Part shown: positions 1-64,000 of the stretch, in pieces
Layout of the letters: the number at the start of each line of letters is the position of its first letter
Position numbering within the stretch: position 1 is the first letter of the stretch
Assembly: GCA_963841545.1 (NCBI GenBank)
Contig: CAWJDE010000004.1
Span: 65,474 to 129,473 of the forward strand
From: an uncultured Chloroflexia bacterium
GTDB lineage: Bacteria; Chloroflexota; Limnocylindria; Limnocylindrales; CSP1-4
Length of the DNA: 64,000 nucleotides
Reading direction: 5' to 3'
The notes under the pieces: generated by a model
Databases searched by the model: none
What the model was told of the DNA's origin: nothing
Seen by the model: only the letters and a program-made list of their open reading frames with translations
Position numbers and translations under genes: made by a program

Positions 1-2033
1 AGGCCCTTGCCCGCGCGAAGGCGCTGGATCGACCGGTGTTCCTCTCGGTCGGCTATGCCGCCTGCCACTGGTGTCACGTCATGGAGCGCGAGTCGTTCGA
101 GGACGAGGCGACGGCCGCGCTGCTCAACGAGCACTTCGTGGCGATCAAGGTCGATCGCGAGGAGCGGCCCGACATCGATCAGCTCTACATGGGCGCCGTC
201 CAGGCGCTGACCGGCCAGGGTGGCTGGCCGATGAGCGTGTTCCTGACGCCGGACGGCCGGCCGTTCTACGGGGGGACCTACTTCCCGGGCACGGCGCACC
301 ATGGGCTTCCCTCGTTCCGCCAGGTCCTCGAGGGCGTGCGGCAGGCGTGGACGGGGCAGCGGGCCGAGGTCGAGCGAGCCGGGCAGCAGCTCGTCGCGGC
401 GCTGGTGCGGGCGCAGCGGACCGAGGCCGCCGGGGGGACGGCCACGGAGACGCCACCGTCGGCGGTGCTCGCGGCCGCCGCCGCCTCGGTCGCGGAGACG
501 TTCGATCCCGTCCACGGCGGGTGGGGGACGGCACCCAAGTTCCCGCAGCCGATGACGATCGAGCTCCTCCTCCGGCGCCATCTCGCGACCGGCGACGAAC
601 GCTGGCTGACCATCGCGCGCCGGAGCCTGGCGGCGATGGCAGCGGGCGGCATCCACGACCAGCTGGGTGGCGGCTTCCACCGCTATGCGACCGATGCCGC
701 CTGGCTGGTCCCGCACTTCGAGCAGATGCTGTACGACAACGCGCAGCTGGCGCGGGTGTACGCGCACGCGTGGGCGGTCACCGGCGATCCCGAGCTGCTC
801 GGGACGGCGACCGGGGTGCTGGACTACCTGTTGCGCGAGCTCCGGACACCGGACGGCGCGTTCGCGGCCAGCCAGGACGCCGACACGGGTGGCGAGGAGG
901 GCGCCACCTTCACCTGGACCGCGACGGAGATCCGGGCGGCGCTGGGTGACGCGTATCCGGCGTTTGCCGCCGCCTACGGCGTCACCGAGACCGGCAACTG
1001 GGAGGGGCGCACGATCCTCTCGCGCGTGGCGGACGACGCCGCCGTCGGCGACCGGCTGGGCATGCCGGCGAGCGAGGTCGGCCCCGCCCTGACCGCCGCC
1101 CGTGCGGCCCTGCTCGACCATCGCTCGCGGCGCGCCCAGCCGGCCCGTGACGACAAGGTGCTGGCCGGCTGGAACGGGCTCGCCATCGCGGCGTTCGCAG
1201 ACACGGCGCGCGCCTTGCGCGGATCGGGTGATCCGGACCTGGCGGAGCGTGGGACGCGCTACCTGGCGGCCGCGACGGCGGCCGCCGAAGCCGTGCTCGG
1301 CGGGCTGCTGACCGCCGACGGACGCCTGCGTCGATCGTGGAAGGACGGCCGCGCCACCGCCGACGGCGTCCTGGCCGATCACGCCTGCCTCGCAGACGGC
1401 CTGCTCGCCCTGTACGAGGCCGGTCACGACGAGCGCTGGTACCGCCAGACGGTTGCCCTGGCGGAGGTGATCCTCGCCCGGTTCCCGGATCCGGCCGGTG
1501 GCTTCTACGACACCCCCGACGACGGTGAGCCGCTGGTCGTGCGGCCACGTGACGTGCAGGACAACGCGACGCCGTCGGGCAACGCGATGGCGACGACCGT
1601 GCTGCTCCGGCTGGCGGCCCTCACGGGCGAGGCCCGGTATCGCGCGGCCGCCGACGCGGCGCTCGCAACCGTCGCCGGGGTCGTCGGCCGATACCCGACC
1701 GCGTTCGCGCAGTGGCTGTGTGCGCTGGAGCTCCGCGAGGCGGGGATCACCGAGATCGCGATCGTCGGCGGGCCCGCCGACGACGCCGCAGGAGCGCGCG
1801 GGGCCGGCGACGACGGCGTCGGGCGACTGCTCGGGGTGGCCGATCGCGGCTATCACCCGTTCCGGGTCCTCGCCGCGTCCGCAGCATCGGAGACATCGGC
1901 GGTACCGCTGCTCCGGGGCCGCTTCGCGCTCCAGGGGCATGCGACGGCCTTCGTGTGTCAGGACTTCTCGTGCCGGCTGCCGGTCGACCAGCCGGAGGCG
2001 CTCGAGGCGCTGCTGCTCGAGGCCGGTGGCTGA
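1..2033 (+). CDS. Thioredoxin-domain protein, YyaL/DUF255 family (N-terminal thioredoxin fold plus a C-terminal six-hairpin region); 5' end lies outside the window
   Basis: The translation carries the DUF255 signature 'SVGYAACHWCHVMERESFEDEATAALLNEHFVAIKVDREERPDIDQLYM'. The reading frame is open to the first base of the window (...ALARAKALDRPVF precedes the listed GTG). The ORF ends at 2033. Confidence 0.8.
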   Translation, partial: ALARAKALDRPVFLSVGYAACHWCHVMERESFEDEATAALLNEHFVAIKVDREERPDIDQLYMGAVQALTGQGGWPMSVFLTPDGRPFYGGTYFPGTAHHGLPSFRQVLEGVRQAWTGQRAEVERAGQQLVAALVRAQRTEAAGGTATETPPSAVLAAAAASVAETFDPVHGGWGTAPKFPQPMTIELLLRRHLATGDERWLTIARRSLAAMAAGGIHDQLGGGFHRYATDAAWLVPHFEQMLYDNAQLARVYAHAWAVTGDPELLGTATGVLDYLLRELRTPDGAFAASQDADTGGEEGATFTWTATEIRAALGDAYPAFAAAYGVTETGNWEGRTILSRVADDAAVGDRLGMPASEVGPALTAARAALLDHRSRRAQPARDDKVLAGWNGLAIAAFADTARALRGSGDPDLAERGTRYLAAATAAAEAVLGGLLTADGRLRRSWKDGRATADGVLADHACLADGLLALYEAGHDERWYRQTVALAEVILARFPDPAGGFYDTPDDGEPLVVRPRDVQDNATPSGNAMATTVLLRLAALTGEARYRAAADAALATVAGVVGRYPTAFAQWLCALELREAGITEIAIVGGPADDAAGARGAGDDGVGRLLGVADRGYHPFRVLAASAASETSAVPLLRGRFALQGHATAFVCQDFSCRLPVDQPEALEALLLEAGG

Positions 2034-2044
2034 TCCGGCATCCG

Positions 2045-2590
2045 ATGAGCGAGATGAGCGAGGTCCACGAGGTCCACGAGGTCCACGAGATTCGCGAGGC
2101 GCGCCCCGACGAGCTGGAGGCAGCCGGCGAGGTGGTCGTCGAGGCGTACCTGGCGCTTCCGGGCGACCCGCATCGCCCCTACCTCGCCCGGGTGCGGGAT
2201 GCCGCCGGCCGGGCGCGTCATTGCCCGGTGCTGGTCGCCGTGGGCGCGGACGGGCGCGTGGTCGGCTCGGTGACCTACGTTCCTGGGCCCGGCAACCCGT
2301 TCGCCGAGCAGGAGCGGGAGGGCGAAGCCGGGTTCCGCATGCTCGGCGTGGCGCCGGATACCCAGGGCCAGGGGATCGGACGTCGGCTCGTCGAGGCGTG
2401 CATCGAGCGTGCGCACGCGGCCGGGCGGACCGGAATCGTGATCCTGACCACGCCCGTGATGACGTCCGCCCACGCGCTGTATCGCAGCCTCGGGTTCGTG
2501 CGGGTGCCGGAGCGGGACCCCGACCCACCGCCCGGTGTCCGGCTGCTGGCGTTTCGGCTCGACCTCGACCGGTCCCCGGATGGCGGCTGA
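2045..2590 (+). CDS. GNAT family N-acetyltransferase
   Basis: The ATG at 2045 is residue 112 of the 1712 ORF. An acetyl-CoA-binding motif 'QGQGIGRRLVEACIERAHAAGRTGIVILTT' is present. The N-terminus contains an 'EVHEVHEVHE' repeat. Confidence 0.75.
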   Translation: MSEMSEVHEVHEVHEIREARPDELEAAGEVVVEAYLALPGDPHRPYLARVRDAAGRARHCPVLVAVGADGRVVGSVTYVPGPGNPFAEQEREGEAGFRMLGVAPDTQGQGIGRRLVEACIERAHAAGRTGIVILTTPVMTSAHALYRSLGFVRVPERDPDPPPGVRLLAFRLDLDRSPDGG

Positions 2591-2717
2591 CCGGCCGCCC
2601 CGCGGTGCCGGCGACCGACCTCGACCGGTCCGCGGCTGATCGGCCGCCCCCGGTGCCGGCGACCGACCTCGACCGGTCCGCGGATGGCGGCTGACCGGCC
2701 GCCCCGGGTGCCGGCGA
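2559..2717. repeat. Direct tandem repeat, 3 copies of about 55 bp (cgacctcgaccggtccGcggatggcggctgaccggccgcccc..ggtgccggcgac), MIRU-like. It contains the GNAT stop codon in copy 1 and the identical 'atggcggctga' putative start in copy 3
   Basis: Three consecutive near-identical units are directly visible in the sequence, and copy 2 carries a small deletion. Confidence 0.8.
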
Positions 2718-4126
2718 CCGGCGACGGCCGGCGGGAGCGGTCCCGCAACCCGTCTCCCGGCCCGATCCGTCTCGCCGCGACGGTGGTCGTCATGCGGGAC
2801 GGCCACGACGGTCCCGAGGTCCTGCTGACCCGCCGGCCCTCGACGATGGCGTTCGGGCCCGGGCTGCACGTCTTCCCCGGCGGCGCCCTGGATCCCGCCG
2901 ACCACGATCCGCTGCTGCTGGCCCGGCTTCGTGGCGGGCAGGCGCTGCCGTCGTTCCACGCGGGCTCGTTCGCGGTGGCGGCGATCCGCGAGCTGTTCGA
3001 GGAGGCCGGGATCCTGCTGGCCACCGGGCCGACGGGGGTGGAGGCGGACCCGGCTGCGCTCGCCGCGGCCATGGACCAAGGGCCGGCCGCCCTCGCCGCG
3101 GCAATGGACGAAGGGCCGGCTGCCCTCGCCCCGGCCATGGAAGGACCGGCCGCCCGCCCCGCACCGGCCATGGACCAAGGGCCGGCCGCCCGCCCCGCAC
3201 CGGCGCGGCAGCCACCGGGGGCGTTCTCCGCGGCCGTGCTCCGCGCGGGGCTCGACCTCCGCGCCGACTGGCTCGTGCCACTGTCACGCTGGGTGACGCC
3301 CCCGGTCGTCCCGCGCCGGTTCGACGCCCGGTTCTTCGTCGCGTGCCTCCCCGAGGGCTGCGTCCCGACGTTCGACCCGCGCGAGGTGGCGGATCACGCG
3401 TGGATGACGCCGCGGGCCGCGCTCGAGGCGATGGCCGACGGACGGATCGAGCTGTGGACGCCGACCAGCACGACCCTCCAGCAGCTGGCGGCGGCGCGCG
3501 GTCTCGACGATGTCCGGCACCACCTGGCCGCCGATCCATCGGCCGGCGGACCGGCGGCGCCGGTCATGGATCGTCCCGCCCCATCGATCGCCAGGATCCG
3601 CTTCGCGGGCGCGGGCGGCATCGCCGGCCAGACCGTCGACACCTTTCTTGTGGGTCGTCGGCGGCTGGTCGTGGTCGATCCGGGCGATCCGAGCGACGCG
3701 GCGGCCGAGGAGATCGCCGCCATCGTCGCGCGCCTCGGAGCCCGGCTGGCCGGGGTCCTGCTCACCGCGCCCGTGCCGGACCACGCGGGCGGGGCGGAGG
3801 GACTCTCCCTCCGGCTCGGCATTCCGGTGCTGGCGGCGCGAGGCGCCCGGCGCGTCCTGGTGAGCGACATCGAGCCGGTGGTCGACGGTCAGCTCATCGA
3901 CCTCGCCGATGTGCCGATCCACGCCCACGCGAGCCCCGGCACGCACCCGGATCACGTGGCCTACGAGGTGCCCGAGGCGGGGGTGGTGCTGGTGGGCGAC
4001 CTCGACGGCCCGGGTCCGGCGCGGGCGATCCCCGAGGCCGTCGACCAGGCTGCGCTTGACGCGTCGAGGCGCGCGATCGACCTGCTGGATTCGCGGGTGC
4101 GCCTCGCCGCGCACCGCTGGCTCTAG
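2684..4126 (+). CDS. Two-domain fusion protein: N-terminal NUDIX hydrolase with a C-terminal metallo-beta-lactamase (MBL)-fold hydrolase. The start is uncertain; an alternative GTG lies at 2708
   Basis: A Nudix box 'AAIRELFEEAGILLA' follows a beta-strand 'AATVVVMRDG..EVLLTRR'. The C-terminal half has MBL-type motifs ('VLLTAPVPDHAGG', 'HAHASPGTHPDHVAY'). The ATG at 2684 sits inside repeat copy 3, so the true start may lie downstream. Confidence 0.65.
   Translation: MAADRPPRVPATGDGRRERSRNPSPGPIRLAATVVVMRDGHDGPEVLLTRRPSTMAFGPGLHVFPGGALDPADHDPLLLARLRGGQALPSFHAGSFAVAAIRELFEEAGILLATGPTGVEADPAALAAAMDQGPAALAAAMDEGPAALAPAMEGPAARPAPAMDQGPAARPAPARQPPGAFSAAVLRAGLDLRADWLVPLSRWVTPPVVPRRFDARFFVACLPEGCVPTFDPREVADHAWMTPRAALEAMADGRIELWTPTSTTLQQLAAARGLDDVRHHLAADPSAGGPAAPVMDRPAPSIARIRFAGAGGIAGQTVDTFLVGRRRLVVVDPGDPSDAAAEEIAAIVARLGARLAGVLLTAPVPDHAGGAEGLSLRLGIPVLAARGARRVLVSDIEPVVDGQLIDLADVPIHAHASPGTHPDHVAYEVPEAGVVLVGDLDGPGPARAIPEAVDQAALDASRRAIDLLDSRVRLAAHRWL
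3052..3195 (+). repeat. In-frame tandem repeat, about 4 units of 33–36 bp, encoding 'AAAMDQGPAALAAAMDEGPAALAPAMEGPAARPAPAMDQGPAARPAPA' within the Nudix–MBL gene
   Basis: The DNA units 'gccatggaccaagggccggccgccc..' repeat directly and the encoded peptide is a low-complexity Ala/Pro linker. Confidence 0.6.
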
Positions 4127-4150
4127 CGCCCCGGCTGCAGCGCGGGGCGC
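4126..4150. terminator. Candidate bidirectional stem-loop between the convergent Nudix–MBL gene and tatA: GCGCCCCG, a 9-nt loop, then CGGGGCGC
   Basis: An inverted repeat lies at 4126–4133 and 4143–4150, and the loop 'gctgcagcg' is itself partly self-complementary. It sits between two converging stop codons (4126 and 4196). No U-tract is present. Confidence 0.3.
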
Positions 4151-4195
4151 CACGATACGCCGGACGGCATCGGCGCCACCGGCAGCGCCGCGGAC

Positions 4196-4375
4196 TCAGG
4201 ACGGCGTGTCGCCGCCCTTGTCCGTCACGTCCGACTTGATCTCCTCGATCTCCTTGCGCGCCTCGCGCACACCCTGGCCGAAGGCCCGGCCGATCAGGGG
4301 GAGCGTCTTCGGGCCGCGCCAGATGATGACCACGATCAGCACGATGATCAGGACGATGACGAGGTCGGAGCCCAT
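4196..4375 (-). CDS. tatA: Twin-arginine translocase subunit TatA/E
   Basis: This 59-aa minus-strand ORF is absent from the ORF track (below its 60-aa cut-off). Its translation is 'MGSDLVIVLIIVLIVVIIWRGPKTLPLIGRAFGQGVREARKEIEEIKSDVTDKGGDTPS', with a TM helix followed by the 'FG..GK..ELG' amphipathic pattern typical of TatA. Confidence 0.8.
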   Translation of the reverse strand: MGSDLVIVLIIVLIVVIIWRGPKTLPLIGRAFGQGVREARKEIEEIKSDVTDKGGDTPS

Positions 4376-4379
4376 GGGC

Positions 4380-4620
4380 GGATGGTAACAGCCGCCACGC
4401 CCGAGGGTCGCCGATGCTTCGACACGAGGGTCGCCGATGCTCGCCGGGCCTCGCCGGGCCTCGCCGGGCTACCTGGGCCGCGCTCCACCTGGGCCGCGCT
4501 CGCGACCTGGGCCGCGCTCCACCTGGGCCGCGCTCCACGCGAGCCGTGCATCGGACCGAGCCGTGCATCGGAGCACGGTCGCGGGACCTTTGCAGCGGTC
4601 CAACCGGGCCAGAAGTCATG
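4380..4620. repeat. Intergenic cluster of short tandem repeats: (gggtcgccgatgct)x2, (cgccgggcct)x3, (cctgggccgcgctc[cac])x4, (gagccgtgcatcgga)x2
   Basis: These motifs repeat directly in the sequence upstream of the acyl-CoA synthetase gene. Confidence 0.6.
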
Positions 4621-4877
4621 CAGCGTCACGGAATCACGGGCCTTTGGGCACGTGGAACCGGAGGAGGCGTGGCCGAAACTCATGGTCAAACAGCCAACAC
4701 CTTCGGCGGTGCGGAGCAACCTCCCCCTCCCCCCGCATCGCCGAAACCGGGCACACGAACCGGCGGGCACCCCCTGGCCCGCCGGTTCGTCCTTGTTCGC
4801 GAGGGTCTGCGTCCCCCGCCCGTCGCCGCGTTCCCGTTCCCGGTCGGGCATGCTGCCCGGGGGTAGGCTGTCGCGCG

Positions 4878-7202
4878 ATGACCACTGCCCCGTCGACTCC
4901 CGGGATCGACCTCGAGCGAGCTCGCGCGATCGTCGCCGAGGCGCGCGCCGCGTACCGTACGACGCTCCTCGAGCCCGAGGCTCGCGAGATCCTCGAGGCG
5001 ATCGGGATCGCCGTCCCGCGCGCCGCGTTCGTGCCCGTGAACGCCCGGGGCGAGGTCGATCCGGGCGAGGTCGACCGGGCGATTGCGGGCCTCGACGGCG
5101 ATCGGGTGGTGGTGCGGGTCGTCGCGCCGTCGGTGGTCCACAAGACCGAGGTCGGTGGGGTCGCCGTGATCGCACGCGAGGCGGCTCCCGTGCGCGCCAC
5201 GATCGAGGCGATGCAGACCCGGCTGGGTGCCGCCGGCATCGTCGACGTCGACGGCTTCATGATCGCCCAGCACGTGGCCCACGATCCTGGGCTCGGCGGC
5301 GAGCTGCTGGCGTCCGTGCGCTGGACCCCCGATGCGGGTCCGGTGGTCAGCGTCGGCGTCGGTGGCACCGAGGCCGAGGCCATCGCCGCCGATCTCGTCC
5401 CGGGACGGGAGATCGCGATCCTGTCGCCCGCGCTGACGCCGGCAGGAGCCGAGCCCACCGTGCTCCGTGCCGCGACGGCGGTCCGGCTGGCGACCACCTC
5501 ACAGCGTGGCCGGCCAGCCAGGCTCCCGATGGACACGCTGCTCGACGCCGTGCGCCGCCTGCTCGCCTTCGCGGACGCCTGCGTCCCCGACGACCTCGAG
5601 GAGCTCGAGATCAATCCGCTGGTGGTCGCGGACGGACGGCTGGTGGCGCTCGACGTGCTCGCCTCGATCGGGGTGGGGGAGGCGGGCACCTCCCGGCACC
5701 GGACGCCGGCGGGCCGGACCGTCGCCCATCCGCGGCCGGTGGCCAAGCTGTCGAAGCTGCTCGAGCCGGCGTCGATCGCGATCATCGGCGTGTCGGCGTC
5801 GATGAACCCCGGGCACGTCATCCTGCGCAACCTGCTGCGCGACGGGTTCTCCGCCGATCGGATCACCGTCGTCAAACCGGGCGCCGAGTCGATCGACGGC
5901 TGCCGCTGCGTGCCCGATCTCGCGTCGCTGCCCGCGAAGGTGGATCTGTTCGTCGTCGCCGTCTCCGCCGCGCAGGCTGCGGAGGTGGTGACCACCGTGA
6001 TCGAGCGCCATGCCGCGGAGACGATCCTGGTGATCCCCGGCGGCCTCGAGGAGAAGCGTGGGAGCGAGGCGATCGTCGCCCGGATGCGGGCGGCCCTCGA
6101 GACGTCGCGCTCACGGCGGGACGGTGGTCCGCTGCTCAACGGCGGCAACTGCCTCGGCTTCCGGTCCGTTCCTGGACGCATCGACACGATGTTCATCCCG
6201 GCAACCAAGCTGGCCGCGCCGGCCGAGCCCACGGCACCCATGGCCCTGATCGCGCAGAGCGGCGCGTTCGCGATCGCGCGGCTCGGCCGGCTGCCCGATC
6301 TCCACCCCCGCTACCTGATCACGGTTGGCAACCAGATGGACCTCACGGTCGGCGACCACGTCGCCCATCTCGCCGACGATCCGTCGATCCGGGTGTTCGG
6401 CGTGTACGTCGAGGGCTTCCGCCCGCTCGATGCGCGCCGGACGCTCGAGGCCTCGGCCCGGATCCGCGCCCGCGGGGGCACGGTCGTGCTCTACCACGCG
6501 GGCCGCACCGCCGCGGGCGCGACGGCGTCGGCCAGCCACACGGCCTCGATCGCGTCCGACGTGACGGTGGTCCGAGCGCTGGCGCGGCAGGTCGGCGTGC
6601 TCGTGGCCGACACGCTCGAGGACTTCGACGATCTGGTCCGGACCGCGACCCTCCTCGCCGGTCGCGCGATCGAGGGCCGTCGCCTGGGGGCGATCTCCAA
6701 CGCCGGCTTCGAATGCGTGGCGATCGGCGACAACCTGGGCTCGCTCTCGCTCGCCGAGCTCGACGGTCCGACCCGCGGACGTCTGGGCGAGCTGCTCGCC
6801 GGCGCCGGCGCGGGCAGCGTGGTCGATGTCCACAACCCGATCGACGCCACCCCGATGGCCGACGACGCCGTCTTCGCCGGCCTCACCGAGACGATCTTCG
6901 CCGCACCCGGGGTCGACGTGGGTGCCGTGGGGATCGTGCCGCTCACCGCGGCGCTGCGGACGTTGCCCGCCGGACGGGGCCACGACGAGGACCTGGCGGC
7001 CCCCGATGCCGTCGCCGCCCGCCTGGTCGAGCTGTGGGCCCGGACGTCGCTCGCGTGGGTGGCGATCGTCGACGGTGGCGCGCGTTACGAGCCGTTCATC
7101 GCCGCGCTCGAAGCCGGGGGAATCCCCGTGTTCCGCACCGCCGACCGCGCGATGCGCGCCCTCGACGCGGTCGTCCGGCACCGGCTGGACGCCCCCGCCT
7201 GA
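4878..7202 (+). CDS. NDP-forming acyl-CoA synthetase / ADP-forming acetate–CoA ligase family protein. It is a fused protein with an N-terminal ATP-grasp domain followed by CoA-binding and CoA-ligase domains
   Basis: The ATG at 4878 is residue 148 of the 4437 ORF. The N-terminal half is ATP-grasp-like ('VVVRVVAPSVVHKTEVGGV'). It is followed by a succinyl-CoA-synthetase-alpha-like CoA-binding domain ('IAIIGVSASMNPGHVILRNLL', 'LNGGNCLGF'). Confidence 0.8.
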   Translation: MTTAPSTPGIDLERARAIVAEARAAYRTTLLEPEAREILEAIGIAVPRAAFVPVNARGEVDPGEVDRAIAGLDGDRVVVRVVAPSVVHKTEVGGVAVIAREAAPVRATIEAMQTRLGAAGIVDVDGFMIAQHVAHDPGLGGELLASVRWTPDAGPVVSVGVGGTEAEAIAADLVPGREIAILSPALTPAGAEPTVLRAATAVRLATTSQRGRPARLPMDTLLDAVRRLLAFADACVPDDLEELEINPLVVADGRLVALDVLASIGVGEAGTSRHRTPAGRTVAHPRPVAKLSKLLEPASIAIIGVSASMNPGHVILRNLLRDGFSADRITVVKPGAESIDGCRCVPDLASLPAKVDLFVVAVSAAQAAEVVTTVIERHAAETILVIPGGLEEKRGSEAIVARMRAALETSRSRRDGGPLLNGGNCLGFRSVPGRIDTMFIPATKLAAPAEPTAPMALIAQSGAFAIARLGRLPDLHPRYLITVGNQMDLTVGDHVAHLADDPSIRVFGVYVEGFRPLDARRTLEASARIRARGGTVVLYHAGRTAAGATASASHTASIASDVTVVRALARQVGVLVADTLEDFDDLVRTATLLAGRAIEGRRLGAISNAGFECVAIGDNLGSLSLAELDGPTRGRLGELLAGAGAGSVVDVHNPIDATPMADDAVFAGLTETIFAAPGVDVGAVGIVPLTAALRTLPAGRGHDEDLAAPDAVAARLVELWARTSLAWVAIVDGGARYEPFIAALEAGGIPVFRTADRAMRALDAVVRHRLDAPA

Positions 7203-7204
7203 CG

Positions 7205-7480
7205 CGCGCCGGCCCGCTGATGCCCCTCGGCTCGCCGATCCGCTCGGCCCGCAGCCCCCTAGGCCGATGCCCCTGGGCCCGCAGACCCGCTCGGCCGGCA
7301 GATGCCCCTCGGCCCGCAGATGCCCTCGGCCCGATCCACTCGGCCCGCAGCCCCCTGGGCCCGCAGATCCCTCGGCCCGCCGATCCTCGGGCCCCGATGC
7401 CGCTCTGGATGCCCTGGGTGGCTCTGATGCCCGGAGTGGCTCTGATGCGCCGGATGCCGCGGATCACCCCCCGCTGACAC
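7205..7480. repeat. Degenerate tandem array of 12–15-bp units (…ctcggcccgcagNNccc…) immediately downstream of the synthetase gene
   Basis: About 12 imperfect copies of 'gatgcccctcggcccgcag'-like units are visible in the sequence. Confidence 0.55.
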
Positions 7481-7502
7481 CCGGGCTCGGGCCGGCCCGT
7501 CG

Positions 7503-8246
7503 TCATCGGCCCACCGCGATGCCCCGTGGCGGCCCCTCGAGCAGGCGAGCGTGGCCTCGCTCGACGGCGGCCCAGATCAGCGCCGCGCCCGGCCAGGGCA
7601 CAGTGCCGCGCAGGGAAGCGAGCGCCTCCTCGACGCGCGCGGGACAGGCCGCCGCCAGGGTTCCGGCGCCCGCGCGCACGGCGTCCCGCATCGCCGCCGT
7701 GTTCCTCACAACCAGCAACCGTCCGACCGCGCGCCCTTCGAGATCCGGAAGGGCGGCCAGGGCGTCGGTCTTCTGGGCCGCCCACCGCACCTGCTGCTCG
7801 ACCCGCCGAAGCTGGCTGTGGATCTCCGTCGCAACCGCGTCCGCACCGGACCGGTCGCGGAGCACGAGGTCGATCACGCCGCGGACAGGCCGGTAGACGG
7901 GGACCTCCGGCGCGACCTGCCAGCGCGGATGGAGGGCCGCGATCAGCGCCTCGCTCATGGCGATCTGGAGGCGGTCCCGGATGCGCGGGCCCGTGTTGGG
8001 GAACAGCCGGACGGAGAGGTCCGCGCCGAGCGCCTCGCCGATCGCCAGGAGCACCTCCAGGCTCGGTTCGGCTGTGCCGGCCTCGATTGCGGAGAGATGC
8101 GACTGGGCGACGCCGGACGCACGTGCGACCGCCGCCTGGGACCTGCCGGCATCCTCCCGCAACCGTCGGAGCTCGAGGCCGAGTGCCCGAAACAGGTCGC
8201 GGCGACGGCCCCGGAGCTGGCGGCGGTTCACGATCGACGTTGTCAT
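7503..8246 (-). CDS. Helix-turn-helix (XRE family) transcriptional regulator
   Basis: An N-terminal HTH is present ('LRRLREDAGRSQAAVARASGVAQSHLSAIEAG'). The ORF is 247 aa. Confidence 0.7.
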   Translation of the reverse strand: MTTSIVNRRQLRGRRRDLFRALGLELRRLREDAGRSQAAVARASGVAQSHLSAIEAGTAEPSLEVLLAIGEALGADLSVRLFPNTGPRIRDRLQIAMSEALIAALHPRWQVAPEVPVYRPVRGVIDLVLRDRSGADAVATEIHSQLRRVEQQVRWAAQKTDALAALPDLEGRAVGRLLVVRNTAAMRDAVRAGAGTLAAACPARVEEALASLRGTVPWPGAALIWAAVERGHARLLEGPPRGIAVGR

Positions 8247-8289
8247 CGCTGCCAGTGAACGCTTTGCGTCTCAACCGCCACTCAACCGG

Positions 8290-8585
8290 CCGTCACCCGG
8301 GTTTTCGGGGCCGCTTGATCGCCACAGGCGATCAGATCGGGCGCTGGGCTACGTCTACAGCTGCCTCGGTCGCAAAGCGTTCGCCCGTGGCGATCGGGCG
8401 ATGGGCGGTGGGCGATCGGGCGGTGGGCTTTGGCGAGGGGCGACAGGGCGACACGATGGGGCGATCGGGGCGACGGGCAATAGGGCGACGGGGCGATCGA
8501 CGGGCGGTGGGGCGATCGTCGATGGGCGACGGGGCGATCGTCGGTGGGCGAATGGCGACGGGCGGCGGGGCGCTCGTCGATGGGC
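8290..8585. repeat. Degenerate tandem repeats of 'gggcgatcg / gggcgacgg / gtgggcg' units between the HTH regulator and lhr
   Basis: Many consecutive units such as '(g)gggcgatcgNcgggcggtg' are seen directly in the sequence. Confidence 0.5.
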
Positions 8586-8609
8586 TATGGCGACGGCGGT
8601 CGGCGCGGC

Positions 8610-8658
8610 AACAGAACATCTGTACGAAATAGGTGTCGCGCCCTATACTCGCGGTCCC
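8610..8658 (+). promoter_or_regulatory. Candidate promoter and SOS-box-like palindrome upstream of lhr: 'aGAACatctGTaCGa' (8615–8630), then a 17-bp spacer, then a TATACT -10 element (8646–8651) only 7 bp before the GTG at 8659, which suggests a leaderless start
   Basis: This is a low-GC island in a 73% GC background. It resembles the Gram-positive/mycobacterial LexA box GAAC-N4-GTTC with one mismatch. Confidence 0.3.
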
Positions 8659-11600
8659 GTGGCCGCGCGCACCAAGGATCCCCTCGCGCCGTTCGGGCCC
8701 GCCGTCCGGGCCTGGTTCGAGGCGACGTTCGAGGCGCCGACGCCGGCCCAGGCCCAGGGCTGGGCGGCGATCGCGAAGGGCCACCACACGCTGATCCACG
8801 CGCCGACCGGGAGCGGCAAGACGCTGGCGGCCTTCCTGTGGTGCCTGGACCGCCTGGTGGAGGACCCGCGCCCGGCGCCGACCCGCCAGGATCCGGGCAC
8901 CGTCCGCGTCCTCTACGTCAGTCCGCTCAAGGCGCTCACCTACGACGTCGAGCGCAACCTGCGGGCGCCCCTCGCCGGCATCGCCCTCGAGGCACGGCGG
9001 CTGGGCCACGAGCCGCCTCGCATCTCGATCGGCAGCCGCACCGGGGACACCCCGGCCGACGAGCGCCGCGACCTCGTCCGCCACCCGCCGGACATCCTGG
9101 TCACCACCCCGGAGAGCCTGTACCTGCTGCTGACCAGCCAGGCGCGGGAGATCCTGCGCGGCGTCGAGCACGTGATCGTGGACGAGGTCCACGCGATCGC
9201 GGGGACCAAGCGCGGGGCGCACCTCGCGCTCAGCCTCGAGCGCCTGGAGCGGCTCCGGGGCGGCGAAGCCGGGGGCGACGCGTCCTCGCTGCAGCGGATC
9301 GGTCTCAGCGCCACGCAGCGGCCGCTCGAGACCATCGCCCGGTTCCTCGGCGGCGTCGGCGATGATCGGGTGGTCGCCATCGTCGACGCCGGCACGCGCA
9401 AGCCCCTCGAGCTGCAGGTGGTGGTGCCGGTCGAGGACATGGCGCGCCTGGGCGAGGTCCTGCCGATGGACGAGCAGCCGGGCGGCCCGGTGGTCGGCGG
9501 CGAGCGGCGGACCAGCATCTGGCCGGCCATCCACCCACGGATCCTCGAGCTCATCCGCGAGCACCGCAGCACGATCGTGTTCACCAACAGCCGCCGCCTC
9601 GCCGAGCGCCTCGCGCAGCGCCTCAACGAGCTTGCCGGCGAAGACCTCGTGCGTGCCCATCACGGCAGCATCGCCAGGGAGCAGCGGCTCGAGATCGAGG
9701 AGGAGCTCAAGGCCGGCCGGCTGCCCGCGCTGGTCGCGACCAGCAGCCTCGAGCTCGGCATCGACATGGGTGCCGTCGACCTCGTCGTCCAGGTCGAGAG
9801 CCCGACCTCGGTCGCCCGCGGCCTCCAGCGGATCGGCCGGGCCGGCCACCACGTCGGCGAGCCGTCCAAGGGCGTGATCTTCCCCAAGTACCGCGGCGAC
9901 CTGCTCGAGACCGCGGTCGTGGTGAAGGGCATGCACGAGGGCTCGATCGAGCCCACCGTCCTGCCGCGCAACCCGCTCGACGTGCTTGCCCAGCAGCTGG
10001 TCGCGATGACCATCGGCGCGCGGTTCGGCGTGGACGAGCTGCTGACGCTGGTTCGCCGCGCCGCCCCGTTCGAGACGCTCACCCGCGAAGCCCTCGAGGG
10101 GGTGCTGGGCATGCTCGCCGGCGCCTATCCCTCGGACGAGTTCGCCGAGCTCAAGCCCCGGATCGTGTGGGACCGCCTGACCGACACGATCGAGGGCCGG
10201 CAGGATGCTCGCACGGTCGCCGTGACCAGCGGCGGCACGATCCCTGACCGCGGCCTGTTCCCGGTCTTCCTCGAGGGCGAGGCCGGCACCCCGGGCCGGC
10301 GCGTGGGCGAGCTGGACGAGGAGATGGTGTACGAGCTGCGGGCCGGCATGCACGGCGACGTGATCGTGCTCGGCGCCAGCTCCTGGCGGGTGGCCGAGAT
10401 CACGCCCCACCGCGTGTTCGTCACCCCGGCGCCGGGCGTGCCCGGCAAGCTGCCGTTCTGGAAGGGTGACACGGTGGGCCGGCCCGTCGACCTCGGGCGC
10501 CGGATCGGCGCCTTCGTGCGCGGGGTGGAGACGGACCTCGCCGCGGGTGCGAAGGGTCGGGCGAGGGCGGCCGAACGCCTGCGTGTCGAGCATGATCTCG
10601 ACGAGCTCGCCGCGGAGAACCTGCTCGCGTACCTCGAGGACGAGCAGACGGCGACCGGCGCCCTGCCGACCGATCGCCGGATCGTCATCGAGCGCTTCCG
10701 CGACGAGCTCGGCGACTGGCGGCTGGTGATCCTGACGCCGTTCGGCGGTCGCGTCCATGCGCCCTGGACGATGGCGCTCGAAGCCCGGCTCCAGGAGCGC
10801 CTGGGGCTCGAGGTCCAGACGATCTGGTCCGACGACGGGATTGCGATCCGGCTGCCCGAAGGCGACGCGACGCTCGAGGGCGTGGAGGAGCTCCTGTTCC
10901 CCGAGCCCGACGAGGTCGAGGACCTGGTCGTGGGGCGGGTGGGCCAGTCGAGCCTGTTCGCCAGCCGGTTCCGCGAGAATGCGAGCCGCGCCCTGCTCCT
11001 GCCACGCCGGCGGCCCGGCACCCGCACGCCGCTATGGCAGCAGCGCCAGCGCGCCGCGGACCTGTTGGCGGTGGCGTCGCGTTACGGGAGCTTCCCGATC
11101 CTCGTGGAGACGTACCGCGAGTGCCTCGCGGACGTGTTCGACCTGCCCGCGCTGCGCGAGGTGCTCGACGGCGTCCGGCGGCGCGAGGTGGCCGTGCACA
11201 GTGTCGAGACGGCGCGCGCGTCAGCCTTCGCGAGCTCGCTCCTGTTCGACTACATCGCCGCGTACATGTACGACGGCGACACGCCGATGGCCGAGCGGCG
11301 GGCCCAGGCGCTGACGCTCGATCGCGACCTGCTGCGCGAGCTGCTGGGCCAGGAGGAGCTGCGCGAGCTGCTCGATCCCGATGCGCTGGCCGACCTCGAG
11401 CTCAGCCTCCAGGCGCTGGCCGAGGAGCGCCACGCGCGGACCGCCGACCAGGTCCACGACCTGCTGCGGCGGCTGGGCGATCTCTCGCTGGACGAGGCGG
11501 GGGCGCGGACCGTCGGGGGACGGGTGGAGGCGTCGCTCCACCTGGCCGAGCTCGCGTCGTCGCGGCGCGCGGTCCGGGCGCGGATCGGCGGCGAGGACCG

Positions 11601-13431
11601 CTGGATCGCGATCGAGGATGTGGCCCGCTACCGGGACGGGGTGGGGGTCGCCGCTCCGCCGGGCGTGCCACAGGCATTTCTCGGGCCGGTGACCGGGGCG
11701 ATGGACGGGCTGCTGGCGCGGTTCGCGCGGACGCACGGGCCGTTCCTGGGCGTCGAGCCTGCCCGCCGGTGGGGACTGCCGGTGGGGGCCGTCGAGGACG
11801 CCTTGCACCGGCTGGTCGCCGGTGGGACGGTGCTCTCGGGCGAGTTCAGGCCGGGTGGCGCGGAGCGCGAGTACTGCGATCCCGAGGTGCTCCGGCTGCT
11901 CCGCCGGCGCTCGCTGGCGGTGCTCCGGCGCGAGGTGGAGCCGGTGGACCCGGTCACGCTCGCCCGGTTCCTGCCGGCCTGGCAGGGCGTCGCGGCCTCA
12001 CCGTCCATGGCCGGTTCCTCGTCCGTCGCCGGTTCTCCGCCGCGCTCCGGATCGCCGTCCGTCGCCGGTTCTCCGTCCATCGCCGGTTCTCCGTCCATCG
12101 CCGCGTCGTCGATCCTGCCGCTCCGCGGCCCCGCCGCCCTCGAGCGCCTGGCCGAGGTCGTCGACCAGCTCGCCGGCCTGCCCATCCCGGCGTCGGTCCT
12201 CGAGCGCGACGTCCTCCCGGCGCGGGTCGCGGGCTACCAGCCCCGGCTGCTGGACGAGCTGGGCGCGATGGGCGAGGTCGCCTGGGTGGGGCGCGGGAGC
12301 CTCGGCCGCGACGACGGGCGGGTGGTGCTGTACCGGCCGGGCCGCGAGCTGCTCAGGCCGGCAGGTCCGCCCGACGGGGTCGAGCGCCCGGCCGACGACC
12401 TGCACGAGCGGATCCGGGCGCACCTCCGGCGCCGTGGCGCCTCCTTCTACCGCGAGCTGTACGGCGCTGTCGGCGGGCGATCCGACCGCGAGGTGCTCGA
12501 CGCGCTGTGGGACCTCGTCTGGTCGGGCGAGGTCACGAACGACACGTTCGCACCCCTCCGCTCGCTGCGCTGGAAGCGGCCCGCGCGGGATCGACGGCCG
12601 CGGCCGGGGCGCCTGACCTCGCTCGGGCCACCCGAGGCGGCGGGCCGCTGGTCGCTGGTGGCAGAGGAGCTGCCCGACGAGGCGCCGGCCGTGACCCGGA
12701 CCGAGCGGCTCCACGCGCTCGCCCTCGCCCTGCTCGAGCGGCACGGCGTGGTCACCCGCGAGGCCGTCGCCGCCGAGCCGATCGACGGCGGGTTCTCGGC
12801 CGTGTACCCGGTGCTCCGGGCGATGGAGGAGGCGGGCAGGGTCCGGCGCGGCTACTTCGTGGACGGCCTGGGGGCTGCCCAGTTCGCCCTCCCGGGGGCC
12901 GTCGACCGGCTCAGGGCGCTCCGGGACCAGCCGGGCGAGACGGCCGGCGAATTGGGTCGCGTCGTGCGCCTCCTGGCGGCGGCGGACCCCGCCAACCCGT
13001 ACGGTGCGGCACTGCCATGGCCGCGTCGCGGGGCCGACGACCGGCGTCCGCTCCAGCGCGCCGCCGGCGCCTACGTCGCGCTCGTCGACGGCGAGGCGGT
13101 GCTGTACGTCGATCGCGGCGGCACCTCGCTCCAGGTCCTCCCCGCGGGCGACGATCGCGCGACCCTGGCGGCCGCGCTCGGCAGCCTCGCGGACCTCGTC
13201 GACGACGGCCGGGTGCGCGAGCTGGTGGTCTCGAAGGTCGACGGTGCACCGGTCGCCACGTCCCGGTTCCACGAGGCGCTCAAGGACGCCGGCTTCGTCC
13301 CCGGCTACCGTGGCTACCTGCTGCGTCCGGCGACGCCGGTGGACCGCGCCTACCCTCGCCCGACGCCCGTCCGCCCGACGCCCGTCCGGCAGACGCCCGT
13401 GCGGCAGACGCCCGTCCGGCCGGCCGGCTGA
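8659..13431 (+). CDS. lhr: Lhr-family ATP-dependent DNA helicase (large helicase-related protein). Alternative start is the ATG at 8587
   Basis: The N-terminus reads 'DPLAPFGPAVRAWFEATFEAPTPAQAQGWAAIAKGHHTLIHAPTGSGKTLAAF' with Walker A. DEVH and helicase-C motifs follow ('IVDEVHAIAGTKRG', 'RIGRAGH'), and the ORF is about 1590 aa. It is followed by a Fpg/Nei glycosylase gene, as in mycobacterial lhr–nei2. Confidence 0.85.
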   Translation: MAARTKDPLAPFGPAVRAWFEATFEAPTPAQAQGWAAIAKGHHTLIHAPTGSGKTLAAFLWCLDRLVEDPRPAPTRQDPGTVRVLYVSPLKALTYDVERNLRAPLAGIALEARRLGHEPPRISIGSRTGDTPADERRDLVRHPPDILVTTPESLYLLLTSQAREILRGVEHVIVDEVHAIAGTKRGAHLALSLERLERLRGGEAGGDASSLQRIGLSATQRPLETIARFLGGVGDDRVVAIVDAGTRKPLELQVVVPVEDMARLGEVLPMDEQPGGPVVGGERRTSIWPAIHPRILELIREHRSTIVFTNSRRLAERLAQRLNELAGEDLVRAHHGSIAREQRLEIEEELKAGRLPALVATSSLELGIDMGAVDLVVQVESPTSVARGLQRIGRAGHHVGEPSKGVIFPKYRGDLLETAVVVKGMHEGSIEPTVLPRNPLDVLAQQLVAMTIGARFGVDELLTLVRRAAPFETLTREALEGVLGMLAGAYPSDEFAELKPRIVWDRLTDTIEGRQDARTVAVTSGGTIPDRGLFPVFLEGEAGTPGRRVGELDEEMVYELRAGMHGDVIVLGASSWRVAEITPHRVFVTPAPGVPGKLPFWKGDTVGRPVDLGRRIGAFVRGVETDLAAGAKGRARAAERLRVEHDLDELAAENLLAYLEDEQTATGALPTDRRIVIERFRDELGDWRLVILTPFGGRVHAPWTMALEARLQERLGLEVQTIWSDDGIAIRLPEGDATLEGVEELLFPEPDEVEDLVVGRVGQSSLFASRFRENASRALLLPRRRPGTRTPLWQQRQRAADLLAVASRYGSFPILVETYRECLADVFDLPALREVLDGVRRREVAVHSVETARASAFASSLLFDYIAAYMYDGDTPMAERRAQALTLDRDLLRELLGQEELRELLDPDALADLELSLQALAEERHARTADQVHDLLRRLGDLSLDEAGARTVGGRVEASLHLAELASSRRAVRARIGGEDRWIAIEDVARYRDGVGVAAPPGVPQAFLGPVTGAMDGLLARFARTHGPFLGVEPARRWGLPVGAVEDALHRLVAGGTVLSGEFRPGGAEREYCDPEVLRLLRRRSLAVLRREVEPVDPVTLARFLPAWQGVAASPSMAGSSSVAGSPPRSGSPSVAGSPSIAGSPSIAASSILPLRGPAALERLAEVVDQLAGLPIPASVLERDVLPARVAGYQPRLLDELGAMGEVAWVGRGSLGRDDGRVVLYRPGRELLRPAGPPDGVERPADDLHERIRAHLRRRGASFYRELYGAVGGRSDREVLDALWDLVWSGEVTNDTFAPLRSLRWKRPARDRRPRPGRLTSLGPPEAAGRWSLVAEELPDEAPAVTRTERLHALALALLERHGVVTREAVAAEPIDGGFSAVYPVLRAMEEAGRVRRGYFVDGLGAAQFALPGAVDRLRALRDQPGETAGELGRVVRLLAAADPANPYGAALPWPRRGADDRRPLQRAAGAYVALVDGEAVLYVDRGGTSLQVLPAGDDRATLAAALGSLADLVDDGRVRELVVSKVDGAPVATSRFHEALKDAGFVPGYRGYLLRPATPVDRAYPRPTPVRPTPVRQTPVRQTPVRPAG

Positions 13432-13463
13432 CGCGATCGGCGACCCAGCCCGGAGCAGGACCG

Positions 13464-14282
13464 ATGCCCGAGGGCGACACGCTTGCCCGCACCGCCGCCG
13501 GGCTTCGGCCGTTCCTGGTCGGGCGTCGGGTCACCGCGGCGAGCGCGCCGGCGGCCTCCGCCCGACCACCGGGACCGCAGGCGGGCCGCCTGGTCGGCGC
13601 CATGGTCACCGCGGTCGAGGCGTCCGGCAAGAACCTGCTGATCCGGTTCGACAACGGGCTCGAGGTCCGGACGCACCTGCGGATGCACGGATCCTGGCAC
13701 CGCTACCGCCCGGGCGAGCGGTGGCGGCGCCCGGCGGCGCGGGCCCGGCTGGTCATCGAGGTGCCGGGGTCGGTGGCCGTGTGCTTCGATGCCCCGACCG
13801 TCGAGCTGTTCGAGCAGCGGGCCGAGCCCGCCCATCCATCCCTCTCCCGGCTCGGACCGGACCTGCTGAAGGACCCGTTCGATCTCGAGGCGGCGATCCG
13901 CCGGCTGCGGGACCCCGCTCGAGCCGACCGATCGATCGCCGAGGCGCTCCTGGACCAGGGGGCGCTCGCCGGGATCGGCAACGAGGTCAAGAGCGAGGTG
14001 CTCTGGGAGGCCCGCGTCTCCCCGTGGACGCCGGTTCGCGACATCGATGACGCGTCGCTCGAGCACGTCGTCGAGCGTGCGCGGGCGATGCTTCGTGCCG
14101 GGGCCGCCACCGGACGCCGGCCGCGCCGGATCTACCGTCGCGCGGGGCGCCCGTGTCCCCGCTGCACCAGCCTGGTCCGGGTCGAGCGCCAGGGCGCCGA
14201 CCTGCCACGCCTCACCTTCTGGTGCCCGGGCTGCCAGCCCGGGGAGCGGGACCGCCCGAGGGCTATGCTGGGTCGATCGTGA
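13464..14282 (+). CDS. nei: Fpg/Nei-family DNA glycosylase / AP lyase (Nei2-like)
   Basis: The N-terminus 'MPEGDT' has the catalytic Pro2/Glu3. A C-terminal zinc finger is present ('CPRCTSLVRV…FWCPGCQ'). The ATG lies 33 bp after the lhr stop. Confidence 0.85.
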   Translation: MPEGDTLARTAAGLRPFLVGRRVTAASAPAASARPPGPQAGRLVGAMVTAVEASGKNLLIRFDNGLEVRTHLRMHGSWHRYRPGERWRRPAARARLVIEVPGSVAVCFDAPTVELFEQRAEPAHPSLSRLGPDLLKDPFDLEAAIRRLRDPARADRSIAEALLDQGALAGIGNEVKSEVLWEARVSPWTPVRDIDDASLEHVVERARAMLRAGAATGRRPRRIYRRAGRPCPRCTSLVRVERQGADLPRLTFWCPGCQPGERDRPRAMLGRS

Positions 14283-15700
14283 CCACCCGGTCCGCGGTTT
14301 CCCGATCGCTCGCCCATCGCGCGCCTGCCCGCCCGTCGTTGGGCCTGCGCTCGATGGTCATCCTGGTGCCCGCGGGCGTGGTGCTCGTCCTCGAGCTGCT
14401 CAGCGACACGGTGCTCGACGAAGCGCTCCCGTTTCCATGGGACACCATCCTGGTCACCGTCGCGGTCCTGCTGATCGGCGCCGTCCTCGCGCGGCTGGTG
14501 TTCGCCCGGATCGACGCCCTCACCGGCGTCCTCCGCGCCCGCAACACCGAGCTCGAGGCGCGCGGCGCAGCGGCCCGCGCCCTCCACCGGGTGAGCGTCC
14601 AGATCGCCGCCCTCACCGACGTCGACCTCGTGCTCGAGGCCGTGGTCACCCATGCGCGCGAGCTGCTGGCGGCCGACGTCGCGGTGCTCCTCCTCGAGGA
14701 TGCCCAGGGCGGGCTCGAGGTCCGGGCCACGGCCGGCCGAACCGGGACCGCCGGGACCCGCGCCGTCCACGCCGCCGAGGCGTCCGTGGCGACGGGCGCG
14801 GACGCGATCCTCGCCTTCGTCGACCCGGCGACCGCGACCGTCCGCCTCTCGGCGCCCCTCCAGCGTGGCGGCCAGACCATCGGCCTGCTCGCGATCGGCG
14901 TCGCGACGCCGCGCGGCTTCGACGCCGACGAGATCGAGACGCTCGCCTCGCTGGCCAACCAGGCGACGATCGCGCTCGAGCATGCCCGGCTCGAGACGCG
15001 CCTCCGCGAGCTCGCGGTCATCGAGGAGCGCGAGCGGATCGCCCGCGAGCTGCACGACGGGATCGCCCAGGTCCTGGGCTACGTCAACACGAAGTCGCAG
15101 GCGGTCGACGGATTCCTCGCCCGGGGCCGGGTGGACGAGGCGCGCACGCAGGTGGCGGAGCTGGGCGCGGCGGCCCGCGCGGTGTACGTCGACGTGCGAG
15201 AGGCGATCCTCGGCCTGCGCAGCCCGCTGGAGCCCGGACAGGGGCTGGGCGCGGCGGTCGAGGCGCATGCCCGACGGGTCGCGCAGGCATCGCGGTTCAC
15301 CGTCGATTGCTCGATCCCGCCGGCGGCCCGCGACCTTCGGCTCGACGCCGAGACAGAGGCGCAGGTCTACCGCATCGTCCAGGAGGCGCTGACCAATGTC
15401 CGCAAGCACGCCGCGGCCGGCCGGGTGAGGGTCTCGATGACGATCGTCGACGGCCGGCTGGATCTCGCAGTCGACGACGACGGCCGCGGGCTCTCGGCCG
15501 CTGGAGCGCCGGCCGACGTGCCGCACTACGGCCTGCGCTCGATGCAGGAGCGGGCCGCCGCGGTGGGGGCGACGCTCGAGGTACGCGAGCGGCCGTCCGG
15601 CGGCGTGGGCGTCCGGCTGGCGCTGGATCTCGCCGGCCATGAGCGTCCGGCACGGGTCGGCGGGGCGGCCGATTCGCGAACCGGGACCGCGGGCGGCTGA
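14279..15700 (+). CDS. Membrane sensor histidine kinase with a GAF domain plus HisKA_3 and HATPase domains (NarL/DegS type). The GTG start overlaps the nei stop (GTGA); alternative start is the ATG at 14354
   Basis: TM segments are 'MVILVPAGVVLVLELL' and 'ILVTVAVLLIGAVLARLVF'. A GAF-like region is followed by the H-box 'ERERIARELHDGIAQVLGYV' and the ATPase motifs 'RIVQEALTNVRKHA' and 'DDGRG'. Confidence 0.8.
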   Translation: MTTRSAVSRSLAHRAPARPSLGLRSMVILVPAGVVLVLELLSDTVLDEALPFPWDTILVTVAVLLIGAVLARLVFARIDALTGVLRARNTELEARGAAARALHRVSVQIAALTDVDLVLEAVVTHARELLAADVAVLLLEDAQGGLEVRATAGRTGTAGTRAVHAAEASVATGADAILAFVDPATATVRLSAPLQRGGQTIGLLAIGVATPRGFDADEIETLASLANQATIALEHARLETRLRELAVIEERERIARELHDGIAQVLGYVNTKSQAVDGFLARGRVDEARTQVAELGAAARAVYVDVREAILGLRSPLEPGQGLGAAVEAHARRVAQASRFTVDCSIPPAARDLRLDAETEAQVYRIVQEALTNVRKHAAAGRVRVSMTIVDGRLDLAVDDDGRGLSAAGAPADVPHYGLRSMQERAAAVGATLEVRERPSGGVGVRLALDLAGHERPARVGGAADSRTGTAGG

Positions 15701-15701
15701 G

Positions 15702-16349
15702 GTGCGGGTCCTGCTGGCCGACGACCATGCGCTGTTCCGCGACGGCCTGGCCTCGCTGCTGGCGGCGTGGGGCCACGACGTCGTCGGCCAGGTCGCCGAC
15801 GGCGACGCCGCCGTGCTGAGCGCCCTGGAGCTCCGCCCTGACCTCGTGCTGATGGACGTCTCGATGCCGGGCAGCGGCGGGCTCGACGCCACGCGCCGGA
15901 TCGCCGGCCGGGCGCCGGGGCTGCCGATCGTGATGCTCACGGCGAGCGAGGACGTGGACGACCTGTTCGCCGCGCTCAAGGCCGGCGCCCGCGGCTACCT
16001 GCTCAAGAACCTCGAGTCGAGCGAGCTGCGGACGATGCTCGACGCCGTGGCGCGTGGCGAGGCGGCGATCACGCCGGCGATCGCAGCGCGCATCCTGGCC
16101 GAGCTCGCGCGCGTCGACCGACCGGCGGATGCGCCGATCCGCGGTCCGGACCACCTGACCGATCGGGAGCTGGACGTGCTCCGGCTGGTCGTCGACGGGC
16201 TGCGCAACAAGGAGATCGCTGCGGCGCTCGGCGTGTCCGAGAACACGGTGAAGTTCCACCTGCGCAACATCCTCGACAAGCTGCACGCGCAGAACCGGGC
16301 CGAGGTGGTGGCGCGGGCGATGCGCGAGGGCCTGCTCGCCGACCACTGA
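15702..16349 (+). CDS. NarL/LuxR-family response regulator
   Basis: The receiver domain reads 'VRVLLADDHALFRDGL…LVLMDVSMPG…' and a LuxR HTH 'LTDRELDVLRLVVDGLRNKEIAAALGVSENTVKFHLRNIL' follows. The GTG lies 1 bp after the kinase stop, giving 215 aa. Confidence 0.85.
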   Translation: MRVLLADDHALFRDGLASLLAAWGHDVVGQVADGDAAVLSALELRPDLVLMDVSMPGSGGLDATRRIAGRAPGLPIVMLTASEDVDDLFAALKAGARGYLLKNLESSELRTMLDAVARGEAAITPAIAARILAELARVDRPADAPIRGPDHLTDRELDVLRLVVDGLRNKEIAAALGVSENTVKFHLRNILDKLHAQNRAEVVARAMREGLLADH

Positions 16350-16412
16350 CGGCCGAGCCCAGCCGGCCCGGGCCATGCCGCCCGTGGCGCCCACCCGAAA
16401 GGATGGGGCGCC

Positions 16413-16430
16413 CGCCCGTCCGGACGGGCG
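16413..16430. promoter_or_regulatory. Perfect 18-bp palindrome CGCCCGTCCGGACGGGCG between the response-regulator stop and the Fe-S flavoprotein operon. It could be an operator or a terminator stem
   Basis: The two halves are exact reverse complements. The site lies 64 bp downstream of the response-regulator stop and 53 bp upstream of the ATG at 16483. Confidence 0.35.
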
Positions 16431-16482
16431 TGGTGCGCCGGGGCTCGCGGGCCGATGCTCGAACCGCCAGAAGGAGGCGGCG

Positions 16483-18522
16483 ATGGGCTATCGCATCGAC
16501 ATCGACGAGGGCGGCTGCATCACCTGCGGGGTGTGCATGGACGTCTGCCCGGTCGAGGCACTGGACATGTCCCGCCCGCAGCTGGCGGGGATCGAGACGG
16601 GGCCTGGACCCGGTGGACGGCCGCTGCCGTGGATGATGGAGCACCCGCTGCAGGTGGGCGAGTGCATCGGCTGTGGCATCTGCATCCGCGAGTGCCCGCC
16701 CGACGTGATGACGCTGGTCACGGTCGACGGCGCCGTCCCGCTCGCGGCCCGGCAGGGTCCGATCGAGCGGCCGGCCGCGGCCGGGTCAGGCGGCGGTGCC
16801 TGGATGCCCCTCTCGGAGGTCACCCGCGAGGCGCTCAAGCCGGTCCACGACTCGCCCTGGGGCAGCCTGTTCCGCTGGCAGACGCGGTCGCGCCCGAAGC
16901 CCTGGCAGACCTGGATGACCATGGTCGACCAGCCGCCCGCCTCGCCCATCGCGCCGTGCCAGGAGGCGTGCCCGGCCGGCACCGATGCCGGCCGCTACGT
17001 CGGCCTGATCGGCCAGGGCCGGTACGACGAGGCCTACGCCGTCGCGGCCGAGGTCAATCCGTTCCCGTCGGTCTGCGGCTGGATCTGCACCGCCCCCTGT
17101 GAGGCGGCCTGCCGGCGCGGCGTCCTTGACGAGCCGATCTCGATCCGGACCCTGAAGCGGTTCGCGGCCGAGCATGGCCGGCTGCCCAAGGTCGCCCCGC
17201 CCGACACCAGGCGCGCCGACAAGGTCGCGATCGTGGGCGGCGGGCCTGCCGGGATGGCGGCCGCCTACTACCTCGCCCGCCTTGGCTATCCGGTCACGGT
17301 GATGGAGGCGATGCCGGTGCCGGGCGGCATGATGGCCATCGGGATCCCGGAGTACCGCCTTCCGCGCGAGGTGCTCCAGGAGGAGATCGGCCGGATCCTG
17401 GACCTCGGGGTCGAGCTCCGGCTGGACACGGCGATGGGCCGTGACTTCAGCCTGCCCGACCTGGAGCGCGAGGGCTTCCGGGCGATCTTCCTCGCGACCG
17501 GCGCCTCCAAGAGCCGCCGGCTGGGCGTCCCGGGCGACGAGCTGCCGGGCGTGATCCCGGCCACCCGCTTCCTCAAGGAGGTCAACCTCGGCGAGCACCC
17601 GCGGCTGTCGGGCGACGTGATCGTCGTCGGCGGCGGGAGCACGGCGATGGACGCCGCGCGATCCGCGCGGCGGAGCGGGGCGACGACCGTCACCATCGTC
17701 TACCGCCGCGGCCGCGCGGACATGCCGGCCCAGGTCGAGGAGATCGAGGCCGCGGAGCGCGAGGGCATCGCGATCCTCGACGGCCTGGCACCGACCGAGG
17801 TCGTCGGGCGCGACGGCAGCGTCGTCGCGCTGCGGAGCGCCGTCCAGCGGCCCGGCGCGACGGTCAAGGCCGGCTCGACCGGCGGCCGCGCGGCCTGGGA
17901 GCCCACCGGGGAGACCCGGGAGCTGCCGGCTTCGGCGATCCTCGTCGCCATCGGCGAGGAGCCGGACCCGTCCATCCTCCCCGAGGGTGCCGGGATCGAG
18001 GTCAGCGGCTGGGCCGGGATCGTCGCCGATCCGCGCACGCTGGCCACGGGCCGGGCCGGCATCTTCGCCGGCGGCGACGTCGTGTCCGGACCCCGCACGA
18101 TCATCGAGGCGGTCGCGGCCGGGCGCCGCGCGGCGGCCTCCATCCACGAGTATCTCGCCGGTGCGGCGGACGGCGAGGCCGAGATCTTCGCCACCGTCCG
18201 CTACCGGACACCACCCGAGCTCCGGCTCCAGCTGGACCTGGCCGGTCGGGCCCGGGCGCACCCGGCCCTGCCGGTGGTGCAGATCTCGACGTTCACCGCC
18301 AACCAGGCGGGCTTCGACGAAGCGACGGCACGCGCCGAGGCCTCGCGCTGCTTCCGCTGCGACGCGGTCCACGGCTGCCCGTCGGTCAGCGTCCTCGCGG
18401 GACGCGGCCCGGCCGACAGCCGGCACCCGGCGGCACCCGGCGCCGGCCCCATCGCCCCGATCCCCGCAGCCACAACCCCGGCGGCCTCGTCCGCCCCGTC
18501 TTCGAATGGAGGTGCTCGGTGA
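16483..18522 (+). CDS. Iron-sulfur flavoprotein: an N-terminal 2x[4Fe-4S] ferredoxin fused to a glutamate-synthase-small-subunit (GltD/PreT-like) FAD/NAD(P)-binding oxidoreductase
   Basis: A strong SD 'aaggagg' lies 6 bp upstream of the ATG. Cysteine motifs are 'CITCGVCMDVCP' and 'CIGCGICIRECP'. A GltD-type Fe-S region 'CQEACPAGTD…CGWICTAPCEAAC' and Rossmann motifs 'VAIVGGGPAGMAAA' and 'VIVVGGGSTAMD' follow. Confidence 0.85.
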   Translation: MGYRIDIDEGGCITCGVCMDVCPVEALDMSRPQLAGIETGPGPGGRPLPWMMEHPLQVGECIGCGICIRECPPDVMTLVTVDGAVPLAARQGPIERPAAAGSGGGAWMPLSEVTREALKPVHDSPWGSLFRWQTRSRPKPWQTWMTMVDQPPASPIAPCQEACPAGTDAGRYVGLIGQGRYDEAYAVAAEVNPFPSVCGWICTAPCEAACRRGVLDEPISIRTLKRFAAEHGRLPKVAPPDTRRADKVAIVGGGPAGMAAAYYLARLGYPVTVMEAMPVPGGMMAIGIPEYRLPREVLQEEIGRILDLGVELRLDTAMGRDFSLPDLEREGFRAIFLATGASKSRRLGVPGDELPGVIPATRFLKEVNLGEHPRLSGDVIVVGGGSTAMDAARSARRSGATTVTIVYRRGRADMPAQVEEIEAAEREGIAILDGLAPTEVVGRDGSVVALRSAVQRPGATVKAGSTGGRAAWEPTGETRELPASAILVAIGEEPDPSILPEGAGIEVSGWAGIVADPRTLATGRAGIFAGGDVVSGPRTIIEAVAAGRRAAASIHEYLAGAADGEAEIFATVRYRTPPELRLQLDLAGRARAHPALPVVQISTFTANQAGFDEATARAEASRCFRCDAVHGCPSVSVLAGRGPADSRHPAAPGAGPIAPIPAATTPAASSAPSSNGGAR

Positions 18523-19127
18523 ACGCCGACCAGGTCGCCGGCCTGTTTGATGCCGGCGAGGGTTTCGTCGAGGGCACGATCGCCGCGGCGCTCGTGATCC
18601 TGTGGATCCTCTCGGTGGCGCTCCACCTGGCGCGCCCGTACATGGTCCGCACGACGGGCAAGTTCACGCTCCGCCTGGGTGCCGACCTGTGGTGGATCAT
18701 CTACGTCGCCCTGCGCGACCTCGTGCTGCTCAACGTCTTCCTGGGCAGCTTCATCTACTTCTACCCCGACGTCATCACCGGGCAGAACCTCCCGGTCACC
18801 GGTGGGCTGGCGGCGGTCTGCGCGTTCGCCGCCCTGGTGATCAAGCTGATGACGAAGGGCGACGAGGACCTGGCGTGGATGCGGGTGCAGGTGGTCCTGA
18901 TCGGGATCGGCGCCGTGCTGTATCTCACGCCGTATCTGCTCGGAACCCAGACGACGCTCCTCCATGGCTCCAGCCTGGCGGACCTCTCGAGCGCGCTGGT
19001 CTCGTCGAGCAACCCGGGCCTGGCCCTGCCGCTGTGCTACCTGTCCGCGGCCGCGACCGGTGTCCTCGGTCTCGTCGCCGTCGCCTACAACTTCTCGCTG
19101 TCGATGCGCCGGCCGAAGGCGGCCTGA
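18519..19127 (+). CDS. Integral membrane protein (about 5 TM), paralogue A; function unknown
   Basis: The GTG overlaps the upstream stop (GTGA). Hydrophobic helices are present, including 'IAAALVILWILSVALHLARPY…LWWIIYVALRDLVLLNVFLGSFIYFYPDV'. Confidence 0.55.
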   Translation: MNADQVAGLFDAGEGFVEGTIAAALVILWILSVALHLARPYMVRTTGKFTLRLGADLWWIIYVALRDLVLLNVFLGSFIYFYPDVITGQNLPVTGGLAAVCAFAALVIKLMTKGDEDLAWMRVQVVLIGIGAVLYLTPYLLGTQTTLLHGSSLADLSSALVSSSNPGLALPLCYLSAAATGVLGLVAVAYNFSLSMRRPKAA

Positions 19128-19137
19128 GGAGAGACCG

Positions 19138-19800
19138 ATGCTGAGTGGAGACGATCTCGCTGCTGCGATCACCAACGGCGGCTCCAACTGGATGGTGCTG
19201 TCGGTCGCCGCGGTCCTGCCCATCATCTGGGCGTTCACCCTGGCGCTGCATTTCGCGCGGCCGTACGTGCTGCGCTTCCTCCAGAGGCTCACGCTCCGGT
19301 TCGGTGGCGACGTCTGGTGGCTGTCCTACGTGCTCACCCGCGACGCGCTGCTGGTGATCACGCTGTGCCTGTCGGTGGTGTTCCTGTTCCCCAACGTCTA
19401 CCTGCGCGGCGACGGTCTCGGGATCACCGCGCCGGTGGCCACGCTGGTGCTGTTCTGGGCGGCCCTGGTCAAGCTCATCCGCGACCCGGACGACAACCCG
19501 TCCGACTTCCGGCTCCAGAGCATCCTCCTGGTCATCGCGTCGGTCCTCTACATCGTCCCGCAGATCTACGGCATGGAGGCTGCCGACCAGGGGTTCGACT
19601 TCACGAAGAACGTGCTGATGTCGATCAACCCCGACACGGGCGTCCTCAACGGCCTGGCCCGACCCATCCTGTGGACCAGCCTCGCGCTGTTCGCGCTCAC
19701 CGGCGGTGCCCTGTTCGTGCGCTTCCTGATGCGTCTCGGGCAGCCGGCCGACGGCGAGTCGATCGGCGCCGAGCCGGGGGCCGCGACGGCCCGGTCCTGA
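19138..19800 (+). CDS. Integral membrane protein (about 5 TM), paralogue B of the preceding gene
   Basis: 'IIWAFTLALHFARPYVLR…VWWLSYVLTRDALLVITLCLSVVFLFPNV' aligns with paralogue A, including a conserved 'ALH(L/F)ARPY' motif. The ATG at 19138 has an RBS-like 'ggagag'. Confidence 0.55.
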   Translation: MLSGDDLAAAITNGGSNWMVLSVAAVLPIIWAFTLALHFARPYVLRFLQRLTLRFGGDVWWLSYVLTRDALLVITLCLSVVFLFPNVYLRGDGLGITAPVATLVLFWAALVKLIRDPDDNPSDFRLQSILLVIASVLYIVPQIYGMEAADQGFDFTKNVLMSINPDTGVLNGLARPILWTSLALFALTGGALFVRFLMRLGQPADGESIGAEPGAATARS

Positions 19801-19869
19801 CCGCGACCTGCCCGGCCGGTTTCCCCGGCCGGGTATCGTCCGCCCGCCGGGCCCCGGCCCTCACGAGCC

Positions 19870-20502
19870 TCAGCCGCCGGGCCGGACGTGCCCGTCGTAC
19901 CGGCCGCCGTCGGCGAACGTGACGACGTAGGCGCCATCGGGGGTGGTGAACCGGACGACGTCGGGGTCGCGCCCGGGGAACAGGGAGCGCAGGGTCTCGC
20001 GGACCTGGTAGGTGAGGTTGCCGCCCACGCACTCGGTCACCGGGATGGGACCGCATGCGACCGCGAACATCGGCAGGTCGGGCACGATCTCGAGCTGGTC
20101 GTTGCCAACGACGCACGCCCCCTCCACGGCATCGCCCTCGTGCACGACGACCGTGCCGGTGGCGTCGAGGATCTCGAGCCCCGGCGCGAACCGGGCCCGG
20201 TAGCCGGCCGGCCAGACGACGTCCATGCGGGTTCGGTCGTCGAGGCGCTCGAGCCAGGCGACGCGTGGGTCCGCCGGGTCGCCGCGGAGGACGGTGGACA
20301 GCCCCACCCCGGCACACGCGACCGGGGCGCCGGCGACCTGCGGCTGACCGGGCACGGTCGGCAGGTCGAGCAGCTGCCCCTCGCCGGGTGGTCGCGTCGC
20401 GTCACCGGGCGACCCGCCTGGACCGAGGATCGCGATCCCGAGTGCGAGCACGATGCCAAGGAGCAACACCGCCGCGACGGCCACGATGCCGGCTCGCGTC
20501 AT
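19870..20502 (-). CDS. Hypothetical protein with an N-terminal signal-anchor/TM segment
   Basis: The N-terminus reads 'MTRAGIVAVAAVLLLGIVLALGIAILG'. The rest has a varied composition; no motif recognised. Confidence 0.45.
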   Translation of the reverse strand: MTRAGIVAVAAVLLLGIVLALGIAILGPGGSPGDATRPPGEGQLLDLPTVPGQPQVAGAPVACAGVGLSTVLRGDPADPRVAWLERLDDRTRMDVVWPAGYRARFAPGLEILDATGTVVVHEGDAVEGACVVGNDQLEIVPDLPMFAVACGPIPVTECVGGNLTYQVRETLRSLFPGRDPDVVRFTTPDGAYVVTFADGGRYDGHVRPGG

Positions 20503-20631
20503 GACCGTCCTCCATCAAGCTGGCTCGCCCCTGGCCGGGGCCCTGTCGGACGGCCCGCGTCAGCGACGCCCCCACGATGCCACGGGCCTCCGACGGTGTC
20601 GCCGACCGCCGATTCGTGCCATGCTCGGGAC

Positions 20632-20919
20632 GTGGAACCGCGGATCGACGTCCGCTGCGACCCGGCCGCCGGCGGCTGGACGTGCCACGTGACGGTGACC
20701 GAGGGCACGACGTCCACGAGCCACGAGGTGACGGTCACGGCGCCCGACCTCGCCCGCCTGGCGCCCGATGACGTCGCACCGGACGATCTCGTGCGCCGCT
20801 CGTTCGCGTTCCTGCTCGTCCGCGAGCCCAAGGAATCGATCCTCCGCCACTTCGACCTGCCGGTCATCGGCACCTACTTCCCCGGCTGGGAGCGCGAGAT
20901 CATCCGCCGCCGGGGTTGA
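20632..20919 (+). CDS. Small hypothetical protein (95 aa) with a GTG start
   Basis: The translation 'VEPRIDVRCDPAAGGWTCHVTVTEG…FAFLLVREPKESILRHFDLPVIGTYFPGWEREIIRRRG' has a varied, protein-like composition. It is the in-frame tail of an otherwise Arg-rich antisense ORF. Confidence 0.3.
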   Translation: MEPRIDVRCDPAAGGWTCHVTVTEGTTSTSHEVTVTAPDLARLAPDDVAPDDLVRRSFAFLLVREPKESILRHFDLPVIGTYFPGWEREIIRRRG

Positions 20920-21116
20920 CGGTCAGGCCCGGGCCCGAGCGCGCCGCCATGGACGGCGGCGACGGGGTCTCGCGAAGGCGCGGGCCGGCGATGAATCGTT
21001 CACGCCACCCGCGCCGACGAGCGAGTGCCGAACGGCACTGGCGACGCCTCACGGCCCGGCAATGATCCCGATTCACGTGGACCGGGTGGACCGCGACGCC
21101 GTGAGGGAGTGGACAG

Positions 21117-22637
21117 GTGGAGGGAGTCGTCGCACCGCGCTCGGTCGCCACCGGGGGAGGCCGGCAGCGCGCCGCGAGCATCGACGTCGCGTGGACGCCG
21201 ATCCTGGTCGTGGCGGGGGTCACGGTCGCGCTGCTGCTCCTGCTGGCGAACGAGTACGGATTCCACCGGGACGAGCTCTACTTCATCGTGGCCGGGCGGC
21301 ATCCGGCGCTGGGCTATCCGGACCAGCCGGCGTTCACGCCGCTGGTGTCCGCGGCGGCCGTCTCGCTGTTCGGCCTGACGCCGACGGCGATCCGGATCCT
21401 GCCGGCACTGTCCGCGGGCGGGGTCGTCGTGCTGGCCGCCATGATGGTCCGCGAGCTGGGCGGCTCGACGCGCGCCCAGGCGCTGTCGGCGCTGCTGACC
21501 GCCGTCTCTGGGCTCCTCGCCGCCGGTCACCTCGACAGCACCACGACCTACGACCTGCTCGCCTGGGCGGTCATCGCCTGGCTCGTCGTCCGGCTGCTGG
21601 CCGGTGCCGACCCGCGCCAGTGGCTGCTGGTCGGCCTGGTCGCCGGGATCGGTCTCGAGAACAAGCACACGGTCCTGTTCCTCGGCTTCGGCCTCGCCGC
21701 CGGCTTCCTCGCAGCGCGGCGCTGGGAGCTGGTCCGCGGCCGGTGGACCTGGCTCGCGCTGGCGCTCGCCGTCGTCCTCTGGGCACCCAACCTCGCCTGG
21801 CAGGCGCAGCACGGGTTCCCGCAGCTCGACATGGCGTCGCGGATCAGCGCCGGCGACAACCGCACCAAGCTGCCGCTGGAGCTGATGCTGCTGCTCGGGA
21901 CGTTCACGTTCCCGATCCTGCTGGCGGGCGGTTGGTGGCTGCTCCGGGACCGGTCGGCGCTCTCCTGGCGCCCGCTGGGCTGGGCCGTGATCGCGGTGCT
22001 GGTGGTCGTCGTCGCGACCAACGGCAAGAGCTACTACGCGGTGGGCTTCCTGCCGCTCCTGGCTGCGGCCGGTGCGATCCAGCTCGACGGCTGGCTGGCC
22101 CGCGCCCGGCTGCCCATCCGTGCTGTCGTCGCGGGCGCCGTGATCGCGCTGACCGGCGTCCTGACCGGGCTCCTCGCGCTGCCGATCGTGCCCCTCTCGT
22201 CGCTCGGGGCGACGCCGATCCCGGACGTCTATCACGAGGCCGGCGCCCAGGTGGGCTGGCCGCAGCTGGTGGCGACCGTGACCGGCGTCGTCGACACGCT
22301 GTCACCCGGGGAGCGCGCCCGGGCCGTCATCCTGACCGCCAACTACGGCCAGGCCGGCGCGATCGAGCTGCTCGGTCAGGGGCTGCCCCCGGTCGTGTCG
22401 GGCCATAACGGCTACTGGGACTGGGGACCGCCGCCCGACGACCGGACGCTCATCGTCCTGGTGGGCGAATGGTGGCCGTCGTCCTGGGCGCCGATGCTCG
22501 GGCGATGCGAGCCTCGGGCGGTTGTCGACAACGGATTCGGCGTGCCCAACGACGAGCAGGGGACGCCGGTCCAGGTCTGTCCCTCGATGGCGCAGCCGTG
22601 GTCGGTGATCTGGCCCGACCTCCGCCATCTCGACTGA
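21117..22637 (+). CDS. Membrane glycosyltransferase, family 39 (ArnT/PMT-like)
   Basis: A multi-TM N-terminal half carries the 'DE' motif ('EYGFHRDELYFIVAGRHPALGYPDQP'), as in GT39 enzymes. A periplasmic C-terminal domain follows. Confidence 0.65.
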   Translation: MEGVVAPRSVATGGGRQRAASIDVAWTPILVVAGVTVALLLLLANEYGFHRDELYFIVAGRHPALGYPDQPAFTPLVSAAAVSLFGLTPTAIRILPALSAGGVVVLAAMMVRELGGSTRAQALSALLTAVSGLLAAGHLDSTTTYDLLAWAVIAWLVVRLLAGADPRQWLLVGLVAGIGLENKHTVLFLGFGLAAGFLAARRWELVRGRWTWLALALAVVLWAPNLAWQAQHGFPQLDMASRISAGDNRTKLPLELMLLLGTFTFPILLAGGWWLLRDRSALSWRPLGWAVIAVLVVVVATNGKSYYAVGFLPLLAAAGAIQLDGWLARARLPIRAVVAGAVIALTGVLTGLLALPIVPLSSLGATPIPDVYHEAGAQVGWPQLVATVTGVVDTLSPGERARAVILTANYGQAGAIELLGQGLPPVVSGHNGYWDWGPPPDDRTLIVLVGEWWPSSWAPMLGRCEPRAVVDNGFGVPNDEQGTPVQVCPSMAQPWSVIWPDLRHLD

Positions 22638-22742
22638 CGCGCTGACCGGCGGCCCGGCCGCCGAACGGGACCTTCGGACCGGCGAGCCGGACATCTCGCC
22701 GGTTTCGGGCGTTCGGGCCGTTCGGGCCGTTCGGGCCTGTCG

Positions 22743-24152
22743 GTGCCGGGCAGGCTCGCCTATGATCCGCGGGACCCAGCCGGGGGAGAGAGGACGGTCG
22801 TGGACGAGCCCGCGGATGCGGCGAGCGCGGCGTTGGTCGGCGACGATCCCGAGGCCGGCGCTCGCCCGACCGCGCTCCTCCCGATCTCGCACCTGCTTCG
22901 GATCTCGGCCTACTGGCTGGGCCTGACCGCGATCGACGCCGGGGTCGGGCAGTTCAACACCAACCGGCTGGAGTTCGACGGGTTCGTGCCCAGGGACGAC
23001 GTGGGCACGGCCATGTTCCTGATCGGCCTGGGCGTGGCGGCGGTGTCGATCGTCATCCAGCCGACGGTCGGCTACGTGAGCGACTTCTGGGTCAGCCGCT
23101 GGGGCCGGCGGAAGCCGTTCATCGTGGCCGGCTCGCTCCTCGACCTCGTGTTCCTGGCCGGGATCGCGACCGCGAACAACGTGGTCGCGCTGGCCGCGTT
23201 CGTGATCCTGCTGCAGCTCAGCACCAACACGGCGCGCGGCCCGTTCCAGGGCTATGTGCCGGACCTGGTCGCTGAGCCACAGGTGGGCATGGCCAGCGGG
23301 CTCGTGGGGCTGATGCAGATCATCGGCAACGTCACCGGCTTCGGGCTGGTGTCGCTCGCGGTCGGGTTCCACAGCATGCCGCTGGCGCTGCTCGCGATCG
23401 CGGCCGTCGAGCTGGTCGCGATGGCCAGCGTGGTGCTCCGCGTGGGCCGTGGCCTGCCGCCACGGCAGCGGCACGGCCGGTCGTGGGGCACGATCGCGCG
23501 CGAGGCGTGGGCGACCGACATCCTGCGCGAGCGGTCATATGTGTGGCTGCTGGTCTCGCGGCTGCTGTTCCTGGGTGGCGGGGCGCTGCTCGCCAACTTC
23601 GTGCTGATCTTCCTCGGGCGTGCGCTGGGCATGGTGCAGGAGGACGCGAACCGGACGCAGATCCTGGTGCTCGTGGCCGTGGTGGCCGCCAACCTGCTCG
23701 CCGTCATCCCGGCCTCGCGGATCTCCGACCGGATCGGGCGCAAGCCGGTGATCTGGGCCGCCTGCGGCATCGGGGGCGTCGGGATCGCGATCGCGTCGAT
23801 CGCGCCGTCCGTGCCCGTCGCGCTCGTTGGCGGGTTCCTGTTCGGGGCGTCCGCGGGCGCGTTCCTGGCCGTCGACTGGGCGCTCATGACCGACATCATC
23901 CCGCGTGCCTCAGCAGGCCGGTACATGGGGCTGAGCAACGTGGCGACCGCCTCCGCGACCACGCTCGGGCTCGCCGTCGGCGGCGTCGTGCTCGACCTGG
24001 TGACCCGGGCCGGGTTCTACGAGCTCAGCCCGCGCGTGGTGTTCGCGCTGGGGGTCGCGTTCTATGCCGCGGCCGCTGTCACGCTCCGCCCGGTGGTCGA
24101 GCCGCGCCGGGATCGCCGGGCCGCGGCGAGCGCCGACCTGGCCACCGCCTGA
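22743..24152 (+). CDS. MFS transporter. The start is uncertain; an alternative GTG lies at 22800
   Basis: There are about 12 predicted TM helices. An MFS motif 'SDRIGRKPV' is present, along with 'GRRKPF'. Confidence 0.75.
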   Translation: MPGRLAYDPRDPAGGERTVVDEPADAASAALVGDDPEAGARPTALLPISHLLRISAYWLGLTAIDAGVGQFNTNRLEFDGFVPRDDVGTAMFLIGLGVAAVSIVIQPTVGYVSDFWVSRWGRRKPFIVAGSLLDLVFLAGIATANNVVALAAFVILLQLSTNTARGPFQGYVPDLVAEPQVGMASGLVGLMQIIGNVTGFGLVSLAVGFHSMPLALLAIAAVELVAMASVVLRVGRGLPPRQRHGRSWGTIAREAWATDILRERSYVWLLVSRLLFLGGGALLANFVLIFLGRALGMVQEDANRTQILVLVAVVAANLLAVIPASRISDRIGRKPVIWAACGIGGVGIAIASIAPSVPVALVGGFLFGASAGAFLAVDWALMTDIIPRASAGRYMGLSNVATASATTLGLAVGGVVLDLVTRAGFYELSPRVVFALGVAFYAAAAVTLRPVVEPRRDRRAAASADLATA

Positions 24153-24258
24153 GGCAGACCTCGCGCCGACCTGGCCACCGCCTGAGGCAGACCTCGCGCC
24201 GACCTGGCCACCGCCTGAGGCAGACCTCGCGCCGACCTGGCCACCGCCTGAGGCAGTC
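24131..24258. repeat. Perfect tandem repeat of a 33-bp unit (cgccgacctggccaccgcctgaggcagacctcg), about 3.9 copies. The MFS stop codon lies in copy 1
   Basis: Three exact copies plus a truncated fourth copy are visible in the sequence. Confidence 0.85.
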
Positions 24259-24290
24259 CGTCGCGCTCGCCGGCCGTCCGCCGGACCTCG

Positions 24291-25289
24291 TCAGTCGCCG
24301 ATCTCGGCGACCTCGTGCCGCGCCCGGTGCGCGCCCCGGCCGGCCGGACCGACGTCCAGTCCGATGAACACCCGGAGCCAGGGCACGAATGCCTGCCACG
24401 CCTTGCGGGAGGTGTCGCTCGGTCGGGCGACGAAACGCCGCACCCCCGCCCGGGCCCGGGCGAGCTGGAACGCGGTCGCCTGCGGCCAGGAGCGGGGTCG
24501 CAGAAACGCGAACGGGTCCTCGTGGCGCCACCACCAGGGGACGGCCGCCCACACGAACACGAGATAGTCGGCGCGGACCGGCCGCTCGCCGAAGCCGAAC
24601 AGCACCTGGAGCTGGACGATGGTGAGCGGCAGCATCGCGAGCGAGAGCACCGCCGACAGCCCCAGGAACACGAGCCCCCAGCCGCGCGCCTTCGCCGGCA
24701 ACGTCAGCCACAGCGGCGCCGGCATCCACTTCATCCAGGTCGCGAGACCCCACACGAGGCCGCCGAACCGCCCGTCCACGAACTGCGCCCCGAACAGGAA
24801 CAGGGCCAGCAGGAGATCGATGTTGCCCGTGTCCAGGTTGGCGGCGATGGGAAAGGCGAGGATCGAGATCAGCACCGCGGTCGGCAGCGGCCGTCTCGCG
24901 TACGCCCAGCGGATCGACCACAGGAGCAGCAGGATCGTCGCCCCGCGCCAGGCGAACCAGGCAACCTCCCACGGGAGGAGCGCCCAGGGTGCGAACAGGG
25001 GCAGCATCCAGGGGGCGTAGACGTAGGGCAGGAACGGCCCGGTGGGGTGGTACGGGTTGCCCCCTTCGAGCCAGATGCGGACCGCGGCCCAGTAGGCCTG
25101 CGCATCGGCGCCGGCGTTGTCGCCGCGGGCCGTCATGCCGGCGATGGCCAGGGCGAACACGACGATGAGCAATGTCATGGCGAGGATCCGGCGTGGCGCG
25201 CGGAGCCGGGTCGCCTCGCGGCGAAGGGCCCGCCGGACCACACCGGCACGCCGCGCCGGACGCCGCAGGATCGAGGCGCTGGTGCTCAT
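24291..25289 (-). CDS. Polyprenol-phosphate-mannose-dependent glycosyltransferase-like integral membrane protein (DUF2029 / GT87-like)
   Basis: The protein is multi-TM and Trp-rich, with segments such as 'NPYHPTGPFLPYVYAPWMLPLF' and 'DTGNIDLLLALFLFGA'. The start is taken as 'MSTSASIL'. Confidence 0.55.
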   Translation of the reverse strand: MSTSASILRRPARRAGVVRRALRREATRLRAPRRILAMTLLIVVFALAIAGMTARGDNAGADAQAYWAAVRIWLEGGNPYHPTGPFLPYVYAPWMLPLFAPWALLPWEVAWFAWRGATILLLLWSIRWAYARRPLPTAVLISILAFPIAANLDTGNIDLLLALFLFGAQFVDGRFGGLVWGLATWMKWMPAPLWLTLPAKARGWGLVFLGLSAVLSLAMLPLTIVQLQVLFGFGERPVRADYLVFVWAAVPWWWRHEDPFAFLRPRSWPQATAFQLARARAGVRRFVARPSDTSRKAWQAFVPWLRVFIGLDVGPAGRGAHRARHEVAEIGD

Positions 25290-25378
25290 CGGCTGCATTC
25301 TCGCGCGTCGGCGAGCCCGCGGCACGGGACCAGGGCGGGACACGATCGACGGCCGCCGCGCTGCTAGACTCCGCGACC

Positions 25379-26212
25379 ATGGCGCACGGCACCGTCATCG
25401 TCATCGGCGGCGCCGAGGACAAGGTCCGCGACCGGGTCATCCTCGGCCGGTTCGTGACGCTTGCCGGCGGCGATGCCGCCCGGATCGCCGTGATCAGCTC
25501 CGCGTCCTCGCTGGGGCCGGAGGCGGGGGCTCGATACGAGGCCGTGTTCACGGATCTTGGCGCCGCTCACGTCCGGTCGCTCCACGCGGTGGCCCGCACC
25601 CAGGCCAACGACGAGCACGCGGCCCAGGCGATCCGGGACGCCAGCGGCATCTTCCTGACCGGCGGCAACCAGCTCCGGCTGTCGTCGACCATCGGCGGCA
25701 CCCGGCTCGCCACGGCGATCGCCGCCCGGTTCGAGGCGGGTGCCGTGGTCGCCGGGACGTCGGCCGGGGCGAGCGCCGTCTCGTCGCACATGATCGCGTT
25801 CGGCGCGTCCGGGGCGACCCCCAAGCACCGCATGGCCCAGATCGCGGCCGGTCTCGGGCTGCTCCCGGGTGTGATCGTCGACCAGCACTTTCAGCAGCGG
25901 AACCGGCTGGGGCGGCTGCTGTCGGTGATCGCCCAGAACCCGAGCCTGCTGGGCCTGGGTGTCGACGAGGACACGGCGGGCGTGGTCGGGCCGGACCAGA
26001 TCATGGAGGTCATCGGGCGCGGGTCGATCACCGTGGTCGACGGGGCCGCGTCGGAGACCGACGCGTGGGAGATCCGCGGGCACCGGCCGCTGATGATCAG
26101 CGGCGTCGTCCTGCATTCGCTGCCGGCCGGCTATCGGTTCGACCTCCAGCGCCGGGTGCGCGTCCCGACGCCGCAGCTCCATGCGATCCAGGGCGAGGCG
26201 GCCTCGAGCTGA
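25379..26212 (+). CDS. cphB: Cyanophycinase (peptidase S51)
   Basis: The translation includes 'VIVIGGAEDK…ARIAVISSAS…GIFLTGGNQLRL…AGTSAGASAVSSHMI…IVDQHFQQRNRLGRLL', with the Ser nucleophile in the 'GTSAG' context typical of CphB. Confidence 0.8.
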   Translation: MAHGTVIVIGGAEDKVRDRVILGRFVTLAGGDAARIAVISSASSLGPEAGARYEAVFTDLGAAHVRSLHAVARTQANDEHAAQAIRDASGIFLTGGNQLRLSSTIGGTRLATAIAARFEAGAVVAGTSAGASAVSSHMIAFGASGATPKHRMAQIAAGLGLLPGVIVDQHFQQRNRLGRLLSVIAQNPSLLGLGVDEDTAGVVGPDQIMEVIGRGSITVVDGAASETDAWEIRGHRPLMISGVVLHSLPAGYRFDLQRRVRVPTPQLHAIQGEAASS

Positions 26213-26305
26213 CGCCGGCCGGCATCGGTGCCCCGACGGCTGCCACCGGCACGGGCGACCTCATCCCGGCGCCGTTGCCGAGGGTCCGGCGCTTCGGGCA
26301 GCTGC

Positions 26306-26836
26306 CTAGCGCTTCAGGCAGGCGTTGATCCGCTGCAGCCGACCACCGAGGCTGAGCCTGAGCTCGAGCGAGCCGTACCGCAGGCCACGGAACATGTAGA
26401 CCAGGGTCGGAGTCTGGAAGGCGCTGCTGAGCCGTTGCGGCTGCCCAAGCGTTGCGACGATCTCGTTCACGCCGTCGCCCCAGTGCAGCCCCTGGGGCAG
26501 CTCGCCCCGAAACGTATCGATCGAGCCGTTGCCCGGGCCATACAGCGACACCACCTGCACCAGGCCGTCGGGCAGCGTCACGGCTGTCCATTCCGGGCAG
26601 ACGACCGTGCGACCCTCGCCGATCGCGAGCGGCGCGCTCGGGCAGCCGGTGTCTCCCAGCCTGGTGCCCAGGAGCGCGACCGGGTCGCCCGCGGGCGTCG
26701 CCCCGAGCAGCACGCCGTTGGCCGTGTCCTGACCGAGCGAGGGGATGAGGCCGAACGACAGGACGACTGCGACGATGACCGCCAACGCAGCCACGCGTCC
26801 CAGCCGACCAATCCTGTCCGGATGCAACCTGTTCAT
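26306..26836 (-). CDS. Hypothetical exported or membrane-anchored protein
   Basis: The N-terminus 'MNRLHPDRIGRLGRVAALAVIVAVVLSFGL' suggests a membrane anchor. The function is unknown. Confidence 0.4.
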   Translation of the reverse strand: MNRLHPDRIGRLGRVAALAVIVAVVLSFGLIPSLGQDTANGVLLGATPAGDPVALLGTRLGDTGCPSAPLAIGEGRTVVCPEWTAVTLPDGLVQVVSLYGPGNGSIDTFRGELPQGLHWGDGVNEIVATLGQPQRLSSAFQTPTLVYMFRGLRYGSLELRLSLGGRLQRINACLKR

Positions 26837-27081
26837 CGGCGCCCCGCCTGGCAACCTCCACTTCGAGTCATTGCCGATGCTGCACCGCGGTGCACGCACG
26901 GCCAAGTGCTGGCCGGTGGCCATTCCCGGTCATTGCGGCCTCCGGCAACCATCCCGCAACGCATCGGCCTTGCCGTCCACGGCTGGCCCCGCCCGTCCGC
27001 CGCGGCGTACCGCGGCGTACCGCGGCGCACCGTGGGCCATTCCGGCTCGTACACTGCACGTTCCGCACCAGGAGGACGAAC

Positions 27082-30036
27082 GTGGCGCAGGAGGACCCCG
27101 CTCCAAGGACCCGGAACCGGAGGCGGAAGGTCGGCGGGGCCGCGGCATCCACGAGCCTGCGCGGCGCATCCGGCCCGCCGAAGGCCGCCGCAGCGAGCAC
27201 GGCAGCCACCCGGCGGCGCTCGTCGGACGCCCGCACCAGCCGCCGCCCGGAGCCCACCCTGCGGATCGTCGAGACCCGGGTCCTGCGCGGTCCCAACTAC
27301 TGGGCCCGGGAGCCGGTCATCCGCCAGGTGGTCGATCTGGGCGTGCTCGAGGAGTTCCCGTCCAACACGATCCCGGGCTTCGTCGACGCCCTGGTCGAGC
27401 TGCTGCCGACGCTCGAGGACCACGCCTGCTCGCTCGGTCGCCGCGGCGGCTTCGTCACGCGGCTGCGGGACGGGACGTGGGCCGGGCACGTGACCGAGCA
27501 CATCGCGCTCGAGTTCCAGAACCTGGCCGGCACCGACGTCCGCCACGGCAAGACGCGCGGCACCGGTGAGTACGGCCGGTACAACGTCATCTTCGAGTAC
27601 CGCGAGGAGCAGGTCGGGATCGCCGCCGGGCGGATGGCGGTGGGGCTCGTCAACCACCTGGTCGCGCCTAACGACCCCGCCTTCGCGTTCGACCTCGTCG
27701 AGGAGCTCGAGGGGCTGATCCGGCTTGCCGAGCGGCTCGCGTTCGGGCCGTCGACCCAGGCGCTGCTCGACGAGGCCGCCGGGCGCGACATCCCGTACAT
27801 CCGCCTCGACCGCTACAGCCTGGTGCAGCTCGGCCAGGGCGTCCACCAGCAGCGGATCCGGGCGACCATGACCAGCCGCACCGGGGGCATCGCGGTCGAC
27901 ATCGCGTCCGACAAGAAGCTGACCAACCGGCTGCTCGATTCGGCCGGGCTCCCCGTGCCGCGCTCGGAGGTCGTGGAGACCGAGGACGAGGCGGTGGCGG
28001 CGGCGAAGCGGCTCGGCTTCCCGTGCGTGATCAAGCCGCTCGACGGCAACCACGGCCGTGGCGTGGCGCTCGACCTGCGCGACGAAGCCGCGGTCCGAGG
28101 CGCCTGGCCCGACACGGTCCGCCAGAGCCGTGGCGGGGACGTGGTCGTCGAGACGTACATCACCGGGCGCGACTACCGCTGCCTCGTGATCGGCGGCAAG
28201 CTCGCGGCCGTCGCCGAGCGCGTGCCGGCCAGCGTCACCGGCGATGGCGAGCACACGGTCCGCGAGCTGGTCGACGCGACCAACGCCGACCCGCGGCGGG
28301 GCATCGGCCACGAGAAGGTGCTGACCAGGATCCGGCTGGACGAGACCGCCGACGCCGTCCTCGCGGCCCAGGGCTGCACGCTCGACAGCGTGCCCGAGGC
28401 CGGCGCCTTCGTGAAGCTCGCCCTCACCGGCAACATGAGCACCGGCGGCACCTCGATCGACCGCACCACCGAGGCGCACCCCGACAACGTGGAGATCGCC
28501 GAGACGGCGGCCCGGGTCGTCGGCCTCGACATCGCGGGCATCGACTTCATCTGCCCCGACATCGAGGAGCCCGTCCGCGAGACGGGCGGCGGGATCGTCG
28601 AGGTCAACGCGGCACCGGGGTTCCGGATGCACACCCATCCCACCGAGGGCGAGCCGCAGTACGTGGCGAAGCCCGTGATCGACCTGCTGTTCCCGCCGGG
28701 CTCGCCCGCCCGGATCCCGATCGTCGCGATCACCGGCACCAACGGCAAGACGACGACCGTGCGGATGGTCGCCCACATCCTCAAGCTGATGGGCCGGCGG
28801 GTGGGCATGACCTCGACCGACGGCATCGTCATCGACGGTCGCCTGATGAAGCGTGGCGACATGAGCGGCCCGCGCTCGGCGCAGATGGTCCTCCAGAACC
28901 CGACCGTGGACACGGCGGTGTTCGAGGTCGCCCGCGGCGGGATCCTGCGCGAGGGCCTGGGCTACGACCGCAACGACGTCGCCGTGGTCACCAACGTCAC
29001 CGGCGATCACCTGGGTCTCGGCGGCATCGAGACCGTCGGGCAGCTGGCCAACGTCAAGGGCGTGCTCGTCGAGGCGGTCCCGAGGTCGGGGACGGCGGTC
29101 CTCAACGCCGACGATCCGCACGTCTACCGGATGGGCCGCCACTGCGCGGGGCAGGTCGTGCTGTTCTCGATGTCGAAGGTCAAGGGCGAAGAGGGCTTCG
29201 ACCGCATCGACGGCCACACGGCGCGGGGCAACGCCGCGTTCTGCCTCGAGGACACGCCCGAGGGCGAGCTGATGGTGCTCAAGCACGGGCCGCGAAAGAT
29301 GCCGGTGCTGTACACGCACCTGATGCCCGGCACGTTCGGTGGGCGCGCCCGGATGAACGTCGCCAACTCGCTCGCCGCCGCGGCCGCGGCCTGGGCGGCC
29401 GGCGCCCACCTCCACGACATCCGCCAGGGCCTGCGAACGTTCACCACCTCGTTCTTCCAGGCGCCCGGCCGGCTCAACCTGATCGAGGTCGGCGGGGCGC
29501 GGGTGGTCATCGACTACTGCCACAACGTCGACGGGATGCGCCAGCTCGCCGACTTCGTGAACCGGATGATGGCGGAACCGGGGGCGAAGCCCGGCACCCG
29601 CGGGGCCGGCGGGCGTGCCGCGAGCCCGCCTGCCCGGACCGGTCGCGCGATCGGGGTCATCGGCATCCCGGGCGACCGGCGCGACGAGGACCAGCACGAG
29701 TACGGGGCGCTGGCCGCGACGGCGTTCGACGAGATCATCATCCGCGAGGACAAGAACCTCCGCGGCCGTGAGCCCGGGGTGTCTGCCGGGAACGTGGCCC
29801 TGGGGGCCCGGGCGGTCCGGGCCGATGGCGGGGCGCGGACCACCCGCATCGACAAGGTGCTCGATGAGCCGGCAGCGGTCAGGGCAGCGCTCCGCCGGGC
29901 GGCACCCGGCGATCTCGTGGTCGTGTGCGCCGACGATGCGGTCGGCGTCTACCGCGCGGCGATGGCGCTGGCGGGACGCGCCGCCGGGGCGACCGCGTTC
30001 GCCGACCCGGGCGAGCTCGAGGCCCCGCTGGGCTGA
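27082..30036 (+). CDS. cphA: Cyanophycin synthetase with N-terminal, ATP-grasp and Mur-ligase M and C domains. The GTG start follows an AGGAGG element; an Arg/Ala-rich N-terminal extension is possible
   Basis: The N-terminal domain reads 'LRIVETRVLRGPNYW'. The ATP-grasp domain reads 'DKKLTNRLLDSAGLPVPR…GFPCVIKPLDGNHGRGV'. The Mur-ligase domain reads 'IVAITGTNGKTTTVRM…TNVTGDHLG'. Confidence 0.85.
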   Translation: MAQEDPAPRTRNRRRKVGGAAASTSLRGASGPPKAAAASTAATRRRSSDARTSRRPEPTLRIVETRVLRGPNYWAREPVIRQVVDLGVLEEFPSNTIPGFVDALVELLPTLEDHACSLGRRGGFVTRLRDGTWAGHVTEHIALEFQNLAGTDVRHGKTRGTGEYGRYNVIFEYREEQVGIAAGRMAVGLVNHLVAPNDPAFAFDLVEELEGLIRLAERLAFGPSTQALLDEAAGRDIPYIRLDRYSLVQLGQGVHQQRIRATMTSRTGGIAVDIASDKKLTNRLLDSAGLPVPRSEVVETEDEAVAAAKRLGFPCVIKPLDGNHGRGVALDLRDEAAVRGAWPDTVRQSRGGDVVVETYITGRDYRCLVIGGKLAAVAERVPASVTGDGEHTVRELVDATNADPRRGIGHEKVLTRIRLDETADAVLAAQGCTLDSVPEAGAFVKLALTGNMSTGGTSIDRTTEAHPDNVEIAETAARVVGLDIAGIDFICPDIEEPVRETGGGIVEVNAAPGFRMHTHPTEGEPQYVAKPVIDLLFPPGSPARIPIVAITGTNGKTTTVRMVAHILKLMGRRVGMTSTDGIVIDGRLMKRGDMSGPRSAQMVLQNPTVDTAVFEVARGGILREGLGYDRNDVAVVTNVTGDHLGLGGIETVGQLANVKGVLVEAVPRSGTAVLNADDPHVYRMGRHCAGQVVLFSMSKVKGEEGFDRIDGHTARGNAAFCLEDTPEGELMVLKHGPRKMPVLYTHLMPGTFGGRARMNVANSLAAAAAAWAAGAHLHDIRQGLRTFTTSFFQAPGRLNLIEVGGARVVIDYCHNVDGMRQLADFVNRMMAEPGAKPGTRGAGGRAASPPARTGRAIGVIGIPGDRRDEDQHEYGALAATAFDEIIIREDKNLRGREPGVSAGNVALGARAVRADGGARTTRIDKVLDEPAAVRAALRRAAPGDLVVVCADDAVGVYRAAMALAGRAAGATAFADPGELEAPLG

Positions 30037-30055
30037 CCGGCGTGGCCGGCGGGGG

Positions 30056-30387
30056 TCAGAACCCTCCGCCGCCGAGGAGGTTGACCCCGACCATGGCGCC
30101 GTTGTCGGCGATCGTGCCCACGTCCGCGTCGGGCGGCAGGTCGTCCGTCACGCCGCGCGCCCTCGCCTCGCACTCGGCGCACCGGAAGGCACGCGACCCG
30201 TCGGGCCCGACCGTCGCCACGCGATCCGATAGAGCACGCTGCCGACCACCGTCGCCTCGCCGCAGCCCGGGCATGCCTCGCTGGCATCGGCCGCGGCGGA
30301 TGGTGGGACCGCGTCGCTCCGACGACGAACGGAGCCGAGCAGCCGGGCAACGACGCCTCGGGCCCCTGGATGGCGCGACTCGGACAT
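30056..30387 (-). pseudogene. Small Cys4 zinc-ribbon-like ORF split across two frames (CPGC in one frame, CAEC in the other). It may be a frameshifted gene, an indel, or not a gene
   Basis: The ORFs 30148..30387 and 30056..30430 on the minus strand are offset by one frame. A codon-third-position GC swap is visible around 30200–30215. Confidence 0.25.
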
Positions 30388-30469
30388 GGCGTTTCCGCAC
30401 CTCCGTGACGGTGCAGCAACGTTGGCTCACGGCCCACCGACCGTCAAAGGTCGGGCGACCCGATCCGCG

Positions 30470-32227
30470 TCAGGCGCGGCGGCGATCCGCGAGCCGTGGC
30501 GAGAGCTCGCGCAGGCCGTCCGCAAGGTCGACCGGACGTGCGCCGAGGCGCTCGAGGAGCGCGAACACCGCGTCACGCTCGGCGTGACAGAACAGCACCA
30601 CGACCCGCGGCGCGTCGCTGCGCCCGTCGGCCGTGGCGGCCGACCCGTCTGCGCCCAGCTCGCGCTCGAGCGCCTGGATCTCGGTCTCGTAGACGGGCAC
30701 CGTCGCCGGATCCATGCCGCCCGCCCGGATCCCGGCCAGCAGCTGCTCGACGATGCTCGTGCGATCCCGGCCACGGAGGTACACGAGCGTCTCCTTGATC
30801 GCGACCCGCTGCGCCTTCTCCGCCGCGATCCGCCCGATCCCACGGAGCGAGTCGTCGGGCCGATCGCCCGCGGTGCCGATGATCGCGGTCACGGGCGCCG
30901 CCCGGCCCGCCGCCCCGCCGGCGATGGCACCTGCCACGTCGAGGATCGCCTCCGTCCCGGCCTCGTTGTGGGCGAAGTCGACGATCACGGTCCGCCGGCC
31001 CACCCGGAACAGGTTGAGGCGGCCGGGCGACAGCTCGGTCGATGGCCGGAAGCGGCGCAGGCCCTCGGCAACCTCGGCCCGGGTGGCCCCCAGCGCCCGC
31101 GCGCCGGCCGCCGCGGCGAGCGCGTTCGCGACGTTGTGGCGGGCGAGCCCGCCGAGCGCGATGGGCAGCTCGGCCTCGGCCACGAGGTCGTGCTCGACGG
31201 GTCCCTCGCACTCCACGAGGCGATCGCCCGCCACCAGGTAGGCGCGCCCGCCCGCGGCGCGGTGGCGGGCGACCGGCGGGGATCCCGGGCGGAGCGAGAA
31301 CAGCGCGACCCGCGCCCGTACGCGGCGCCCGACCGCGGCAACCAGCGGGTCGTCGGCGTTGAGCACCACCCAGCCATCGGCCCGGGTCACACGGCAGACC
31401 GTGGCCTTGACCTCGGCCAGCTCGGCGAGGGTGTGGATGCCGTGGAGGTCGAGGTGGTCGGCCGAGACGTTCGTGAACACGCTGGCGTCGTTCGACTCGT
31501 AGCCCAGCCCGCGCTGGATGAGCCCGCCGCGTGCCGTCTCGAGCACCGCGGCGTCGAGGTCGACCCGGCGCAGGATCGCGGCGGCACCGCCCGGCCCGGT
31601 CCAGTCGCCGGCGTCCACCAGCCGCTCGTCGACGAGGATCCCGTCCGAGGTCGTCGAGCCCACCCGGCGCCCGGCCCGCACCAGGATGTGCGTGATCAGG
31701 CGGGTCACGGTCGACTTGCCGTTGGTCCCGGTGATCGAGATCGTCGGGATCCGGCGGACGTCGTCGCGGATCCACGTCGGCGGCGTCGCCAGCGCCTCGC
31801 CGATCCGCGCCTCCCACCGGCCGACCAGCTGTGCCTGGGTGTTGGTCAGGCGGACCCGTCGCCCGGCCGAGACCGACCGGGTCGCGAGGTCGTAGGCGGC
31901 CTCGGCGATCGTGCGGGACCGCTCCGCGCCCTGCCACGGCCAGCTGACGATCCAGGCCCCCGCATCCGACCCGCGATGGACCTCGACGGGGCCGGCGCGC
32001 TCGCCGTGGTCGGCACGCAACCGGCGCGTCCACGCGACGAGGTCGGCGACCGCATCCGGCCAGCCGCGGGCGGGGACGGTGCGGCCGAGGTGGACGAGCG
32101 TGCGTGCGGGGGCGTCTCGCGCGCCGCGCCAGGCGCGCGTCCGCCCGACCGTGACCTCGACCTTGACCACCGGCTCGAGCCGGTAGACGTTCGGTCCCTC
32201 CAGCAGGCGGATCTCGCTGAGACGCAC
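30470..32227 (-). CDS. Cyanophycin-synthetase-like Mur ligase family protein. It has a CphA-type N-terminal domain fused directly to the Mur-ligase M and C domains, with no ATP-grasp domain
   Basis: The N-terminus 'VRLSEIRLLEGPNVYRLEPVVKVEV' parallels CphA 'RIVETRVLRGPNYWAREPVIRQV'. The Mur-ligase domain reads 'ISITGTNGKSTVTRL…TNVSADHLD'. No ATP-grasp segment is present. The start is taken at the GTG ending at 32227. Confidence 0.65.
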   Translation of the reverse strand: MRLSEIRLLEGPNVYRLEPVVKVEVTVGRTRAWRGARDAPARTLVHLGRTVPARGWPDAVADLVAWTRRLRADHGERAGPVEVHRGSDAGAWIVSWPWQGAERSRTIAEAAYDLATRSVSAGRRVRLTNTQAQLVGRWEARIGEALATPPTWIRDDVRRIPTISITGTNGKSTVTRLITHILVRAGRRVGSTTSDGILVDERLVDAGDWTGPGGAAAILRRVDLDAAVLETARGGLIQRGLGYESNDASVFTNVSADHLDLHGIHTLAELAEVKATVCRVTRADGWVVLNADDPLVAAVGRRVRARVALFSLRPGSPPVARHRAAGGRAYLVAGDRLVECEGPVEHDLVAEAELPIALGGLARHNVANALAAAAGARALGATRAEVAEGLRRFRPSTELSPGRLNLFRVGRRTVIVDFAHNEAGTEAILDVAGAIAGGAAGRAAPVTAIIGTAGDRPDDSLRGIGRIAAEKAQRVAIKETLVYLRGRDRTSIVEQLLAGIRAGGMDPATVPVYETEIQALERELGADGSAATADGRSDAPRVVVLFCHAERDAVFALLERLGARPVDLADGLRELSPRLADRRRA

Positions 32228-32374
32228 GATCAGGGGAGCATACGTGAGCGTGCGGCCCGCGGCCCCTCCGGTTGCACGGCAGCGTGACGAGCGCCCGGGA
32301 GGCGTCCTGGTCCGCGCCGGGCGCCGCCGGTCCGGGACGCCGACCGCGAACCCGGCCGCCCATACAATCGACGC

Positions 32375-33763
32375 ATGGCCGCCGAACCCCGCCCCCGTTT
32401 CACCGCCGCGGAGCTCGCGGCGCTGAGCGAGCGGATCGAGCGCGACCTTCCCGCCTATCTCGCCGACCTCGAGGACCTCGTCAACGTCGATTGCGGCAGC
32501 TACACGAAGGCCGGCGTCGACACGATCGGGCGCTGGGTCGCCCACCGTCTCGCAGCCCTGGGTGCGAGCGTCACGGCCCACCCCAACGACCTCGGGCTGG
32601 GCGACACGATCGTGGGCGAGCTCGTCGGCGCGGACCCCACCGGGCCGACGCTGCTGTGCATCGCCCACCTCGACACCGTGTTCGATCCCGGCACGGTCGC
32701 CGAGCGGCCGTTCGCGATCCGGGAGGGCATCGCCACCGGGCCCGGCGTCACCGACATGAAGAGCGGCCTGCTCACCGGCCTGTACGCCATCGTCGCCGTC
32801 AGCGAGGCGCTGGGGGCGCTGCCGCTGGCCAGGCTCGTATTCGTCGCCAACCCCGACGAGGAGATCGGCTCACCGGCGTCCACGCCGCACATCGAGCGGC
32901 TGGCCCGGGAGGCCGATGCCTGCCTGGTCCTCGAGTGCGCCCGCGCCAACGGCGACATCGTGTCCTCGCGCAAGGGCAACGTGGGCCTCGCCATCACCGT
33001 CCACGGCCGGGCGGCGCACGCGGGCATCGAGCCCGAGAAGGGCCGCAGCGCGATCCTCGAGGCGGCCCGGATCGTCACCGGGCTCCACGCGCTCAACGGC
33101 ACGCGGCCGGGCGTGACCGTCAACGCCGGCGTGATCGCCGGCGGCACGCGGCCCAACGTCGTCGCCGAGCGGTGCACCATCGAGGTCGACGTGCGCGCGG
33201 TCGCCCGCGACGCGCTGGTCGAGGTCGAGGCGGCCATCCGGGAGCTCGCGCGACCCCGGACCGCGCCCGACATCACCGTCGACGTCGTCGAGGGCGGTCG
33301 CCACTGGCCGATGGAGAAGCTCGAGCGCTCCGCCCACCTCGTCGGGCTGGCCGTCGAGCTCGCCGCCGGCCAGGGCTTCGAGCTCCACGACGCCGCGACC
33401 GGCGGCGCCTCGGACGCCAACACCACGGCCGGCCTGGGCGTGCCGACCGTCGACGGCCTGGGCCCGATCGGCGGCCTCGACCACGCCCCCGGGGAGTACC
33501 TCGAGGTTGCCTCGATCGTGCCCCGCACGATCCTCCTCGCCTCGCTCATCGCGGCGATCGGGCGCGACCCGGAGATCCGGGCGTGGCGGGCGGAGCGCCT
33601 CGCGCGCGCGGCGGCTCAGCCACCCGCGACACCCGCGACACCCGCGACACCCGCGACACCCGCGACACCCGCGACACCCGCGACACCCGCACCCGCGACA
33701 CCCGCGACACCCGCGACACCCGCGACACCGGTCAGGCCCCCGACGTCCGCGCCCGGCGCATGA
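32375..33763 (+). CDS. M20 family metallopeptidase (ArgE/DapE/CPG2-like) with a C-terminal ATP-repeat tail
   Basis: Motifs are 'LLCIAHLDTVF', 'GVTDMKSG', 'NPDEEIGSP' and a dimerisation domain. Confidence 0.8.
   Translation: MAAEPRPRFTAAELAALSERIERDLPAYLADLEDLVNVDCGSYTKAGVDTIGRWVAHRLAALGASVTAHPNDLGLGDTIVGELVGADPTGPTLLCIAHLDTVFDPGTVAERPFAIREGIATGPGVTDMKSGLLTGLYAIVAVSEALGALPLARLVFVANPDEEIGSPASTPHIERLAREADACLVLECARANGDIVSSRKGNVGLAITVHGRAAHAGIEPEKGRSAILEAARIVTGLHALNGTRPGVTVNAGVIAGGTRPNVVAERCTIEVDVRAVARDALVEVEAAIRELARPRTAPDITVDVVEGGRHWPMEKLERSAHLVGLAVELAAGQGFELHDAATGGASDANTTAGLGVPTVDGLGPIGGLDHAPGEYLEVASIVPRTILLASLIAAIGRDPEIRAWRAERLARAAAQPPATPATPATPATPATPATPATPAPATPATPATPATPVRPPTSAPGA
33625..33727 (+). 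repeat. In-frame 9-bp tandem repeat (gcgacaccc, encoding Ala-Thr-Pro), about 10 copies, at the 3' end of the M20 gene
   Basis: Six perfect copies are followed by a 6-bp remnant and four more copies. Confidence 0.8.
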
Positions 33764-34146
33764 CCCGCCGCCAGGTCGCCAGCGGCGGCCCCTGGGAGGC
33801 GTCGGCGGGCTATTCGCGGGCCCTCGCGGCGGGCGACGCATGCTTCGTCAGTGGCACCACGGATGCCGGTCCCGACGGCGAATCGCTCCACCCGGGCGAT
33901 GCCGCGGGCCAGGCGCGGGCGGCGTTCGCGATCATCGAGGGCGCGCTGGCCGAGGCGGGCTTCACGCTCGATGAGGTCGTCCGGACGCGGATGTACGTCG
34001 TGGACCCGGCCGACGCCGATCCGGTCGCCGCCGTGCATGGCGAGATCTTCCGCCACGTCCGGCCGGCCGCGACCCTGGTCGTCGTGGCCGGCCTGATGCG
34101 GCCGAGCCTGCTGGTCGAGGTCGAGGCCGAGGCGCGACACGCGTGA
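33760..34146 (+). CDS. ridA: RidA/YjgF family protein
   Basis: The ATG overlaps the M20 stop (ATGA). The C-terminal motif 'PAATLVVVAGLMRPSLLVEVEAEA' is present. Confidence 0.75.
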   Translation: MTRRQVASGGPWEASAGYSRALAAGDACFVSGTTDAGPDGESLHPGDAAGQARAAFAIIEGALAEAGFTLDEVVRTRMYVVDPADADPVAAVHGEIFRHVRPAATLVVVAGLMRPSLLVEVEAEARHA

Positions 34147-34218
34147 CCGGCCGGCCGCAGGCGACGGCCGGGCGGCAGGGACCCCGGGGCGCGGGACCTC
34201 CGGCTACGCGACCTCCGG

Positions 34219-34551
34219 CTACGCGACCCCCACGGTCCGGGCGACCGCGACCAGGCCCACCCCGCCGACCAGCCCCAGGAACAGGCTGCGTCGCCACGCC
34301 GTGAGCCCCAGGCACACGAGGACGCCGACGCCCTCGATCCCGAACCGGAGCACCTGCGATCCGTCGGGCGCCTCGAACACGAGCGTGTTGGTCGCCGCGA
34401 GCGAAGCCAGGATGGCAGGCCCGACCAGGCGCAGGTAGAGCAGCGCCCGCGCGGGCAGCCGCTCGATCCCGGGCACCAGCAGCGGAACGGCCCGTGACGG
34501 GTAGGTCGCGACCAGCATCAGCAGCGCGAGCGGGACGAGCTCGGTGCTCAC
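34219..34551 (-). CDS. azlD: AzlD-like branched-chain amino acid transport protein
   Basis: This 110-aa hydrophobic protein lies downstream of AzlC on the same strand. Confidence 0.55.
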   Translation of the reverse strand: MSTELVPLALLMLVATYPSRAVPLLVPGIERLPARALLYLRLVGPAILASLAATNTLVFEAPDGSQVLRFGIEGVGVLVCLGLTAWRRSLFLGLVGGVGLVAVARTVGVA

Positions 34552-34629
34552 CGCACGTGGTCTCCCGGCGACCGGCCGAGGCCGGCGCTCATCGTCCGTG
34601 CCTCCTGGCGACCGGCCGAGGTCGGCGCT

Positions 34630-35439
34630 TCATCGAACGTGGTCCGTCGGCTGGCTGCCGAACGATCGGGCGTCGGCCACCGCCTGCTCGATGTCGATCG
34701 CGTGCGCGCTGGCGTCCGATTCGGCCTGCAGCCGGGTGCCGCCCTCCGGGACCGCCATGCCGACCAGCGGTCCGACCAGGCCGCCGACGATGATCCCGAT
34801 CGATGGTCCGATCAGGACCGACGCGCCAACTCCGATCGCTGCCCCCGCCCCGGCAGCCGCGAGCTCACGGCGGCCGGTGACGAGCCCGGTGGCCAGCCCG
34901 GCCATCGCTGCGGGAAACACGACGTCGAGCCCGAACACCGTCGGGTCCGGGATCGCGCCGCCCAGCAGCACGCCGGCCATGGTGGCCAGGTTCCAGGGGA
35001 TGAACACCCCGACCACGGCGCCGATCCAGTACCCGGTCGCGTCCACCCGCCCGAGCCGGTGGAAATGGGCGGCGGAGAGCGCAAAGGCCTCGTCGGTCAG
35101 CACGTGCGCCATCAGCGCACGCTCGAGGAGCGGCAGCGTGCGCAGCCGCGGCGCGAGCGACGCGCTGTACAGCAGGTGCCGCGCGTTGAGGGCAAAGGTG
35201 AGGATCACGATCGGCAGCCAGGGCAGGCCGGCCGCCACGTACCCCACGGCGGCGAACTGGGCGGCACCGGCGAACGCGAACACGCTCATCGCGCTGGCCT
35301 CGATCGGGGAGTAGCCGGCGCCGCGGGCCGCAAGACCGAACACCAGCCCGAACCCGATCACCGAGACCGCGATGCCCACGGTGTCGAGCAGGAGCCGGCG
35401 ACGGGCGGTCCGAAGGTCGGGGATCGAGGGCGTGGTCAT
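34630..35439 (-). CDS. azlC: AzlC family branched-chain amino acid permease
   Basis: The translation includes 'SAMSVFAFAGAAQFAAVG…' and the protein is multi-TM. Confidence 0.7.
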   Translation of the reverse strand: MTTPSIPDLRTARRRLLLDTVGIAVSVIGFGLVFGLAARGAGYSPIEASAMSVFAFAGAAQFAAVGYVAAGLPWLPIVILTFALNARHLLYSASLAPRLRTLPLLERALMAHVLTDEAFALSAAHFHRLGRVDATGYWIGAVVGVFIPWNLATMAGVLLGGAIPDPTVFGLDVVFPAAMAGLATGLVTGRRELAAAGAGAAIGVGASVLIGPSIGIIVGGLVGPLVGMAVPEGGTRLQAESDASAHAIDIEQAVADARSFGSQPTDHVR

Positions 35440-35487
35440 GGGCGGCGTGGGAACGGCGGCGTGGCGGTCACGCCGAGACGCCGCGAC

Positions 35488-35778
35488 CTAGCGAAGGAAG
35501 GTCTTCGCGCAGGTCCCGTCGCAGACGACGAACAGGGCGTGCTTCTCGGCCGCGTACCCGGCCGCGTGCAGCAGGCCCCGGCAGCCGGCCGTCGGGCATT
35601 TCCAGACCCACCATCGCTCGTGCTCGTCGAGCGGTGTCGTCTCCGCCTGGAGCGTGTCGGACAGCCCCTCCCGCGCGGCGACCAGCGCCGCGACCCGCCC
35701 GGATCGCTCGCTCTCGGTCTCGCTCGTATACGGGTAGTTCTGGCCGACGTTCGAGGTCAACTCGCGCCTCCATGTCAC
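35488..35778 (-). CDS. Small Cys-containing hypothetical protein with a GTG start
   Basis: The C-terminus reads 'WKCPTAGCRGLLHAAGYAAEKHALFVVCDGTCAKTFLR'. Composition is protein-like, unlike the overlapping Arg-rich frame. Confidence 0.3.
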   Translation of the reverse strand: MTWRRELTSNVGQNYPYTSETESERSGRVAALVAAREGLSDTLQAETTPLDEHERWWVWKCPTAGCRGLLHAAGYAAEKHALFVVCDGTCAKTFLR

Positions 35779-35901
35779 ACGAGGCCGGCGGCAGATCGGT
35801 GTGAGCGCAGCCTGCCACCGGCCGGCCGAGGATACCATCGGGCGCCCGACGACCGCCCCGGGGCCATCGACCCGCCGAACGGCCCGTCGGCCGCCGCCGC
35901 C

Positions 35902-37536
35902 TCAGCGGACGGCCGGCTCCCCGGACGAGCGCGGATCGGTCGTCGCGGCCAGCGACCCCCCGGCGGCAGGCCCCCCGTCCACGAGCTCGATCGCATGCTG
36001 ATGGCCCAGCGAGCCGTCGAAGGGCACCCGTCGGAGGTGGTGTCCGCGGGCGGCCAGGCCGGCCTCGACGCCGGGTGCGAGGTCGCCGTCCGCGACCACG
36101 TCCACGGGCGGCGCCAGCCAGCCGGCGGGCTCGACCAGCACCCGAGGCGCCGCAATGGCGGTCCCGATGTCGACGCCGCCGTCGACGAGCGCGGACACCA
36201 GTCCTGCATGGACCTGCGGCTGGACGTCGCCGCCCATCGACCCGGCCACGATCCACGGCCGTCGCTCACCGTCCCGAAACAGCATGCCGGGGAGCAGCGT
36301 GTGCACCGTCCGCTTGCCCGGCTCGAGCACGTTCGGATGCGCGGGATCGAGCGAGAACGATGCCCCGCGGTTCTGGAAGTGGACGCCGGTCGCCGCGTCG
36401 AGCACGCCCGACCCGAACCCTGCCGCGTTGGACTGGATCAGGCTGACCGCGTTGCCCGCGGCGTCGACGACCGCGAGGTACACGGTGCCGCCGACCAGGG
36501 TGCGAACGGGCGCCGGCGAGGGATCCGCACGGCCGGCGTCGATGCGTGCGGCGAGCGATGTGGCATGGGCGGCCGACAGCAGGCGCTCGACCGGGATGTC
36601 CCGGACGGCGGGGTCCGCAAGGTGGGCGTCGCGGTCCGCGAACACGAGCTTTGCGGCCTCGAGCTGGAGGTGGGGCCAGGCGGCGTCGGACCAGCCGCGG
36701 TCGCCGAACGCGGCGCCCGGCGGCGGCGCGTACCGCGTGAGCACGTTGAGGATCTCGAGCGCCAGGATGCCGCTGCTGTTGGGTGGGTGGGTGGTCACGC
36801 GGATCCCGCGATACGTGGTGGCGATCGGCGTACCCCACGAGCTGCGGTGGTCCCGCAGGTCGCCGACCCCGAACGGTGCCCCGGCAGCCGCCAGCGCGTG
36901 CGCGATCCGCTCGCCCAGCGGACCGTCGTAGAAGGCGTCGAAGCCCTCGTCGGCGAGCGCGCCCAGGGTGGTCGCGAGCGCCGGCAGCCGGACCCTGTCG
37001 CCCGGTCCGACGCGCCGGCCCGCCGGCTGCCAGACCGAGCGCAGCCCCTCGGCCCAGGGCTCGGCCGCCGTCTCGCCGATGATCCCCCCGGCCGCCCGGG
37101 CGAGGTCGCCCGAGGCCGGAAACCCCGACGTCGCGAGCTCGATCGCCGGTGCCAGCACCGCTGCCCGCGGCAGGCGTCCCCATCGGCGATGCGCGTCGGC
37201 CCAGGAGCGGACCGCACCGGGCGTCGTGATCGCCAGCGGTCCGCGCCGCGGGATCCGGTCGAGCCCGAGGCCCCGAAGGTGCGCAGCCGATGCCGCGGCC
37301 GGGGCGCCACCCGACCCGTTGAGCGCGACCTGCTCGCCGGCCGGCTCGTCCCAGACCAGCCAGAAGGCATCGCCACCGATCCCGCAGCCGTGCGGCATCA
37401 CGACCCCCAGGACGGCGTTGGTCGCGATGGCAGCGTCCACCGCGTGGCCGCCGGCCGCGAGCACGGCCAGCCCGGCGGTGGTCGCGAGGTGATGCGGCGC
37501 GACGACGGCGCCGCGGGCACCCCGGGCGACGGTCAT
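35902..37536 (-). CDS. ggt: Gamma-glutamyltranspeptidase
   Basis: The autoprocessing threonine sits in 'GGTVYLAVVD'. Other GGT segments include 'GSMGGDVQPQ' and 'TTHPPNSSGIL'. Confidence 0.85.
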   Translation of the reverse strand: MTVARGARGAVVAPHHLATTAGLAVLAAGGHAVDAAIATNAVLGVVMPHGCGIGGDAFWLVWDEPAGEQVALNGSGGAPAAASAAHLRGLGLDRIPRRGPLAITTPGAVRSWADAHRRWGRLPRAAVLAPAIELATSGFPASGDLARAAGGIIGETAAEPWAEGLRSVWQPAGRRVGPGDRVRLPALATTLGALADEGFDAFYDGPLGERIAHALAAAGAPFGVGDLRDHRSSWGTPIATTYRGIRVTTHPPNSSGILALEILNVLTRYAPPPGAAFGDRGWSDAAWPHLQLEAAKLVFADRDAHLADPAVRDIPVERLLSAAHATSLAARIDAGRADPSPAPVRTLVGGTVYLAVVDAAGNAVSLIQSNAAGFGSGVLDAATGVHFQNRGASFSLDPAHPNVLEPGKRTVHTLLPGMLFRDGERRPWIVAGSMGGDVQPQVHAGLVSALVDGGVDIGTAIAAPRVLVEPAGWLAPPVDVVADGDLAPGVEAGLAARGHHLRRVPFDGSLGHQHAIELVDGGPAAGGSLAATTDPRSSGEPAVR

Positions 37537-37539
37537 GGG

Positions 37540-38874
37540 TCAGACCCGCTCGCCGAGGACCGCCGGCGAGCTGGGACCGCCCACGTAGTGCTCGTACCGG
37601 CGCAGCCGAGACAGTGGCACGACGGCGATCGCCAGCAGGAGGAGCGAGGCGACGAAGATGCCGTCGAGGCCGCGCACCTGGGCCGCGGCCCCGCCCAGCA
37701 GGTTGCCCAGGATCTGGCCGAGCCCCAGGAACACCGAGTACAGGCCCATGATCGCGCCACGATCCTCGGGGTAGGCCTCGGTGATGTCCGCCAGCAGCCC
37801 GATCGCGGCCGGCGTCGCGCCCGCGAGCAGGAACAGCCCGGCCGCGCCGATGACCGCCAGGCCGATCGGGAGGATCAGGGGCATCGATCCGGTGTGGTTG
37901 ATCGCGATCCCGGCCGCGATGACCCCGGCTCCACCACCGATGCCGTACAGGATGATCGTCGTCCGGCGCAGCGCCTTGAACCGGCCTCCCCAGTACAGCA
38001 GCCCGGCGAAGAACAGGAGGCCACCCACCGCCAGCCCGAGGCTCACCTGGGCCGGGTCGAAGCCGCCCATCAGGATCTGGCCCTCGAACCGGGGGTTCGG
38101 CTCGCGGACCAGCTGGAAGATGGTCTGGGTGGTGTACAGGCCCAGGACCGCATTGATCGCGATCCAGGTCGGCGCCAGCAGCCACACGTGGCTGCCGCGG
38201 AGGATCCCCACATAGCGTGCCAGGGGAAGCCGGCCCGCCGTCGCGCGCGAGCTGTCGGCGTGCGGATCCACCCCGTAGCGGTAGATCGCCAGCGAGACGG
38301 CGTAGAGCGCCGCGTTGGCGAGGAAGGCGACCGGTCCCAGCCAGTTCCACAGGACGCCGCCGACCACGAACCCGACCAGCAGGCCGGACAGGGTCGCGGC
38401 TTCGAACCGGGCCACCGAGCGCCCGCGAAGCAGCTCGTCACCCGCCGTCGCGGCGGCGATGAACCCGAGGATCGAGGGCACGCTCGAGGCGGTCGCCCCA
38501 CCCTCGAGCAGGCGGGTGCCGCCCAGGACCACCAGGTGGCTCGTCGCCCAGGTCATGATCGCCGCCGTGATCCCGAACAGCGGGCCGAGCTGCATGAGCC
38601 GGTGGTGCCCGAAGCGGTCGGACAGGATCCCGAACACGGGCGAGAACACCAGCTCCGAGGCGTAGAAGGCGGCGGCGACGAGCGCCAGCTCGAACGACCC
38701 GACCGGCGCTCCGCCGTGCGCGGGCAGGTCGGCGAGGTAGTAGGTGAGCATGACCCCGGTCAGGCCCGTGCTGAAGCGGAGCGTGAACGTGCCGATGAGG
38801 ACAGCGATCAGGGACCGGCTCACCGGCGAAGCGTAGCGGGTCGGCCACGCCCGCCGTCGGCCGCCTCGTATCAT
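37540..38874 (-). CDS. MFS transporter located 4 bp upstream of ggt
   Basis: The start reads 'MIRGG…LIAVLIGTFTLRF'. There are 12 predicted TM helices and an MFS motif 'LSDRFGHHRLM'. Confidence 0.7.
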   Translation of the reverse strand: MIRGGRRRAWPTRYASPVSRSLIAVLIGTFTLRFSTGLTGVMLTYYLADLPAHGGAPVGSFELALVAAAFYASELVFSPVFGILSDRFGHHRLMQLGPLFGITAAIMTWATSHLVVLGGTRLLEGGATASSVPSILGFIAAATAGDELLRGRSVARFEAATLSGLLVGFVVGGVLWNWLGPVAFLANAALYAVSLAIYRYGVDPHADSSRATAGRLPLARYVGILRGSHVWLLAPTWIAINAVLGLYTTQTIFQLVREPNPRFEGQILMGGFDPAQVSLGLAVGGLLFFAGLLYWGGRFKALRRTTIILYGIGGGAGVIAAGIAINHTGSMPLILPIGLAVIGAAGLFLLAGATPAAIGLLADITEAYPEDRGAIMGLYSVFLGLGQILGNLLGGAAAQVRGLDGIFVASLLLLAIAVVPLSRLRRYEHYVGGPSSPAVLGERV

Positions 38875-38943
38875 CGGGAGCGACGGGGCGTTCCCGTCGC
38901 GCTGGCCGCGGCCCGGTGGTCGCCGGGAGGAGGAACCAGGACC

Positions 38944-39789
38944 GTGTCCCACGTCGCGATCGTCACCGATTCCGTCAGCGACCTGCCGCCCGAGCTGGCC
39001 GCCCGCCAGGACATCGCGGTCGTGCCGCTGATCGTCAGCTTCGGGTCCGAGTCGTTCCGCGTGAACGTCGACCTCACGACGGACCAGTTCTGGGAGCGGA
39101 TGACCGCTCCCGAGGCCCCGTTTCCCACCACGGCCGCCGCGGCGCCGGGCGACTTTCTCGAGGCGTTCAAGGCCGCCTTCGCCGCGGGAGCCGAGGCCGT
39201 CGTGTGCGTCAACGTGTCGGGCGAGCTGTCGGGCACGCTCAAGTCGGCCCAGGTGGCCCGGGACATGCTCGCCGAGCGGGAGATCCACGTCGTCGACACC
39301 CGTTCGGCGTCGATGGGCGAGGGCATGCTCGCCCAGATCGCGGCCGAGCTCGCCACCGAGGGCGTGTCGGCCGCCGAGATCGCGCGGGTGATCGAGCACC
39401 GCCGGTCCGACGTCGACCTGTTCGTCGCGCTCGACACGCTCGAGTACCTCAAGCGTGGCGGCCGGATCAGCGGGACGAGGGCCGCGGTCGGGACGATGCT
39501 CTCGATCAAGCCCATCATCACGGTGCAGGACGGCATCGTGGAGAACGCGGATCGCGTGCGCACGCGGATCCGGGCGCGCGAGCGGACGCTCGAGCTGCTG
39601 ACCGCCTCGCCCATCGAGCGCGCCACCGTGCTGCACACGACCGGCGCCGACGTCGAGGCCTTCCGAAGCCAGTTCATCGAGCGTACGGGGCTCGACCCGG
39701 CGAAGGTGCCGGCGCTGACGATCGGGGCATCGGTGGGTCCGCACCTGGGCCCGGGGTGCGTGGGCGCGGTCGTGATCCGACGCCACTGA
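38944..39789 (+). CDS. DegV family fatty-acid-binding protein
   Basis: The sequence 'VSHVAIVTDSVSDLP…IAVVPL' begins a DegV/EDD fold. The GTG has a 'ggaggagg' RBS. Confidence 0.8.
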   Translation: MSHVAIVTDSVSDLPPELAARQDIAVVPLIVSFGSESFRVNVDLTTDQFWERMTAPEAPFPTTAAAAPGDFLEAFKAAFAAGAEAVVCVNVSGELSGTLKSAQVARDMLAEREIHVVDTRSASMGEGMLAQIAAELATEGVSAAEIARVIEHRRSDVDLFVALDTLEYLKRGGRISGTRAAVGTMLSIKPIITVQDGIVENADRVRTRIRARERTLELLTASPIERATVLHTTGADVEAFRSQFIERTGLDPAKVPALTIGASVGPHLGPGCVGAVVIRRH

Positions 39790-40077
39790 CGGCAAGGTCC
39801 CGGCACGCTCTGGCGTCGCCGCCGCCGCCGTCCCCGCGTCGCTGTCCCCCGCGTCGCTGTCCCCGCCACGCGTTCGAGGCATGCCGCGCGGGCCCGGTGG
39901 CCACGGAGCGGGCGTCCGGCACCCTGCCATCGGACAGGTGCGCGCAGGTGACAGATTGGTTGCGGCAGAGTGACGACCGGCCCATGGTCGACGGCCGTCC
40001 GTGGCTATACTCGCCTTCAGAGGCGGTGCGCCACGCCCTCGGTCATGCCACGCCCGAGCCCGCGACGCGCGCCCCCG

Positions 40078-40098
40078 TAGGGTCGTCCGGAAGACGAC
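40078..40098 (+). promoter_or_regulatory. Perfect hairpin GGGTCGTC-cggaa-GACGACCC in the gdh 5' leader. A TATACT box also lies at about 40004–40009
   Basis: The inverted repeat sits 50 bp upstream of the gdh ATG, within a 360-bp intergenic region. Confidence 0.3.
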
Positions 40099-40150
40099 CC
40101 ATCGAATCGAGGACGGCGTCCACCGTCCCGCCACGAGGACCCTCCGTTCC

Positions 40151-41416
40151 ATGACGACGGAAAACGTTGCGGCGCCGATCAGCGCCTGGAACGTCGCGCA
40201 GCAACAGTTCGACCTTGCTGCCGACATGCTGAACCTTGATCCCGGCCTCCGCCGGGTGCTTCGCGAGCCGCGCCGTGAGCTCACCGTGCATTTCCCCGTC
40301 CAGATGGACGACGGGAGCGTCAAGGTCTTCACCGGCTACCGCGTGCAGCACAACCTCGGCCGCGGCCCCGCCAAGGGCGGCATCCGCTACCACCAGGACG
40401 TGTCCCTCGACGAGGTCAAGGCCCTCGCCATGTGGATGACCTGGAAGTGCGCGGTCGTGGGCATCCCGTACGGCGGCGGCAAGGGTGGCGTCATCGTCGA
40501 CCCCAAGCAGCTGTCGATGAAGGAGCTCGAGCACCTCAGCCGCCGGTTCTTCACCGAGATCGAGGTCCTCGTCGGCCCCGAGCGCGACATCCCGGCCCCG
40601 GACGTCAACACGACCCCCCAGATCATGGCCTGGTTCATGGACACCTATTCCATGCACGTGGGCTACACGGTCCCGGGCGTGGTCACCGGCAAGCCGATCA
40701 GCCTGGGCGGCTCGGAAGGCCGCAACGAGGCCACCGCGCGCGGCTGCGTGTACACGATCGCCGAGGCGGCAAAGCATCTCGGCATCGACCTCAAGAGCAC
40801 CCGGACCGCGGTCCAGGGCTTCGGCAATGCCGGCGCCATCGCGGCCCAGCTCATGGTCGAGGAAGGCTCGACGATCGTCGCGGTCTCCGATTCCCAGGGC
40901 GGCATCCGCAACATGGCCGGCCTCGACATCGCCCGCGTGATCGCCTGGAAGGGCGAGCACGGGACGGTCAAGGGCTTCCCGGGCGCCGAGGGCATCACCA
41001 ACGCCGAGGTCCTCGAGACCGAGTGCGACGTCCTCATCCCGGCGGCGCTCGAGAACCAGATCACGGTTGCCAACGCGGCCAAGATCAAGGCCAGGATCGT
41101 CGCCGAGGCCGCCAACGGCCCGACGACCCCCGAAGCCGACGCGATCCTCTACAGCCGCGGCGTGTTCCTCATCCCGGACATCCTCGCCAATGCCGGCGGC
41201 GTGACCGTCAGCTACTTCGAGTGGGTCCAGGACCTCAATCGCGACCACTGGACCGAGACCGAGGTCAACGCCAAGCTCAAGACCATCATGGTCAAGGCGT
41301 TCGGCGAGGTCCTCGGCCAGGCCCTCAAGGAAGGCGTCAACATGCGCACCGGCGCGTACCTCAACGCCGTCCAGCGCGTGGCCGACGCGACCGCGCTGCG
41401 GGGCCTGTACCCGTAA
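40151..41416 (+). CDS. gdhA: Glutamate dehydrogenase (Glu/Leu/Phe/Val dehydrogenase family)
   Basis: Motifs present are 'GPAKGGIRYH' and 'GIPYGGGKGG', plus the NAD(P)-binding 'VQGFGNAGA'. Confidence 0.9.
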   Translation: MTTENVAAPISAWNVAQQQFDLAADMLNLDPGLRRVLREPRRELTVHFPVQMDDGSVKVFTGYRVQHNLGRGPAKGGIRYHQDVSLDEVKALAMWMTWKCAVVGIPYGGGKGGVIVDPKQLSMKELEHLSRRFFTEIEVLVGPERDIPAPDVNTTPQIMAWFMDTYSMHVGYTVPGVVTGKPISLGGSEGRNEATARGCVYTIAEAAKHLGIDLKSTRTAVQGFGNAGAIAAQLMVEEGSTIVAVSDSQGGIRNMAGLDIARVIAWKGEHGTVKGFPGAEGITNAEVLETECDVLIPAALENQITVANAAKIKARIVAEAANGPTTPEADAILYSRGVFLIPDILANAGGVTVSYFEWVQDLNRDHWTETEVNAKLKTIMVKAFGEVLGQALKEGVNMRTGAYLNAVQRVADATALRGLYP

Positions 41417-41471
41417 GTCGCCTCCTCTGCGGCTCCCCGGCCCGCCGGTGAGCCGCCGCGAAAGCACGAAA

Positions 41472-41504
41472 CGACCCGCCGGGAGGAGGCGGGTCGCTTC
41501 GTGT
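41472..41504 (+). terminator. Candidate intrinsic terminator after gdhA: stem CGACCCGCC / GGCGGGTCG around the loop GGGAGGAG, followed by a T-containing tract
   Basis: The inverted repeat lies at 41472–41496 and is followed by 'cttcgtgt'. Confidence 0.35.
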
Positions 41505-41639
41505 CCGGCGACGGACGCGAGGACCCGCGGACGATCGTCCCGCGAAGCGGATCGGCCCCCGCCGGGTCCCCCGCGGATCCGATGCGTGCCGCTCGTCTCG
41601 CAGGTTCGGCGGCGCCAGACCGCCTGCTACCATCCGGCC

Positions 41640-42245
41640 ATGCTCGACCACGAGGAGAAGTTCCTGTTCAAGGAGGAGATCCTCCACCTCTCCGGCGCCC
41701 TCAACGACCCGGGCAGCCTGGACAACGTCGAGGACCTCCTCACCGACGTGATCACCAGCCCCCGCTTCGACTCCGAGGTGTTCACGCTGGAGCGAAGCCT
41801 CCAGGTCATGCTCGGCGCGCGGGCCGGCACCACGCTGGTCGGCCTGCTGACCGTGGCGCCCGAGGTGTTCGAGGAGGTGGCCGAGGTCCGGATCCCGCCC
41901 GAGGTCCACGAGCGGCTGGTCGCCTGGCGCGCCCGCTTCGGGCTGGCCATCGACAACGCGCTCAACTTCCTCAACAACCCCGACGGCATCCAGGGCCACA
42001 ACTTCAGCACCCAGGTCGCGCACGTCGAGGAGCGGCGGGTCCTCCAGGGCCGGCTGACGATGGTCCGCTACAACAACGAGCCACAGTTCTTCGTGGCCGA
42101 CGCGGGCGTGTTCCTGGGCCTGGTGACCGACATCATGGAGCGGCTGGGTCCATACCTCGAGCCCGACGCCGTCGATGAGGAGGCGATCACCCGCCTTCGC
42201 GAAGCGGTCCAGCTGATCGAGCGCAAGACGGCCACCCGCGACTGA
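41640..42245 (+). CDS. Hypothetical protein (201 aa)
   Basis: It is a well-formed ORF with varied composition ('MLDHEEKFLFKEEILHLSGALNDPGSL…'); no motif recognised. Confidence 0.45.
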   Translation: MLDHEEKFLFKEEILHLSGALNDPGSLDNVEDLLTDVITSPRFDSEVFTLERSLQVMLGARAGTTLVGLLTVAPEVFEEVAEVRIPPEVHERLVAWRARFGLAIDNALNFLNNPDGIQGHNFSTQVAHVEERRVLQGRLTMVRYNNEPQFFVADAGVFLGLVTDIMERLGPYLEPDAVDEEAITRLREAVQLIERKTATRD

Positions 42246-42418
42246 GATGGACCGCCGGGCCCTGGCGCGCCGGAACCCCTGGCAGCTCCGGATCATGAAC
42301 GCGGTCAACGCCCTGCCCGCCCTGCTCGACGTGGTGAAGGCCGGCAGCCCGGTCGCCCCCGGTGCCGGCGGTCGCGCACCAGCGGGCCCGCTCGTCCGGA
42401 ACCCGTAGCGGCGCGCCG

Positions 42419-43579
42419 ATGCGCCAGCTGTACCTCGCGGCGACCGGCCAGAACCGCGGCAAGACGACGGCCTCGCTGGGCCTGCTCGACGGCTTCGTGC
42501 GCAAGGGGTACCGGACCGGGTTCACCAAGCCCGTCGGCCAGCGGACCGTGATCGAGGACGGCCACCCCGCGGACGAGGACGCCGTGCTGATGCGGACGAC
42601 CTTCGACCTCCCGGACCCGTATCCCGTGATGAGCCCGGTCCACATCCCGCGCGGCTTCACCAAGCGCTACATCGCCGGTGACGTGGTCGAGGACCTGGGT
42701 GCCCGCATCGTCGGGGCGCAGCGCCATTTCGCCGAGCGCGACGTGCTGCTGATCGAGGGCACCGGGCATGCCGGCGTCGGGGCGGTGATCGGGCTGTCGA
42801 ACGCGGTCGTGGCCGCGATGCTGGGGGCGCCCGCGGTGATCGTGTCGGAAGGCGGGGTGGGCCGGCCGATCGACGAGATCGTGCTCAACGCCTCGCACTT
42901 CGCCGCGCACGGCGTGCCGGTCGCGGGCGCGATCGTGAACAAGGTCCGGATCGACGAGCAGCCCGGGATCGCCCGGACGCTCGAGCGGGGCCTCGCCCGG
43001 CACGGGATCCCCCTGCTGGGCGTGCTCCCGTACCGCCCGATCCTGTCCAACCCCACGCTCGAGATGGTGCTCGAGGGGGTCCACGGCCAGGTCATCCACC
43101 CGGGGCCGGACCTCGACCGCGTGATCGCGAACGTGGCCATCGGGGCGATGGAGCCGCACCACATGCTCGCCCGGGTCGGGCCCGGGACGCTGGTGATCGT
43201 TCCCGGCGACCGCGAGGACGTGATCCTGACGATCACGACCGCGCACCTGTCCGGGCGGCCGCGGGCGGCCACGATCGACGCCCTGGTGGGGGAGACGCCC
43301 GGCGTCGTCGAGGCCGGGCCCGAAGGCGCCGCCGTGGGCCTCGTGCTGACCGGCGGCTACGTGCCACGCCCGGAGGTGGTCGAGGCGATCCGCCACGCCG
43401 GGATGTTCGCGGCGCTCGTCGACGACGACACCTACACGGTGGCCTCCGAGGTCCACGACCTGCTGGTCAAGACCCACGCCGCGGACACGGAGAAGATCGC
43501 CCTCATCAAGGCCCTGGTCTGGGAGTTCCTGGAGATCGACCGCTTCCTCGCGGCGGCAACCGAGGCCCGCCTCGCCTGA
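42419..43579 (+). CDS. Phosphotransacetylase N-terminal-domain-like protein (BioD-like P-loop plus DRTGG domain) with no PTA_PTB catalytic domain
   Basis: The P-loop 'MRQLYLAATGQNRGKTTASLGL' is of the BioD/Pta-N type. A 'GT(G)HAGVG' segment and a DRTGG-like region 'LVIVPGDREDV' follow. The ORF ends at 387 aa. Confidence 0.6.
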   Translation: MRQLYLAATGQNRGKTTASLGLLDGFVRKGYRTGFTKPVGQRTVIEDGHPADEDAVLMRTTFDLPDPYPVMSPVHIPRGFTKRYIAGDVVEDLGARIVGAQRHFAERDVLLIEGTGHAGVGAVIGLSNAVVAAMLGAPAVIVSEGGVGRPIDEIVLNASHFAAHGVPVAGAIVNKVRIDEQPGIARTLERGLARHGIPLLGVLPYRPILSNPTLEMVLEGVHGQVIHPGPDLDRVIANVAIGAMEPHHMLARVGPGTLVIVPGDREDVILTITTAHLSGRPRAATIDALVGETPGVVEAGPEGAAVGLVLTGGYVPRPEVVEAIRHAGMFAALVDDDTYTVASEVHDLLVKTHAADTEKIALIKALVWEFLEIDRFLAAATEARLA

Positions 43580-43601
43580 CTCGCGCCCCGGCGGGACGAC
43601 A

Positions 43602-44876
43602 TCACCCGTGGGGGTGGAGGAACCGCGGCAGGTACGGCAGGTTGGCCTCGATGATCGCGTCCATGAGGTCCGGCGCCACCGACGCCGGCACCAGCGGGTT
43701 CGCGATCAGGGCCCGCAGCGCGTCGCGATCGTCGCCCCGCAGCGCGGCCTCGATCACCGCCAGCTCGTACGCCTTCACGTGGCGCACCAGCCCCAGCAGC
43801 TCGGGGGCGAGCGGGTCGGTGGGCAGCGGGTGGGCGCCGTCGCGATCGATGCGCGCCGGAACCTCCACGACGTCGGTGTCCGCGAGGTTCGGGATCGTGC
43901 CGTCGTTGCGCACGTCCACGACATGGATCGCGCCGTCGCCCGTGTGGAGCGACTCGATCAATGCGGCCGCGGCTTCGCTGTAGTAGGCGCCGCCCCGCTG
44001 CTCGAGGAGCGCCGGCTTGGAGGCCAGCGTGGGATCGCGGTAGAGGTCCAGCAGCTCGCGCTCGATCGCGATCACGTCGTTCGCCCGGCTCGCCCCGTCG
44101 AGCTGCTCCCGGAGGACGTCGGCGGTCGCGTAGTAGTAGCGCAGGTAGTACGAGGGCACGGCACCCAGCGCCCGCACCAGGTCCAGCCCGAAGTGATCGT
44201 CGGCGGTCACCATCGGGTCGCCGGCGTCGAGCAGCTCGGGCAGCCGGTCGACGCCGTCGACGAGCACGGCCCGGATCCAGGAGAGGTGGTTCAGCCCGAC
44301 GTGGTCGAGCCGAACCCGCTCCGGGGACACGGCGAACCGGCGCGCGAACCCGCGCTGGAACCCGATCGCGACGTTGCACAGGCCGAGCGCGTGGTGACCC
44401 CCGTCGACCAGGGCCTGGGTGACGATCCCGACCGGGTTGGTGAAATCAAGGATCCAGGCTCCCGGCGCGCCACGTCGGCCGGCCTCCTCCGCGATCTCGA
44501 GGACCAGCGGCACGGTGCGCAGCGCCTTCGCGAAGCCGCCCGGGCCGGTCGTCTCCTGGCCGATCACGCCAAACCGGTGGGGCAGCGTCTCGTCCACCAG
44601 CCGCGCGGCCTGGCCGCCGACGCGCAGCTGGATCAGCACGTACCCGGCGCCGTCGAGCGCCTGGTCGCGGCGTCCCGTGAGCACCAGGCGACCCGGCCAG
44701 CCGGCGGCATCCAGGATGCGCGACGCGAGCCCACCGACGATCTCCAGCCGCTCCGCATCGGGGTCCTGGAGGACGAGCTCGTCGATCGGCAGCACGGTCG
44801 CCCGTCTCGCGAACCCCTCCACGAGCTCAGGGGTGTACGTGCTGCCCCCGCCGACGACCGCGACCTTGAGGCCCAT
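43602..44876 (-). CDS. Glycoside hydrolase family 4 enzyme (NAD+/Mn2+-dependent 6-phospho-glucosidase type)
   Basis: The N-terminus is 'MGLKVAVVGGGSTYTPELVEG'. The GH4 Cys-containing motif 'GLCNVAIG' and 'HLSWI' are present. Confidence 0.8.
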   Translation of the reverse strand: MGLKVAVVGGGSTYTPELVEGFARRATVLPIDELVLQDPDAERLEIVGGLASRILDAAGWPGRLVLTGRRDQALDGAGYVLIQLRVGGQAARLVDETLPHRFGVIGQETTGPGGFAKALRTVPLVLEIAEEAGRRGAPGAWILDFTNPVGIVTQALVDGGHHALGLCNVAIGFQRGFARRFAVSPERVRLDHVGLNHLSWIRAVLVDGVDRLPELLDAGDPMVTADDHFGLDLVRALGAVPSYYLRYYYATADVLREQLDGASRANDVIAIERELLDLYRDPTLASKPALLEQRGGAYYSEAAAALIESLHTGDGAIHVVDVRNDGTIPNLADTDVVEVPARIDRDGAHPLPTDPLAPELLGLVRHVKAYELAVIEAALRGDDRDALRALIANPLVPASVAPDLMDAIIEANLPYLPRFLHPHG

Positions 44877-44916
44877 CGAACCTGCACCTCGGCTGCTGCC
44901 CCGTGGCAGCGTACGC

Positions 44917-44939
44917 TTGACAGATTGCTTATAACGTTA
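44917..44939. promoter_or_regulatory. Low-GC divergent promoter/operator region with a TTGACA box and an 8-bp palindrome TAACGTTA (44932–44939) between the GH4 gene and the GntR gene
   Basis: The sequence 'gcTTGACAgattgcttaTAACGTTAgcag' is seen directly. GntR/HutC operators are short AT-rich palindromes. Confidence 0.3.
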
Positions 44940-44980
44940 GCAGCATCCTCGGCCGCAGCAAGAGGGCAACGTCGCCGCCG

Positions 44981-45793
44981 ATGGCACGCTTCCGACTCCT
45001 CGCCGGTCCGGTTCCGCTGCACCACCAGGTGTACCTGGACCTGCGCGCCGCCCTCGATGCGGGCGAGTGGCACCCCGGCGACCGGCTGCCACCCGAGCGC
45101 GAGCTCGCCGCCCGTTACGGCTGCAGCCTGATCACCGTCCGGCGAGCGCTGAGCGACCTGGCCCGCGAGCGGCGGCTGGACCGGGCGCAGGGCCGGGGCA
45201 CCTTCGTCACCCGGCCGCCGATCGATCTCGATCTGGACGGGACGATGTCGTTCACCGAGGAGCTCCAGCAGCTGGGGCACGACCCGTCGACGCGGGTGGT
45301 GACCGCGCGGACCCTGCCGGCCGAGGTCGCCGTCGCCGAGGCGCTGGAGGTCGCGGTGGGCGCCTCGGTGGTCCATCTGGAGCGGCTCCGGATGGCCGAT
45401 GGGGAGCCGCTGCTGCTCGAGCAGGTGTTCCTGCCCGAGGCCCGGTTTCCGGGGCTGCTCGCGAGCGACCTCGAGCGAGGCTCGCTGTACGAGCTGCTCA
45501 CCGAGCGCTACCGGACGCCGGTGGTGCGAGCGCGCGAGGCGCTCGAGCCGATCGCCCTGCCGGCGCGCGAGGCGCACCTGCTCGGCGTGGAGCCCGACCG
45601 CCCGGCGCTGCTGATCGAAGGGATCGCCTTCGACCGATCCGGCCGGCCGGTCGAGCTTGCGCGGTCGTTCGTCCGCGGCGACCGGACGCGCTACTACGTG
45701 GAGCGGGTCGTCGTCCGCTCCGGTCTCAGGTCCGGTGAGGCGGCCCCGGGCGCCGCCGAAGCCACCCTGGGGCGACTCTCGCGCACACCCTGA
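44981..45793 (+). CDS. GntR-family transcriptional regulator (HutC subfamily with UTRA effector domain)
   Basis: The wHTH reads 'GDRLPPERELAARYGCSLITVRRALSDLARE'. A UTRA-like C-terminal domain follows. Confidence 0.8.
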   Translation: MARFRLLAGPVPLHHQVYLDLRAALDAGEWHPGDRLPPERELAARYGCSLITVRRALSDLARERRLDRAQGRGTFVTRPPIDLDLDGTMSFTEELQQLGHDPSTRVVTARTLPAEVAVAEALEVAVGASVVHLERLRMADGEPLLLEQVFLPEARFPGLLASDLERGSLYELLTERYRTPVVRAREALEPIALPAREAHLLGVEPDRPALLIEGIAFDRSGRPVELARSFVRGDRTRYYVERVVVRSGLRSGEAAPGAAEATLGRLSRTP

Positions 45794-45838
45794 CGCCCCG
45801 CCGGCGGTCGGCGGTCCATGCCCGGGCAGGAGGAGGCC

Positions 45839-47296
45839 ATGCGAGCGTTCCGAGGCTTTGCCGCGATGGGAGTGCTGGCGATCGTCGTCGGCGCCTGCGG
45901 CGGCAGCAACCCGACGACCGCCCCGGGGACGCCGGGCGGCGCGACATCCGGGCCCGGCGCCACGCCGACGGCGGCGCCGGCGACACCCGGGAGCCAGGGC
46001 CAGACCGAGATCCGCTGGTACTGCTGCCTGGGCGGTGGCGACGCACCCGAGCAGGTCGACGTCGAGAAGCAGGTCGTCGACGAGTTCAACGCAAGCCAGG
46101 CGGACATCAAGCTCACCTTCGAGGCGGTGCCCTACGCGGGCGCCAACGACGCGCTGGCCACGGAGATCGCCTCGGGCAACGGGCCCGACATCGTGGGTCC
46201 GGTCGGGATCGGCGGTGCCAACGCCTTCCATGGGCAGTGGCTCGACCTCGCGCCGCTGATCGGCTCGACGGGCTACGACCTGTCGGGCTTCCCGGCCGAC
46301 GCGGTGAACATCTACAAGCTCGACGAGGGCCAGGTCGGCATCCCGTTCGCCATCTATCCGTCGGTCCTGTTCTACTCCAAGAGCCTGTTCGCGGAAGCCG
46401 GCTTGCAGGAGCCGCCGCACCAGTACGGCGCGAAGTACACGATGCCCGACGGCAGCCAGGTCGACTGGACGTACGACACGATCCGCGAGATCGCCAGGAT
46501 CCTGACCGTGGACAACAAGGGCCGGGACGCGACCCAGGCGGGCTTCGATCCCAAGCACATCGTCCAGTGGGGGTTCGAGCCGCAACGTGACGACCTGCGC
46601 GGCATGGGCGCCTACTTCGGCGCGGGCGCCCTGGCGGGTGGCGCGGACGGGAAGACCGCCCAGATCCCGGACGCGTGGAAGGCGGCATGGTCGTTCTGGT
46701 ACGACAGCATGTGGACCGACCACATCTCGATGACCGGTCCCGTGTTCAGCAGCCCGGACATCAACCCGGAGGACTACCCGTTCTTCACCGGCAAGATCGC
46801 GATGAGCGAGAACTTCCTGTGGTCGACGTACGGGCTCGAGGGTCTGAACGGCGACTGGGACATCGGCGTCATCCCGAGCTACAACGGGCAGGTCACCTCG
46901 GCGTTCAACGCCGACACCTTCCGCATCCTCAAGGGCACCAAGCATCCCGATCAGGCGTTCGAGGTGCTCACCTACCTGCTGGGCGACGGTGCCCCGGAGC
47001 TGCTCGCCACCTACGGCGGCATGCCCGCCCGGACGGCAGGCCAGGATGCGTTCTTCGCCGGCCAGGACGAGACGTTCACCCAGAAGCCCGACTGGCAGGT
47101 CGCGATCGACAGCATCCAGTACGCCGACAACCCCAACTTCGAGTCGTACATGCCCGCGTACAACGAGACGCTGGGGCTGGTCGGGTCGGGCGGCAAGTAC
47201 ACGACGAAGTGGCAGACCGATCAGGGCCTGGACATGAACCAGGAGGTGGAGTCGCTGCGGGCCGAGATCCAGGCGATCTGGGACAAGCAGCCGTGA
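45839..47296 (+). CDS. Sugar ABC transporter substrate-binding lipoprotein
   Basis: An RBS 'caggaggagg' precedes the ATG. The lipobox 'VVGACGGS' is present and the fold is family-1 SBP-like. Confidence 0.8.
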   Translation: MRAFRGFAAMGVLAIVVGACGGSNPTTAPGTPGGATSGPGATPTAAPATPGSQGQTEIRWYCCLGGGDAPEQVDVEKQVVDEFNASQADIKLTFEAVPYAGANDALATEIASGNGPDIVGPVGIGGANAFHGQWLDLAPLIGSTGYDLSGFPADAVNIYKLDEGQVGIPFAIYPSVLFYSKSLFAEAGLQEPPHQYGAKYTMPDGSQVDWTYDTIREIARILTVDNKGRDATQAGFDPKHIVQWGFEPQRDDLRGMGAYFGAGALAGGADGKTAQIPDAWKAAWSFWYDSMWTDHISMTGPVFSSPDINPEDYPFFTGKIAMSENFLWSTYGLEGLNGDWDIGVIPSYNGQVTSAFNADTFRILKGTKHPDQAFEVLTYLLGDGAPELLATYGGMPARTAGQDAFFAGQDETFTQKPDWQVAIDSIQYADNPNFESYMPAYNETLGLVGSGGKYTTKWQTDQGLDMNQEVESLRAEIQAIWDKQP

Positions 47297-47414
47297 GCTG
47301 CCGCGGCGCCGCCCACCGGGCGACGCCGCGGGCAAGGATGGACCGGTCCGGCCCGGCAGGACCGGACCGGTCATCCCCGGACCGAGACGGCATGAGCGTG
47401 TGGAGGCGAGCCCG

Positions 47415-48371
47415 ATGACCGCGCCCTCGACCCCGGCCGGCGGCCGGCGACGCCGATCGCCGTTCGGCCTGACCGCCCTCGGCTGGCGCGAGGCCCGCTG
47501 GGGGTACCTGTTCCTCGCCCCCTGGGTCATCGGGTTCCTGGTGTTCACCCTGGCGCCGATGGTGGCCTCGCTCGCGTTCACGTTCACCAACATCAACCTG
47601 GCCCAGGAACAGCCGCTGGCGTTCGTCGGGCTCCAGAACTGGCAGACGCTGATGGCCGATCAGCAGACCTGGGATTCACTGGCCGTCACGGTCCGCTTCG
47701 CGGTCCTCCAGCTCCCGATCGCCATCGTCCTGCCGTTCATCCTGGCGCTCGCGCTGAACAGCCGCGCGCTCAAGGGCCCGGGCGTGTTCCGGGTCCTGTT
47801 CTTCCTGCCCTACGTCATCCCGTTCGTGTCCGGCGTCCTGATCTGGCAGGGGATGCTCAACCTCGAGACCGGCTGGGTGAACGCCTTCCTCCGGTTCACG
47901 GGCATCGAGAGCCCGCCCAACTGGGTGAACGACACGACCTTCATCTACCCGGCGCTGGTGTTCATCGGCATCTGGGGCGTGGGGTCGGGGATCATCGTCA
48001 ACCTGGCCGGGCTGCGGGGCATCCCGAGCGAGCTGTACGACGCCGCCCGCATCGACGGCGCCGGCTGGTGGGGCGCGCTGCGGCACGTGACCCTGCCCAT
48101 GATGTCGCCGGTCATCTTCTACACGCTCGTGCTCGGCATCGTCGACGTGCTCCAGTACTTCCTGGTCCCGCTCGTGCTCAACAACGGGACGGGCGAGCCG
48201 GGCGGGACCACGTTCTTCTTCAACCTCTACCTGTACAAGAACTTCTTCACCTACCAGAACATGGCCTACGGCGCCACGCTGGCGTGGCTGCTGTTCATCG
48301 TGACGCTGGTCACCAGCCTGATCGTGTTCCGGACCTCACGTCGCTGGGTCTACTACGCGGGAGGCCGCTGA
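47415..48371 (+). CDS. Sugar ABC transporter permease (MalF/UgpA type)
   Basis: The EAA loop 'DAARIDGAGWWGALRHVTLP' is present. The protein has 6 TM helices. Confidence 0.8.
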   Translation: MTAPSTPAGGRRRRSPFGLTALGWREARWGYLFLAPWVIGFLVFTLAPMVASLAFTFTNINLAQEQPLAFVGLQNWQTLMADQQTWDSLAVTVRFAVLQLPIAIVLPFILALALNSRALKGPGVFRVLFFLPYVIPFVSGVLIWQGMLNLETGWVNAFLRFTGIESPPNWVNDTTFIYPALVFIGIWGVGSGIIVNLAGLRGIPSELYDAARIDGAGWWGALRHVTLPMMSPVIFYTLVLGIVDVLQYFLVPLVLNNGTGEPGGTTFFFNLYLYKNFFTYQNMAYGATLAWLLFIVTLVTSLIVFRTSRRWVYYAGGR

Positions 48372-48374
48372 GCC

Positions 48375-49478
48375 ATGAGCGCCTCGGCCCACATCCGCGC
48401 CTCCGGTGGCACCGGCGCCGCCCGGTTCGGCGGGCTCCGCCTGCGCCGACCGAGGCGGCCGCGCCGGCTCGCGACCTCGTTCACGCTGACGTTCGTCCTG
48501 GTGGTCGTGCTCGCGGCGTTCCTGTCGCCGATCCTGCGCTCGGTGATGGTGTCGCTCAAGACGCCGGCCCAGCTGTCCGAGACCAGCTCCCCGTTCCTGC
48601 CGTCGGTGCCGCAGACGTTCACCTGGCAGGGCAAGGACGTCGACGTGTACGTGGTCCCGTTCGACGGGGGCGTCCGCCAGCTCGCGCTGGTGACGCCTGG
48701 TCGTCAGCAGAGCCAGTTCGTCGACCCCGCGAACCCCGATGCCGGGCTGATCACCTGGGACGGCTCGTGGCGGACGCTCGACCGCGCCTGGGTGCTCTCG
48801 CCCGCCTGGCAGAACTACGCCGACGTGTGGGACCTGATCGACTTCCCGCGCCTGCTGTTCAACACGATCGTCATCTCGCTGATCGGCATGGTGGGCACGG
48901 TCACGTCGTGCACCCTGGTCGCCTACGGGTTCGCCCGGTTCCGGTTCCCCGGACGGTCGTTCCTGTTCACGATCCTGATCGCGACGATCTTCCTGCCGGC
49001 CGCGGTCACGATCGTGCCCACGTACACGATGTTCGCCAAGCTCGGCTGGGTGGGGACCTGGCTGCCGCTGCTGGTGCCCACGTTCTTCGCCAACGCGTGG
49101 GACGTGTTCCTGCTCCGCCAGTACCTGCTCACCATCCCGCGGGAGATGGACGAGGCCGCCTCGATCGACGGCGCCGGGCCGTTCAGGACGCTGGTCTCGG
49201 TCATCCTGCCCCAGGCCTGGCCGGTGGTGATCGCGGTCGCGATCTTCCACCTCGTCTACTCGTGGAATGACTTCTTCAACCCGCTGATCTACCTGTCCAC
49301 CAAGCCCGATCTTCAGCCGCTCGCGGTCGGCCTGCAGCGCTTCAACGGGATCCACTACCGCAACCCGGCCTACGTCCAGGCCGGGACCCTGATGACGATG
49401 GTGATCCCGGTGGTCCTGTTCCTGGTGTTCCAGAAGATCTTCGTGCGCGGCGTGGTCATCACCGGGGTGGAGAAGTGA
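48375..49478 (+). CDS. Sugar ABC transporter permease (MalG/UgpE type)
   Basis: The EAA loop 'DEAASIDGAGPFRTLVSVILP' is present. Confidence 0.8.
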   Translation: MSASAHIRASGGTGAARFGGLRLRRPRRPRRLATSFTLTFVLVVVLAAFLSPILRSVMVSLKTPAQLSETSSPFLPSVPQTFTWQGKDVDVYVVPFDGGVRQLALVTPGRQQSQFVDPANPDAGLITWDGSWRTLDRAWVLSPAWQNYADVWDLIDFPRLLFNTIVISLIGMVGTVTSCTLVAYGFARFRFPGRSFLFTILIATIFLPAAVTIVPTYTMFAKLGWVGTWLPLLVPTFFANAWDVFLLRQYLLTIPREMDEAASIDGAGPFRTLVSVILPQAWPVVIAVAIFHLVYSWNDFFNPLIYLSTKPDLQPLAVGLQRFNGIHYRNPAYVQAGTLMTMVIPVVLFLVFQKIFVRGVVITGVEK

Positions 49479-50155
49479 GCGGCGACGGTGCCGCCGGATC
49501 GGGATCGTCGTTCCGGATCGCGCTCACCTTCGACGCCGAGCATCCCGACCGGCCGACCATGCCGGGCGTCACGGCGGCGATCCTCGACGTCCTGGGCTCG
49601 CTCGCCGTGCCCGCCGCGTTCTTCGTCCAGGGCCGCTGGGCGGAGGCGGATCCGTCGGCCGCCCGCCGGATCGCGGATGACGGGCACCTGGTGGGCAACC
49701 ACTCGCATCACCACGCGCGGATGACGCTCCTCACCCGGCACGGCATCGATCGTGACGTCCGGGCGGCCGAGACGGCGATCCGGGCCGCCACCGGTGTCGA
49801 TCCGCGGCCCTGGTTCCGCTGCCCGTTCGGCGCGGGCGCGGGCAGCGCGCGGCTCATCGATCGGCTGGACGGCCTCGGCTACCGCGACGTCGGCTGGCAC
49901 GTCGACGGCCGCGACTGGTCCGGCGTCACGGCCCGCCTGCTGGCGACCCGCGTGGTTCGCGGGGTCGAGCGTCACGGGGACGGGGCCGTCGTGCTCCTCC
50001 ACGGCTGGCCCGCGCCCACGCCGCGGGCGCTGCCGTCGCTGATCGCCGAGCTGCGCCGCCAGGGCGGGGTGTTCGTGCGCCTCGACGGGCTCGACGCGCT
50101 GCCCGGAAGGCGGCCGTCGACGGCCGGAGCGCCCGGCGCCTCGGGCGCCGGATGA
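49475..50155 (+). CDS. Polysaccharide deacetylase (carbohydrate esterase family 4 / NodB-homology domain)
   Basis: The GTG overlaps the upstream stop (GTGA). Motifs are 'TFDAEH' and 'GNHSHHH'. Confidence 0.7.
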   Translation: MSGDGAAGSGSSFRIALTFDAEHPDRPTMPGVTAAILDVLGSLAVPAAFFVQGRWAEADPSAARRIADDGHLVGNHSHHHARMTLLTRHGIDRDVRAAETAIRAATGVDPRPWFRCPFGAGAGSARLIDRLDGLGYRDVGWHVDGRDWSGVTARLLATRVVRGVERHGDGAVVLLHGWPAPTPRALPSLIAELRRQGGVFVRLDGLDALPGRRPSTAGAPGASGAG

Positions 50156-51165
50156 CGATCCCGATCGTCGCCGTCGACGGCGGCAACTCCAAGACCGATG
50201 TCGCCCTGCTGCGTTCCGACGGGACGCTGCTCGCGGTGCTCCACGGGCCGACGGTCTCGCACCAGCAGATCGGGCCCGAGCAGGCCGGCCCGCGACTCGT
50301 CGCGCTCACCCGGCAGGCCGCCGAGCAGGCCGGGCTCGACCCCGGCGAGCCGCCGCTGGCCGACATCGCCGTCCTGTGCCTGGCCGGCCTGGACCTGCCG
50401 TCCGACCGCCGGCTGCTGGCCGCCACCCACGGTGCGTCGGGGCTGGCCCACGAGATCGTGCTCCGCAACGACACGCACGCCGCGTTGCGTGCCGGATCGC
50501 GCGAACCGTGGGGCGTGGCCGTCGTGCTGGGGCGCGGCATCAATGCGATCGGCGTGTCGCGGGGGGGACGCGAGGCGAGGTTCGCGGGCCTCGGGCCGAT
50601 CAGCGGCGATCGCGGCGGGGGTGGCTGGCTGGGCGTCGAAGGGCTGGGCGCCGCCGTCCGGGCCCGCGACGGCCGGGGGCCGGCGACCGTGCTCGAGCGC
50701 GTCGTGCCGGCCGCGCTGGGGTTGCGGCGCCCGATCGATGTCACGGTTGCCCTGTACCGCGGCCGGCTCTCCTCCGAGCGGCTGGACGGGCTGGCGCCGG
50801 TCGTGGTGGCCGCGGCCGCCGGCGGGGACGCCGTCGCGCTGGGCATCATGGCCACGCTCGCCGACGAGGTGGCGTCGTTCGCGATTGCCGCCATCCGGCG
50901 TTCCGGGCTCACCCGGCAGGCGGTTCCGGTCGTCCTGGCGGGTGGCGTGGCGCGGGGCGCCGACGCGCTGCTCAGGCCGCTGGTCGCCGCCCGCGTCCGG
51001 GCTGTCGCGCCGCGTGCAGACGTCCGCGTGCTCCAGGCCCCGCCGGTGCTCGGGGCAGCGCTCCTGGCGCTCGACCGGGTCCGGCCCGGCGATCCGGCGG
51101 CGAGGGAGCGGGCCACGGCCGCCCTCGCGACGATGGCCCTCGGGTCAGCCCCCCTCGGCCGCTGA
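50152..51165 (+). CDS. BadF/BadG/BcrA/BcrD-type ATPase; N-acetylglucosamine-kinase-like sugar kinase
   Basis: The ATG overlaps the upstream stop (ATGA). The motif 'IVAVDGGNSKTDVAL' is an ASKHA phosphate-1 motif. Confidence 0.7.
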   Translation: MTIPIVAVDGGNSKTDVALLRSDGTLLAVLHGPTVSHQQIGPEQAGPRLVALTRQAAEQAGLDPGEPPLADIAVLCLAGLDLPSDRRLLAATHGASGLAHEIVLRNDTHAALRAGSREPWGVAVVLGRGINAIGVSRGGREARFAGLGPISGDRGGGGWLGVEGLGAAVRARDGRGPATVLERVVPAALGLRRPIDVTVALYRGRLSSERLDGLAPVVVAAAAGGDAVALGIMATLADEVASFAIAAIRRSGLTRQAVPVVLAGGVARGADALLRPLVAARVRAVAPRADVRVLQAPPVLGAALLALDRVRPGDPAARERATAALATMALGSAPLGR

Positions 51166-52290
51166 CGCGGCCGGCTCACCGGCCGGTGGTGGCGCCGTCG
51201 GGGGATCGGCGGCCTCCGGCTCCGGCGGATACAGCTCGCGGAACACGACGTTGAGCGCGGCCGCGATCGGGACGCCGAGCAGCCCGCCCAGCACGCCGTA
51301 CACGCTCAGCCCGACCAGGACCGCGAAGATCGTGACCACCGGGTGCAGGTGGACGGCGCGGCCGATGACGATCGGCATCACCACCTGGTCCTCGACCTGG
51401 CGGATCACGAGGTAGACCACGATCACGACCACGGCGAGCCCTGCCCCGCCGTGCGCGAACGCGTCGATCGCGGCGATGCCGGTCGCGACCAGCGGCCCGA
51501 CGAGGGGGATGATCTCCAGCACGCCGGTGAGCACCGAGATCGCCAGCGCGTATGGCAGGTGGAGCACCGGGCCCAGCACGACGTACACCACGGCGGTGAC
51601 CAGAGCGATCAGCAGCAGCTGGCCGCGCAGCCACTTGCCGAGCACGACGTGGATCCGGCCGAGCAGGGCGATCGTCCGCTCCCGGTGCCGGATCGGCAGC
51701 ACCGACAGCGCCCGGTCCACGAACGATGCGCCGTCGACCAGGAAGTAGAAGGTCACGATCACCGCGAGCAGCGCCTGGAGCGCGCCCTCACCGGCCTGGC
51801 CCGCCAGATGGACGGCGTCGCCGGGTGAGGCGAACAGGCCCGCGGCGCGTGCCTGCACCTCGCGCGCGACATCGGCGATCGCGATCTGCTGGCCCGCGAC
51901 CTCGATCGTGTCGGCGCCGGCCAGCCGGCGCAACGTCGTGGCGAGCGAATCGGGACCCGCCGTGCCCAGGCTCGCGAGCTCGACGGCTACCTGCTCCGCG
52001 AGCAGCGCGAGCAGCGCGACGATGATCGCGGCGGCGACGAGGTACCCGATCGCGACGACGACGACCCGCGGCTGGCCCGTGCGCGCCTGGGCGGCGCCGA
52101 TGAGCGGGCTGAAGGCATACGCGAGCACCGCGGCGACGACGAACGGGGCGAGCACGCCGCGGGCGAGCCACAGGATGACCGCGACCGCGACGACGAGCAC
52201 GAGGAACGGCCCGTTGCCGTCGCGCCGCCAGCCTTCGCCCGTCGGTCCCGCGCCGGTCGGCCCCTCCGCCTCCCCATCGGACCCCGTCAT
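51145..52290 (-). CDS. AI-2E family transporter (PerM/UPF0118)
   Basis: The start 'MTGSDGEAEG' overlaps the panC stop (ATGA). The protein has 8 TM helices and AI-2E-like segments such as 'VLGKWLRGQLLLIAL'. Confidence 0.7.
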   Translation of the reverse strand: MTGSDGEAEGPTGAGPTGEGWRRDGNGPFLVLVVAVAVILWLARGVLAPFVVAAVLAYAFSPLIGAAQARTGQPRVVVVAIGYLVAAAIIVALLALLAEQVAVELASLGTAGPDSLATTLRRLAGADTIEVAGQQIAIADVAREVQARAAGLFASPGDAVHLAGQAGEGALQALLAVIVTFYFLVDGASFVDRALSVLPIRHRERTIALLGRIHVVLGKWLRGQLLLIALVTAVVYVVLGPVLHLPYALAISVLTGVLEIIPLVGPLVATGIAAIDAFAHGGAGLAVVVIVVYLVIRQVEDQVVMPIVIGRAVHLHPVVTIFAVLVGLSVYGVLGGLLGVPIAAALNVVFRELYPPEPEAADPPTAPPPAGEPAASAAEGG

Positions 52291-53120
52291 GCCACGAGCT
52301 CGTTGTCGATCAGGCGCACCCCCTCGATCCGCACGGCCAGCGACAGCAGCGCACGGCCGGGGACCGTCGCCAGCTCCGCCAGCGTGTCCGGATCGGCCAC
52401 CGACACGTAGTCCACCTCGGCCATCGGCTCGCCGGCGAGCACCCGGCGCATCTCGGACCGGATGGCGTCGCCGACCCGCTCGCCGCCCTCGACGCAGGCC
52501 GCCCCGGCGAGCAGCGCGCGCCGGAGGACCGGGGCCGCGGCGCGGCCGGACGGCGTCAGCCGGGCGTTGCGCGACGAGAGCGCCAGGCCGTCCGGCTCGC
52601 GGACGGTGGGACACGGGACCACCTCGGTCGGCAGCGCCAGATCGAGCGCCATTCGCTGGATCACCCGCACCTGCTGGTAGTCCTTGACCCCGAAGTAGGC
52701 ATGCTCCGCACCGACCAGCGCGAACAGGATCGCGACCACGGTGGCCACCCCGTCGAAATGGCCCGGACGGGCCGCGCCCTCGAGCGGCTCGGCGATCGCG
52801 CCCACCGCCACCGAGGTGTCGAACCCGGGCGGATACACCTCGTCGACCGACGGCGCGAACACCAGGTCCACGCCAGCGGCCTCGCAGATGGCGAGATCGC
52901 GCGCCTCGTTCCGCGGGTACTGCATGAAGTCGGCCGCCTCGCCGAACTGACGCGGGTTGACGAAGATCGACACGACCACCGTCGCGCTGTCGGCGCGTGC
53001 GCGGCCGACCAGCGAGGTGTGGCCCTCGTGCAGCCAGCCCAGGGTCGGCACCAGCCCGATCGGCCGCGGCGCGGCGGCCAGGGCGTCGCGCAGGGCCGCC
53101 CGCGTCCGAATGACGTTCAC
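52287..53120 (-). CDS. panC: Pantoate–beta-alanine ligase
   Basis: Motifs are 'VPTLGWLHEGHTSLV' (HIGH-type) and 'FGVKDYQQ'. Confidence 0.9.
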   Translation of the reverse strand: MNVIRTRAALRDALAAAPRPIGLVPTLGWLHEGHTSLVGRARADSATVVVSIFVNPRQFGEAADFMQYPRNEARDLAICEAAGVDLVFAPSVDEVYPPGFDTSVAVGAIAEPLEGAARPGHFDGVATVVAILFALVGAEHAYFGVKDYQQVRVIQRMALDLALPTEVVPCPTVREPDGLALSSRNARLTPSGRAAAPVLRRALLAGAACVEGGERVGDAIRSEMRRVLAGEPMAEVDYVSVADPDTLAELATVPGRALLSLAVRIEGVRLIDNELVA

Positions 53121-53172
53121 TCGTCCCCTCCGGGGTCTGGGGCGACGCGCTCGCGAGCCGTCGGCCCGAGGA

Positions 53173-54087
53173 TCAGAGGTCGCGGTCGAGCGGGATCCCG
53201 GCGATGTTCGCCAGCGCGTCCGCGCGGTCGGCGGTTCCGCGGCCGAGCACCTCGTCGAGCACGGACGGGTCCATCAGCACGGTCTCGGCCTCACCCGGGA
53301 ACGTGCCGGCCTCGACGTCGGCCCGGTACCGGCCGATCGCCGCAAGGATCGTCCCCCGCAGGTCCGCATACCGGCGCGCGTGCCTGGGCACCCAGTCGCC
53401 GAAGCCGAGCGTATCGGTGATCACCTGGATCTGGCCCGAGCAGCCGGCCCCCGCCCCGATCCCGATGGTCGGGATGTGCAGCCGGTCGGTGATCGCCGCC
53501 GCCAGCTGCCCGGGCAGCAGCTCGAGCACGATCGCGAACGCGCCCGCCTCCTGGACCGCGAGGGCGTCGGCCATCACCTGGCGCGCCTGGTCGCGCGACT
53601 TGCCCTGGACCCGGACCTTGCCGATCGCGTTGATCGCCTGTGGCGTCAGGCCGATGTGCCCCATCACCGGGATCCCCGTCCGGACGAGCGCCTCGATCAT
53701 TCGGGCGCTCCGGACGCCGCCCTCGACCTTGACGGCCTGGGCGCCACCCTCGCGCAGGAACCGGCCGGCGTTGGCCACCGCATCCTCGGGCGTCGAGTAG
53801 GACAGGAACGGCATGTCGGCCACGACCAGCGCCCGCTTCGTGCCCCGCACCACCGCCTTGGTGTGGTGGAGCATCTCCTCCATCGTCACCCGGACGGTCG
53901 TCTCGTAGCCGAGCATGACCTGCGCCAGCGAATCGCCGACCAGGATCAGCGGGATGCCCGCCTCGTCGACCAGGGCCGCCGTCGGGAAGTCGTAGGCGGT
54001 GATCGTGGCGAGCCGGGTGCCTTCGGCGTACAGCTTCGCGATGTCGACGATGGTCAGGCGGCGGACGGTCTCGTTCTGGGCGCTCAT
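53173..54087 (-). CDS. panB: 3-methyl-2-oxobutanoate hydroxymethyltransferase
   Basis: Motifs are 'TAYDFPTAALVDEAGIPLILVGDSLAQVMLGYETT' and 'VKVEGG'. Confidence 0.9.
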   Translation of the reverse strand: MSAQNETVRRLTIVDIAKLYAEGTRLATITAYDFPTAALVDEAGIPLILVGDSLAQVMLGYETTVRVTMEEMLHHTKAVVRGTKRALVVADMPFLSYSTPEDAVANAGRFLREGGAQAVKVEGGVRSARMIEALVRTGIPVMGHIGLTPQAINAIGKVRVQGKSRDQARQVMADALAVQEAGAFAIVLELLPGQLAAAITDRLHIPTIGIGAGAGCSGQIQVITDTLGFGDWVPRHARRYADLRGTILAAIGRYRADVEAGTFPGEAETVLMDPSVLDEVLGRGTADRADALANIAGIPLDRDL

Positions 54088-55433
54088 GGATGGGCCTCCG
54101 TGATCTCCGCGCGAGTTTGCGCTCGCCCGTCCCGTTCGTCCAACGCGGCCGCGATGCGATCCAGCAGCCGGTCGGCCACCTCGCGCTTGGTGAGCAGCGG
54201 GAGCTCGTCGCGCGTCCCGTCCGCCGCCAGGATCACGACCCGGTTGGTGTCGGTCCCGAACCCCGAACCGGCCTCGGCGACGTCGTTGGCCACCAGCAGG
54301 TCGGCGCCCTTGCGCCGGAGCTTGTCGGATGCTCGCTCGAGCGACCCGGTCTCGGCGGCGAAGCCCACGATGACCGGGCGTGGGTCGAGCTCGCGAGCCC
54401 GCACCCCGACCTCGGCCAGGATGTCCTCGGTGGGCTCGAGGTCGACCGTCAGCGGACCGTCGCGGGTGAGCTTGGCCGTGGCCGGGCGTGCCGGCCGGAA
54501 GTCGGCCACCGCCGCCGCCATGACCAGGACATCGGCATGGCCTTCGATCACGGTCTCGAGCACGGCGTCCCGCATCGCCGCCGTCGTCTCGGCGCGGATC
54601 ACCGTCGCCTCGCCGGGCATGGGAACCTCCGTGCGGCCCGCGACGACGGTCACCCGGGCGCCGCGATCGAGCGCCGCTCGCGCGATCGCCGCACCCATCC
54701 TGCCGGTGCTGCGGTTGCCGATGAACCGGACGGGGTCGATGGGCTCGGCCGTGCCGCCCGCGCTGACGACCAGCCGGCGGCCGTCCAGATCGAGCGCCCG
54801 GGCGGGACCCACGAGGGGCGGTCGCGCGGCCGGGTCCGGCGCTCGCACGGGCCGGGTGGCAACCGCGTCCACGACCGCGTCCACGATGGCGCCGAGCTCG
54901 GCGAGGCGGCCCACCCCGGACTGCCCCGACGCCAGCGAGCCGGTCTCGGGCGGCACGATCCGGTAGCCGAAGTCGCGCTGCAGGCGCTCGACGTTGTCGC
55001 GCGTGGCGCGGTGCGTCCACATGTCGCCGTCCATCGCCGGTGCGAACACCACCGGCGCGGATGTCGCGAGGCAGGCGGCGACCACGGGGTCCGTGGCGAG
55101 CCCGCTGGCCATCGCTCCCAGCCAGCGGGCCGTCGCCGGCGCGACGACGACCGCATCGGCCGAGTCCGCGACCACGATGTGCCCGATCCGCTCGTCCGGG
55201 AGCAGGCCCAGGACGTCGGTCTCGACGGGGTGGCGGGACAGCGCCTGGAAGGTGAGCGGACCGACGAACCGCGCCGCCGCGGGTGTCAGCATGACGACCA
55301 CGTCGGCGCCCTCGGCCGTCAGCAGCCGGAGCAGCTCGACGGCCTTGTAGGCGGCGATCGAGCCGCACACGCCCAGGCCGATGAGCCGGCCCACCAGCCG
55401 TGGCGCGCCCGGCGTGGCTGCGCCCGGCGTCAT
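54084..55433 (-). CDS. coaBC: Bifunctional phosphopantothenoylcysteine decarboxylase / phosphopantothenate–cysteine ligase
   Basis: The flavoprotein N-terminal domain reads 'RLIGLGVCGSIAAYKA'. The CoaB domain includes 'GNRSTGRMG'. Its stop overlaps the panB start. Confidence 0.9.
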   Translation of the reverse strand: MTPGAATPGAPRLVGRLIGLGVCGSIAAYKAVELLRLLTAEGADVVVMLTPAAARFVGPLTFQALSRHPVETDVLGLLPDERIGHIVVADSADAVVVAPATARWLGAMASGLATDPVVAACLATSAPVVFAPAMDGDMWTHRATRDNVERLQRDFGYRIVPPETGSLASGQSGVGRLAELGAIVDAVVDAVATRPVRAPDPAARPPLVGPARALDLDGRRLVVSAGGTAEPIDPVRFIGNRSTGRMGAAIARAALDRGARVTVVAGRTEVPMPGEATVIRAETTAAMRDAVLETVIEGHADVLVMAAAVADFRPARPATAKLTRDGPLTVDLEPTEDILAEVGVRARELDPRPVIVGFAAETGSLERASDKLRRKGADLLVANDVAEAGSGFGTDTNRVVILAADGTRDELPLLTKREVADRLLDRIAAALDERDGRAQTRAEITEAHP

Positions 55434-55438
55434 CTCCG

Positions 55439-56254
55439 TCACCGCTTGAGGGCCTCGATGGGATCGCCGCCGGCGACCTCGGCGTGGAGGATGGCCAGGC
55501 CCTTGAGCGTGAGGTCGGGATCGATGACGTCGACCCCGTCGACGCCGGTCGCCCAGGGGGCCGCCGACAGGCCGCCGGTGAGGATCGTGTGGATGTCGGC
55601 CGCCGGGACACCCGACAGGTCGGCGAGCTCCGCCCGGACGCGCGCCAGCAGCCCCGACGCGAGCGACTGGTAGCCGAACACGGTGCCGGACTGCATCGCC
55701 GCGACCGTGTCCCGGCCGATCGCCCGGTCCGGCGTCCGCAGCTCGATCCGCGGCAGCTTGGCCGTCCGGGCGGCGAGGGCGTCGAGGCCGAGCTCGAGAC
55801 CGGGCGCGATCGCGCCGCCGACGTAGGCCCCGTCGAGGCCCACGCAATCGAGCGTCGTGGCCGTGCCGAAGTCCACCACCACGGCCGGCGTCCCGTACAG
55901 GCGGGCCGCAGCCAGCGCGTTGACGATCCGGTCGGCGCCGACCTCGCTCGGACGATCGATCCGGATGGCGAGCGGCACGGTCCCCGCGGATGCGATCAGC
56001 AGCGGGGTTCGCCGTCGCGCGGCAACCGCCTCGAGCGCGGCCGTGAGCCCCGGCACGACCGACGCGACCGCGATGGCGTCGAGGTCATCGAGCGTTCGGC
56101 CGTCGAGACCGATGAGCCCGGCGAGCAGGAGCTCGAGCGCGTCGCTGGTCGCAGCCTGCGGCGTCGCCGCCCGGCGCGTCGTGACCAGCGAGCCGTGGTC
56201 GACGAGGGCGAGCGTGACGTTCGAGTTCCCGATGTCGAGGGCGAGGAGCATCAC
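55439..56254 (-). CDS. coaX: Type III pantothenate kinase
   Basis: The N-terminus is 'MMLLALDIGNSNVTLAL' and the motif 'VVDFGTATTLD' is present. Confidence 0.85.
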   Translation of the reverse strand: MMLLALDIGNSNVTLALVDHGSLVTTRRAATPQAATSDALELLLAGLIGLDGRTLDDLDAIAVASVVPGLTAALEAVAARRRTPLLIASAGTVPLAIRIDRPSEVGADRIVNALAAARLYGTPAVVVDFGTATTLDCVGLDGAYVGGAIAPGLELGLDALAARTAKLPRIELRTPDRAIGRDTVAAMQSGTVFGYQSLASGLLARVRAELADLSGVPAADIHTILTGGLSAAPWATGVDGVDVIDPDLTLKGLAILHAEVAGGDPIEALKR

Positions 56255-56509
56255 GCACGATCATACGGCCCGTGCCCCCGCGTCCGACCGTCGGTGCGGG
56301 CTCATGGGCCTGCCGGTCGCTGCGACTCGACCCGTCCCGGTTGGCCGACCGTGCCTCGCCCTCGTCACGTCTCGACGCCGCCATGTCGCGTGCGATCGTC
56401 ACCGTCCCACAACCCTCGCGGTCCGCTACGATCCACCTGTCGGGCCGCCCCCGGGAAGGCGGCGCGTCGCCGTCCCAGCGCCCATCGAAGCGAGAGGTGG
56501 GAGCCGATC

Positions 56510-56938
56510 GTGCCGACCGATCCGCCCGCGAAGTTCTTCGTCAACCACGGCCTGGTGACCAGCCGATCCGACCTTCAGCACCTGCTGCGCCCGATCGTCA
56601 AGCAGACCGTCTCGTACCGGTACCTCCGGGGCCGCGAGCTGGTGGCGCACGGGACCGGCTGGGTGGAGCGGATCGTGGCCGACCAGCCCGAGGTGTCGAC
56701 GTACTTCACGCCGATCGCGATCACGATCAACGTCGATTCGTTCGAGCATCTCGAGTTCGAGACACGGCCCGATCAGCTGCTCGTCTACACCCTCGTCCAG
56801 GGTGATGAGCGGGTGATCCTCGAGTTCGTGCCGCCGGTCGAGGACGCGGACAGCCCATTGGGTCCGCGCCAGCTCGAGTTCGATACCTCGGGCTTCGTGC
56901 AGATGGAGCTCCAGGGCCTGGAGGGGGCCGAGGAGTAG
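56510..56938 (+). CDS. Hypothetical protein (142 aa) with a GTG start
   Basis: An RBS 'gagaggtgggag' precedes the GTG. Composition is protein-like ('VPTDPPAKFFVNHGLVTSRSDLQHLL…'); no motif recognised. Confidence 0.4.
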   Translation: MPTDPPAKFFVNHGLVTSRSDLQHLLRPIVKQTVSYRYLRGRELVAHGTGWVERIVADQPEVSTYFTPIAITINVDSFEHLEFETRPDQLLVYTLVQGDERVILEFVPPVEDADSPLGPRQLEFDTSGFVQMELQGLEGAEE

Positions 56939-56993
56939 GCGCTGCCGGGGATTTGGGGGAGGAACGATCAGCGAGGGAGGCTCCGTACCACCG

Positions 56994-58382
56994 ATGAGTG
57001 CCCAGTCATCGGCCGCGCCGTCAGGCGGCCTTGGCGGCATCGCCGCGTATTTCAAGTTCGCCGAACGGGGGACGGACTTCACCACCGAGACCAGAGCGGG
57101 CCTGACCACGTTCATGGTCATGGCCTACATCCTGTTCGTGAACGGGAACATCATCGCCCAGCCCCTCGGCCTCGACTCCGCGGCCGTCGCCGCCGGCACC
57201 GCGCTGATCGCCGGGATCATGACCATCGCCATGGGCGTGGTCGGGAACTATCCGTTCGCGATCGCCGCCGGCCTCGGCATCAACGCGCTCGTCGCGTTCA
57301 GCCTCACCGCCAAGGGCCTCGACGGGGCCGGCGCCATGGGCGTCATCGTGCTCGAGGGCGTGGCGATCACGATCCTCGTCGCCGTGGGCCTCCGGGAAGC
57401 GATCATGAACGCCGTGCCGCTCGCCCTCAAGCGCTCGATCGGCGTCGGCATCGGCCTGTTCATCCTGTTCATCGGGCTCGCCAACGGCGGCCTGATCGCC
57501 GGCCAGGACAGCACCTATGGCAGCATCCCGGCCGTCCAGCTGCGCCCGCTCACCGAGATCCAGCAATGGGTCTTCCTTGCCGGCCTCCTGATCACGTTCG
57601 CCCTGTACGCGCTCAAGATCCGCGCGGCGCTGATCATCAGCATCCTGGTGACCACGGTCATCGCGGTCATCACCGGTGTCTCGTCGATCCCGGCCGCCGA
57701 CAAGCTCGTCGTCGGTCCGGACTTCTCGACCCTCGGGCTGGGGATCCAGGATCCGTTCCAGGTGTTCACGAAGCTCGGCTTCATCACCGCGATCCTGACC
57801 GTGTTCGCGATCATGCTGAGCGACTTCTTCGACACCATGGGCACCGTCACCGGCATCGCCGCCGAGGCGGGCCTGGCCAACGAGGACGGCTCCGTGCCCG
57901 ACGTCGGGCGCGTGCTCATCGTCGACAGCGTGGCGGCGATCGCCGGCGGCTTCGGCGGCGTGTCGTCCAACACCACCTACATCGAGAGCGCCGCCGGCGT
58001 CGCCGAGGGCGCGCGTACCGGGTTTGCCTCGGTCGTGACCGGCGTCCTGTTCCTGATCGCGATCTTCGCTTCGCCGATCGCCCTGATCGTGCCGGGCGTG
58101 GCCACCGCGCCGGCCCTCGTCCTGGTCGGCTATCTGATGTTCACGCTGGTCAAGGACATCCCGGTCGCCGACCTCGAGGAGGGTCTCCCGGCGCTGCTGA
58201 CGATGATCCTGATGCCCCTCACCTACGACATCACGGTGGGCATCGGCGCCGGGTTCATCAGCTGGGTCCTGCTCAAGGTCGTGCGCAACAAGCTGGCCGA
58301 CATCCACCCGCTGATGTGGGCCGTGAGCATCGCGTTCGTCATCTACTTCGCGAAGGACTGGATCGAGGTCCTGGTCAAGTAG
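56994..58382 (+). CDS. NCS2/AzgA-family purine (adenine/guanine/hypoxanthine) permease
   Basis: The translation includes 'FKFAERGTDFTTETRAGLTTFMVMAYILFVN…' and the protein has about 13 TM helices. Confidence 0.8.
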   Translation: MSAQSSAAPSGGLGGIAAYFKFAERGTDFTTETRAGLTTFMVMAYILFVNGNIIAQPLGLDSAAVAAGTALIAGIMTIAMGVVGNYPFAIAAGLGINALVAFSLTAKGLDGAGAMGVIVLEGVAITILVAVGLREAIMNAVPLALKRSIGVGIGLFILFIGLANGGLIAGQDSTYGSIPAVQLRPLTEIQQWVFLAGLLITFALYALKIRAALIISILVTTVIAVITGVSSIPAADKLVVGPDFSTLGLGIQDPFQVFTKLGFITAILTVFAIMLSDFFDTMGTVTGIAAEAGLANEDGSVPDVGRVLIVDSVAAIAGGFGGVSSNTTYIESAAGVAEGARTGFASVVTGVLFLIAIFASPIALIVPGVATAPALVLVGYLMFTLVKDIPVADLEEGLPALLTMILMPLTYDITVGIGAGFISWVLLKVVRNKLADIHPLMWAVSIAFVIYFAKDWIEVLVK

Positions 58383-58573
58383 CGGAGGCTCCGCCCCGGG
58401 GACGGAGGGCCGCCCCCCGGGGCAGGGAGGGCCGGTCCGCCTCAACGAGGCCCGGTGGCACGACGCCGCCGGGCCTCTCGACCTCCCCGTCCGATCGATG
58501 GGGGGCGAGGCCCGTCGCATCCGCGGCTCGCCGCACCTCCTCCGCACCCGGTTCCGGGCTACCATCGGTCGCC

Positions 58574-59845
58574 ATGTTCGAACGAACCCGGATCCCGCAC
58601 GGCCCGCGCGTCATCTCGGCCACGCTGCCCGGCGCCCGATCCGTCTCGATGGCCGCCTACGTGCTCGCCGGCTCGCGCCTCGAATCGAGCCACGAGGCCG
58701 GCGTCGCGCATTTCATGGAGCATCTGACCTTCAAGGGCACCGCCGGCTATCCGTCCAGCCGCGCGATCTCCGAGGCGGTGGAGGGCGTGGGTGGCTCGGC
58801 CAACGCCGCCACGGATCGCGAGTCGACCGTCTACTGGACGCGCGTGCCGCGCCGCGAGGCGACCACGGCGATGACCGTCCTGGGCGAGCTGATCGCCCGG
58901 CCCCGCCTCGAGGACGTTGACATCGCGCAGGAGCGAACCGTCATCGTGGAGGAGATCCGCTCCTACCTCGACGATCCCGGCGAGTACGCGCAGATGCTGA
59001 TCCAGCAGGCGCTGTTCGGGGACGGGCCGCTGGGCCGCGAGATCTGCGGCGAGGAGGCGGGGATCCGCGCGCTGCCCGCCGAGACCATCCGGGCCTTCTG
59101 GGAGACGATGTACCGCCCGGCCAACACGGTCGTCGCCGTCGCCGGCGACATCGGGCACGAGGAGGCCGTCGATCTCGCACGGGTCGCGTTCGGGACGGGC
59201 AACGGGGTGGTTCCGGCCTTCGAGCCGGCGCCGGTCCTGCCGGCCGGGCCGCGCGTCCTCACCGGTCGTCGCGACACCTCGCAGGCGCAGCTCTCGATCG
59301 CCGTGCCGGCGCTGCCGCGCGATCACCCGGATTCGTGGGCCCTGGCCATGCTCAACGTGGTCCTGGGCGACGGCATGTCGAGCCGCCTGTTCCTCGCCGT
59401 CCGCGAGGAGAAGGCCCTGGCCTACGACGTCAGCTCGGGCATCGTGGAGTACGCGGATGCGGGTGCCCTCGAGATCTCCGCCGGGGTGGATCCGGCGGAG
59501 CTGCCGGCGGCGATCGAGGCGATCCTTCTCGAGCTGGCCCGGCTGCGCGACGAGCGCGTGCCGGACGCGGAGCTCGAGAAGGCCAGAGCGTATCTGAGCG
59601 GTGGGCTCGAGCTGCGAATGGAGGAGACGCGCCACCTCGCATCGTGGATCGGCGGCCAGGAGGCGCTCCACGACCGGGTGTTCACGCTCGACGAGGCCCT
59701 CGCGGCGGTCGCGAGCGTGCGCGCCGAGGATGTCTCGCGCCTGGCCCGCGACCTGTTCGCCGACGACGAGCGCCTGCGGATGGCGGTCGTGGCGCCGGCC
59801 CGTCACCTCCGCGCCCTCGAACGACACCTGCGGCTGCCGGGATGA
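58574..59845 (+). CDS. M16 family (pitrilysin/insulinase-like) zinc peptidase
   Basis: The inverted zinc motif 'HFMEHLTFKGT' is present, with a downstream Glu in 'ERTVIVEEI'. Confidence 0.8.
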   Translation: MFERTRIPHGPRVISATLPGARSVSMAAYVLAGSRLESSHEAGVAHFMEHLTFKGTAGYPSSRAISEAVEGVGGSANAATDRESTVYWTRVPRREATTAMTVLGELIARPRLEDVDIAQERTVIVEEIRSYLDDPGEYAQMLIQQALFGDGPLGREICGEEAGIRALPAETIRAFWETMYRPANTVVAVAGDIGHEEAVDLARVAFGTGNGVVPAFEPAPVLPAGPRVLTGRRDTSQAQLSIAVPALPRDHPDSWALAMLNVVLGDGMSSRLFLAVREEKALAYDVSSGIVEYADAGALEISAGVDPAELPAAIEAILLELARLRDERVPDAELEKARAYLSGGLELRMEETRHLASWIGGQEALHDRVFTLDEALAAVASVRAEDVSRLARDLFADDERLRMAVVAPARHLRALERHLRLPG

Positions 59846-60972
59846 CGGCACGCCGTCGACCGAGCCCGGACGGACCCGGTGTCGCGCCGGTGCCGGACGA
59901 GCACGAGGCCACGGCCGAAGCCCCCGTCGATCCGTCGCCGTCCCTCCCAAATCTGCGCCCGGCCGACGATGGGCCGCCCGCGGCCGACGACGCGCCGCCC
60001 GGGGCCGACGACGCGCCGCCCGCGGCCGACGACGCGCCGCCCGGGGCCGACGACGCGCCGCCCGGGGTCGACGACGCGCCGCCCGGGGCCGCCGGCGAGC
60101 GGCCCACGGTCCTGCGATTGGCGGGCGTCCACCTGCGAACCGGGCTGCTCCACCTCGCGCGTGCGGAGCTCGAGGCGCTGGCACATCGCCGGGCGCTCGA
60201 CGATGCGGGGCTCGCGGATCTTGCCGAGGCGCGCTGGCGGACCGGTGATCTCGATGCCGCCGGTGCCGTCGCCACCGAGCTTGTCGAGCGTGGGTCGGCG
60301 CTGCCCCTGATGCTCGCGATCGCCGCGGAGGCGGTGGCGGCCGACGGACGAACCACCGAGGCACGACGCCTCGCGACTCGCGCGACGGCGGCGGCCGACG
60401 GCTCGCTGTCCGCCCTGTTCGCTGGCCTGCCCCGGCACGACATCTGGCCCGACGCCCCCTCGACCGACGTTACCGCGCGGGCGGTGCGCAGCCCCGGGGG
60501 TCTGCGCCCGCCGCCGGGCACGCCCGGCGACGTCACCGCGCCCGTGGCGGATCGGGGAGCGACACCCGGCGGACCCGCCACCACGACTACCGCCGCCGCG
60601 ACCGGCGTCGCCGCCCCCGCCGCCGCTGCCACGGCCGCGGCGGCCGGCGCGTTCGCGGGCGGGCGCGCGTCGCTTGCCGGTGGAGACCACGACCTGGCAG
60701 CGGTTCGGCTCGGCGTCGCGCTGCGGCTCGACCCCGGCTTCGCCGGCCAGGTGCTCGAGGCCGTCGGCACCCTGCCGACCGAGCCGTCGCTCGCCCTGCT
60801 CGCGGGCGATGCGCTGCGGATCCTCGGGCGAGAGCCGGAGGCGCTGGTGGCGTTCGACGTCGCCCGCGGAGCCGGCATGCCCGGAGCGGGACGGTCCGAC
60901 GGCGGCGGCCAAGGCGACGACGAGGACGCCGCCGCCGACCCCGATGACGCGGAGGCAACCGGCCGAACCTGA
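59842..60972 (+). CDS. Hypothetical protein with (A/V)DDAPP(G/A) x5 repeats and an Ala-rich, helical, TPR-like C-terminal region. It is translationally coupled to the M16 peptidase
   Basis: The ATG overlaps the M16 stop (ATGA). The repeat is visible in the translation. Confidence 0.45.
   Translation: MTARRRPSPDGPGVAPVPDEHEATAEAPVDPSPSLPNLRPADDGPPAADDAPPGADDAPPAADDAPPGADDAPPGVDDAPPGAAGERPTVLRLAGVHLRTGLLHLARAELEALAHRRALDDAGLADLAEARWRTGDLDAAGAVATELVERGSALPLMLAIAAEAVAADGRTTEARRLATRATAAADGSLSALFAGLPRHDIWPDAPSTDVTARAVRSPGGLRPPPGTPGDVTAPVADRGATPGGPATTTTAAATGVAAPAAAATAAAAGAFAGGRASLAGGDHDLAAVRLGVALRLDPGFAGQVLEAVGTLPTEPSLALLAGDALRILGREPEALVAFDVARGAGMPGAGRSDGGGQGDDEDAAADPDDAEATGRT
59982..60086 (+). repeat. 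In-frame 21-bp tandem repeat (gccgacgacgcgccgcccggg), 5 copies
   Basis: Five consecutive copies are directly visible in the sequence. Confidence 0.8.
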
Positions 60973-61232
60973 CGGGACGGCTGCCGGCGCGGAGCCGGCT
61001 CCCAAGGCCGCTTCGACCGCGCCCCAACCCCGGCCGAACGGCTCCGCGCGTCACGAAACGACCGGGCCGGCCGCTCATCGAGCTCGCCCGGACGCCGGCT
61101 CGACGCGCTACCCTGATCCTCCGCACCGCGTCCGCATCGGGCCCCACGCCAGGCGGATCGCCGGCCCGCGACCATCCACACCCCGCGGCCCGTCGTCCGG
61201 CGCCGCCCACGCTCGAGAGGCTGCACCAGCCC

Positions 61233-61700
61233 ATGGCGGAAGTCCAGCGAACCCTCCTGCTCGTCAAGCCCGACGGCGTCCAGCGCCAGCTCGTCGGCCG
61301 GGTGCTCAGCCGGTTCGAGGACCGCGGGCTCAAGCTCGTCGGCCTCAAGCTCGTCCAGGTCGACCGTGCCCTGGCCGAGCGGCACTACGCGGTGCACCGG
61401 GACAAGCCCTTCTTCGCGGGCCTGGTCGAGTTCATCACCTCCGGCCCCCTCGTCGCGGCGGCACTCGAGGGGCCCAATGCCATCGCCGTCGTGCGCGCCA
61501 TGAACGGCGCCACGCGGCCCCACGAGGCTGCCCCGGGCTCGATCCGCGGGGACCTGGCCGTCGAGACGGCGCAGAACCTCGTGCATGCCTCCGACGGCGA
61601 GGAGACGGCGGCCACCGAGCTCGCCCTCTGGTTCCGCCCCGAGGAGCTGCTCGACTACGAGCGCGAGATCGACCGCTGGGTGCTCGCCCCGGGCGACTGA
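61233..61700 (+). CDS. ndk: Nucleoside diphosphate kinase
   Basis: The N-terminus is 'TLLLVKPDGVQR' and the active-site His sits in 'NLVHASD'. Confidence 0.9.
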   Translation: MAEVQRTLLLVKPDGVQRQLVGRVLSRFEDRGLKLVGLKLVQVDRALAERHYAVHRDKPFFAGLVEFITSGPLVAAALEGPNAIAVVRAMNGATRPHEAAPGSIRGDLAVETAQNLVHASDGEETAATELALWFRPEELLDYEREIDRWVLAPGD

Positions 61701-61737
61701 GGCGCGCACCAAGACGGCCGGCGTCGACCGGGAAGGG

Positions 61738-63558
61738 TCAGTCGGACGACGGGCCCGACACGATGGGCGCCGCCTCGGCCGCCGCACCGGAGATGTCCAG
61801 CGCGCCCCACGAGGTCAGCGCGGCGAGGATCGCGAGCGCCAGCACCGCGGCCGCCACCAGCTCCGTCTGGTCGCGCCGCATCGCGGCCCCCAGCGCCCGC
61901 CCGAACCCGGCGATGCGCGTGCCCGCCGCCATCATCGGTCCACCCACCGCCGGCGCCCCCACGCGCGACCGCCGGCGCACCCAGGCGCCCGCGGCCGCAG
62001 CCCCGCCGGTCCAGCGCGCGGCGCGCGCGGCGGCGACGTCCGCGCCACCGTCAGGCATGCCACCGTCCGGCACGCCACCGCGCTCGATCCGGTCACCTCG
62101 GTCCGCATCCCCATCCGCCGCGGGACGGGACCGGACGCGCGCCGGGCGCTCCGTGCCACCGGTTCCCGGTTGCCGCCCCTCGTGCTCGACGGGCAGCAGC
62201 GCGGGCCGCCAGCCGCGCACGATCCGCTCCGGCATGGCTCTGCTGACCTTGCTCGTCGCCGGTCCGGTGCCCACCCCAAGCAGCCGCAGGTAGGTCGGCA
62301 GCGTGGCGATGCCGGCGACGACGAGCACGGCATCCCAGGGCGAGCCGGTCGCCAGCCTCACGAGGTCGCCCCGCGCGGCGAAGGCGACCCAGCCGGGCAG
62401 CCCGAACGTCGCAACCGTCACCACGACGAGGGCCATCCCGAGGATCGGCGCCCGGCGGAGCCAGCCGCGGAGATCCGGGATGCTGCGGGTCTCGAAGCGC
62501 GCCTCGACCACGGCCGACCAGGCGAGCATCGCCGTCTTCGATGCCGCCAGCACCACGAGCCAGGTCCGCGCCGGACCCCACGCGGACCGGTCGAGCGAGG
62601 CCAGGCCGAGCAGCACCAGCGCGCCGTCGGCGATCACGAGGTAGCCCACCGCGTGCCGCAGGTCATCCTGCACGAAGGCCGCCAGCGCGGCGGCCGCGAG
62701 CGTGAGCAGGGCGATCCCGACCACGATCCACCGCTCGCCCTCGAGCGCCAGCGGCAGCGGCGCCAGCAGCCGGTCGACGATGGCCAGCGCGACCACCCCC
62801 AGTGGCACCGGGATCCAGGCCAGCGTCAGCGGCAGCACGAGCGCGGGACTCGCGTCCGCGAGGCGCGGCACCCGGAAGTGGAACGGCATGGCGCCGAAGC
62901 GGATCGCGACCGCCAGGACGACGGTCAGCGAGAGGATGCCGACCAGCGCACCGGGCTCCGGGGGCGCCACCGCCCCGGTGTCGGCGGCCGTGAACCCGCG
63001 CAGGACGAGCGCGGCTGCGACCGGTGCCCCGGCCGCGACCGCGATCAGCAGCGCCGGCCCGAGGAGCGACACGCGCAGCTCGCTCGCCGCGGCCTCCACC
63101 GACCCCGGACGCGAGGACAGCAGCAGGGCGACGATCGCGGCGAGCCCGGTCGCCCCCGCCGCCGCGGCCCCCAGCGTGAGATCGGTGGCCGCGAAGGTGA
63201 TCGCGCCCCCCGTGATCGCCGCAAGCGACGCCGGCAGGAGGCCTCGGAGGCCGGCCAGCCCGCTGGTCAGCCAGGCCACGAACACGATGAGGACAGCATC
63301 CAGGCCCCACAGCGCAACGACCAGGCGCAGGTAGCGGGTGGCCGCCAGCCGGTCGCCCAGCACGCCCGTGCCGGCCAGCCCACCGCCGGATGCGCTGCTT
63401 GATCCGTCGACGGACAGCGCGAGGATCACGACGAGCCCGAGCGCCACCACGCCCAGCGCGGCCCCGAGCCGGGCCTTCCGGCCGGACCGCGACAGCCCCC
63501 AGGCCGAGCCCGTCGCCCCGAGCGCGCCGATCGAGAGCAGCGCGAGCAGCGGGGTCAC
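61738..63558 (-). CDS. Polytopic membrane protein resembling proton-pumping NuoN/MnhD-type subunits, with an Ala/Gly-rich C-terminal extension
   Basis: There are about 14 TM helices. The segment 'LRHAVGYLVIADGALVLLGLAS' resembles the conserved antiporter-subunit motif, so the call is tentative. Confidence 0.4.
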   Translation of the reverse strand: MTPLLALLSIGALGATGSAWGLSRSGRKARLGAALGVVALGLVVILALSVDGSSSASGGGLAGTGVLGDRLAATRYLRLVVALWGLDAVLIVFVAWLTSGLAGLRGLLPASLAAITGGAITFAATDLTLGAAAAGATGLAAIVALLLSSRPGSVEAAASELRVSLLGPALLIAVAAGAPVAAALVLRGFTAADTGAVAPPEPGALVGILSLTVVLAVAIRFGAMPFHFRVPRLADASPALVLPLTLAWIPVPLGVVALAIVDRLLAPLPLALEGERWIVVGIALLTLAAAALAAFVQDDLRHAVGYLVIADGALVLLGLASLDRSAWGPARTWLVVLAASKTAMLAWSAVVEARFETRSIPDLRGWLRRAPILGMALVVVTVATFGLPGWVAFAARGDLVRLATGSPWDAVLVVAGIATLPTYLRLLGVGTGPATSKVSRAMPERIVRGWRPALLPVEHEGRQPGTGGTERPARVRSRPAADGDADRGDRIERGGVPDGGMPDGGADVAAARAARWTGGAAAAGAWVRRRSRVGAPAVGGPMMAAGTRIAGFGRALGAAMRRDQTELVAAAVLALAILAALTSWGALDISGAAAEAAPIVSGPSSD

Positions 63559-63995
63559 GAGGCGCCGTCCGGTCGTGCCCGCCGCGGATGGGCCTCATCG
63601 GCGGTCCGATGGCGGATCGCGGCCGCGCGGCCCGCGCCGGGGCGCAGCTGCAGGTCGCCGTGCGCCCGCAACGTGGCGCTCACCAGCGCTGCGACCGATG
63701 CGCCGGCGGTGGCGACCAGGATGGCCATCGCCAGCTCGACCACCGGGTCGGGTGCCGCCGCGAACGCGTGGCGCAGCAGCTCGGCCGCGGCCAACAGGAG
63801 CAGGAGGCCGAGGCCAAGGCGGAGGGCGTCGCGCGCGACGAGGACGGGAGCCGTGGCGAGCGCGATCATGGCTGCCGCGGCGGCGATCGCGGCGCGCGGG
63901 ACCAGCCCGCCGGCGGCGAGCGTCGTGGCCGCACCGGCGCCCGGTCCTTCGCCCGATCCCGCGGCGAGCTCGGTTCCCAGGGCTCCCGCAGCCAT
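63555..63995 (-). CDS. Hydrophobic protein with a GTGA overlap to the downstream gene. Its 5' end may extend beyond the window
   Basis: The sequence is hydrophobic and Ala-rich ('AMIALATAPVLVARDALRLGLGLLLLLAAAELL'), and the window ends 5 bp after the listed Met. Confidence 0.3.
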   Translation of the reverse strand: MAAGALGTELAAGSGEGPGAGAATTLAAGGLVPRAAIAAAAAMIALATAPVLVARDALRLGLGLLLLLAAAELLRHAFAAAPDPVVELAMAILVATAGASVAALVSATLRAHGDLQLRPGAGRAAAIRHRTADEAHPRRARPDGAS

Positions 63996-64000
63996 CCAGC

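Follow-up and report, generated by a model that had tools for sequence, protein, structure and literature searches.

A ferredoxin and five-helix membrane protein core shared by bacteria and archaea: a probable membrane electron-transfer module, joined to a GltD-like flavoprotein in Limnocylindria

In GltD-like Fe-S flavoproteins such as E. coli AegA and YgfT, a ferredoxin domain precedes a GltD-like module; the N-terminal domain of AegA is HycB-like and holds multiple clusters. Other members are GltD, NfnB, the N-terminal domain of DPD, StnC and YgfK. Known members are soluble or belong to soluble complexes and are not known to have dedicated membrane partners. Their GltD-like modules take electrons from NAD(P)H and pass them, by way of low-potential [4Fe-4S] clusters, to a partner protein or domain, the clusters of the GltD domain being of very low potential (PMC8097209). 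Among membrane redox systems, PsrB-PsrC and NrfC-NrfD combine an Fe-S ferredoxin-like subunit with a heme-less membrane quinone-binding subunit. The NrfC/PsrB subunit holds four clusters and is usually periplasmic. In complex II, the quinone site lies at the interface between Fe-S subunit and anchor, and some classes dispense with heme. The two-component systems NarX/NarL, DesK/DesR, VraS/VraR and DosS/DosR share kinases with HisKA_3 and HATPase_c domains and regulators with REC and GerE domains.

The locus considered here originated from a soil Chloroflexota (Limnocylindria) genome and was analysed within a window of 64,000 nucleotides, which is the whole stretch of DNA. Genes were arranged in the order kinase, regulator, flavoprotein, TM1 and TM2, with the following features:

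14354-15700, + strand: sensor histidine kinase (Pfam; gene call L001 5836-7182 has the same span)
15702-16349, + strand: response regulator of NarL/LuxR type (Response_reg and GerE)
16365-16374, unstranded: palindrome GGCCCGGGCC just 3' of the regulator gene, a block invariant or almost so among the 14 species of alignment A5
16390-16408, unstranded: operator-like site 1, imperfect palindrome CCCACCCGAAAGGATGGGG at about -93 from the ATG, conserved block in A5
16413-16430, unstranded: operator-like site 2, perfect 18-bp palindrome CGCCCGTCCGGACGGGCG at about -70 from the ATG
16454-16460, + strand: GATGCTC block, conserved in A5
16483-18522, + strand: flavoprotein ORF of 679 aa, from ATG 16483 to the stop at 18522
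16483-16932, + strand: flavoprotein residues 1-150, extended 2x[4Fe-4S] ferredoxin domain (Pfam, BLASTP and family signature)
16948-18378, + strand: flavoprotein residues 156-632, GltD/NfnB-like module with C-terminal Cys motif
18379-18522, + strand: Pro/Ala-rich, poorly conserved low-complexity end of the flavoprotein, with stop codon
18519-19127, + strand: TM1, 202 aa, uncharacterised five-TM family, GTG start
19138-19800, + strand: TM2, 220 aa, paralogue of TM1 sharing its five-TM fold, ATG start
19811-19833, unstranded: GC-rich hairpin with arms of 9 bp and a 5-nt loop, located past the operon and before a convergent gene (19870-20502)

The original prediction of a tightly coupled operon held for the GTGA overlap, which is real because GTG 18519 of TM1 overlaps the flavoprotein stop TGA (18520-18522); this 4-nt start/stop overlap was retained in most loci. 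The gap between TM1 and TM2, announced as 11 bp, is 10 nt (19128-19137). A conserved Shine-Dalgarno sequence, AAGGAGG, preceded the flavoprotein ATG. At the operon end, the hairpin is likely to act as terminator, and a consensus scan for a T-tract terminator found none there.

All of the ~80 Limnocylindria species loci with enough flanking sequence displayed the five genes colinearly, and this persisted while identity dropped to 48 % for the kinase and ~60 % for the TM proteins. The three operon genes also stayed neighbours in much more divergent bacteria, as the original prediction required. Among 171 loci, a single ferredoxin family adjoined the TM gene(s) in 137; 32 of the other 34 were truncated by contig ends and two were rearranged, so that adjacency amounted to 137 of 139 assessable loci. 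The ferredoxin was fused to GltD in type A and free in types B and C, and bacterial architectures were Fd-GltD+TM1+TM2, Fd+TM1+TM2 and TM1-Fd-TM2. In archaea (Nitrososphaerota, Micrarchaeota, Marsarchaeota and others), six out of six contexts displayed a single TM gene with a free ferredoxin (TM-Fd), unrelated other neighbours and no GltD module.

Stand-alone ferredoxins matched flavoprotein residues 1-147 end-to-end, insert and Trp-rich extension included, with 34-37 % identity for the archaeal ones (BLASTP, end-to-end, E 1e-21 to 1e-25). Judging from these alignments, the ferredoxin domain of the flavoprotein is an ortholog of the stand-alone ferredoxins adjoining TM genes. Its signature combines a WMME.P.Q insert with an LS..T...DPWG...W extension, and this family-specific Trp-rich extension was found in the context of TM genes only. 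The present locus displayed the TM family signature, AR.Y-x8-(T/S)LR..AD.WW..Y...RD, next to such a signature ferredoxin, the combination by which we propose to define the module. Because the ferredoxin stays by the TM genes whether fused to GltD or free, the invariant core is ferredoxin plus TM protein; GltD, as far as these architectures tell, is an NAD(P)H module added to it, a point absent from the original prediction. The suggestion that the TM proteins are a membrane partner of the flavoprotein was strengthened, the same TM family standing beside the same ferredoxin family even in archaea without GltD. Because this core recurs in other bacteria and in three archaeal phyla, we regard it as a probable, hitherto undescribed module of membrane electron transfer.

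ORF length and Pfam domains agreed with the predicted 679-aa fusion of a 2x[4Fe-4S] ferredoxin to a GltD-type oxidoreductase. Two Fer4 domains (residues 5-75) were followed by Fer4_20 (residues 157-231, E 1.2e-16) and Pyr_redox_2 (residues 247-547, E 1e-36), both above the Pfam cut-off and in the order typical of the GltD-like Fe-S flavoprotein superfamily. The ferredoxin domain displayed conserved cysteines at positions 12, 15, 18, 22, 61, 64, 67 and 71, besides the conserved insert and Trp-rich C-terminal extension. The GltD/NfnB-like module is composed of Fer4_20, with six conserved Cys in this N-domain, and of FAD and NAD(P)H Rossmann folds, while three more conserved Cys occur in the tail motif E619-x3-C623-x2-C626-x5-C632-P. 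A unique C-terminal tail of roughly 100 aa had been predicted as well and has to be abandoned: PRK12771 aligned to residue 633, and PDB entries StnC and 9bov to ~628. Only the last ~40 residues, rich in Pro and Ala, were lineage-specific; tblastn alignments of homologues often stopped near residues 645-660, and the consensus of alignment A6 was undefined across this low-complexity end.

PDB homologues of the flavoprotein were NfnA, StnC, NfnB, GltD and DPD, its core matching NfnA (9n5u), StnC (8oh5_C) and NfnB (4ylf/5jca) with E values of 1e-71 to 1e-101. The closest NCBIfam model was NF009410 (PRK12771), which has no N-terminal ferredoxin domain; it covered residues 156-633 with 459.3 bits for a curated cut-off of 516, and the flavoprotein scored under every NCBIfam curated cut-off. 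AegA (NF009408) and YgfT (NF009451) gave 199.7 and 168.9 bits, against equivalog cut-offs of 1003 and 1154, respectively.

TM1 and TM2 were true paralogues (BLASTP, 32 % identity, E 1e-30) with a common ALH(L/F)ARPY motif. Each displayed five hydrophobic segments, and AF2 gave five long helices for both (pLDDT 89.7 and 91.0), in line with the twin five-TM proteins of the original prediction. As also predicted, they belonged to no characterised family: neither had a Pfam or NCBIfam match, and no solved-structure relative of the family was found. The positive-inside rule indicated an N-out/C-in topology, which homologues with signal peptides and extracytoplasmic N-terminal domains fit; some of these extensions were His/Asp/Glu-rich, others beta-sandwich-like. 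Residues invariant from bacteria to archaea were R39, Y41, T50, L51, R52, D56, W58, W59, R66, D67 and P83, all of which except P83 clustered within residues 39-67, in cytoplasmic loop 1 and at the beginning of helix 2. Cytoplasmic loop 3 contained the nearly invariant D115, while P83 and a conserved Asn, N165, lay on the outer side. Any docking of a cytoplasmic Fe-S domain has to take place on this conserved cytoplasmic face, and Arg, Tyr, Asp and Trp are typical of quinone-site chemistry, as in the sites of complex II and of NrfD-type proteins. The family comparison revealed no conserved His or Met pair, and the TM proteins are therefore considered free of heme, which fits a heme-less quinone-site anchor.

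A GAF-containing HisKA_3 kinase and a NarL-type regulator directly upstream of the operon had been predicted, and Pfam domains and coordinates agreed. In the kinase, two N-terminal TM segments joined by a very short outside loop preceded GAF, HisKA_3 and HATPase_c, and its best PDB matches were VraS and DesK; wherever a Limnocylindria locus had enough flank, the kinase gene was colinear with the operon. For the regulator, GTG 15702, one base past the kinase stop, is the most likely start, and alignments of its homologues began at residue 22 of the longer ORF. It displayed the domains of the NarL/FixJ family (Response_reg, E 3.4e-27; GerE, E 6.4e-21) and remained under every NCBIfam equivalog cut-off (152.6 versus 250 for NarL). 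Outside Limnocylindria, the operon was accompanied by clade-specific palindromes and by NarL-type regulators, whose orientation varied.

Between regulator and operon, the perfect 18-bp palindrome foreseen in the original prediction, CGCCCGTCCGGACGGGCG, was found at 16413-16430. The window contained only two perfect palindromes with arms of at least nine, and ~1.6 were expected from a composition-based estimate, so that the palindrome alone is not significant; its cross-species conservation is. Of 74 upstream regions, 37 contained the site 2 motif class, against 2.4 +/- 1.5 for control windows, and the operator-like motif was enriched 15-fold over these windows at a position fixed at -100 to -70. 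A site 1 motif was encountered at -93 to -100 in many loci. Alignment A5 uncovered two conserved palindromic blocks in the intergenic footprint, and CGCCCGTCCGGACGGGCG is, on the strength of this alignment, part of a conserved two-site operator-like footprint. Palindromes related to site 2 were present in the non-Limnocylindria loci L103 and L123. The GGCCCGGGCC palindrome, for which recurrent palindromes of the form GGCCCG..CGGGCC were noted, is a candidate terminator stem or regulatory site, and GATGCTC a possible -10-like promoter element; a sigma-70 consensus scan found nothing.

From the observed gene order, domains, paralogy, ferredoxin-TM linkage, cis-elements, predicted topology and lack of known homologues, we infer a membrane complex under two-component control, in which FAD and four [4Fe-4S] clusters would relay NAD(P)H electrons to an acceptor in the membrane, most likely quinone. 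This reading is our preferred one, held tentatively and with slightly less than even confidence. The extended 2x[4Fe-4S] ferredoxin would dock on the cytoplasmic face of the heme-less five-TM protein, the membrane part being presumably a TM1/TM2 heterodimer of ancient paralogues in bacteria and probably a homodimer in archaea. In Limnocylindria and many other bacteria, where the ferredoxin is fused to the GltD/NfnB-like FAD/NAD(P)H module, electrons would flow from NAD(P)H to FAD, on to the two GltD-domain clusters, then to the two ferredoxin-domain clusters, and finally to the acceptor at the cytoplasmic membrane interface of TM1/TM2. The complex would thus represent a non-canonical NAD(P)H:quinone oxidoreductase. 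Transcription would be controlled by the membrane-anchored GAF kinase and the NarL-type regulator, probably via the palindromic sites at about -93 and -70. Several points weigh against this reading: many members (archaea, types B and C) are devoid of an NAD(P)H module, so that lineages differ in their electron donor, the dedicated kinase and regulator suggest a conditional rather than housekeeping function, the extracytoplasmic extensions of some homologues hint at an outward role needless for a simple NAD(P)H:quinone reductase, and reduction of quinone by very low-potential clusters would waste a large driving force unless transfer is coupled.

It is rather unlikely that electrons instead leave the ferredoxin-TM module for a membrane or extracytoplasmic substrate other than quinone (such as a metal ion, envelope component or lipid), with catalytic or substrate-binding TM proteins. 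Variant TM1 homologues with a signal peptide followed by outside His/Asp/Glu-rich tracts or beta-sandwich-like domains would suit such a role, as would N165 and P83 on the outer side and a dedicated intramembrane-type kinase whose closest solved relatives, VraS and DesK, sense envelope or membrane state. The membrane domain, however, lacks conserved His, Cys or Met for transmembrane electron transfer or a catalytic metal, conservation is strongest on the cytoplasmic face, and the N-terminal extensions are missing from the window proteins and most family members. Energy coupling or reverse operation, in which TM1/TM2 would draw on or build up an ion gradient to connect quinol or another donor with reduction of the low-potential ferredoxin domain and NAD(P)+, or would pump ions during NAD(P)H oxidation, is quite improbable: with ten TM helices and few buried charges, the membrane part would be small compared with known redox-driven pumps, Rnf, Nqr, the antiporter-like subunits of complex I and Mrp showed no similarity, and the conserved charges lie near the cytoplasmic boundary, not mid-membrane. 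Such coupling could nevertheless account for invariant or conserved charges lying inside helices or at their ends (D56, R66, D67, K109 and D115), and the very low-potential GltD clusters (PMC8097209) would make a large free-energy drop to quinone usable.

In favour of a soluble NAD(P)H-dependent reductase of the AegA/Nfn/DPD type that is merely co-transcribed with a transporter or unrelated membrane proteins, the flavoprotein has an ordinary GltD-like core, with NfnA, StnC and NfnB as best PDB matches, and no redox cofactor site was recognised in the TM proteins. That no complex is formed is nonetheless very improbable, given that ferredoxin-TM adjacency was kept over two domains of life, three gene orders and GltD fusion or fission while other neighbours changed, that the start/stop overlap was conserved, and that the Trp-rich extension was restricted to the TM context. 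The regulatory pair raises a separate question. The DosS/DosR likeness of the original prediction stood at family level only, with a HisKA_3/NarL pair and a GAF domain in the kinase, and the upstream palindrome TAGGGTCTTTSGACCCTA of one divergent clade resembles the DosR box (consensus GGGWC..GWCCC); more speculatively, repeated TGTGAT motifs in low-GC relatives without a regulator could suit CRP/FNR-type regulators. A heme-GAF hypoxia or redox sensor pair inducing the operon as a hypoxic respiratory bypass is nevertheless doubtful. DosS(DevS) and DosT are soluble with tandem GAF domains, of which GAF-A binds heme, whereas the kinase displayed a single GAF after two TM segments, and phmmer against the PDB met DosT and DevS weakly and in their ATPase domains alone (E 3e-5 and 5e-4, respectively), leaving their GAF domains unmatched. 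Its best NCBIfam matches, far under cut-off, were NarQ and NarX; the regulator, with NarL, VraR, DesR and DevR as best PDB matches, was closer to NarL and VraR than to DevR (NarL 1.8e-34, DevR 1.5e-24).

The preferred reading, a two-component-regulated route from NAD(P)H to the membrane, can be set beside the known systems as follows. GC-rich palindromic operator-like sites 5' of the target operon are common to this locus and to NarX/NarL, DesK/DesR, VraS/VraR and DosS/DosR, while two TM helices with one cytoplasmic GAF distinguish the kinase from NarX, DesK, VraS and DosS. With PRK12771, PRK12814 and StnC, the flavoprotein shares a Cys-containing C-terminal tail, and with GltD-like proteins at large the presumed general role of supplying a partner with electrons from NAD(P)H via low-potential clusters; unlike them it would pair with TM1/TM2, and its ferredoxin domain, unlike that of AegA, belongs to a distinct two-cluster family with insert and Trp-rich extension. 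NrfD and PsrC (PF03916) possess 8-10 TM helices in two four-helix bundles, in contrast to five each and no sequence relationship in TM1 and TM2, and PF03916 matched none of 144 TM family members; the two-cluster ferredoxin is cytoplasmic without Tat signal, unlike PsrB/NrfC. The di-heme cytochrome b anchors NarI, HdrE and DsrM (Nitrate_red_gam) are marked by His pairs, and TM1 and TM2 displayed neither a Pfam match nor conserved His. SdhC/SdhD and FrdC/FrdD (Sdh_cyt or Fumarate_red_C/D) have three TM helices, or five in the bis-His type B; TM1 and TM2 are unrelated to them in sequence, with five TM helices each and no conserved His. The flavoprotein of complex II is SdhA with succinate as donor, whereas the GltD-like one encountered here presumably uses NAD(P)H, and all four clusters are of [4Fe-4S] type by motif, unlike those of complex II. 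The likeness to complex II lies in the presumed overall plan, a flavoprotein/Fe-S module on the cytoplasmic side anchored by two small, related hydrophobic subunits.

The cassette is located in a 74% G+C window identical to the ENA soil-metagenome contig ERZ25039539 contig_14883, and the relatives of the window are MAGs labelled Limnocylindrales or Limnocylindria, Chloroflexota, obtained from the Danish MFD sites. The original prediction of an operon with paralogous five-TM proteins, a GTGA overlap and a palindrome was confirmed here, except for the gap between TM1 and TM2, which measures 10 nt instead of the claimed 11 bp, and for the flavoprotein tail, considered below. The genes are arranged as follows:

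14354-15700, + strand: sensor kinase (HK), with two N-terminal TM segments, GAF, HisKA_3 and HATPase_c
15702-16349, + strand: NarL-type regulator (RR), with GTG 15702, one base past the kinase stop, as most likely start
16483-18522, + strand: 679-aa Fe-S flavoprotein (FLAV), a fusion of a ferredoxin (Fd) to GltD
18519-19127, + strand: membrane protein TM1, 202 aa, with a GTG start overlapping the flavoprotein TGA stop
19138-19800, + strand: membrane protein TM2, 220 aa
19811-19833: GC-rich hairpin past TM2, followed by a convergent gene

Consensus scans for promoters and terminators in this 74% G+C region detected nothing, and a search of a plasmid collection gave no match. Directly upstream of the kinase (8587-14282) lie genes for an Lhr-like helicase (8587-13431) and an Fpg/Nei glycosylase (13464-14282), a pair also present in comparison locus L002. 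By N-terminal sequence resemblance, the same pair was found at 8393-13249 of L116, an unrelated locus of 72% G+C, on the other side of a module of free Fd, TM1 and TM2, and an Fpg-like gene lies within 6 kb of a Micrarchaeota module (L085, 14385-15110). This recurrence may be coincidence or old synteny. About 6 kb downstream of the operon, beyond genes for a PMT_2 glycosyltransferase, an MFS transporter and a GT87 protein, are cyanophycinase (Peptidase_S51) and cyanophycin synthetase genes (about 25379-29127 and beyond; 16861-20609 in the numbering of locus L001), likewise encountered in L002.

Limnocylindria are abundant uncultured Chloroflexota of soil and freshwater. A species-level genome scan yielded 375 loci, the best 80 of which all belonged to Limnocylindria/Chloroflexota MAGs. 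Among these 80, the order HK-RR-FLAV-TM1-TM2 was kept at every locus with enough flank, so that the three operon genes are indeed conserved neighbours. The lowest identities to the window were 48% (HK), 56% (RR), 65% (FLAV), 62% (TM1) and 58% (TM2), and the overlap between flavoprotein stop and TM1 start was present in most loci. In one Limnocylindria MAG (locus L020, 6593-7750), regulator sequence up to residue 105 seems to run directly into flavoprotein sequence from residue 250 onwards, which looks like a deletion, a pseudogene or an assembly error.

The flavoprotein displayed two Fer4 motifs (residues 5-75), Fer4_20 (157-231) and Pyr_redox_2 (247-547) in Pfam. Its best NCBIfam model was PRK12771, aligned over residues 156-633 with 459 bits against a cut-off of 516. 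AegA and YgfT constitute the nearest architectural analogue; the flavoprotein remained far under the cut-offs of their NCBIfam equivalog models, as well as those of YgfK and GltA, and its ferredoxin domain differs from theirs. The closest solved relatives were NfnA 9n5u, 9bov, StnC 8oh5_C (to about residue 628) and NfnB 4ylf/5jca. The C-terminal tail of about 100 aa, initially regarded as unique, is not: residues about 595-633 carry FDE..A..EASRC.RCD....CP, the first part of which aligns with NfnA residues 563-596. C623, C626 and C632 were kept in at least 90% of 60 homologs, and only the last ~40 residues were of low complexity and poorly conserved. Since the GltD N-domain contains just six cysteines (159, 163, 198, 202, 206 and 210) and the Fer4_20 match begins at profile position 30, we infer from the sequence that the tail provides the missing RCxxC ligands, in a permuted arrangement typical of this GltD-like subfamily. 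The flavoprotein is a new architecture inside the known GltD-like superfamily, whose modules have an established role in supplying partner proteins with electrons along an NAD(P)H-to-[4Fe-4S] route (PMC8097209).

TM1 and TM2 are paralogues (32% identity, E 1e-30) with five hydrophobic segments each. Their AF2 models (pLDDT 89.7 and 91.0) displayed the same five long helices and a short amphipathic helix after helix 1. That they stand outside any known family was borne out, with neither a family model nor a solved relative: TM1 and TM2 had no match in Pfam or NCBIfam, and neither did any of 144 family members. A weak Pfam relationship was rejected as well, scans of the 144 members at E <= 1 returning only scattered noise (e.g. 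SecD-TM1, DUF4244). TM1 had at least 1866 homolog clusters at 90% identity and TM2 at least 1571, and every named one was labelled 'hypothetical'. The family is nevertheless narrow: out of 1.84 billion representatives, a TM1+TM2 profile picked up just 268 clusters (50% identity). Literature searches covering Limnocylindria, membrane-anchored ferredoxin and GltD-like membrane proteins turned up no description of the module; the membrane family, like the ferredoxin that is its obligate partner, appears to be undescribed.

Distant family members were archaeal and, where labelled with an organism, came from Nitrososphaerota, Micrarchaeota or Marsarchaeota. In six out of six archaeal contexts, otherwise unrelated to one another, a single TM gene was directly followed by the gene for a two-cluster ferredoxin of 144-197 aa. 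Three of these ferredoxins (Nitrososphaerota, Micrarchaeota, Marsarchaeota) were compared with flavoprotein residues 1-147 and aligned end-to-end at 34-37% identity (E 1e-21 to 1e-25), including the insert WMME.P.Q, which separates the cluster motifs, and the C-terminal extension (W.PLS..T....DPWG....W...R....Q.W). Three bacterial architectures came out of a metagenome scan that took variant bacterial forms as seeds and of which 80 out of at least 538 matches were inspected:

Type A: Fd-GltD fusion, TM1, TM2 (majority)
Type B: free Fd, TM1, TM2
Type C: TM1, Fd, TM2

Type A ferredoxin domains were down to 36% identical to that of the window, at G+C contents of 49% to 72%. Globally, the ferredoxin adjoined the TM gene(s) in 137 of 171 loci; 32 of the other 34 were contigs broken off and two were rearranged (L020 and L165). 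The upstream copy was TM1-like and the downstream copy TM2-like at every bacterial locus, and the duplication is therefore older than the split of types A to C. The invariant unit is thus ferredoxin plus TM protein; the GltD portion, present as a fusion in one large group of bacteria, is an accessory module for input. The Fd-GltD form was present in essentially all soil Limnocylindria (best 80 of 375 loci inspected) and in other uncultured bacteria, the free-ferredoxin form in Micrarchaeota, Marsarchaeota and Nitrososphaerota.

Some observations concern individual loci. At L165 (747-1529), an ORF directly upstream of TM1 has a DivIVA-like beginning and, at its end, the C-terminal tail of the flavoprotein (EASRCLRCDLAYLCPSIQV); with the whole Fd-GltD body gone, it is a deletion/recombination variant or a chimeric assembly. 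In the Nitrososphaerota locus L083, the ferredoxin of the module is followed by a second, unrelated ferredoxin-like gene of 100 aa (9477-9779) and a CLC channel, and preceded just upstream of the module by genes for an HTH_10 regulator and a V4R-domain protein, the latter also found in locus L091. A flavodoxin-like gene (MKILVAVASRHGSTEEIARAIANEL...), assigned by N-terminal resemblance only, comes right after a TM1-Fd-TM2 module without GltD domain and converges on it (L105, 7872-8363, - strand); its product would be a possible alternative electron partner.

Lysine plus arginine counts were 0 at the N-terminus, 4, 0, 2 and 0 in loops 1 to 4, and 3 at the C-terminus, which argues for an N-out/C-in topology. 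This agrees with homologs having signal peptides and beta-sandwich-like or His/Asp/Glu-rich N-terminal extensions. R39, Y41, T50, L51, R52, D56, W58, W59, R66, D67 and P83 were invariant in bacteria and archaea, and A38, R44, A105, L110, D115, L134 and N165 nearly so. All invariant residues except P83 map to cytoplasmic loop 1 and the beginning of helix 2; D115 belongs to cytoplasmic loop 3, whose side is opposite to that of P83 and N165, which are on the outer side. Lacking a signal peptide, the flavoprotein must bring its ferredoxin domain into contact with the TM proteins at this conserved cytoplasmic face. Bis-His heme ligation across a TM1/TM2 dimer through the histidine of the ALH(L/F)ARPY motif was rejected, because many members, bacterial as well as archaeal, have glutamine at this position and none of the histidines is invariant.

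An alignment of the RR-FLAV intergenic region from 14 Limnocylindria uncovered a clear conserved footprint, which included the Shine-Dalgarno sequence and the ATG besides the following blocks:

16365-16374: conserved block GGCCCGGGCC
16390-16408: site 1, CCYACCCGAAAGGATGGG
16413-16430: 18-bp perfect palindrome contained in site 2, CCCGNNCGGACGGGCGTGG
16454-16460: conserved block GATGCTC

A single perfect palindrome is not significant in 64 kb (about 1.6 expected), and chance was rejected solely on cross-species conservation and positional enrichment. Of 74 upstream regions, 37 contained the class [CT][AG]CCCG-N2-8-CGG[GA][CT][AG], compared with 2.4 +/- 1.5 for windows drawn at random from the same loci, and its occurrences clustered at -100 to -70. 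The only other perfect long palindrome of the window, TCGTCGGCGGGCCCGCCGACGA, has 11-nt arms (1762-1783). Outside Limnocylindria, type A loci with adjacent HK and RR carried CCCTACCCGGACGGGTAGGG (L103) or CTACCCGAATGGGTAG (L123) at about -77, and TAGGGTCTTTSGACCCTA stood in their place in a clade whose NarL-type regulator is transcribed divergently and lies farther away. The link between two-component system and operon thus persists through changes of orientation and architecture, and the operator sequence varies by clade. The regulator presumably binds the palindromic sites, its link to this candidate operator being correlative. Several TGTGAT repeats were found in the 200 nt upstream of the Fd-GltD gene in three low-G+C type A loci without adjacent RR (L126, L142 and L166); they may be sites for a CRP/FNR-type regulator replacing the NarL-type system. 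The suggested DosS/DosR-type sensing stands at family level only, since the kinase gave no match to the GAF domains of DosS/DosT and the nearest relatives of the regulator are NarL and VraR; the catalytic core of the kinase resembles those of VraS and DesK. An uncharacterised two-component system is now paired with a candidate operator.

The most economical reading of the module is a membrane-bound electron chain from NAD(P)H to a membrane acceptor. Electrons would pass from NAD(P)H to FAD, then to two [4Fe-4S] clusters of the GltD N-domain plus tail, from there to the two [4Fe-4S] clusters of the ferredoxin domain, and finally to an acceptor at the cytoplasmic interface of a heme-less TM1/TM2 heterodimer. 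A quinone is the likeliest acceptor, an assignment held with a little less than even confidence. It is suggested by analogy with the logic of SdhB-SdhCD and PsrB-PsrC, by the Arg/Tyr/Asp/Trp-rich conserved surface, and by the phyla of the labelled archaeal carriers, which are taken to be respiring and quinone-using. Of these phyla, the literature consulted covers Micrarchaeota, which possess ferredoxin-dependent oxidoreductases and a bd oxidase (PMC5864196).

Alternatively, the substrate may not be a quinone or may face outward, as hinted by His-rich extracytoplasmic extensions in some homologs. N-terminal extensions were found in eight bacterial TM1 homologs (P0257, P0260, P0261, P0262, P0273, P0284, P0282 and P0251), those of P0257, P0260 and P0261 being about 130 aa long; they consist of a signal peptide and then, outside the membrane, a beta-sandwich-like domain or His/Asp/Glu-rich repeats (e.g. 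DAHADEAEDAHADE). The extensions contained no significant Pfam domain, and their presence suggests metal binding or another extracytoplasmic role. The complex might also be energy-coupled or run in reverse, or there might be no complex at all; that ferredoxin and TM protein form a functional unit is highly probable.

A protein family without Pfam, NCBIfam or PDB relative is now defined by a clear partner, a predicted topology and a conserved surface. Were the electron chain linked to quinone, it would give electrons of NAD(P)H or ferredoxin a new way into respiratory chains, and metabolic reconstructions would change, both for Limnocylindria and for archaea with small genomes. Micrarchaeota are an example of the latter, and little is understood of their modules for electron input (PMC5864196). 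As a whole, the design is of an already known kind, in which a soluble redox module sits on a small pair of membrane anchors. Should quinone reduction be shown, the chance that the module stands for a new class among respiratory NAD(P)H/ferredoxin:quinone oxidoreductases would be substantial, if less than even. With a similar, less than even probability, the Fd-TM pair could be an unrecognised membrane oxidoreductase module shared by bacteria and archaea, a heme-less ferredoxin:quinone oxidoreductase; fused to GltD, it would then add a fourth structural class to the respiratory NAD(P)H:quinone oxidoreductases, next to complex I, NDH-2 and Na+-NQR.

Follow-up and report, generated by a model that had tools for sequence, protein, structure and literature searches.

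A cyanophycin gene cluster encodes a predicted CphA-family protein with an N domain and a Mur-ligase domain but no ATP-grasp domain

Cyanophycin synthetase CphA1 is built from an N domain, an ATP-grasp domain (G), and a Mur-ligase domain (M). In ∼80% of CphA1 enzymes, the N domain carries a Cx19HxxEH motif, the peptidase site that generates primers (PMC9262961). The M domain acts on the C-terminal Asp of the polymer, which reportedly must be undecorated (PMC9427784). CphA2 consists of N and G domains followed by a truncated, inactive M domain that has neither P-loop nor lid (PMC10273328; PMC9427784). On the degradative side, the known cyanophycin dipeptide hydrolases are IadA, an amidohydrolase; IaaA, an enzyme of the Ntn asparaginase type; and CphZ, an AotO-like M14 enzyme (PMC9974463).

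We analyzed a gene cluster in a 64,000-nucleotide stretch of Chloroflexota DNA (the window). The original prediction had placed in it cphB, a full-length cphA, a convergent CphA paralogue at 30470-32227, and a divergent M20 gene with a RidA gene. All five genes were found where it had put them, within 25379-34146, and GC3 frame analysis indicates that each is coding:

25379-26212, + strand: cphB, cyanophycinase (peptidase S51), 277 aa (TIGR02069, Pfam Peptidase_S51)
27082-30036, + strand: cphA1 (N + G + M), 984 aa (TIGR02068, Pfam, GTG start with AGGAGG)
30470-32227, - strand: N-M paralogue, 585 aa (Pfam Mur_ligase_M and Mur_ligase_C)
31754-32227, - strand: paralogue N domain, CphA-type, diverged, residues 1-158 (hhalign, AF2)
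31043-31753, - strand: paralogue M-domain core (Mur ligase middle domain), residues 159-395 (Pfam Mur_ligase_M, residue mapping)
30470-31042, - strand: paralogue M-domain lid (Mur ligase C-terminal domain), residues 396-585 and stop (Pfam Mur_ligase_C)
32228-32374, no strand: divergent intergenic region of 147 bp between the paralogue and the M20-RidA pair (coordinates)
32375-33763, + strand: M20 family metallopeptidase, 462 aa (Pfam Peptidase_M20 and M20_dimer)
33760-34146, + strand: RidA/YjgF family protein, 128 aa (Pfam Ribonuc_L-PSP, 79 bits)

The stop codons of cphA1 and the convergent paralogue lie 434 bp apart. The divergent spacer at 32228-32374 is presumed to hold promoters for both directions; a simple scan of its 147 bp found no sigma-70 consensus.

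The CphB of the window scores 256.8 bits against TIGR02069 (cut-off 126.6), and its CphA1 scores 1121 bits against TIGR02068 (cut-off 850), with Pfam matches to Cyanophycin_syn, ATP-grasp families, Mur_ligase_M, and Mur_ligase_C. The gene is full length, as had been claimed, but the start implied earlier, near 26890, does not hold up as well. GTG 27082 appears likelier than the alternative upstream GTG 26890, because AGGAGG lies just 5′ of it, GC3 climbs there, and gene calling on a near-identical public contig (L092) likewise gives 984 aa. Some 60 basic residues lie ahead of the N domain. The Cx19HxxEH motif can be read in the translation as C...HVTEH.

The N-terminal region of the paralogue was examined by sequence profile and by predicted structure. 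The Pfam model of the CphA N domain (PF18921) was not detected in the paralogue, even at E ≤ 10; profile-profile comparison with 85 CphA1 N domains (hhalign) aligned 153 columns with a probability of 98.3% and an E-value of 1.1e-14. An AF2 model of the whole protein reached a pLDDT of 91.4 and a pTM of 0.92, with the N region mostly above pLDDT 85. The top nine Foldseek matches of this model were all CphA1, and against 7lg5_A the query-normalized TM-score was 0.74, the alignment covering the entire target chain. Profile and model thus confirm the proposed retention of a CphA N domain, diverged but homologous to that of CphA1. Its GPN loop (G11, P12, N13) is kept, and L9, G11, and N13 are almost invariant across 55 diverse members of the N-M family defined below; in SuCphA1, this loop touches the M domain (PMC9262961). 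Residues 1-158 contain no Cys and no HxxEH, the aligned segment reading WPDAVADLVAWTRRLR, and as judged from this alignment, the Cx19HxxEH primer-peptidase site is lost from the N domain.

The paralogue had also been predicted to lack an ATP-grasp domain, and a check for a cryptic one turned up none. Pfam gave no ATP-grasp match in the paralogue. In the AF2 model, only ∼30 residues, occupied by a lone helix (129-144), separate the N fold from the P-loop, and the domain therefore has no room. Sequence and model together confirm an architecture of N + M without G, which reverses, as had been proposed, that of CphA2 with its N, G, and truncated M domains (PMC10273328; PMC9427784).

The Mur-ligase part of the paralogue is recognized directly by Pfam, as anticipated, with both Mur_ligase_M (78.1 bits; gathering score 24) and Mur_ligase_C (28.7 bits; 28.4) above threshold, and it shares 42% identity with its counterpart in the window’s own CphA1. 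TIGR02068 matches the paralogue with 371.5 bits, below its cut-off of 850 and over model positions 475-835 only. The MurE model TIGR01085 gives 110.7 bits (cut-off 257.3), and the MurF, MurD, MurC, and FolC models score lower. A profile search of the PDB returned CphA1 (7lg5) at 314 bits and its next match at 70 bits. These scores and the CphA-like N-terminal domain set the paralogue apart from MurE and the other folate or peptidoglycan Mur ligases, and the M domain groups with CphA as the prediction required.

The paralogue is neither an isolated oddity nor a genomic island, the term of the original prediction; its sequence relationships place it in a large, old, and widespread family. We define this N-M family, in the present analysis, as proteins of ∼530-600 aa in which a GPN-loop domain at the N terminus precedes a CphA-type M domain; this M domain has its P-loop at residue 130-215 and falls inside the N-M group of an M-domain tree. 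In this tree, 77 of the 82 N-M sequences, the window paralogue among them, form one bipartition with no CphA1 within it (bootstrap 90/100). The paralogue aligns over its full length with many N-M representatives at 35-45% identity, and more than 120 full-length relatives of ∼585 aa are at least 69% identical to it. Dozens of 50%-identity clusters come from several phyla, and the hosts of the family span at least five phyla, among them Chloroflexota, Actinomycetota, Gammaproteobacteria, Planctomycetota, and Myxococcota. No paper describing it was found in the literature searched, and NCBIfam has no model dedicated to it.

We mapped the active-site residues of CphA1 onto the paralogue. Its P-loop is GTNGKST (residues 167-173), followed by E230 and the pair D257-H258, the last corresponding to SuCphA1 D585/H586. 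TeCphA1 N497/K499/T500/T522/E558 map to N169/K171/S172/S194/E230, and F692/R731/H748/A755 map to H364/R403/H420/A427. Of 92 family members, 89 retain the seven core residues (N, K, E, D, H, R, H), and mean M-domain divergence in the family is ∼60%. On this mapping, the residues on which ATP binding and acyl-phosphate chemistry depend in the M domain of CphA1 are retained by the paralogue.

The lid is altered at positions that we take to form the amino-acid pocket, an assignment based on MurE DAP-binding residues and sequence alignment and not on a CphA1-Arg complex. The paralogue has P457, S460, A472, T480, and Y483. At 457/460/472/480, CphA1 enzymes have R, D, F, and D, conserved at 83-89%; the N-M family is variable at these sites and conserves R239, N400, and Y483 instead. 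The CphA1 residue D480 (paralogue numbering) aligns with the Asp of the DNPR motif in E. coli MurE. Because positions that are conserved in CphA1 and line the pocket in MurE drift in the N-M family, its amine nucleophile, or its recognition of the acceptor, is probably unlike that of CphA1. The polymer contacts S603 and E607 in the SuCphA1 M domain are A275 and R279 in the paralogue.

Gene neighborhoods tie the family to cyanophycin. In 23 of 24 informative N-M loci, spread over five phyla, cphA1 lies within ∼8 kb, and cphB is usually present as well. The N-M gene often sits directly 3′ of cphA1 within one operon; in subfamily B, it begins 9-19 nt past cphA1 on the same strand. Since the adjacency to cphA1 and cphB is conserved across phyla, the cyanophycin link is strengthened, and the remaining neighbors vary (fatty-acid-type reductases, MFS transporters, ParB). 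The M-domain residues of the CphA1 partners are intact, so the N-M protein is not standing in for a defective domain. In actinobacterial members, a TPR protein-interaction domain lies at the C terminus. No cphA1 was present in the stretch fetched for locus L012, and separate G-less forms on one Bacteroidota MAG contig and one metagenome contig (L009, L010) stand alone, away from cphA1.

In the window and in loci L001, L002, L011, and L014, the N-M gene is divergent from a putative dipeptidase gene. In the window this is the M20 gene. It overlaps the RidA gene by 4 nt at their stop and start codons (ATGA), in line with the coupling foreseen in the original prediction; L001 has the same overlap. 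The M20 protein matches only Peptidase_M20 and M20_dimer in Pfam and ends in a C-terminal (Pro-Ala-Thr)n tail, and its best NCBIfam match, the glutamate carboxypeptidase model NF004788, reaches 261 bits, below the cut-off of 349. An M20 gene adjoins the N-M gene in Chloroflexota clusters only; other N-M clusters have an iadA-like amidohydrolase gene instead, upstream of cphB in subfamily B. Its gene position makes the M20 protein a plausible stand-in for isoaspartyl dipeptidase, a candidate β-Asp-Arg dipeptidase. The M20-RidA pair would then supply the last catabolic step, hydrolysis of β-Asp-Arg, in place of the iadA-like gene.

For the N-M enzyme itself, the original prediction had suggested that it might add Arg or another amine, or prime or cap the polymer. 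We tentatively favor, at slightly less than an even chance, a ligase that works in trans and uses ATP to decorate the side chains of cyanophycin. The polymer would be held by the N domain and the M-domain lid, while the M-domain core would phosphorylate a free Asp β-carboxylate with ATP; attack on the acyl phosphate by Arg or some other amine would then form an isopeptide bond. Acting in trans, the enzyme would complete or diversify the side-chain decoration left undone by the cis-acting M domain of CphA1. Several points weigh against this reading. The undecorated C-terminal Asp that the CphA1 M domain reportedly requires (PMC9427784) is already served by CphA1 in cis, so the purpose of a second enzyme is not obvious. 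Gene adjacency indicates a shared pathway and no specific reaction, and the lid changes could equally fit another acceptor or a backbone-bond reaction.

The window gene converges with cphA1 and has its promoter region in common with the M20 gene, which is putatively catabolic. This arrangement would also fit a salvage role, in which the bonds made by the enzyme belong to the backbone or to a primer. Dipeptide addition is known among Mur ligases, as in MurF, and the products of CphB, β-Asp-Arg dipeptides or short fragments, might likewise be rejoined into oligomers; alternatively, β-Asp-Arg might be made from Asp and Arg. Such an enzyme would be functionally analogous to CphA2, with M in place of G as its catalytic module, and the N-M architecture does mirror that of CphA2 (PMC10273328). 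The recurrent divergence from a putative dipeptidase gene, without cotranscription with cphA1, and the changed lid residues, as expected for an incoming nucleophile other than free Arg, point the same way. However, the subfamily B gene sits in a biosynthetic operon right after cphA1, the window CphA1 bears its own primer-generating site (PMC9262961), so that priming is already covered, and a CphA-type M domain is not known to activate an α-carboxylate; we regard salvage or priming as improbable. The unusual nucleophile pocket, the lost cyanophycin-cleaving site, the replaced polymer contacts, and the forms found away from cphA1 (L012 and the L009/L010 type) would suit a ligase for a non-cyanophycin substrate, such as a different poly-acid, a small peptide, or a component of the cell envelope, placed near cphA1 by shared nitrogen or amino-acid regulation. 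This, too, seems a rather slim prospect, given that proximity to cphA1 holds in nearly all informative loci of five phyla while other neighbors are not conserved and that the nearest relatives of both domains are those of CphA1.

Two further readings would make catalysis by the paralogue dispensable or defunct. The role of the N-M protein might be mainly structural or regulatory, in a hetero-oligomer with CphA1 that tunes polymer length, granule formation, or activity. The tight, often same-operon linkage to cphA1 and the TPR domain of actinobacterial members would agree with this, as would the inter-subunit contacts that the M-domain core and N domain make in CphA1 tetramers (PMC9427784). Yet the P-loop Lys, Mg ligands, D-H pair, and lid Arg and His persist in 89 of 92 members, a retention across ∼60% divergence that is hard to explain for a family without catalysis, and we rate a mainly supporting role as very unlikely. 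A shorter copy beside a full-length gene could also suggest a decaying remnant of a duplicated cphA1. The conservation data contradict this, leaving it next to no likelihood: the frame is intact with GC3 of 0.87-1.0 throughout, the catalytic residues are conserved, full-length relatives abound, dozens of 50%-identity clusters occur in several phyla, and the separate tree group of the N-M family means that the paralogue is no recent duplicate.

A broader picture can be drawn, which we consider doubtful. N-M proteins might constitute a third class of cyanophycin-family enzymes after CphA1 and CphA2, stand-alone Mur-type ligases making with CphA1 a polymer that CphA1 alone cannot, and the RidA-coupled M20 peptidase of Chloroflexota clusters might represent a fourth, unrelated type of cyanophycin dipeptide hydrolase. 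If so, the ligases might attach side chains of another sort (Lys, Orn, citrulline, Glu, or another amine) or decorate internal Asp residues; alternatively, β-Asp-Arg units might be religated through Mur-ligase chemistry.

Compared with CphA1 (7LG5, 7LGJ, 7LGQ, 7WAC), the paralogue shares the N domain, the core and lid of the M domain, the packing of N against M, and the gene cluster, and the P-loop, the D-H pair, and the lid Arg and His are common to both. It differs in lacking the entire backbone-extending G domain, which adds Asp, as well as the Cx19HxxEH site and the conserved lid residues R457, D460, F472, and D480, and N-M M domains group apart in the tree. Like CphA2, it is a reduced CphA-family member, with an N domain and a single catalytic module, in a genome that also has CphA1. 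The two are opposites in content, the paralogue having no G domain and a full, apparently active M domain, and in distribution, CphA2 being cyanobacterial and the N-M family occurring in Chloroflexota, Actinomycetota, Proteobacteria, Planctomycetota, and Myxococcota. Tandem cphA/cphA′ pairs, described in Betaproteobacteria in the older literature and present in eight of our loci (L053, L065, L075, L078, L081, L083, L086, L090), also place a second CphA-family gene beside canonical cphA1, but their extra copy has N and G with a weak or partial M match and is not G-less. With MurE and other peptidoglycan Mur ligases (1E8C, 8G6P), the paralogue shares the predicted chemistry, ATP-dependent acyl phosphate formation, together with the GDR Arg and the Arg aligned with that of the DNPR motif; in place of the UDP-MurNAc-binding N-terminal domain, it has a CphA-like one, and its context is cyanophycin genes, not the dcw cell-wall cluster. 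The M20 protein, finally, resembles IadA, IaaA, and CphZ in its placement in a cphA1/cphB cluster but belongs to none of their three families, being a metallohydrolase of the M20 family, whose members cleave N-acyl amino acids and dipeptides.

The window has a G+C content of ∼74%, which crowds ORF lists with spurious frames, and coding frames were chosen by third-position GC (GC3). On the basis of coordinates, domain models, and GC3, every element of the cyanophycin locus that the original prediction had described was recovered:

25379–26212, + strand: cphB, cyanophycinase (equivalog model 257 bits, cut-off 126.6)
27082, likely GTG start: cphA1, cyanophycin synthetase (TIGR02068 1121 bits, cut-off 850)
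30470–32227, − strand: the CphA paralogue, 585 aa, convergent with cphA1 (GC3 0.87–1.0 throughout)
32375–33763, + strand: M20 gene, divergent from the paralogue across a 147-bp spacer
33760–34146, + strand: RidA gene, its start overlapping the M20 stop as ATGA

The nearest relatives of the locus genes belong to Candidatus Limnocylindrales/Limnocylindria (phylum Chloroflexota), and the same locus is present on a near-identical 650-kb metagenome contig (L092). As predicted, cphA1 is a full-length gene, with Cyanophycin_syn, ATP-grasp, Mur_ligase_M, and Mur_ligase_C domains, but the GTG at 27082, which has AGGAGG ahead of it, is a likelier start than the one implied near 26890. From this codon CphA1 is 984 aa long, and the same call is made on the near-identical contig. 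The GTG start of the paralogue at 32227 is backed by a Met start at the same position in its relatives; the stop codons of the paralogue and cphA1 lie 434 bp apart. No Rfam family was found at the locus, and a promoter scan returned no sigma-70-like promoters there. One terminator-like hairpin was set aside because it falls within the paralogue coding region.

In the gap separating cphB from cphA1, the other strand carries a 176-aa ORF (26306–26836, −) with a strong coding GC3 signal (0.85–0.95) and a hydrophobic N-terminal segment. It had no match in Pfam or NCBIfam, and no gene is called at the corresponding place in L001 or L002, two of the comparison loci that we fetched. CphA1 itself begins with a basic, low-complexity extension of ∼60 residues (27082–27261), rich in Arg, Ala, Ser, Thr, and Pro and placed before the N-terminal (N) domain; its relatives in L001 and L002 (969 aa) are apparently extended too.

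The paralogue lacks the ATP-grasp (G) domain, as had been proposed, and does not hide a cryptic one: ATP-grasp models gave no match even at E ≤ 10, and in the predicted structure only residues 129–158, a single helix, lie between the N fold and the P-loop of the Mur-ligase (M) domain. Its own N domain is real but diverged from that of CphA1, and it was detectable only by profile–profile alignment and structure prediction. Pfam gave no match on the N-terminal 158 residues even at E ≤ 10, a PDB sequence profile search did not reach the CphA1 N domain, and BLASTP matched no more of it than the first 28 residues. A profile of 50 window-like N regions, in turn, aligned with one of 85 CphA1 N domains at a probability of 98.3% (E = 1.1e-14, 153 columns). 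An AlphaFold2 run with close relatives only, which left the N region at a pLDDT of 30–50, was superseded by a run on a diverse alignment (pLDDT 91.4, pTM 0.92). The best Foldseek matches of the resulting model were all CphA1 structures. The match to 7lg5_A (query-normalised TM-score 0.74) spanned the whole target, so that N and M superpose and the G domain appears as a gap. The most conserved N-domain element in the family is the GPN loop, with L9, G11, and N13 nearly invariant; its counterpart in the reference enzyme SuCphA1, a hydrophobic loop that includes Y14 and I17, packs on the M domain (PMC9262961). The translated N domain of the window’s CphA1 contains the Cx19HxxEH motif, which has been tied to primer generation (PMC9262961). 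The paralogue has no Cys, His, or Glu in the segment aligned with this motif, and the primer-peptidase site is therefore absent from it.

The M domain of the paralogue is of the CphA type and looks active. Over 355 residues it shares 42% identity with the M domain of the window’s CphA1. It does not cluster with ordinary Mur ligases, an outcome that the original prediction had considered: the paralogue scored 371 bits on the CphA model (positions 475–835) and 111 bits on MurE models. A family profile searched against the PDB likewise reached CphA1 structures at 252–314 bits and the next sequence at 70 bits. Functional M-domain residues of TeCphA1 (PMC9427784), together with the D585A/H586A pair that inactivates SuCphA1 (PMC9262961), were mapped onto the paralogue via ungapped alignment blocks.

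Functional CphA1 residues and their counterparts in the paralogue
N497, K499, T500: N169, K171, S172
T522: S194
E558: E230
D585, H586: D257, H258
F692: H364
R731: R403
H748: H420
A755: A427

Of 92 family members, 89 retain the residues N, K, E, D, H, R, and H that occupy the seven core positions. The ATP-binding and catalytic set is conserved in both CphA1 and the G-less (N-M) proteins, and the residues conserved in CphA1 only cluster in the lid, the C-terminal part of the M domain. These comprise the R after GDR (87%), D460 (89%), F472 (87%), and the D of “KED” (85%); conserved in N-M proteins only are R239 (91%), N400 (84%), and a Tyr inserted before RGR (82%). In an alignment with Escherichia coli MurE, the “KED” Asp falls on the Asp of the DNPR motif, and the arginines of GDR and RGR, which all of these sequences share, fall on MurE arginines that we take to be diaminopimelate binders. 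The altered lid residues, read with the MurE alignment, suggest that N-M enzymes and CphA1 differ in the construction of the pocket that receives the amine.

The paralogue is no isolated oddity but belongs to a large family. More than 120 close relatives of ∼585 aa are at least 69% identical to it, and representatives clustered at 50% include many proteins of 530–600 aa that align over their full length at 35–45% identity. Many more representatives match from the P-loop on and have their own ∼170-aa N region starting “...R.L.GPN”. We distinguished a window-like subfamily A (“LVE[IV]R.L.GPN”) and a subfamily B that begins “DSRRLTGPNL”, whose N region aligns to CphA1 N domains with a probability of 96.6% and still includes ∼40 residues that look like the beginning of a G domain. 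A third group of few forms, including those of L009 and L010, matches the canonical Pfam Cyanophycin_syn (P0256, 145 bits; P0266, 125 bits). Independent G-less forms with this canonical N domain are those of L009 (a Bacteroidota MAG contig) and L010 (an unassigned metagenome contig) and the proteins P0206, P0270, P0256, P0266, P0219, and P0262; neither cphA1 nor cphB is near the genes in L009 and L010. Some actinobacterial N-M proteins (L023 and L024, Terrabacter; L021; P0161) carry a ∼185-aa C-terminal extension matching TPR_5, a protein-interaction module, at 80 bits, which hints at partner binding. One protein from the representative search, P0135 (972 aa), has neither N nor G domain and consists of two tandem CphA-type Mur-ligase modules with P-loops at residues 19 and 588.

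A neighbour-joining tree built from 158 M domains (P0219, P0262, and P0266 left out) places 77 of the 82 G-less sequences, from subfamilies A and B, in a single bipartition without any CphA1 (bootstrap 90/100). The other five (P0206, P0239, P0241, P0256, and P0270), which include subfamily C members and canonical-N-domain forms, branch among CphA1 and appear to have arisen independently and more recently. When E. coli MurE and MurF serve as outgroup, 65 of 100 replicates recover monophyletic CphA1 M domains, and the outgroup joins the N-M side.

We then collected the loci of family members, both from metagenomes and from genomes (one for each species), and classified them by tblastn. G-less genes occur in Chloroflexota, Actinomycetota (including cultured Kribbella and Terrabacter, plus a Nocardioides MAG), Gammaproteobacteria (Lysobacterales), Planctomycetota, and Myxococcota (Plesiocystis pacifica SIR-1 and Nannocystis). 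Of the 24 loci with enough flanking sequence, 23 have an intact cphA1 no more than ∼8 kb away, mostly accompanied by cphB. In subfamily B the genes follow one another on one strand in the order iadA-like, cphB, cphA1, and N-M, the N-M start lying 9–19 nt downstream of cphA1. Other neighbours are not conserved; in the actinobacterial and Thermomicrobiales loci they are unrelated housekeeping genes (SDR reductases, a carboxylesterase, MFS transporters, and ParB), and we do not count them as belonging to the system. The cluster is disrupted in the close relatives, with an IS110-family transposase between M20 and the N-M gene in L001 (6614–7663) and a beta-lactamase-family gene between the N-M gene and cphA1 in L002 (9828–10889).

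The M20 protein is closest to glutamate-carboxypeptidase-type models, scoring below their cut-offs. Chloroflexota clusters (the window, L001, L002, L011, and L014) are the only ones in which its gene adjoins N-M; in subfamily B an iadA-like amidohydrolase is encoded upstream of cphB instead. Cluster position and chemistry make M20 a plausible candidate for a β-Asp-Arg hydrolase. Known hydrolases of the cyanophycin dipeptide are IadA, IaaA, and the M14 enzyme CphZ, and in 27% of genomes with cphA1 neither iadA nor iaaA is present (PMC9974463), a gap that M20 might partly explain. The coupling of M20 to RidA is conserved, L001 having the identical ATGA overlap. At its C-terminus the window’s M20 (462 aa) has a (Pro-Ala-Thr)n tail encoded by a 9-bp tandem repeat (33621–33729; 12.4 copies, 94% matches), and the orthologues are shorter (427 aa in L001, 416 aa in L002). 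In L092, 13 extra bases within this repeat shift the frame, so that the gene caller fuses M20 and RidA into a 594-aa product; the extra bases may reflect either genuine variation of the repeat or a mistake in long-read assembly. Beside the M20–RidA pair are genes for AzlD and AzlC, a branched-chain amino-acid exporter (region 34219–37539, −), with an ORF beyond them (35902–37539). L001 and L002 have gamma-glutamyltranspeptidase and MFS transporter genes on the far side of AzlCD, and the block may belong to a wider region that handles amino acids.

The paralogue thus has a defined architecture, homology to CphA, intact catalytic machinery, and linkage to cphA1, and its function we only infer. 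The N-M enzyme would hold cyanophycin through its N domain and lid, use ATP to activate a free Asp β-carboxylate, and couple an amine to the activated Asp, acting in trans beside CphA1. Conservation excludes a pseudogene. The idea that the paralogue makes up for a faulty M domain in CphA1 is likewise ruled out: all partner CphA1 proteins keep every key M-domain residue, which makes the paralogue a second M-type active site rather than a replacement for a dead one. Coupling of an amine to the polymer side chain is our favoured reading, and it has three rivals. The enzyme may be a salvage or priming ligase that makes backbone bonds. It may be mainly a structural partner of CphA1. Or it may be a ligase for a substrate unrelated to cyanophycin.

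A G-less CphA relative was not described in the literature that we searched full-text, including bioinformatic surveys of cyanophycin genes; the published name “CphA3” denotes an Aeromonas beta-lactamase. NCBIfam release 20 has no dedicated model for the family. Public labels for N-M proteins are “cyanophycin synthetase” (JGI) and “Mur ligase family protein” (NCBI). As far as could be found, the architecture is visible in databases, yet uncharacterised. Its function is readily testable, with cultured carriers (Terrabacter sp. BE26, T. aerolatus NBRC 106305, Kribbella spp., and P. pacifica SIR-1) and with existing CphA1 assays and substrates. If N-M enzymes alter polymer composition or solubility, they would be of direct use in bioproduction.

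The nitrogen-storage polymer cyanophycin is widespread and industrially interesting, and its synthesis is thought to need CphA1 alone, with CphA2 serving recycling in cyanobacteria. That five phyla have a conserved, apparently active second ligase beside cphA1 suggests that a step has gone unrecognised. This step could complete or diversify side chains, serve salvage, or control the properties of the polymer. Two cphA genes also stand in tandem in betaproteobacterial loci (L053, L065, L075, L078, L081, L083, L086, and L090). There, however, the upstream copy has N and G with a weak or partial M match, a reduction unlike that of the G-less N-M proteins.

Follow-up and report, generated by a model that had tools for sequence, protein, structure and literature searches.

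A repressor-controlled, PTS-independent locus of Chloroflexota proposed to use amino-sugar disaccharides

The locus at positions 43602-51165 of the window, the whole 64-kb stretch of DNA from a soil Chloroflexota bacterium that was analysed, is proposed to encode a self-contained, repressor-controlled and PTS-free pathway that uses disaccharides or short oligosaccharides of beta-1,4-linked amino sugars, as the Chloroflexota counterpart of the csnREFGHK genes of Streptomyces and Kitasatospora and as an analogue of E. coli chbBCARFG that does without a PTS. A probability of about 0.6 is given to this reading. The pathway would probably act on chitobiose or on chito-oligosaccharides that are partly deacetylated. 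A PTS-independent route of import, kinase and GH4 glycosidase is well supported, because the GH4 clade, the pairing of GH4 with the kinase, the lack of PTS genes, the regulator, the solute-binding protein (SBP) and the operator all argue for it; that the kinase acts before the GH4 enzyme is the part which we infer. The idea of combining an ABC importer, a kinase and GH4 without a PTS is not new and has its precedent in Streptomyces csnREFGHK. New here are the DasR-like regulator with its operator, the CE4 deacetylase, apparently in the role of ChbG, and the Chloroflexota host.

In the proposed pathway the lipoprotein SBP and two permeases, served by an ATPase encoded elsewhere, would bring in the sugar unphosphorylated. 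The cytoplasmic CE4 enzyme would strip the N-acetyl group from the non-reducing residue, which is the task of ChbG in E. coli, and the BadF-type kinase would then phosphorylate O6 of this residue with ATP, the task of the PTS in E. coli. The GH4 enzyme, with NAD+ and Mn2+, would split GlcN-6P-beta-1,4-GlcNAc(GlcN), releasing GlcN-6P together with a free hexosamine, and this hexosamine would be phosphorylated by the same kinase or another. Finally, a sugar phosphate made in the pathway would bind the DasR/NagR-like GntR repressor, which would leave a 22-bp palindrome between two divergent promoters.

Gene content and conservation of the locus

Seven genes were confirmed as real, each with Pfam matches exceeding the gathering score, in agreement with the gene content given in the initial annotation. 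The called reading frames have a GC3 of 0.91-0.97, compared with an overall GC content of ~0.74. The GH4 gene is divergent from a six-gene operon encoding the GntR/HutC regulator, the lipoprotein SBP, two permeases, the CE4 enzyme and the BadF-type kinase. The features are:

43602..44876, minus strand: GH4 NAD+/Mn2+-dependent glycosidase, 424 aa, in the clade of 6-phospho-beta-glucosidases; corresponds to CsnH and ChbF
44877..44980, no strand: divergent control region, a 104-bp intergenic spacer that separates the GntR operon from the GH4 gene, as read from the sequence
44917..44922, plus strand: TTGACA, a -35-like hexamer of a putative promoter for the GntR operon, separated by 2 bp from the operator, likewise read from the sequence
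44925..44946, minus strand: 22-bp palindromic operator, ATGCTGCTAACGTTATAAGCAA in the GH4 orientation, predicted GntR/HutC repressor site
44981..45793, plus strand: GntR/HutC-family repressor, DasR/NagR-like, 270 aa (Pfam GntR and UTRA)
45818..47296, plus strand: CUT1-type solute-binding lipoprotein (Pfam SBP_bac_1 and SBP_bac_8; lipobox IVVGAC)
47301..47331, plus strand: GC-rich hairpin 3' of the SBP gene, with 14-nt arms that are 93 % complementary
47400..48371, plus strand: ABC permease 1, MalF/UgpA-like (Pfam BPD_transp_1; top NCBIfam matches MalF and UgpA)
48375..49478, plus strand: ABC permease 2, MalG/UgpE-like (Pfam BPD_transp_1; top NCBIfam matches UgpE and MalG)
49475..50155, plus strand: cytoplasmic CE4 (NodB-fold) deacetylase, 226 aa (Pfam Polysacc_deac_1, E 2e-26)
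50152..51165, plus strand: BadF/NAGK-family ASKHA sugar kinase, 337 aa (Pfam BcrAD_BadFG, E 2e-29); counterpart of CsnK

The permease-2/CE4 and CE4/kinase junctions each have a 4-nt overlap, which suggests translational coupling. The true start of the SBP is probably the ATG at 45839, preceded by GGAGGAGG, and permease 1 possibly starts at the ATG at 47415. The hairpin behind the SBP gene is probably an intercistronic stabiliser or attenuator. Permease 2 has a long extracytoplasmic loop in its N-terminal part.

The identical order of seven genes was found in 10 other genomes (loci L001, L003, L004, L008-L010, L014, L030, L035 and L039), with GH4 identities of 62-85 %, and the arrangement is therefore not a product of chance; the genomic neighbourhood of L001 differs from that of the window locus. 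The comparison set comprised 82 related loci (~1.5 Mb) from Chloroflexota and Actinomycetota. No PTS, ChbG or NagB-I homologue was found in any of these loci, and no gene for a PTS component, an ABC ATPase, nagA, nagB or a chitinase in the 64-kb window, so that the absence of a PTS, first remarked for the locus, extends to both. A BadF-type kinase gene is found no more than 8 kb from the GH4 gene in 75 of the 82 loci and is directly adjacent, within 300 bp, in 52; in such pairs from both phyla the stop and start codons often overlap. CE4 is present in 24 of the loci, 12 of which are ROK-regulated actinomycete loci, and in some of the latter it shares one operon with GH4, BadF, an ATPase and NagB-II. 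The NagB-II GlcN-6P deaminase occurs in 17 loci (top match of the SIS neighbour, E 9e-73). The window locus has CE4 and lacks NagB-II.

The GH4 glycosidase, the kinase and their order of action

Both GH4 domains are matched in the glycosidase (Pfam Glyco_hydro_4 and Glyco_hydro_4C, N- and C-terminal, E 3e-43 and 5e-50). Its nearest solved relatives are the 6-phospho-beta-glucosidases 1S6Y and 5C3M (E 1e-101) and BglT (E 1e-70). The amino acid sequence has 44 % identity with 1S6Y, 38-39 % with E. coli ChbF, 27 % with MelA and 63 % with the GH4 of the Streptomyces cluster. Residues C167-N168, H197 and Y244 align with C162-N163, H192 and Y241 of BglT, and the features Q-L/F-R-x-GG, FTNP, C-N-V/I and an E-x-RGG-x-YS insertion are common to the window enzyme, ChbF, BglT and 1S6Y, and are all lacking in MelA. 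By sequence the enzyme belongs to the 6-phospho-beta-glycosidase clade, in line with its first description as a 6-phospho-glycosidase. The accompanying generalisation, that GH4 enzymes usually act on products of PTS transport, holds for the phospho-specific subfamilies and not for GH4 as a whole.

The kinase has a single NCBIfam match, NagK_SO3507, which is below the cut-off of that model, and its nearest solved relatives are MurK (8ZO3, E 8e-23), the hexokinase of S. tokodaii and human NAGK. We propose that it is a 6'-kinase for the imported disaccharide, possibly phosphorylating the released monomer as well. The near-obligate pairing of GH4 with BadF is compatible with a kinase providing the phosphorylated substrate for GH4. 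No characterised kinase for chitobiose or other disaccharides or oligosaccharides, and no phospho-beta-glucosaminidase of this kind, was found in the papers that were searched.

Among the closest parallels is csnREFGHK (SCO2657-SCO2662), in which CsnR is a ROK repressor, CsnEFG an ABC importer of GlcN oligosaccharides and CsnH a GH4 enzyme, and CsnK (SCO2662) has been postulated to be a kinase for the imported GlcN oligosaccharides. The window locus shares with it a CUT1 SBP, two permeases, GH4, an adjacent kinase and the absence of a PTS. Loci of csn layout in Streptomyces and Kribbella have GH4 enzymes 57-65 % and kinases 42-50 % identical to those of the window, and these loci carry CsnR-type boxes (AGG-N7-CCT). 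The differences lie in the host (Chloroflexota versus Streptomyces and Kitasatospora), in the operon, which includes CE4 in the window only, in the GH4 gene, which is divergent in the window but within the operon in csn, and in the transporter, which is not a csn orthologue (21-27 % identity for the SBP, ~35-40 % for the permeases). The kinases of L036 and L040 showed no Q-x2-RE-x2-AA motif, a motif that has been reported for SCO2662.

Alternatively, the hydrolase could act first: the GH4 clade would have lost its need for phosphate and would cut the imported disaccharide, and the BadF protein would be a GlcNAc/GlcN monomer kinase for the products, in parallel to the Vibrio glucosamine kinase GspK and to NagK. 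The nearest characterised BadF-family kinases (MurK, NAGK and NagK_SO3507) do take monosaccharides, and any model requires a monomer kinase for the released aglycone. In a preprint, one group describes a csn pathway in which CsnH hydrolyses first and CsnK then phosphorylates. Moreover, the signature beside the metal-binding Cys is CNVA throughout the clade, deviating from the CNVP or CNIP of characterised phospho-beta GH4 enzymes. Against this order, all characterised beta-specific members of GH4 in CAZy need, to our knowledge, a 6-phosphate. For BglT and GlvA the requirement for a 6-phospho substrate has been demonstrated (PMC10628242). The window enzyme also keeps those features of ChbF, BglT and 1S6Y that MelA lacks, and one would not expect an ordinary monomer kinase beside GH4 in ~90 % of the loci when just 1 of the 82 has nagA nearby. 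Cleavage ahead of phosphorylation is thus regarded as unlikely.

Deacetylation and the nature of the substrate

The CE4 protein has no signal peptide, and its nearest solved relatives are 7Y51, 2CC0 of S. lividans, ArCE4A (5LFZ) and PdaA. Motifs 2-5 are canonical. Motif 1 reads TFDAEH, with a Glu that is invariant in 13 orthologues, and because it lacks the canonical second Asp, both activity and substrate are uncertain. By analogy the protein is apparently a counterpart of ChbG, and it would act before the kinase.

This analogy rests on chbBCARFG of E. coli, in which a GH4 phospho-beta-glycosidase likewise has its own monodeacetylase. For ChbF to cleave GlcN-6P glycosides, ChbG must first have removed the acetyl group, and GlcNAc-6P glycosides are not accepted (PMC12791066). 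The RefSeq product names agree with these roles of ChbG and ChbF. In E. coli the PTS ChbBCA takes up and phosphorylates the sugar, whereas an ABC importer and, as proposed, an ATP-dependent kinase would serve in the window locus; the deacetylase is of the YdjC family in E. coli and of CE4 in the window, and the regulator is the AraC-type ChbR in the former and GntR/HutC in the latter.

The SBP has as its nearest solved relative UspC of M. tuberculosis, a weak match (E 1e-10); UspC binds amino sugars specifically (PMC4929945). An amino-sugar or N-acetylated disaccharide substrate, as suggested initially, fits this relationship, the DasR/NagR-like regulator, the CE4 and NagB-II neighbours and the ChbG-ChbF precedent.

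CE4 could instead replace NagA and deacetylate free GlcNAc-6-phosphate after cleavage of the disaccharide, so that BadF, CE4 and NagB-II would form a trio like NagK, NagA and NagB. The actinomycete trios of NagB-II, CE4 and BadF resemble the Shewanella arrangement nagK, nagB-II, nagA, the best NCBIfam models for the kinase and the SIS neighbour are those of SO3507 and SO3506, NagA hardly ever lies nearby, and the unusual motif 1 could mean a different substrate. However, we know of no CE4 enzyme with a monomeric sugar phosphate as its substrate, the nearest solved relatives take oligo- or polysaccharides, the E. coli precedent puts deacetylation ahead of GH4 cleavage, and NagB-II, one member of the trio, is missing beside CE4 in the window. 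The replacement of NagA is therefore considered distinctly improbable.

Still less probable is a neutral, possibly O-acetylated beta-glucoside (cellobiose, or acetylated xylo- or gluco-oligosaccharides), with a BglK-like kinase and CE4 as an O-deacetylase of acetyl-xylan-esterase type. Routes in which BglK phosphorylates the disaccharide at position 6 with ATP, after import by an ABC transporter or a permease and ahead of a phospho-beta-glucosidase, are known in Klebsiella and Listeria, and share with the proposed pathway a cytoplasmic disaccharide 6-kinase before a phospho-glycosidase in place of a PTS. BglK has been used for making 6-phospho-glucosides (PMC10628242). The nearest solved GH4 enzymes are named 6-phospho-beta-glucosidases and the acetyl xylan esterase 2CC0 is among the CE4 matches. 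BglK, however, is a ROK-family kinase of neutral beta-glucosides, whereas the window kinase belongs to the BadF/NAGK family and has an amino-sugar context: the regulator is DasR/NagR-like, the SBP is nearest to an amino-sugar binder, a GlcN-6P deaminase gene is present in 17 loci, and the ROK-type relatives bear CsnR boxes typical of chitosan regulons.

Recycling of peptidoglycan fragments such as GlcNAc-MurNAc, with a MurK-like kinase and a PgdA/PdaA-like CE4, is hardly credible even with MurK as the nearest solved relative of the kinase and PdaA and PgdA among the CE4 matches, since GH4 chemistry requires a free 3-OH on the glycone, which would exclude MurNAc in this position, genes for a MurQ etherase or amidase are absent from the window and not recurrent in the loci, and the csn-type relatives are linked to chitosanase regulation.

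The regulator and its operator

DasR of Streptomyces and NagR/YvoA of Bacillus, GntR/HutC repressors of GlcNAc and chitobiose genes, are the nearest solved relatives of the regulator (E 2e-41 and 1e-38, respectively). The wHTH and UTRA architecture is kept, as are all six phosphate ligands of DasR (T99, R142, R144, S175, L176 and Y177, corresponding to T92, R135, R137, S168, L169 and Y170 of DasR) and the three acidic sugar ligands E154, E193 and E232. Three changes in the pocket relative to DasR (Y98F, R221G and Y238V) mean that the effector may be other than plain GlcN-6P or GlcNAc-6P. As far as the window shows, the regulator is local to the one locus.

The spacer at 44877..44980 holds an A+T-rich palindrome, the only one in the region. 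The 8-mer TAACGTTA (44932-44939), initially pointed out as a possible GntR target, occurs once in the window and is not significant as an 8-mer, with at least one match in 27 of 100 shuffles; it is the core of the conserved 22-bp palindrome, the family consensus of which is TTGCTGATAACGTTATAAGCAA. With a matrix derived from 18 other loci the window site scored 40.6 bits, compared with 1.1 for the next-best site in the window and a maximum of 13.2 over 100 simulated windows. The 18 loci have one copy each, 50-110 bp upstream of GH4, and a GntR gene was detected in 17 of them, the sequence of L031 being incomplete upstream. The palindrome is present in every GntR-type locus with a detected regulator, a strict co-occurrence, and absent from all ROK-type loci of the related set. 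It is thus likely, as judged from its conservation, to be the GntR/HutC repressor operator, and the 8-mer a part of it. The operator differs from the dre site of DasR, no dre-like site being found in the window even with 3 mismatches allowed, and from the CsnR box of the ROK repressor in csn, for which the only match in the window was weak and intragenic.

The TTGACA at 44917..44922 is tentatively assigned as the -35 element of the GntR operon, the assignment being tentative because a strict sigma-70 scan reported no promoter. A CAGCAT sequence follows 18 nt downstream, within the operator, and TTGACA also adjoins the operator in L001, L007 and L010.

Gene organization and predicted operator

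The locus extends from the stop codon of a minus-strand GH4 gene to that of a BadF-family gene (43602-51165 in the window) and contains the following features, assigned with Pfam:

Features of the locus
43602-44876, minus strand, GH4 gene
104-bp spacer between the GH4 gene and the operon
44981-45793, plus strand, GntR/UTRA regulator
45818-47296, plus strand, solute-binding protein (SBP)
47400-48371, plus strand, permease 1
48375-49478, plus strand, permease 2
49475-50155, plus strand, CE4 deacetylase
50152-51165, plus strand, BadF-type ATPase/kinase

The initial annotation had described this gene content, without a PTS, and was confirmed in both respects: genes for a PTS, an ABC ATPase, nagA, nagB or a chitinase were not found in the 64-kb window. 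The window has a G+C content of about 74 %, and the correct frames are marked by a third-position GC of 0.91-0.97. Translation of the SBP, which has a lipobox, probably starts at the ATG at 45839, in front of which lies the Shine-Dalgarno sequence GGAGGAGG. The final three junctions of the operon consist of a 3-bp gap or a 4-nt overlap, and a GC-rich hairpin is found 3' of the SBP gene. A strict sigma-70 promoter scan of 43400-51500 returned no promoter, and three terminator-like matches in the same region were rejected as intragenic and at chance level.

A 22-bp palindrome, TTGCTGATAACGTTATAAGCAA, is common to the intergenic regions of related loci with a GntR/HutC regulator (GntR-type loci). 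The window and 18 other loci each have a single copy, which lies 50-110 bp 5' of the GH4 start, and the loci with a ROK regulator (ROK-type loci) have none. With a matrix built without the window site, the operator in the window (44925-44946) scored 40.6 bits, compared with 1.1 for the next-best window site and a simulated maximum of 13.2. The 8-mer TAACGTTA was not significant as a signal by itself, only its 22-bp context being so. On its side facing the GntR operon, the operator is directly adjoined by a TTGACA hexamer. The spacer and the -10 region would then fall within the operator, consistent with repression by occlusion.

In ROK-type loci the GH4 or ROK genes are preceded by exact AGGAAANTTTCCT palindromes, which match the AGG-N7-CCT core reported for CsnR, and exact boxes of the CsnR type are present in 13 actinomycete loci. 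Exact AGGAAANTTTCCT sites were located in L018, L022, L023, L029, L032, L042 (about 9917-9956 or equivalent), L063, L067, L068, L073, L078 and L080. In the window, the sole match to the CsnR box with at most two mismatches (41653-41665) lies inside an unrelated ORF (41448-42245) and is probably due to chance. The dre operator of DasR (ACTGGTCTAGACCACT-like) had no window match at up to three mismatches.

Predicted activities of the encoded proteins

The N- and C-terminal Pfam domains of the GH4 protein scored 148 and 171 bits (cut-offs 23 and 24), and no NCBIfam equivalog model was reached. Its closest solved structures are the Geobacillus 6-phospho-beta-glucosidases 1S6Y/5C3M (E 1e-101) and BglT of T. 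maritima (E 1e-70), and it has 38-39 % identity with E. coli ChbF and 27 % with MelA, a non-phospho alpha-galactosidase. When aligned with BglT, ChbF and 1S6Y, the NAD+-binding G-x-G-S motif reads VVGGGSTYTPEL, and C167-N168, H197 and Y244 align with the catalytic residues of BglT, where C162 and H192 form the Cys/His metal site and Y241 is the catalytic Tyr. The Q-L-R-V-GG, FTNP and E-Q-RGG-A-YYS insertion are common to the window enzyme, ChbF, BglT and 1S6Y, and MelA does not have them. In 2009 Hall, Pikis and Thompson reportedly described CN(V/I)P, following the metal-binding Cys, as a marker of the 6-phospho-beta-glucosidase subgroup. The characterised GH4 enzymes in the same alignment have CNVP or CNIP, whereas the window enzyme and ten out of ten aligned relatives have CNVA, with C-N-V retained and Pro replaced by Ala. 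The window enzyme would belong to the 6-phospho-beta-glucosidase subgroup of CAZy GH4 and, by homology, would need a 6-phosphate on its substrate, as is required by BglT and GlvA (PMC10628242).

The kinase matched the Pfam family BcrAD_BadFG with 103.6 bits and contains DGGNSKT, GRGINA and LAGGV, corresponding to the ASKHA phosphate/adenosine motifs. It has a single Cys and lacks the Fe-S-bridging Cys of the activase branch; its closest solved structures are MurK, the S. tokodaii hexokinase and human NAGK. On sequence grounds it is placed in the BadF family's sugar-kinase branch. The sole NCBIfam match was to NagK_SO3507 (69.8 bits; cut-off 370), and no equivalog-level NCBIfam match to a characterised GlcNAc kinase was obtained. 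The sugar-site motif GGWG of MurK is AGLG in the window kinase. GH4-linked BadF kinases, namely those of the window (50152-51165), L036 and L040 (11277-12284) and L065 (11245-12249), have (A/S)GLGxIxGD(R/W)GGG where MurK has GGWGxxxGDEGS, and this clade-specific change could be linked to a bulkier sugar substrate. Vibrio GspK belongs to the BadF family. The Vibrio genes VC1280-VC1285 have been described as a PTS with a 6-phospho-beta-glucosidase. No characterised CsnH or CsnK, chitobiose, disaccharide or oligosaccharide kinase, or phospho-beta-glucosaminidase was found in the literature searched.

The CE4 protein has no signal peptide, and its relatives are chito-oligosaccharide deacetylases, acetyl-xylan deacetylases and PdaA. 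When the catalytic motifs (TFDDG, H(S/T)xxH, RxPY/F, DxxDW and LxH) were checked, motifs 2-5 were canonical (HSHHH, RCPF, DGRDW and LLH), while motif 1 was TFDAEH, in which the canonical second Asp is not kept and the Glu next to it is shared by 13 orthologues without exception. TFDxE(H/C/F) in place of TFDDG, with the metal-binding second Asp replaced by A, T, V or I and motifs 2-5 normal, was seen in the CE4 proteins of the window (49475-50155), L001, L010, L016, L018, L022, L023, L029, L030, L042, L043, L048 and L057. These proteins may be a CE4 subfamily of their own, in which a metal ligand has shifted or the substrate is a different and possibly phosphorylated one.

The regulator consists of a wHTH GntR domain and a UTRA effector domain (Pfam), with DasR and NagR as the closest solved structures. 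It shares with them this domain pair and the Thr, Arg-x-Arg, Ser-Leu-Tyr phosphate pocket, but the window has the conserved 22-bp palindrome and not dre. All six phosphate ligands of DasR (T99, R142, R144, S175, L176 and Y177) are kept, as T92, R135, R137, S168, L169 and Y170, and so are its three acidic sugar ligands. Where the effector pocket lines the sugar, the regulator differs from DasR at Y98F, R221G and Y238V, where side chains are smaller or a hydroxyl is lost; with all phosphate ligands kept, the effector might exceed a hexosamine 6-phosphate in size. The only informative relative of the SBP is UspC of M. tuberculosis, which is specific for amino sugars (PMC4929945). The window SBP had no NCBIfam match, and that of L040 had a weak match to NgcE.

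Related loci and the proposed pathway

A scan with one genome per species gave 80 loci with GH4 proteins 57-85 % identical to that of the window, and two more came from contig look-ups, making 82. The closest GH4 relatives (82-85 % identity) are from soil MAGs labelled uncultured Chloroflexia or Candidatus Limnocylindrales, and the seven-gene layout is identical in ten Chloroflexota loci. A BadF homologue lies within 8 kb of the GH4 gene in 75 of the 82 loci, and within 300 bp in 52; most loci without one are on truncated contigs. Because of this recurrence the GH4-kinase pair is regarded as the conserved core, around which transporters (CUT1 or Opp-type), regulators and amino-sugar accessories are interchangeable. 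Thirteen loci (L012, L017, L020, L027, L062 and others) combine the pair with an Opp/Dpp-type ABC transporter (SBP_bac_5 and OppB/C-like permeases) in place of CUT1, showing the importer to be exchangeable.

In Streptomyces, Kribbella, Gaiellales and Solirubrobacterales the gene order is ROK (HTH), SBP, permease 1, permease 2, GH4, BadF, often with an MsiK-like ATPase next. CE4 genes occur in 24 loci, of which 12 have a GntR regulator and 12 lack it. Seventeen of the 82 loci encode a protein with two SIS domains that matches the GlcN-6P deaminase NagB-II best in NCBIfam (E 9e-73). Some actinomycete MAGs have GH4, BadF and the ATPase followed directly on the same strand by NagB-II and CE4, the five apparently forming one operon; in other actinomycete loci, several with exact AGGAAANTTTCCT, NagB-II, CE4 and BadF are divergent from GH4. 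In L023 and L029 a second, more distant BadF paralogue follows the permeases. A DegT/DnrJ/EryC1-type sugar aminotransferase gene adjoins GH4 in four loci, including L006 (5802-7043) and L023 (11255-12493). Homologues of ChbA, ChbB, ChbC, NagE, ChbG and NagB-I were found in none of the 82 loci, and tblastn with ChbA, ChbB, ChbC and ChbG gave no match in these or in the window.

The csnREFGHK cluster of Streptomyces and Kitasatospora (SCO2657-SCO2662), conserved in actinomycetes, comprises the ROK repressor CsnR, the GlcN-oligosaccharide ABC importer CsnEFG, the GH4 protein CsnH and the putative oligosaccharide/saccharide kinase CsnK. The window locus likewise has an SBP, two permeases, GH4 and an adjacent sugar kinase, and no PTS. 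However, its regulator is of the GntR/HutC and not the ROK type, no CsnR box lies upstream, and its transporter is not orthologous to CsnEFG (21-27 % identity for the SBP and about 35-40 % for the permeases with the actinomycete cluster proteins). The Streptomyces loci were equated with csnREFGHK by gene order, literature description and CsnR boxes, not by the Q-x2-RE-x2-AA motif given for SCO2662 (PMC6520443), which is absent from the L036 and L040 kinases.

In the most economical reading, an unphosphorylated chito- or chitosan-type disaccharide would be imported by the ABC transporter, deacetylated at its non-reducing residue by CE4 and phosphorylated at the 6' position by the BadF kinase (the order of these two steps may be reversed), and the product would be split by GH4 into GlcN-6P and a hexosamine, with a sugar phosphate binding the DasR-like repressor and leading to induction. 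The PTS-independent route suggested in the initial annotation, import followed by ATP-dependent phosphorylation and GH4 cleavage, is the best-supported reading, given the near-obligate GH4-BadF pair and the lack of a PTS in the window and in all 82 loci. It is not new, the same hypothesis having been published for csnREFGHK, where SCO2662 was postulated as the kinase for acquired GlcN oligosaccharides. It also mirrors the ChbG-ChbF logic of E. coli, in which PTS-made chitobiose-6'-P needs deacetylation by ChbG before ChbF, a GH4 enzyme cleaving GlcN-6P glycosides, can act (PMC12791066); unlike the chbBCARFG operon, the window and the 82 loci have neither the PTS ChbBCA nor a YdjC-type ChbG.

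The main rival has the hydrolase acting before the kinase, with everything else unchanged, and for csnREFGHK another group presumes hydrolysis of the oligomers by CsnH and phosphorylation by CsnK. This order needs a phosphate-independent beta-GH4. To our knowledge there is no precedent for such an enzyme. Second comes the alternative that CE4 is a surrogate for NagA, which is encoded in one of the 82 loci. Neutral beta-glucosides or peptidoglycan fragments are unlikely substrates in view of the regulator, the SBP, the association with NagB-II and the GH4 chemistry.

In its full form, the kinase-first reading holds that the BadF protein is a true disaccharide 6'-kinase (for chitobiose, GlcN-GlcNAc or (GlcN)2), an activity without prior description. 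With the CNVA-type GH4 it would constitute a PTS-independent kinase/phospho-glucosaminidase cassette widespread among Actinomycetota and Chloroflexota. The cytoplasmic TFDxE CE4 would stand in for ChbG as a non-orthologue, and possibly for NagA too, and the DasR-like repressor with its enlarged pocket (R221G, Y238V) would sense the phosphorylated disaccharide. We give this combination a probability of about 40 %.

New relative to the published hypothesis are the predicted DasR/NagR-like regulator with its putative 22-bp operator, the presence in the locus of a putative cytoplasmic CE4 whose motif 1 is atypical, the extension to Chloroflexota, and the quantitative demonstration of a near-obligate GH4-BadF kinase pair without any PTS. 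The locus bears on how bacteria without a suitable PTS use chitosan- or chitin-derived disaccharides inside the cell; streptomycete glucosamine metabolism has been described as largely unknown, and CsnH and CsnK have remained putative since 2011. The locus and its 82 relatives offer a clean, testable model for this step of amino-sugar oligosaccharide catabolism, with a near-obligate kinase-GH4 pair, optional CE4 and NagB-II marking acetylated versus deacetylated substrates, and two swappable regulatory systems, ROK with the CsnR box or GntR with the new operator. The model, if correct, would establish a novel kinase specificity, carry the ChbG-ChbF logic beyond PTS-using bacteria and improve the annotation of thousands of soil-metagenome genes labelled 6-phospho-beta-glucosidase, N-acetylglucosamine kinase/ATPase or peptidoglycan deacetylase, while overturning no established principle.

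Chromosomal surroundings

The locus is flanked by housekeeping genes (gdh, an AAA_26/DRTGG protein gene, an AI-2E transporter gene, panC, panB and coaBC). In the sister lineage represented by L002 (1759-12267) and L005, the GntR regulator, operator, GH4 and BadF occupy the same chromosomal position, between gdh and panC. In this variant a SIS-domain gene and one for a cytoplasmic GH5-like protein of 690 aa take the place of CE4, and an extra ROK kinase without HTH directly follows GH4. Identification of the L002 GH5-like protein as a GH5_18 N-glycan beta-mannosidase like CaMan5_18 of C. acnes was not supported by sequence, as its top solved match was the endo-beta-mannanase 7BOB and 6GVB was not among the matches.

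In the AI-2E transporter ORF (51145-52614, minus strand), the 130 N-terminal residues are rich in Arg, Gly and Pro and have no family match. The ORF runs into the 3' end of panC (52287-53120) and also shares 21 nt with the kinase gene, to which it is convergent. It was probably called too long, from a start upstream of the true one near 52200-52280. Between gdh and the AAA_26/DRTGG gene, 41448-42245 (plus strand) encodes a conserved 265-aa protein without a Pfam match, syntenic in L002-L004. A cyanophycin synthetase gene (26890-30036, plus strand) lies near a convergent Mur-ligase-domain gene on the opposite strand (30470-32668, minus strand), the two possibly acting as a CphA-type pair in cyanophycin metabolism. 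The Lhr-type helicase encoded at 7957-13431 (plus strand) is very long (1824 aa) and has all four Lhr winged-helix domains.
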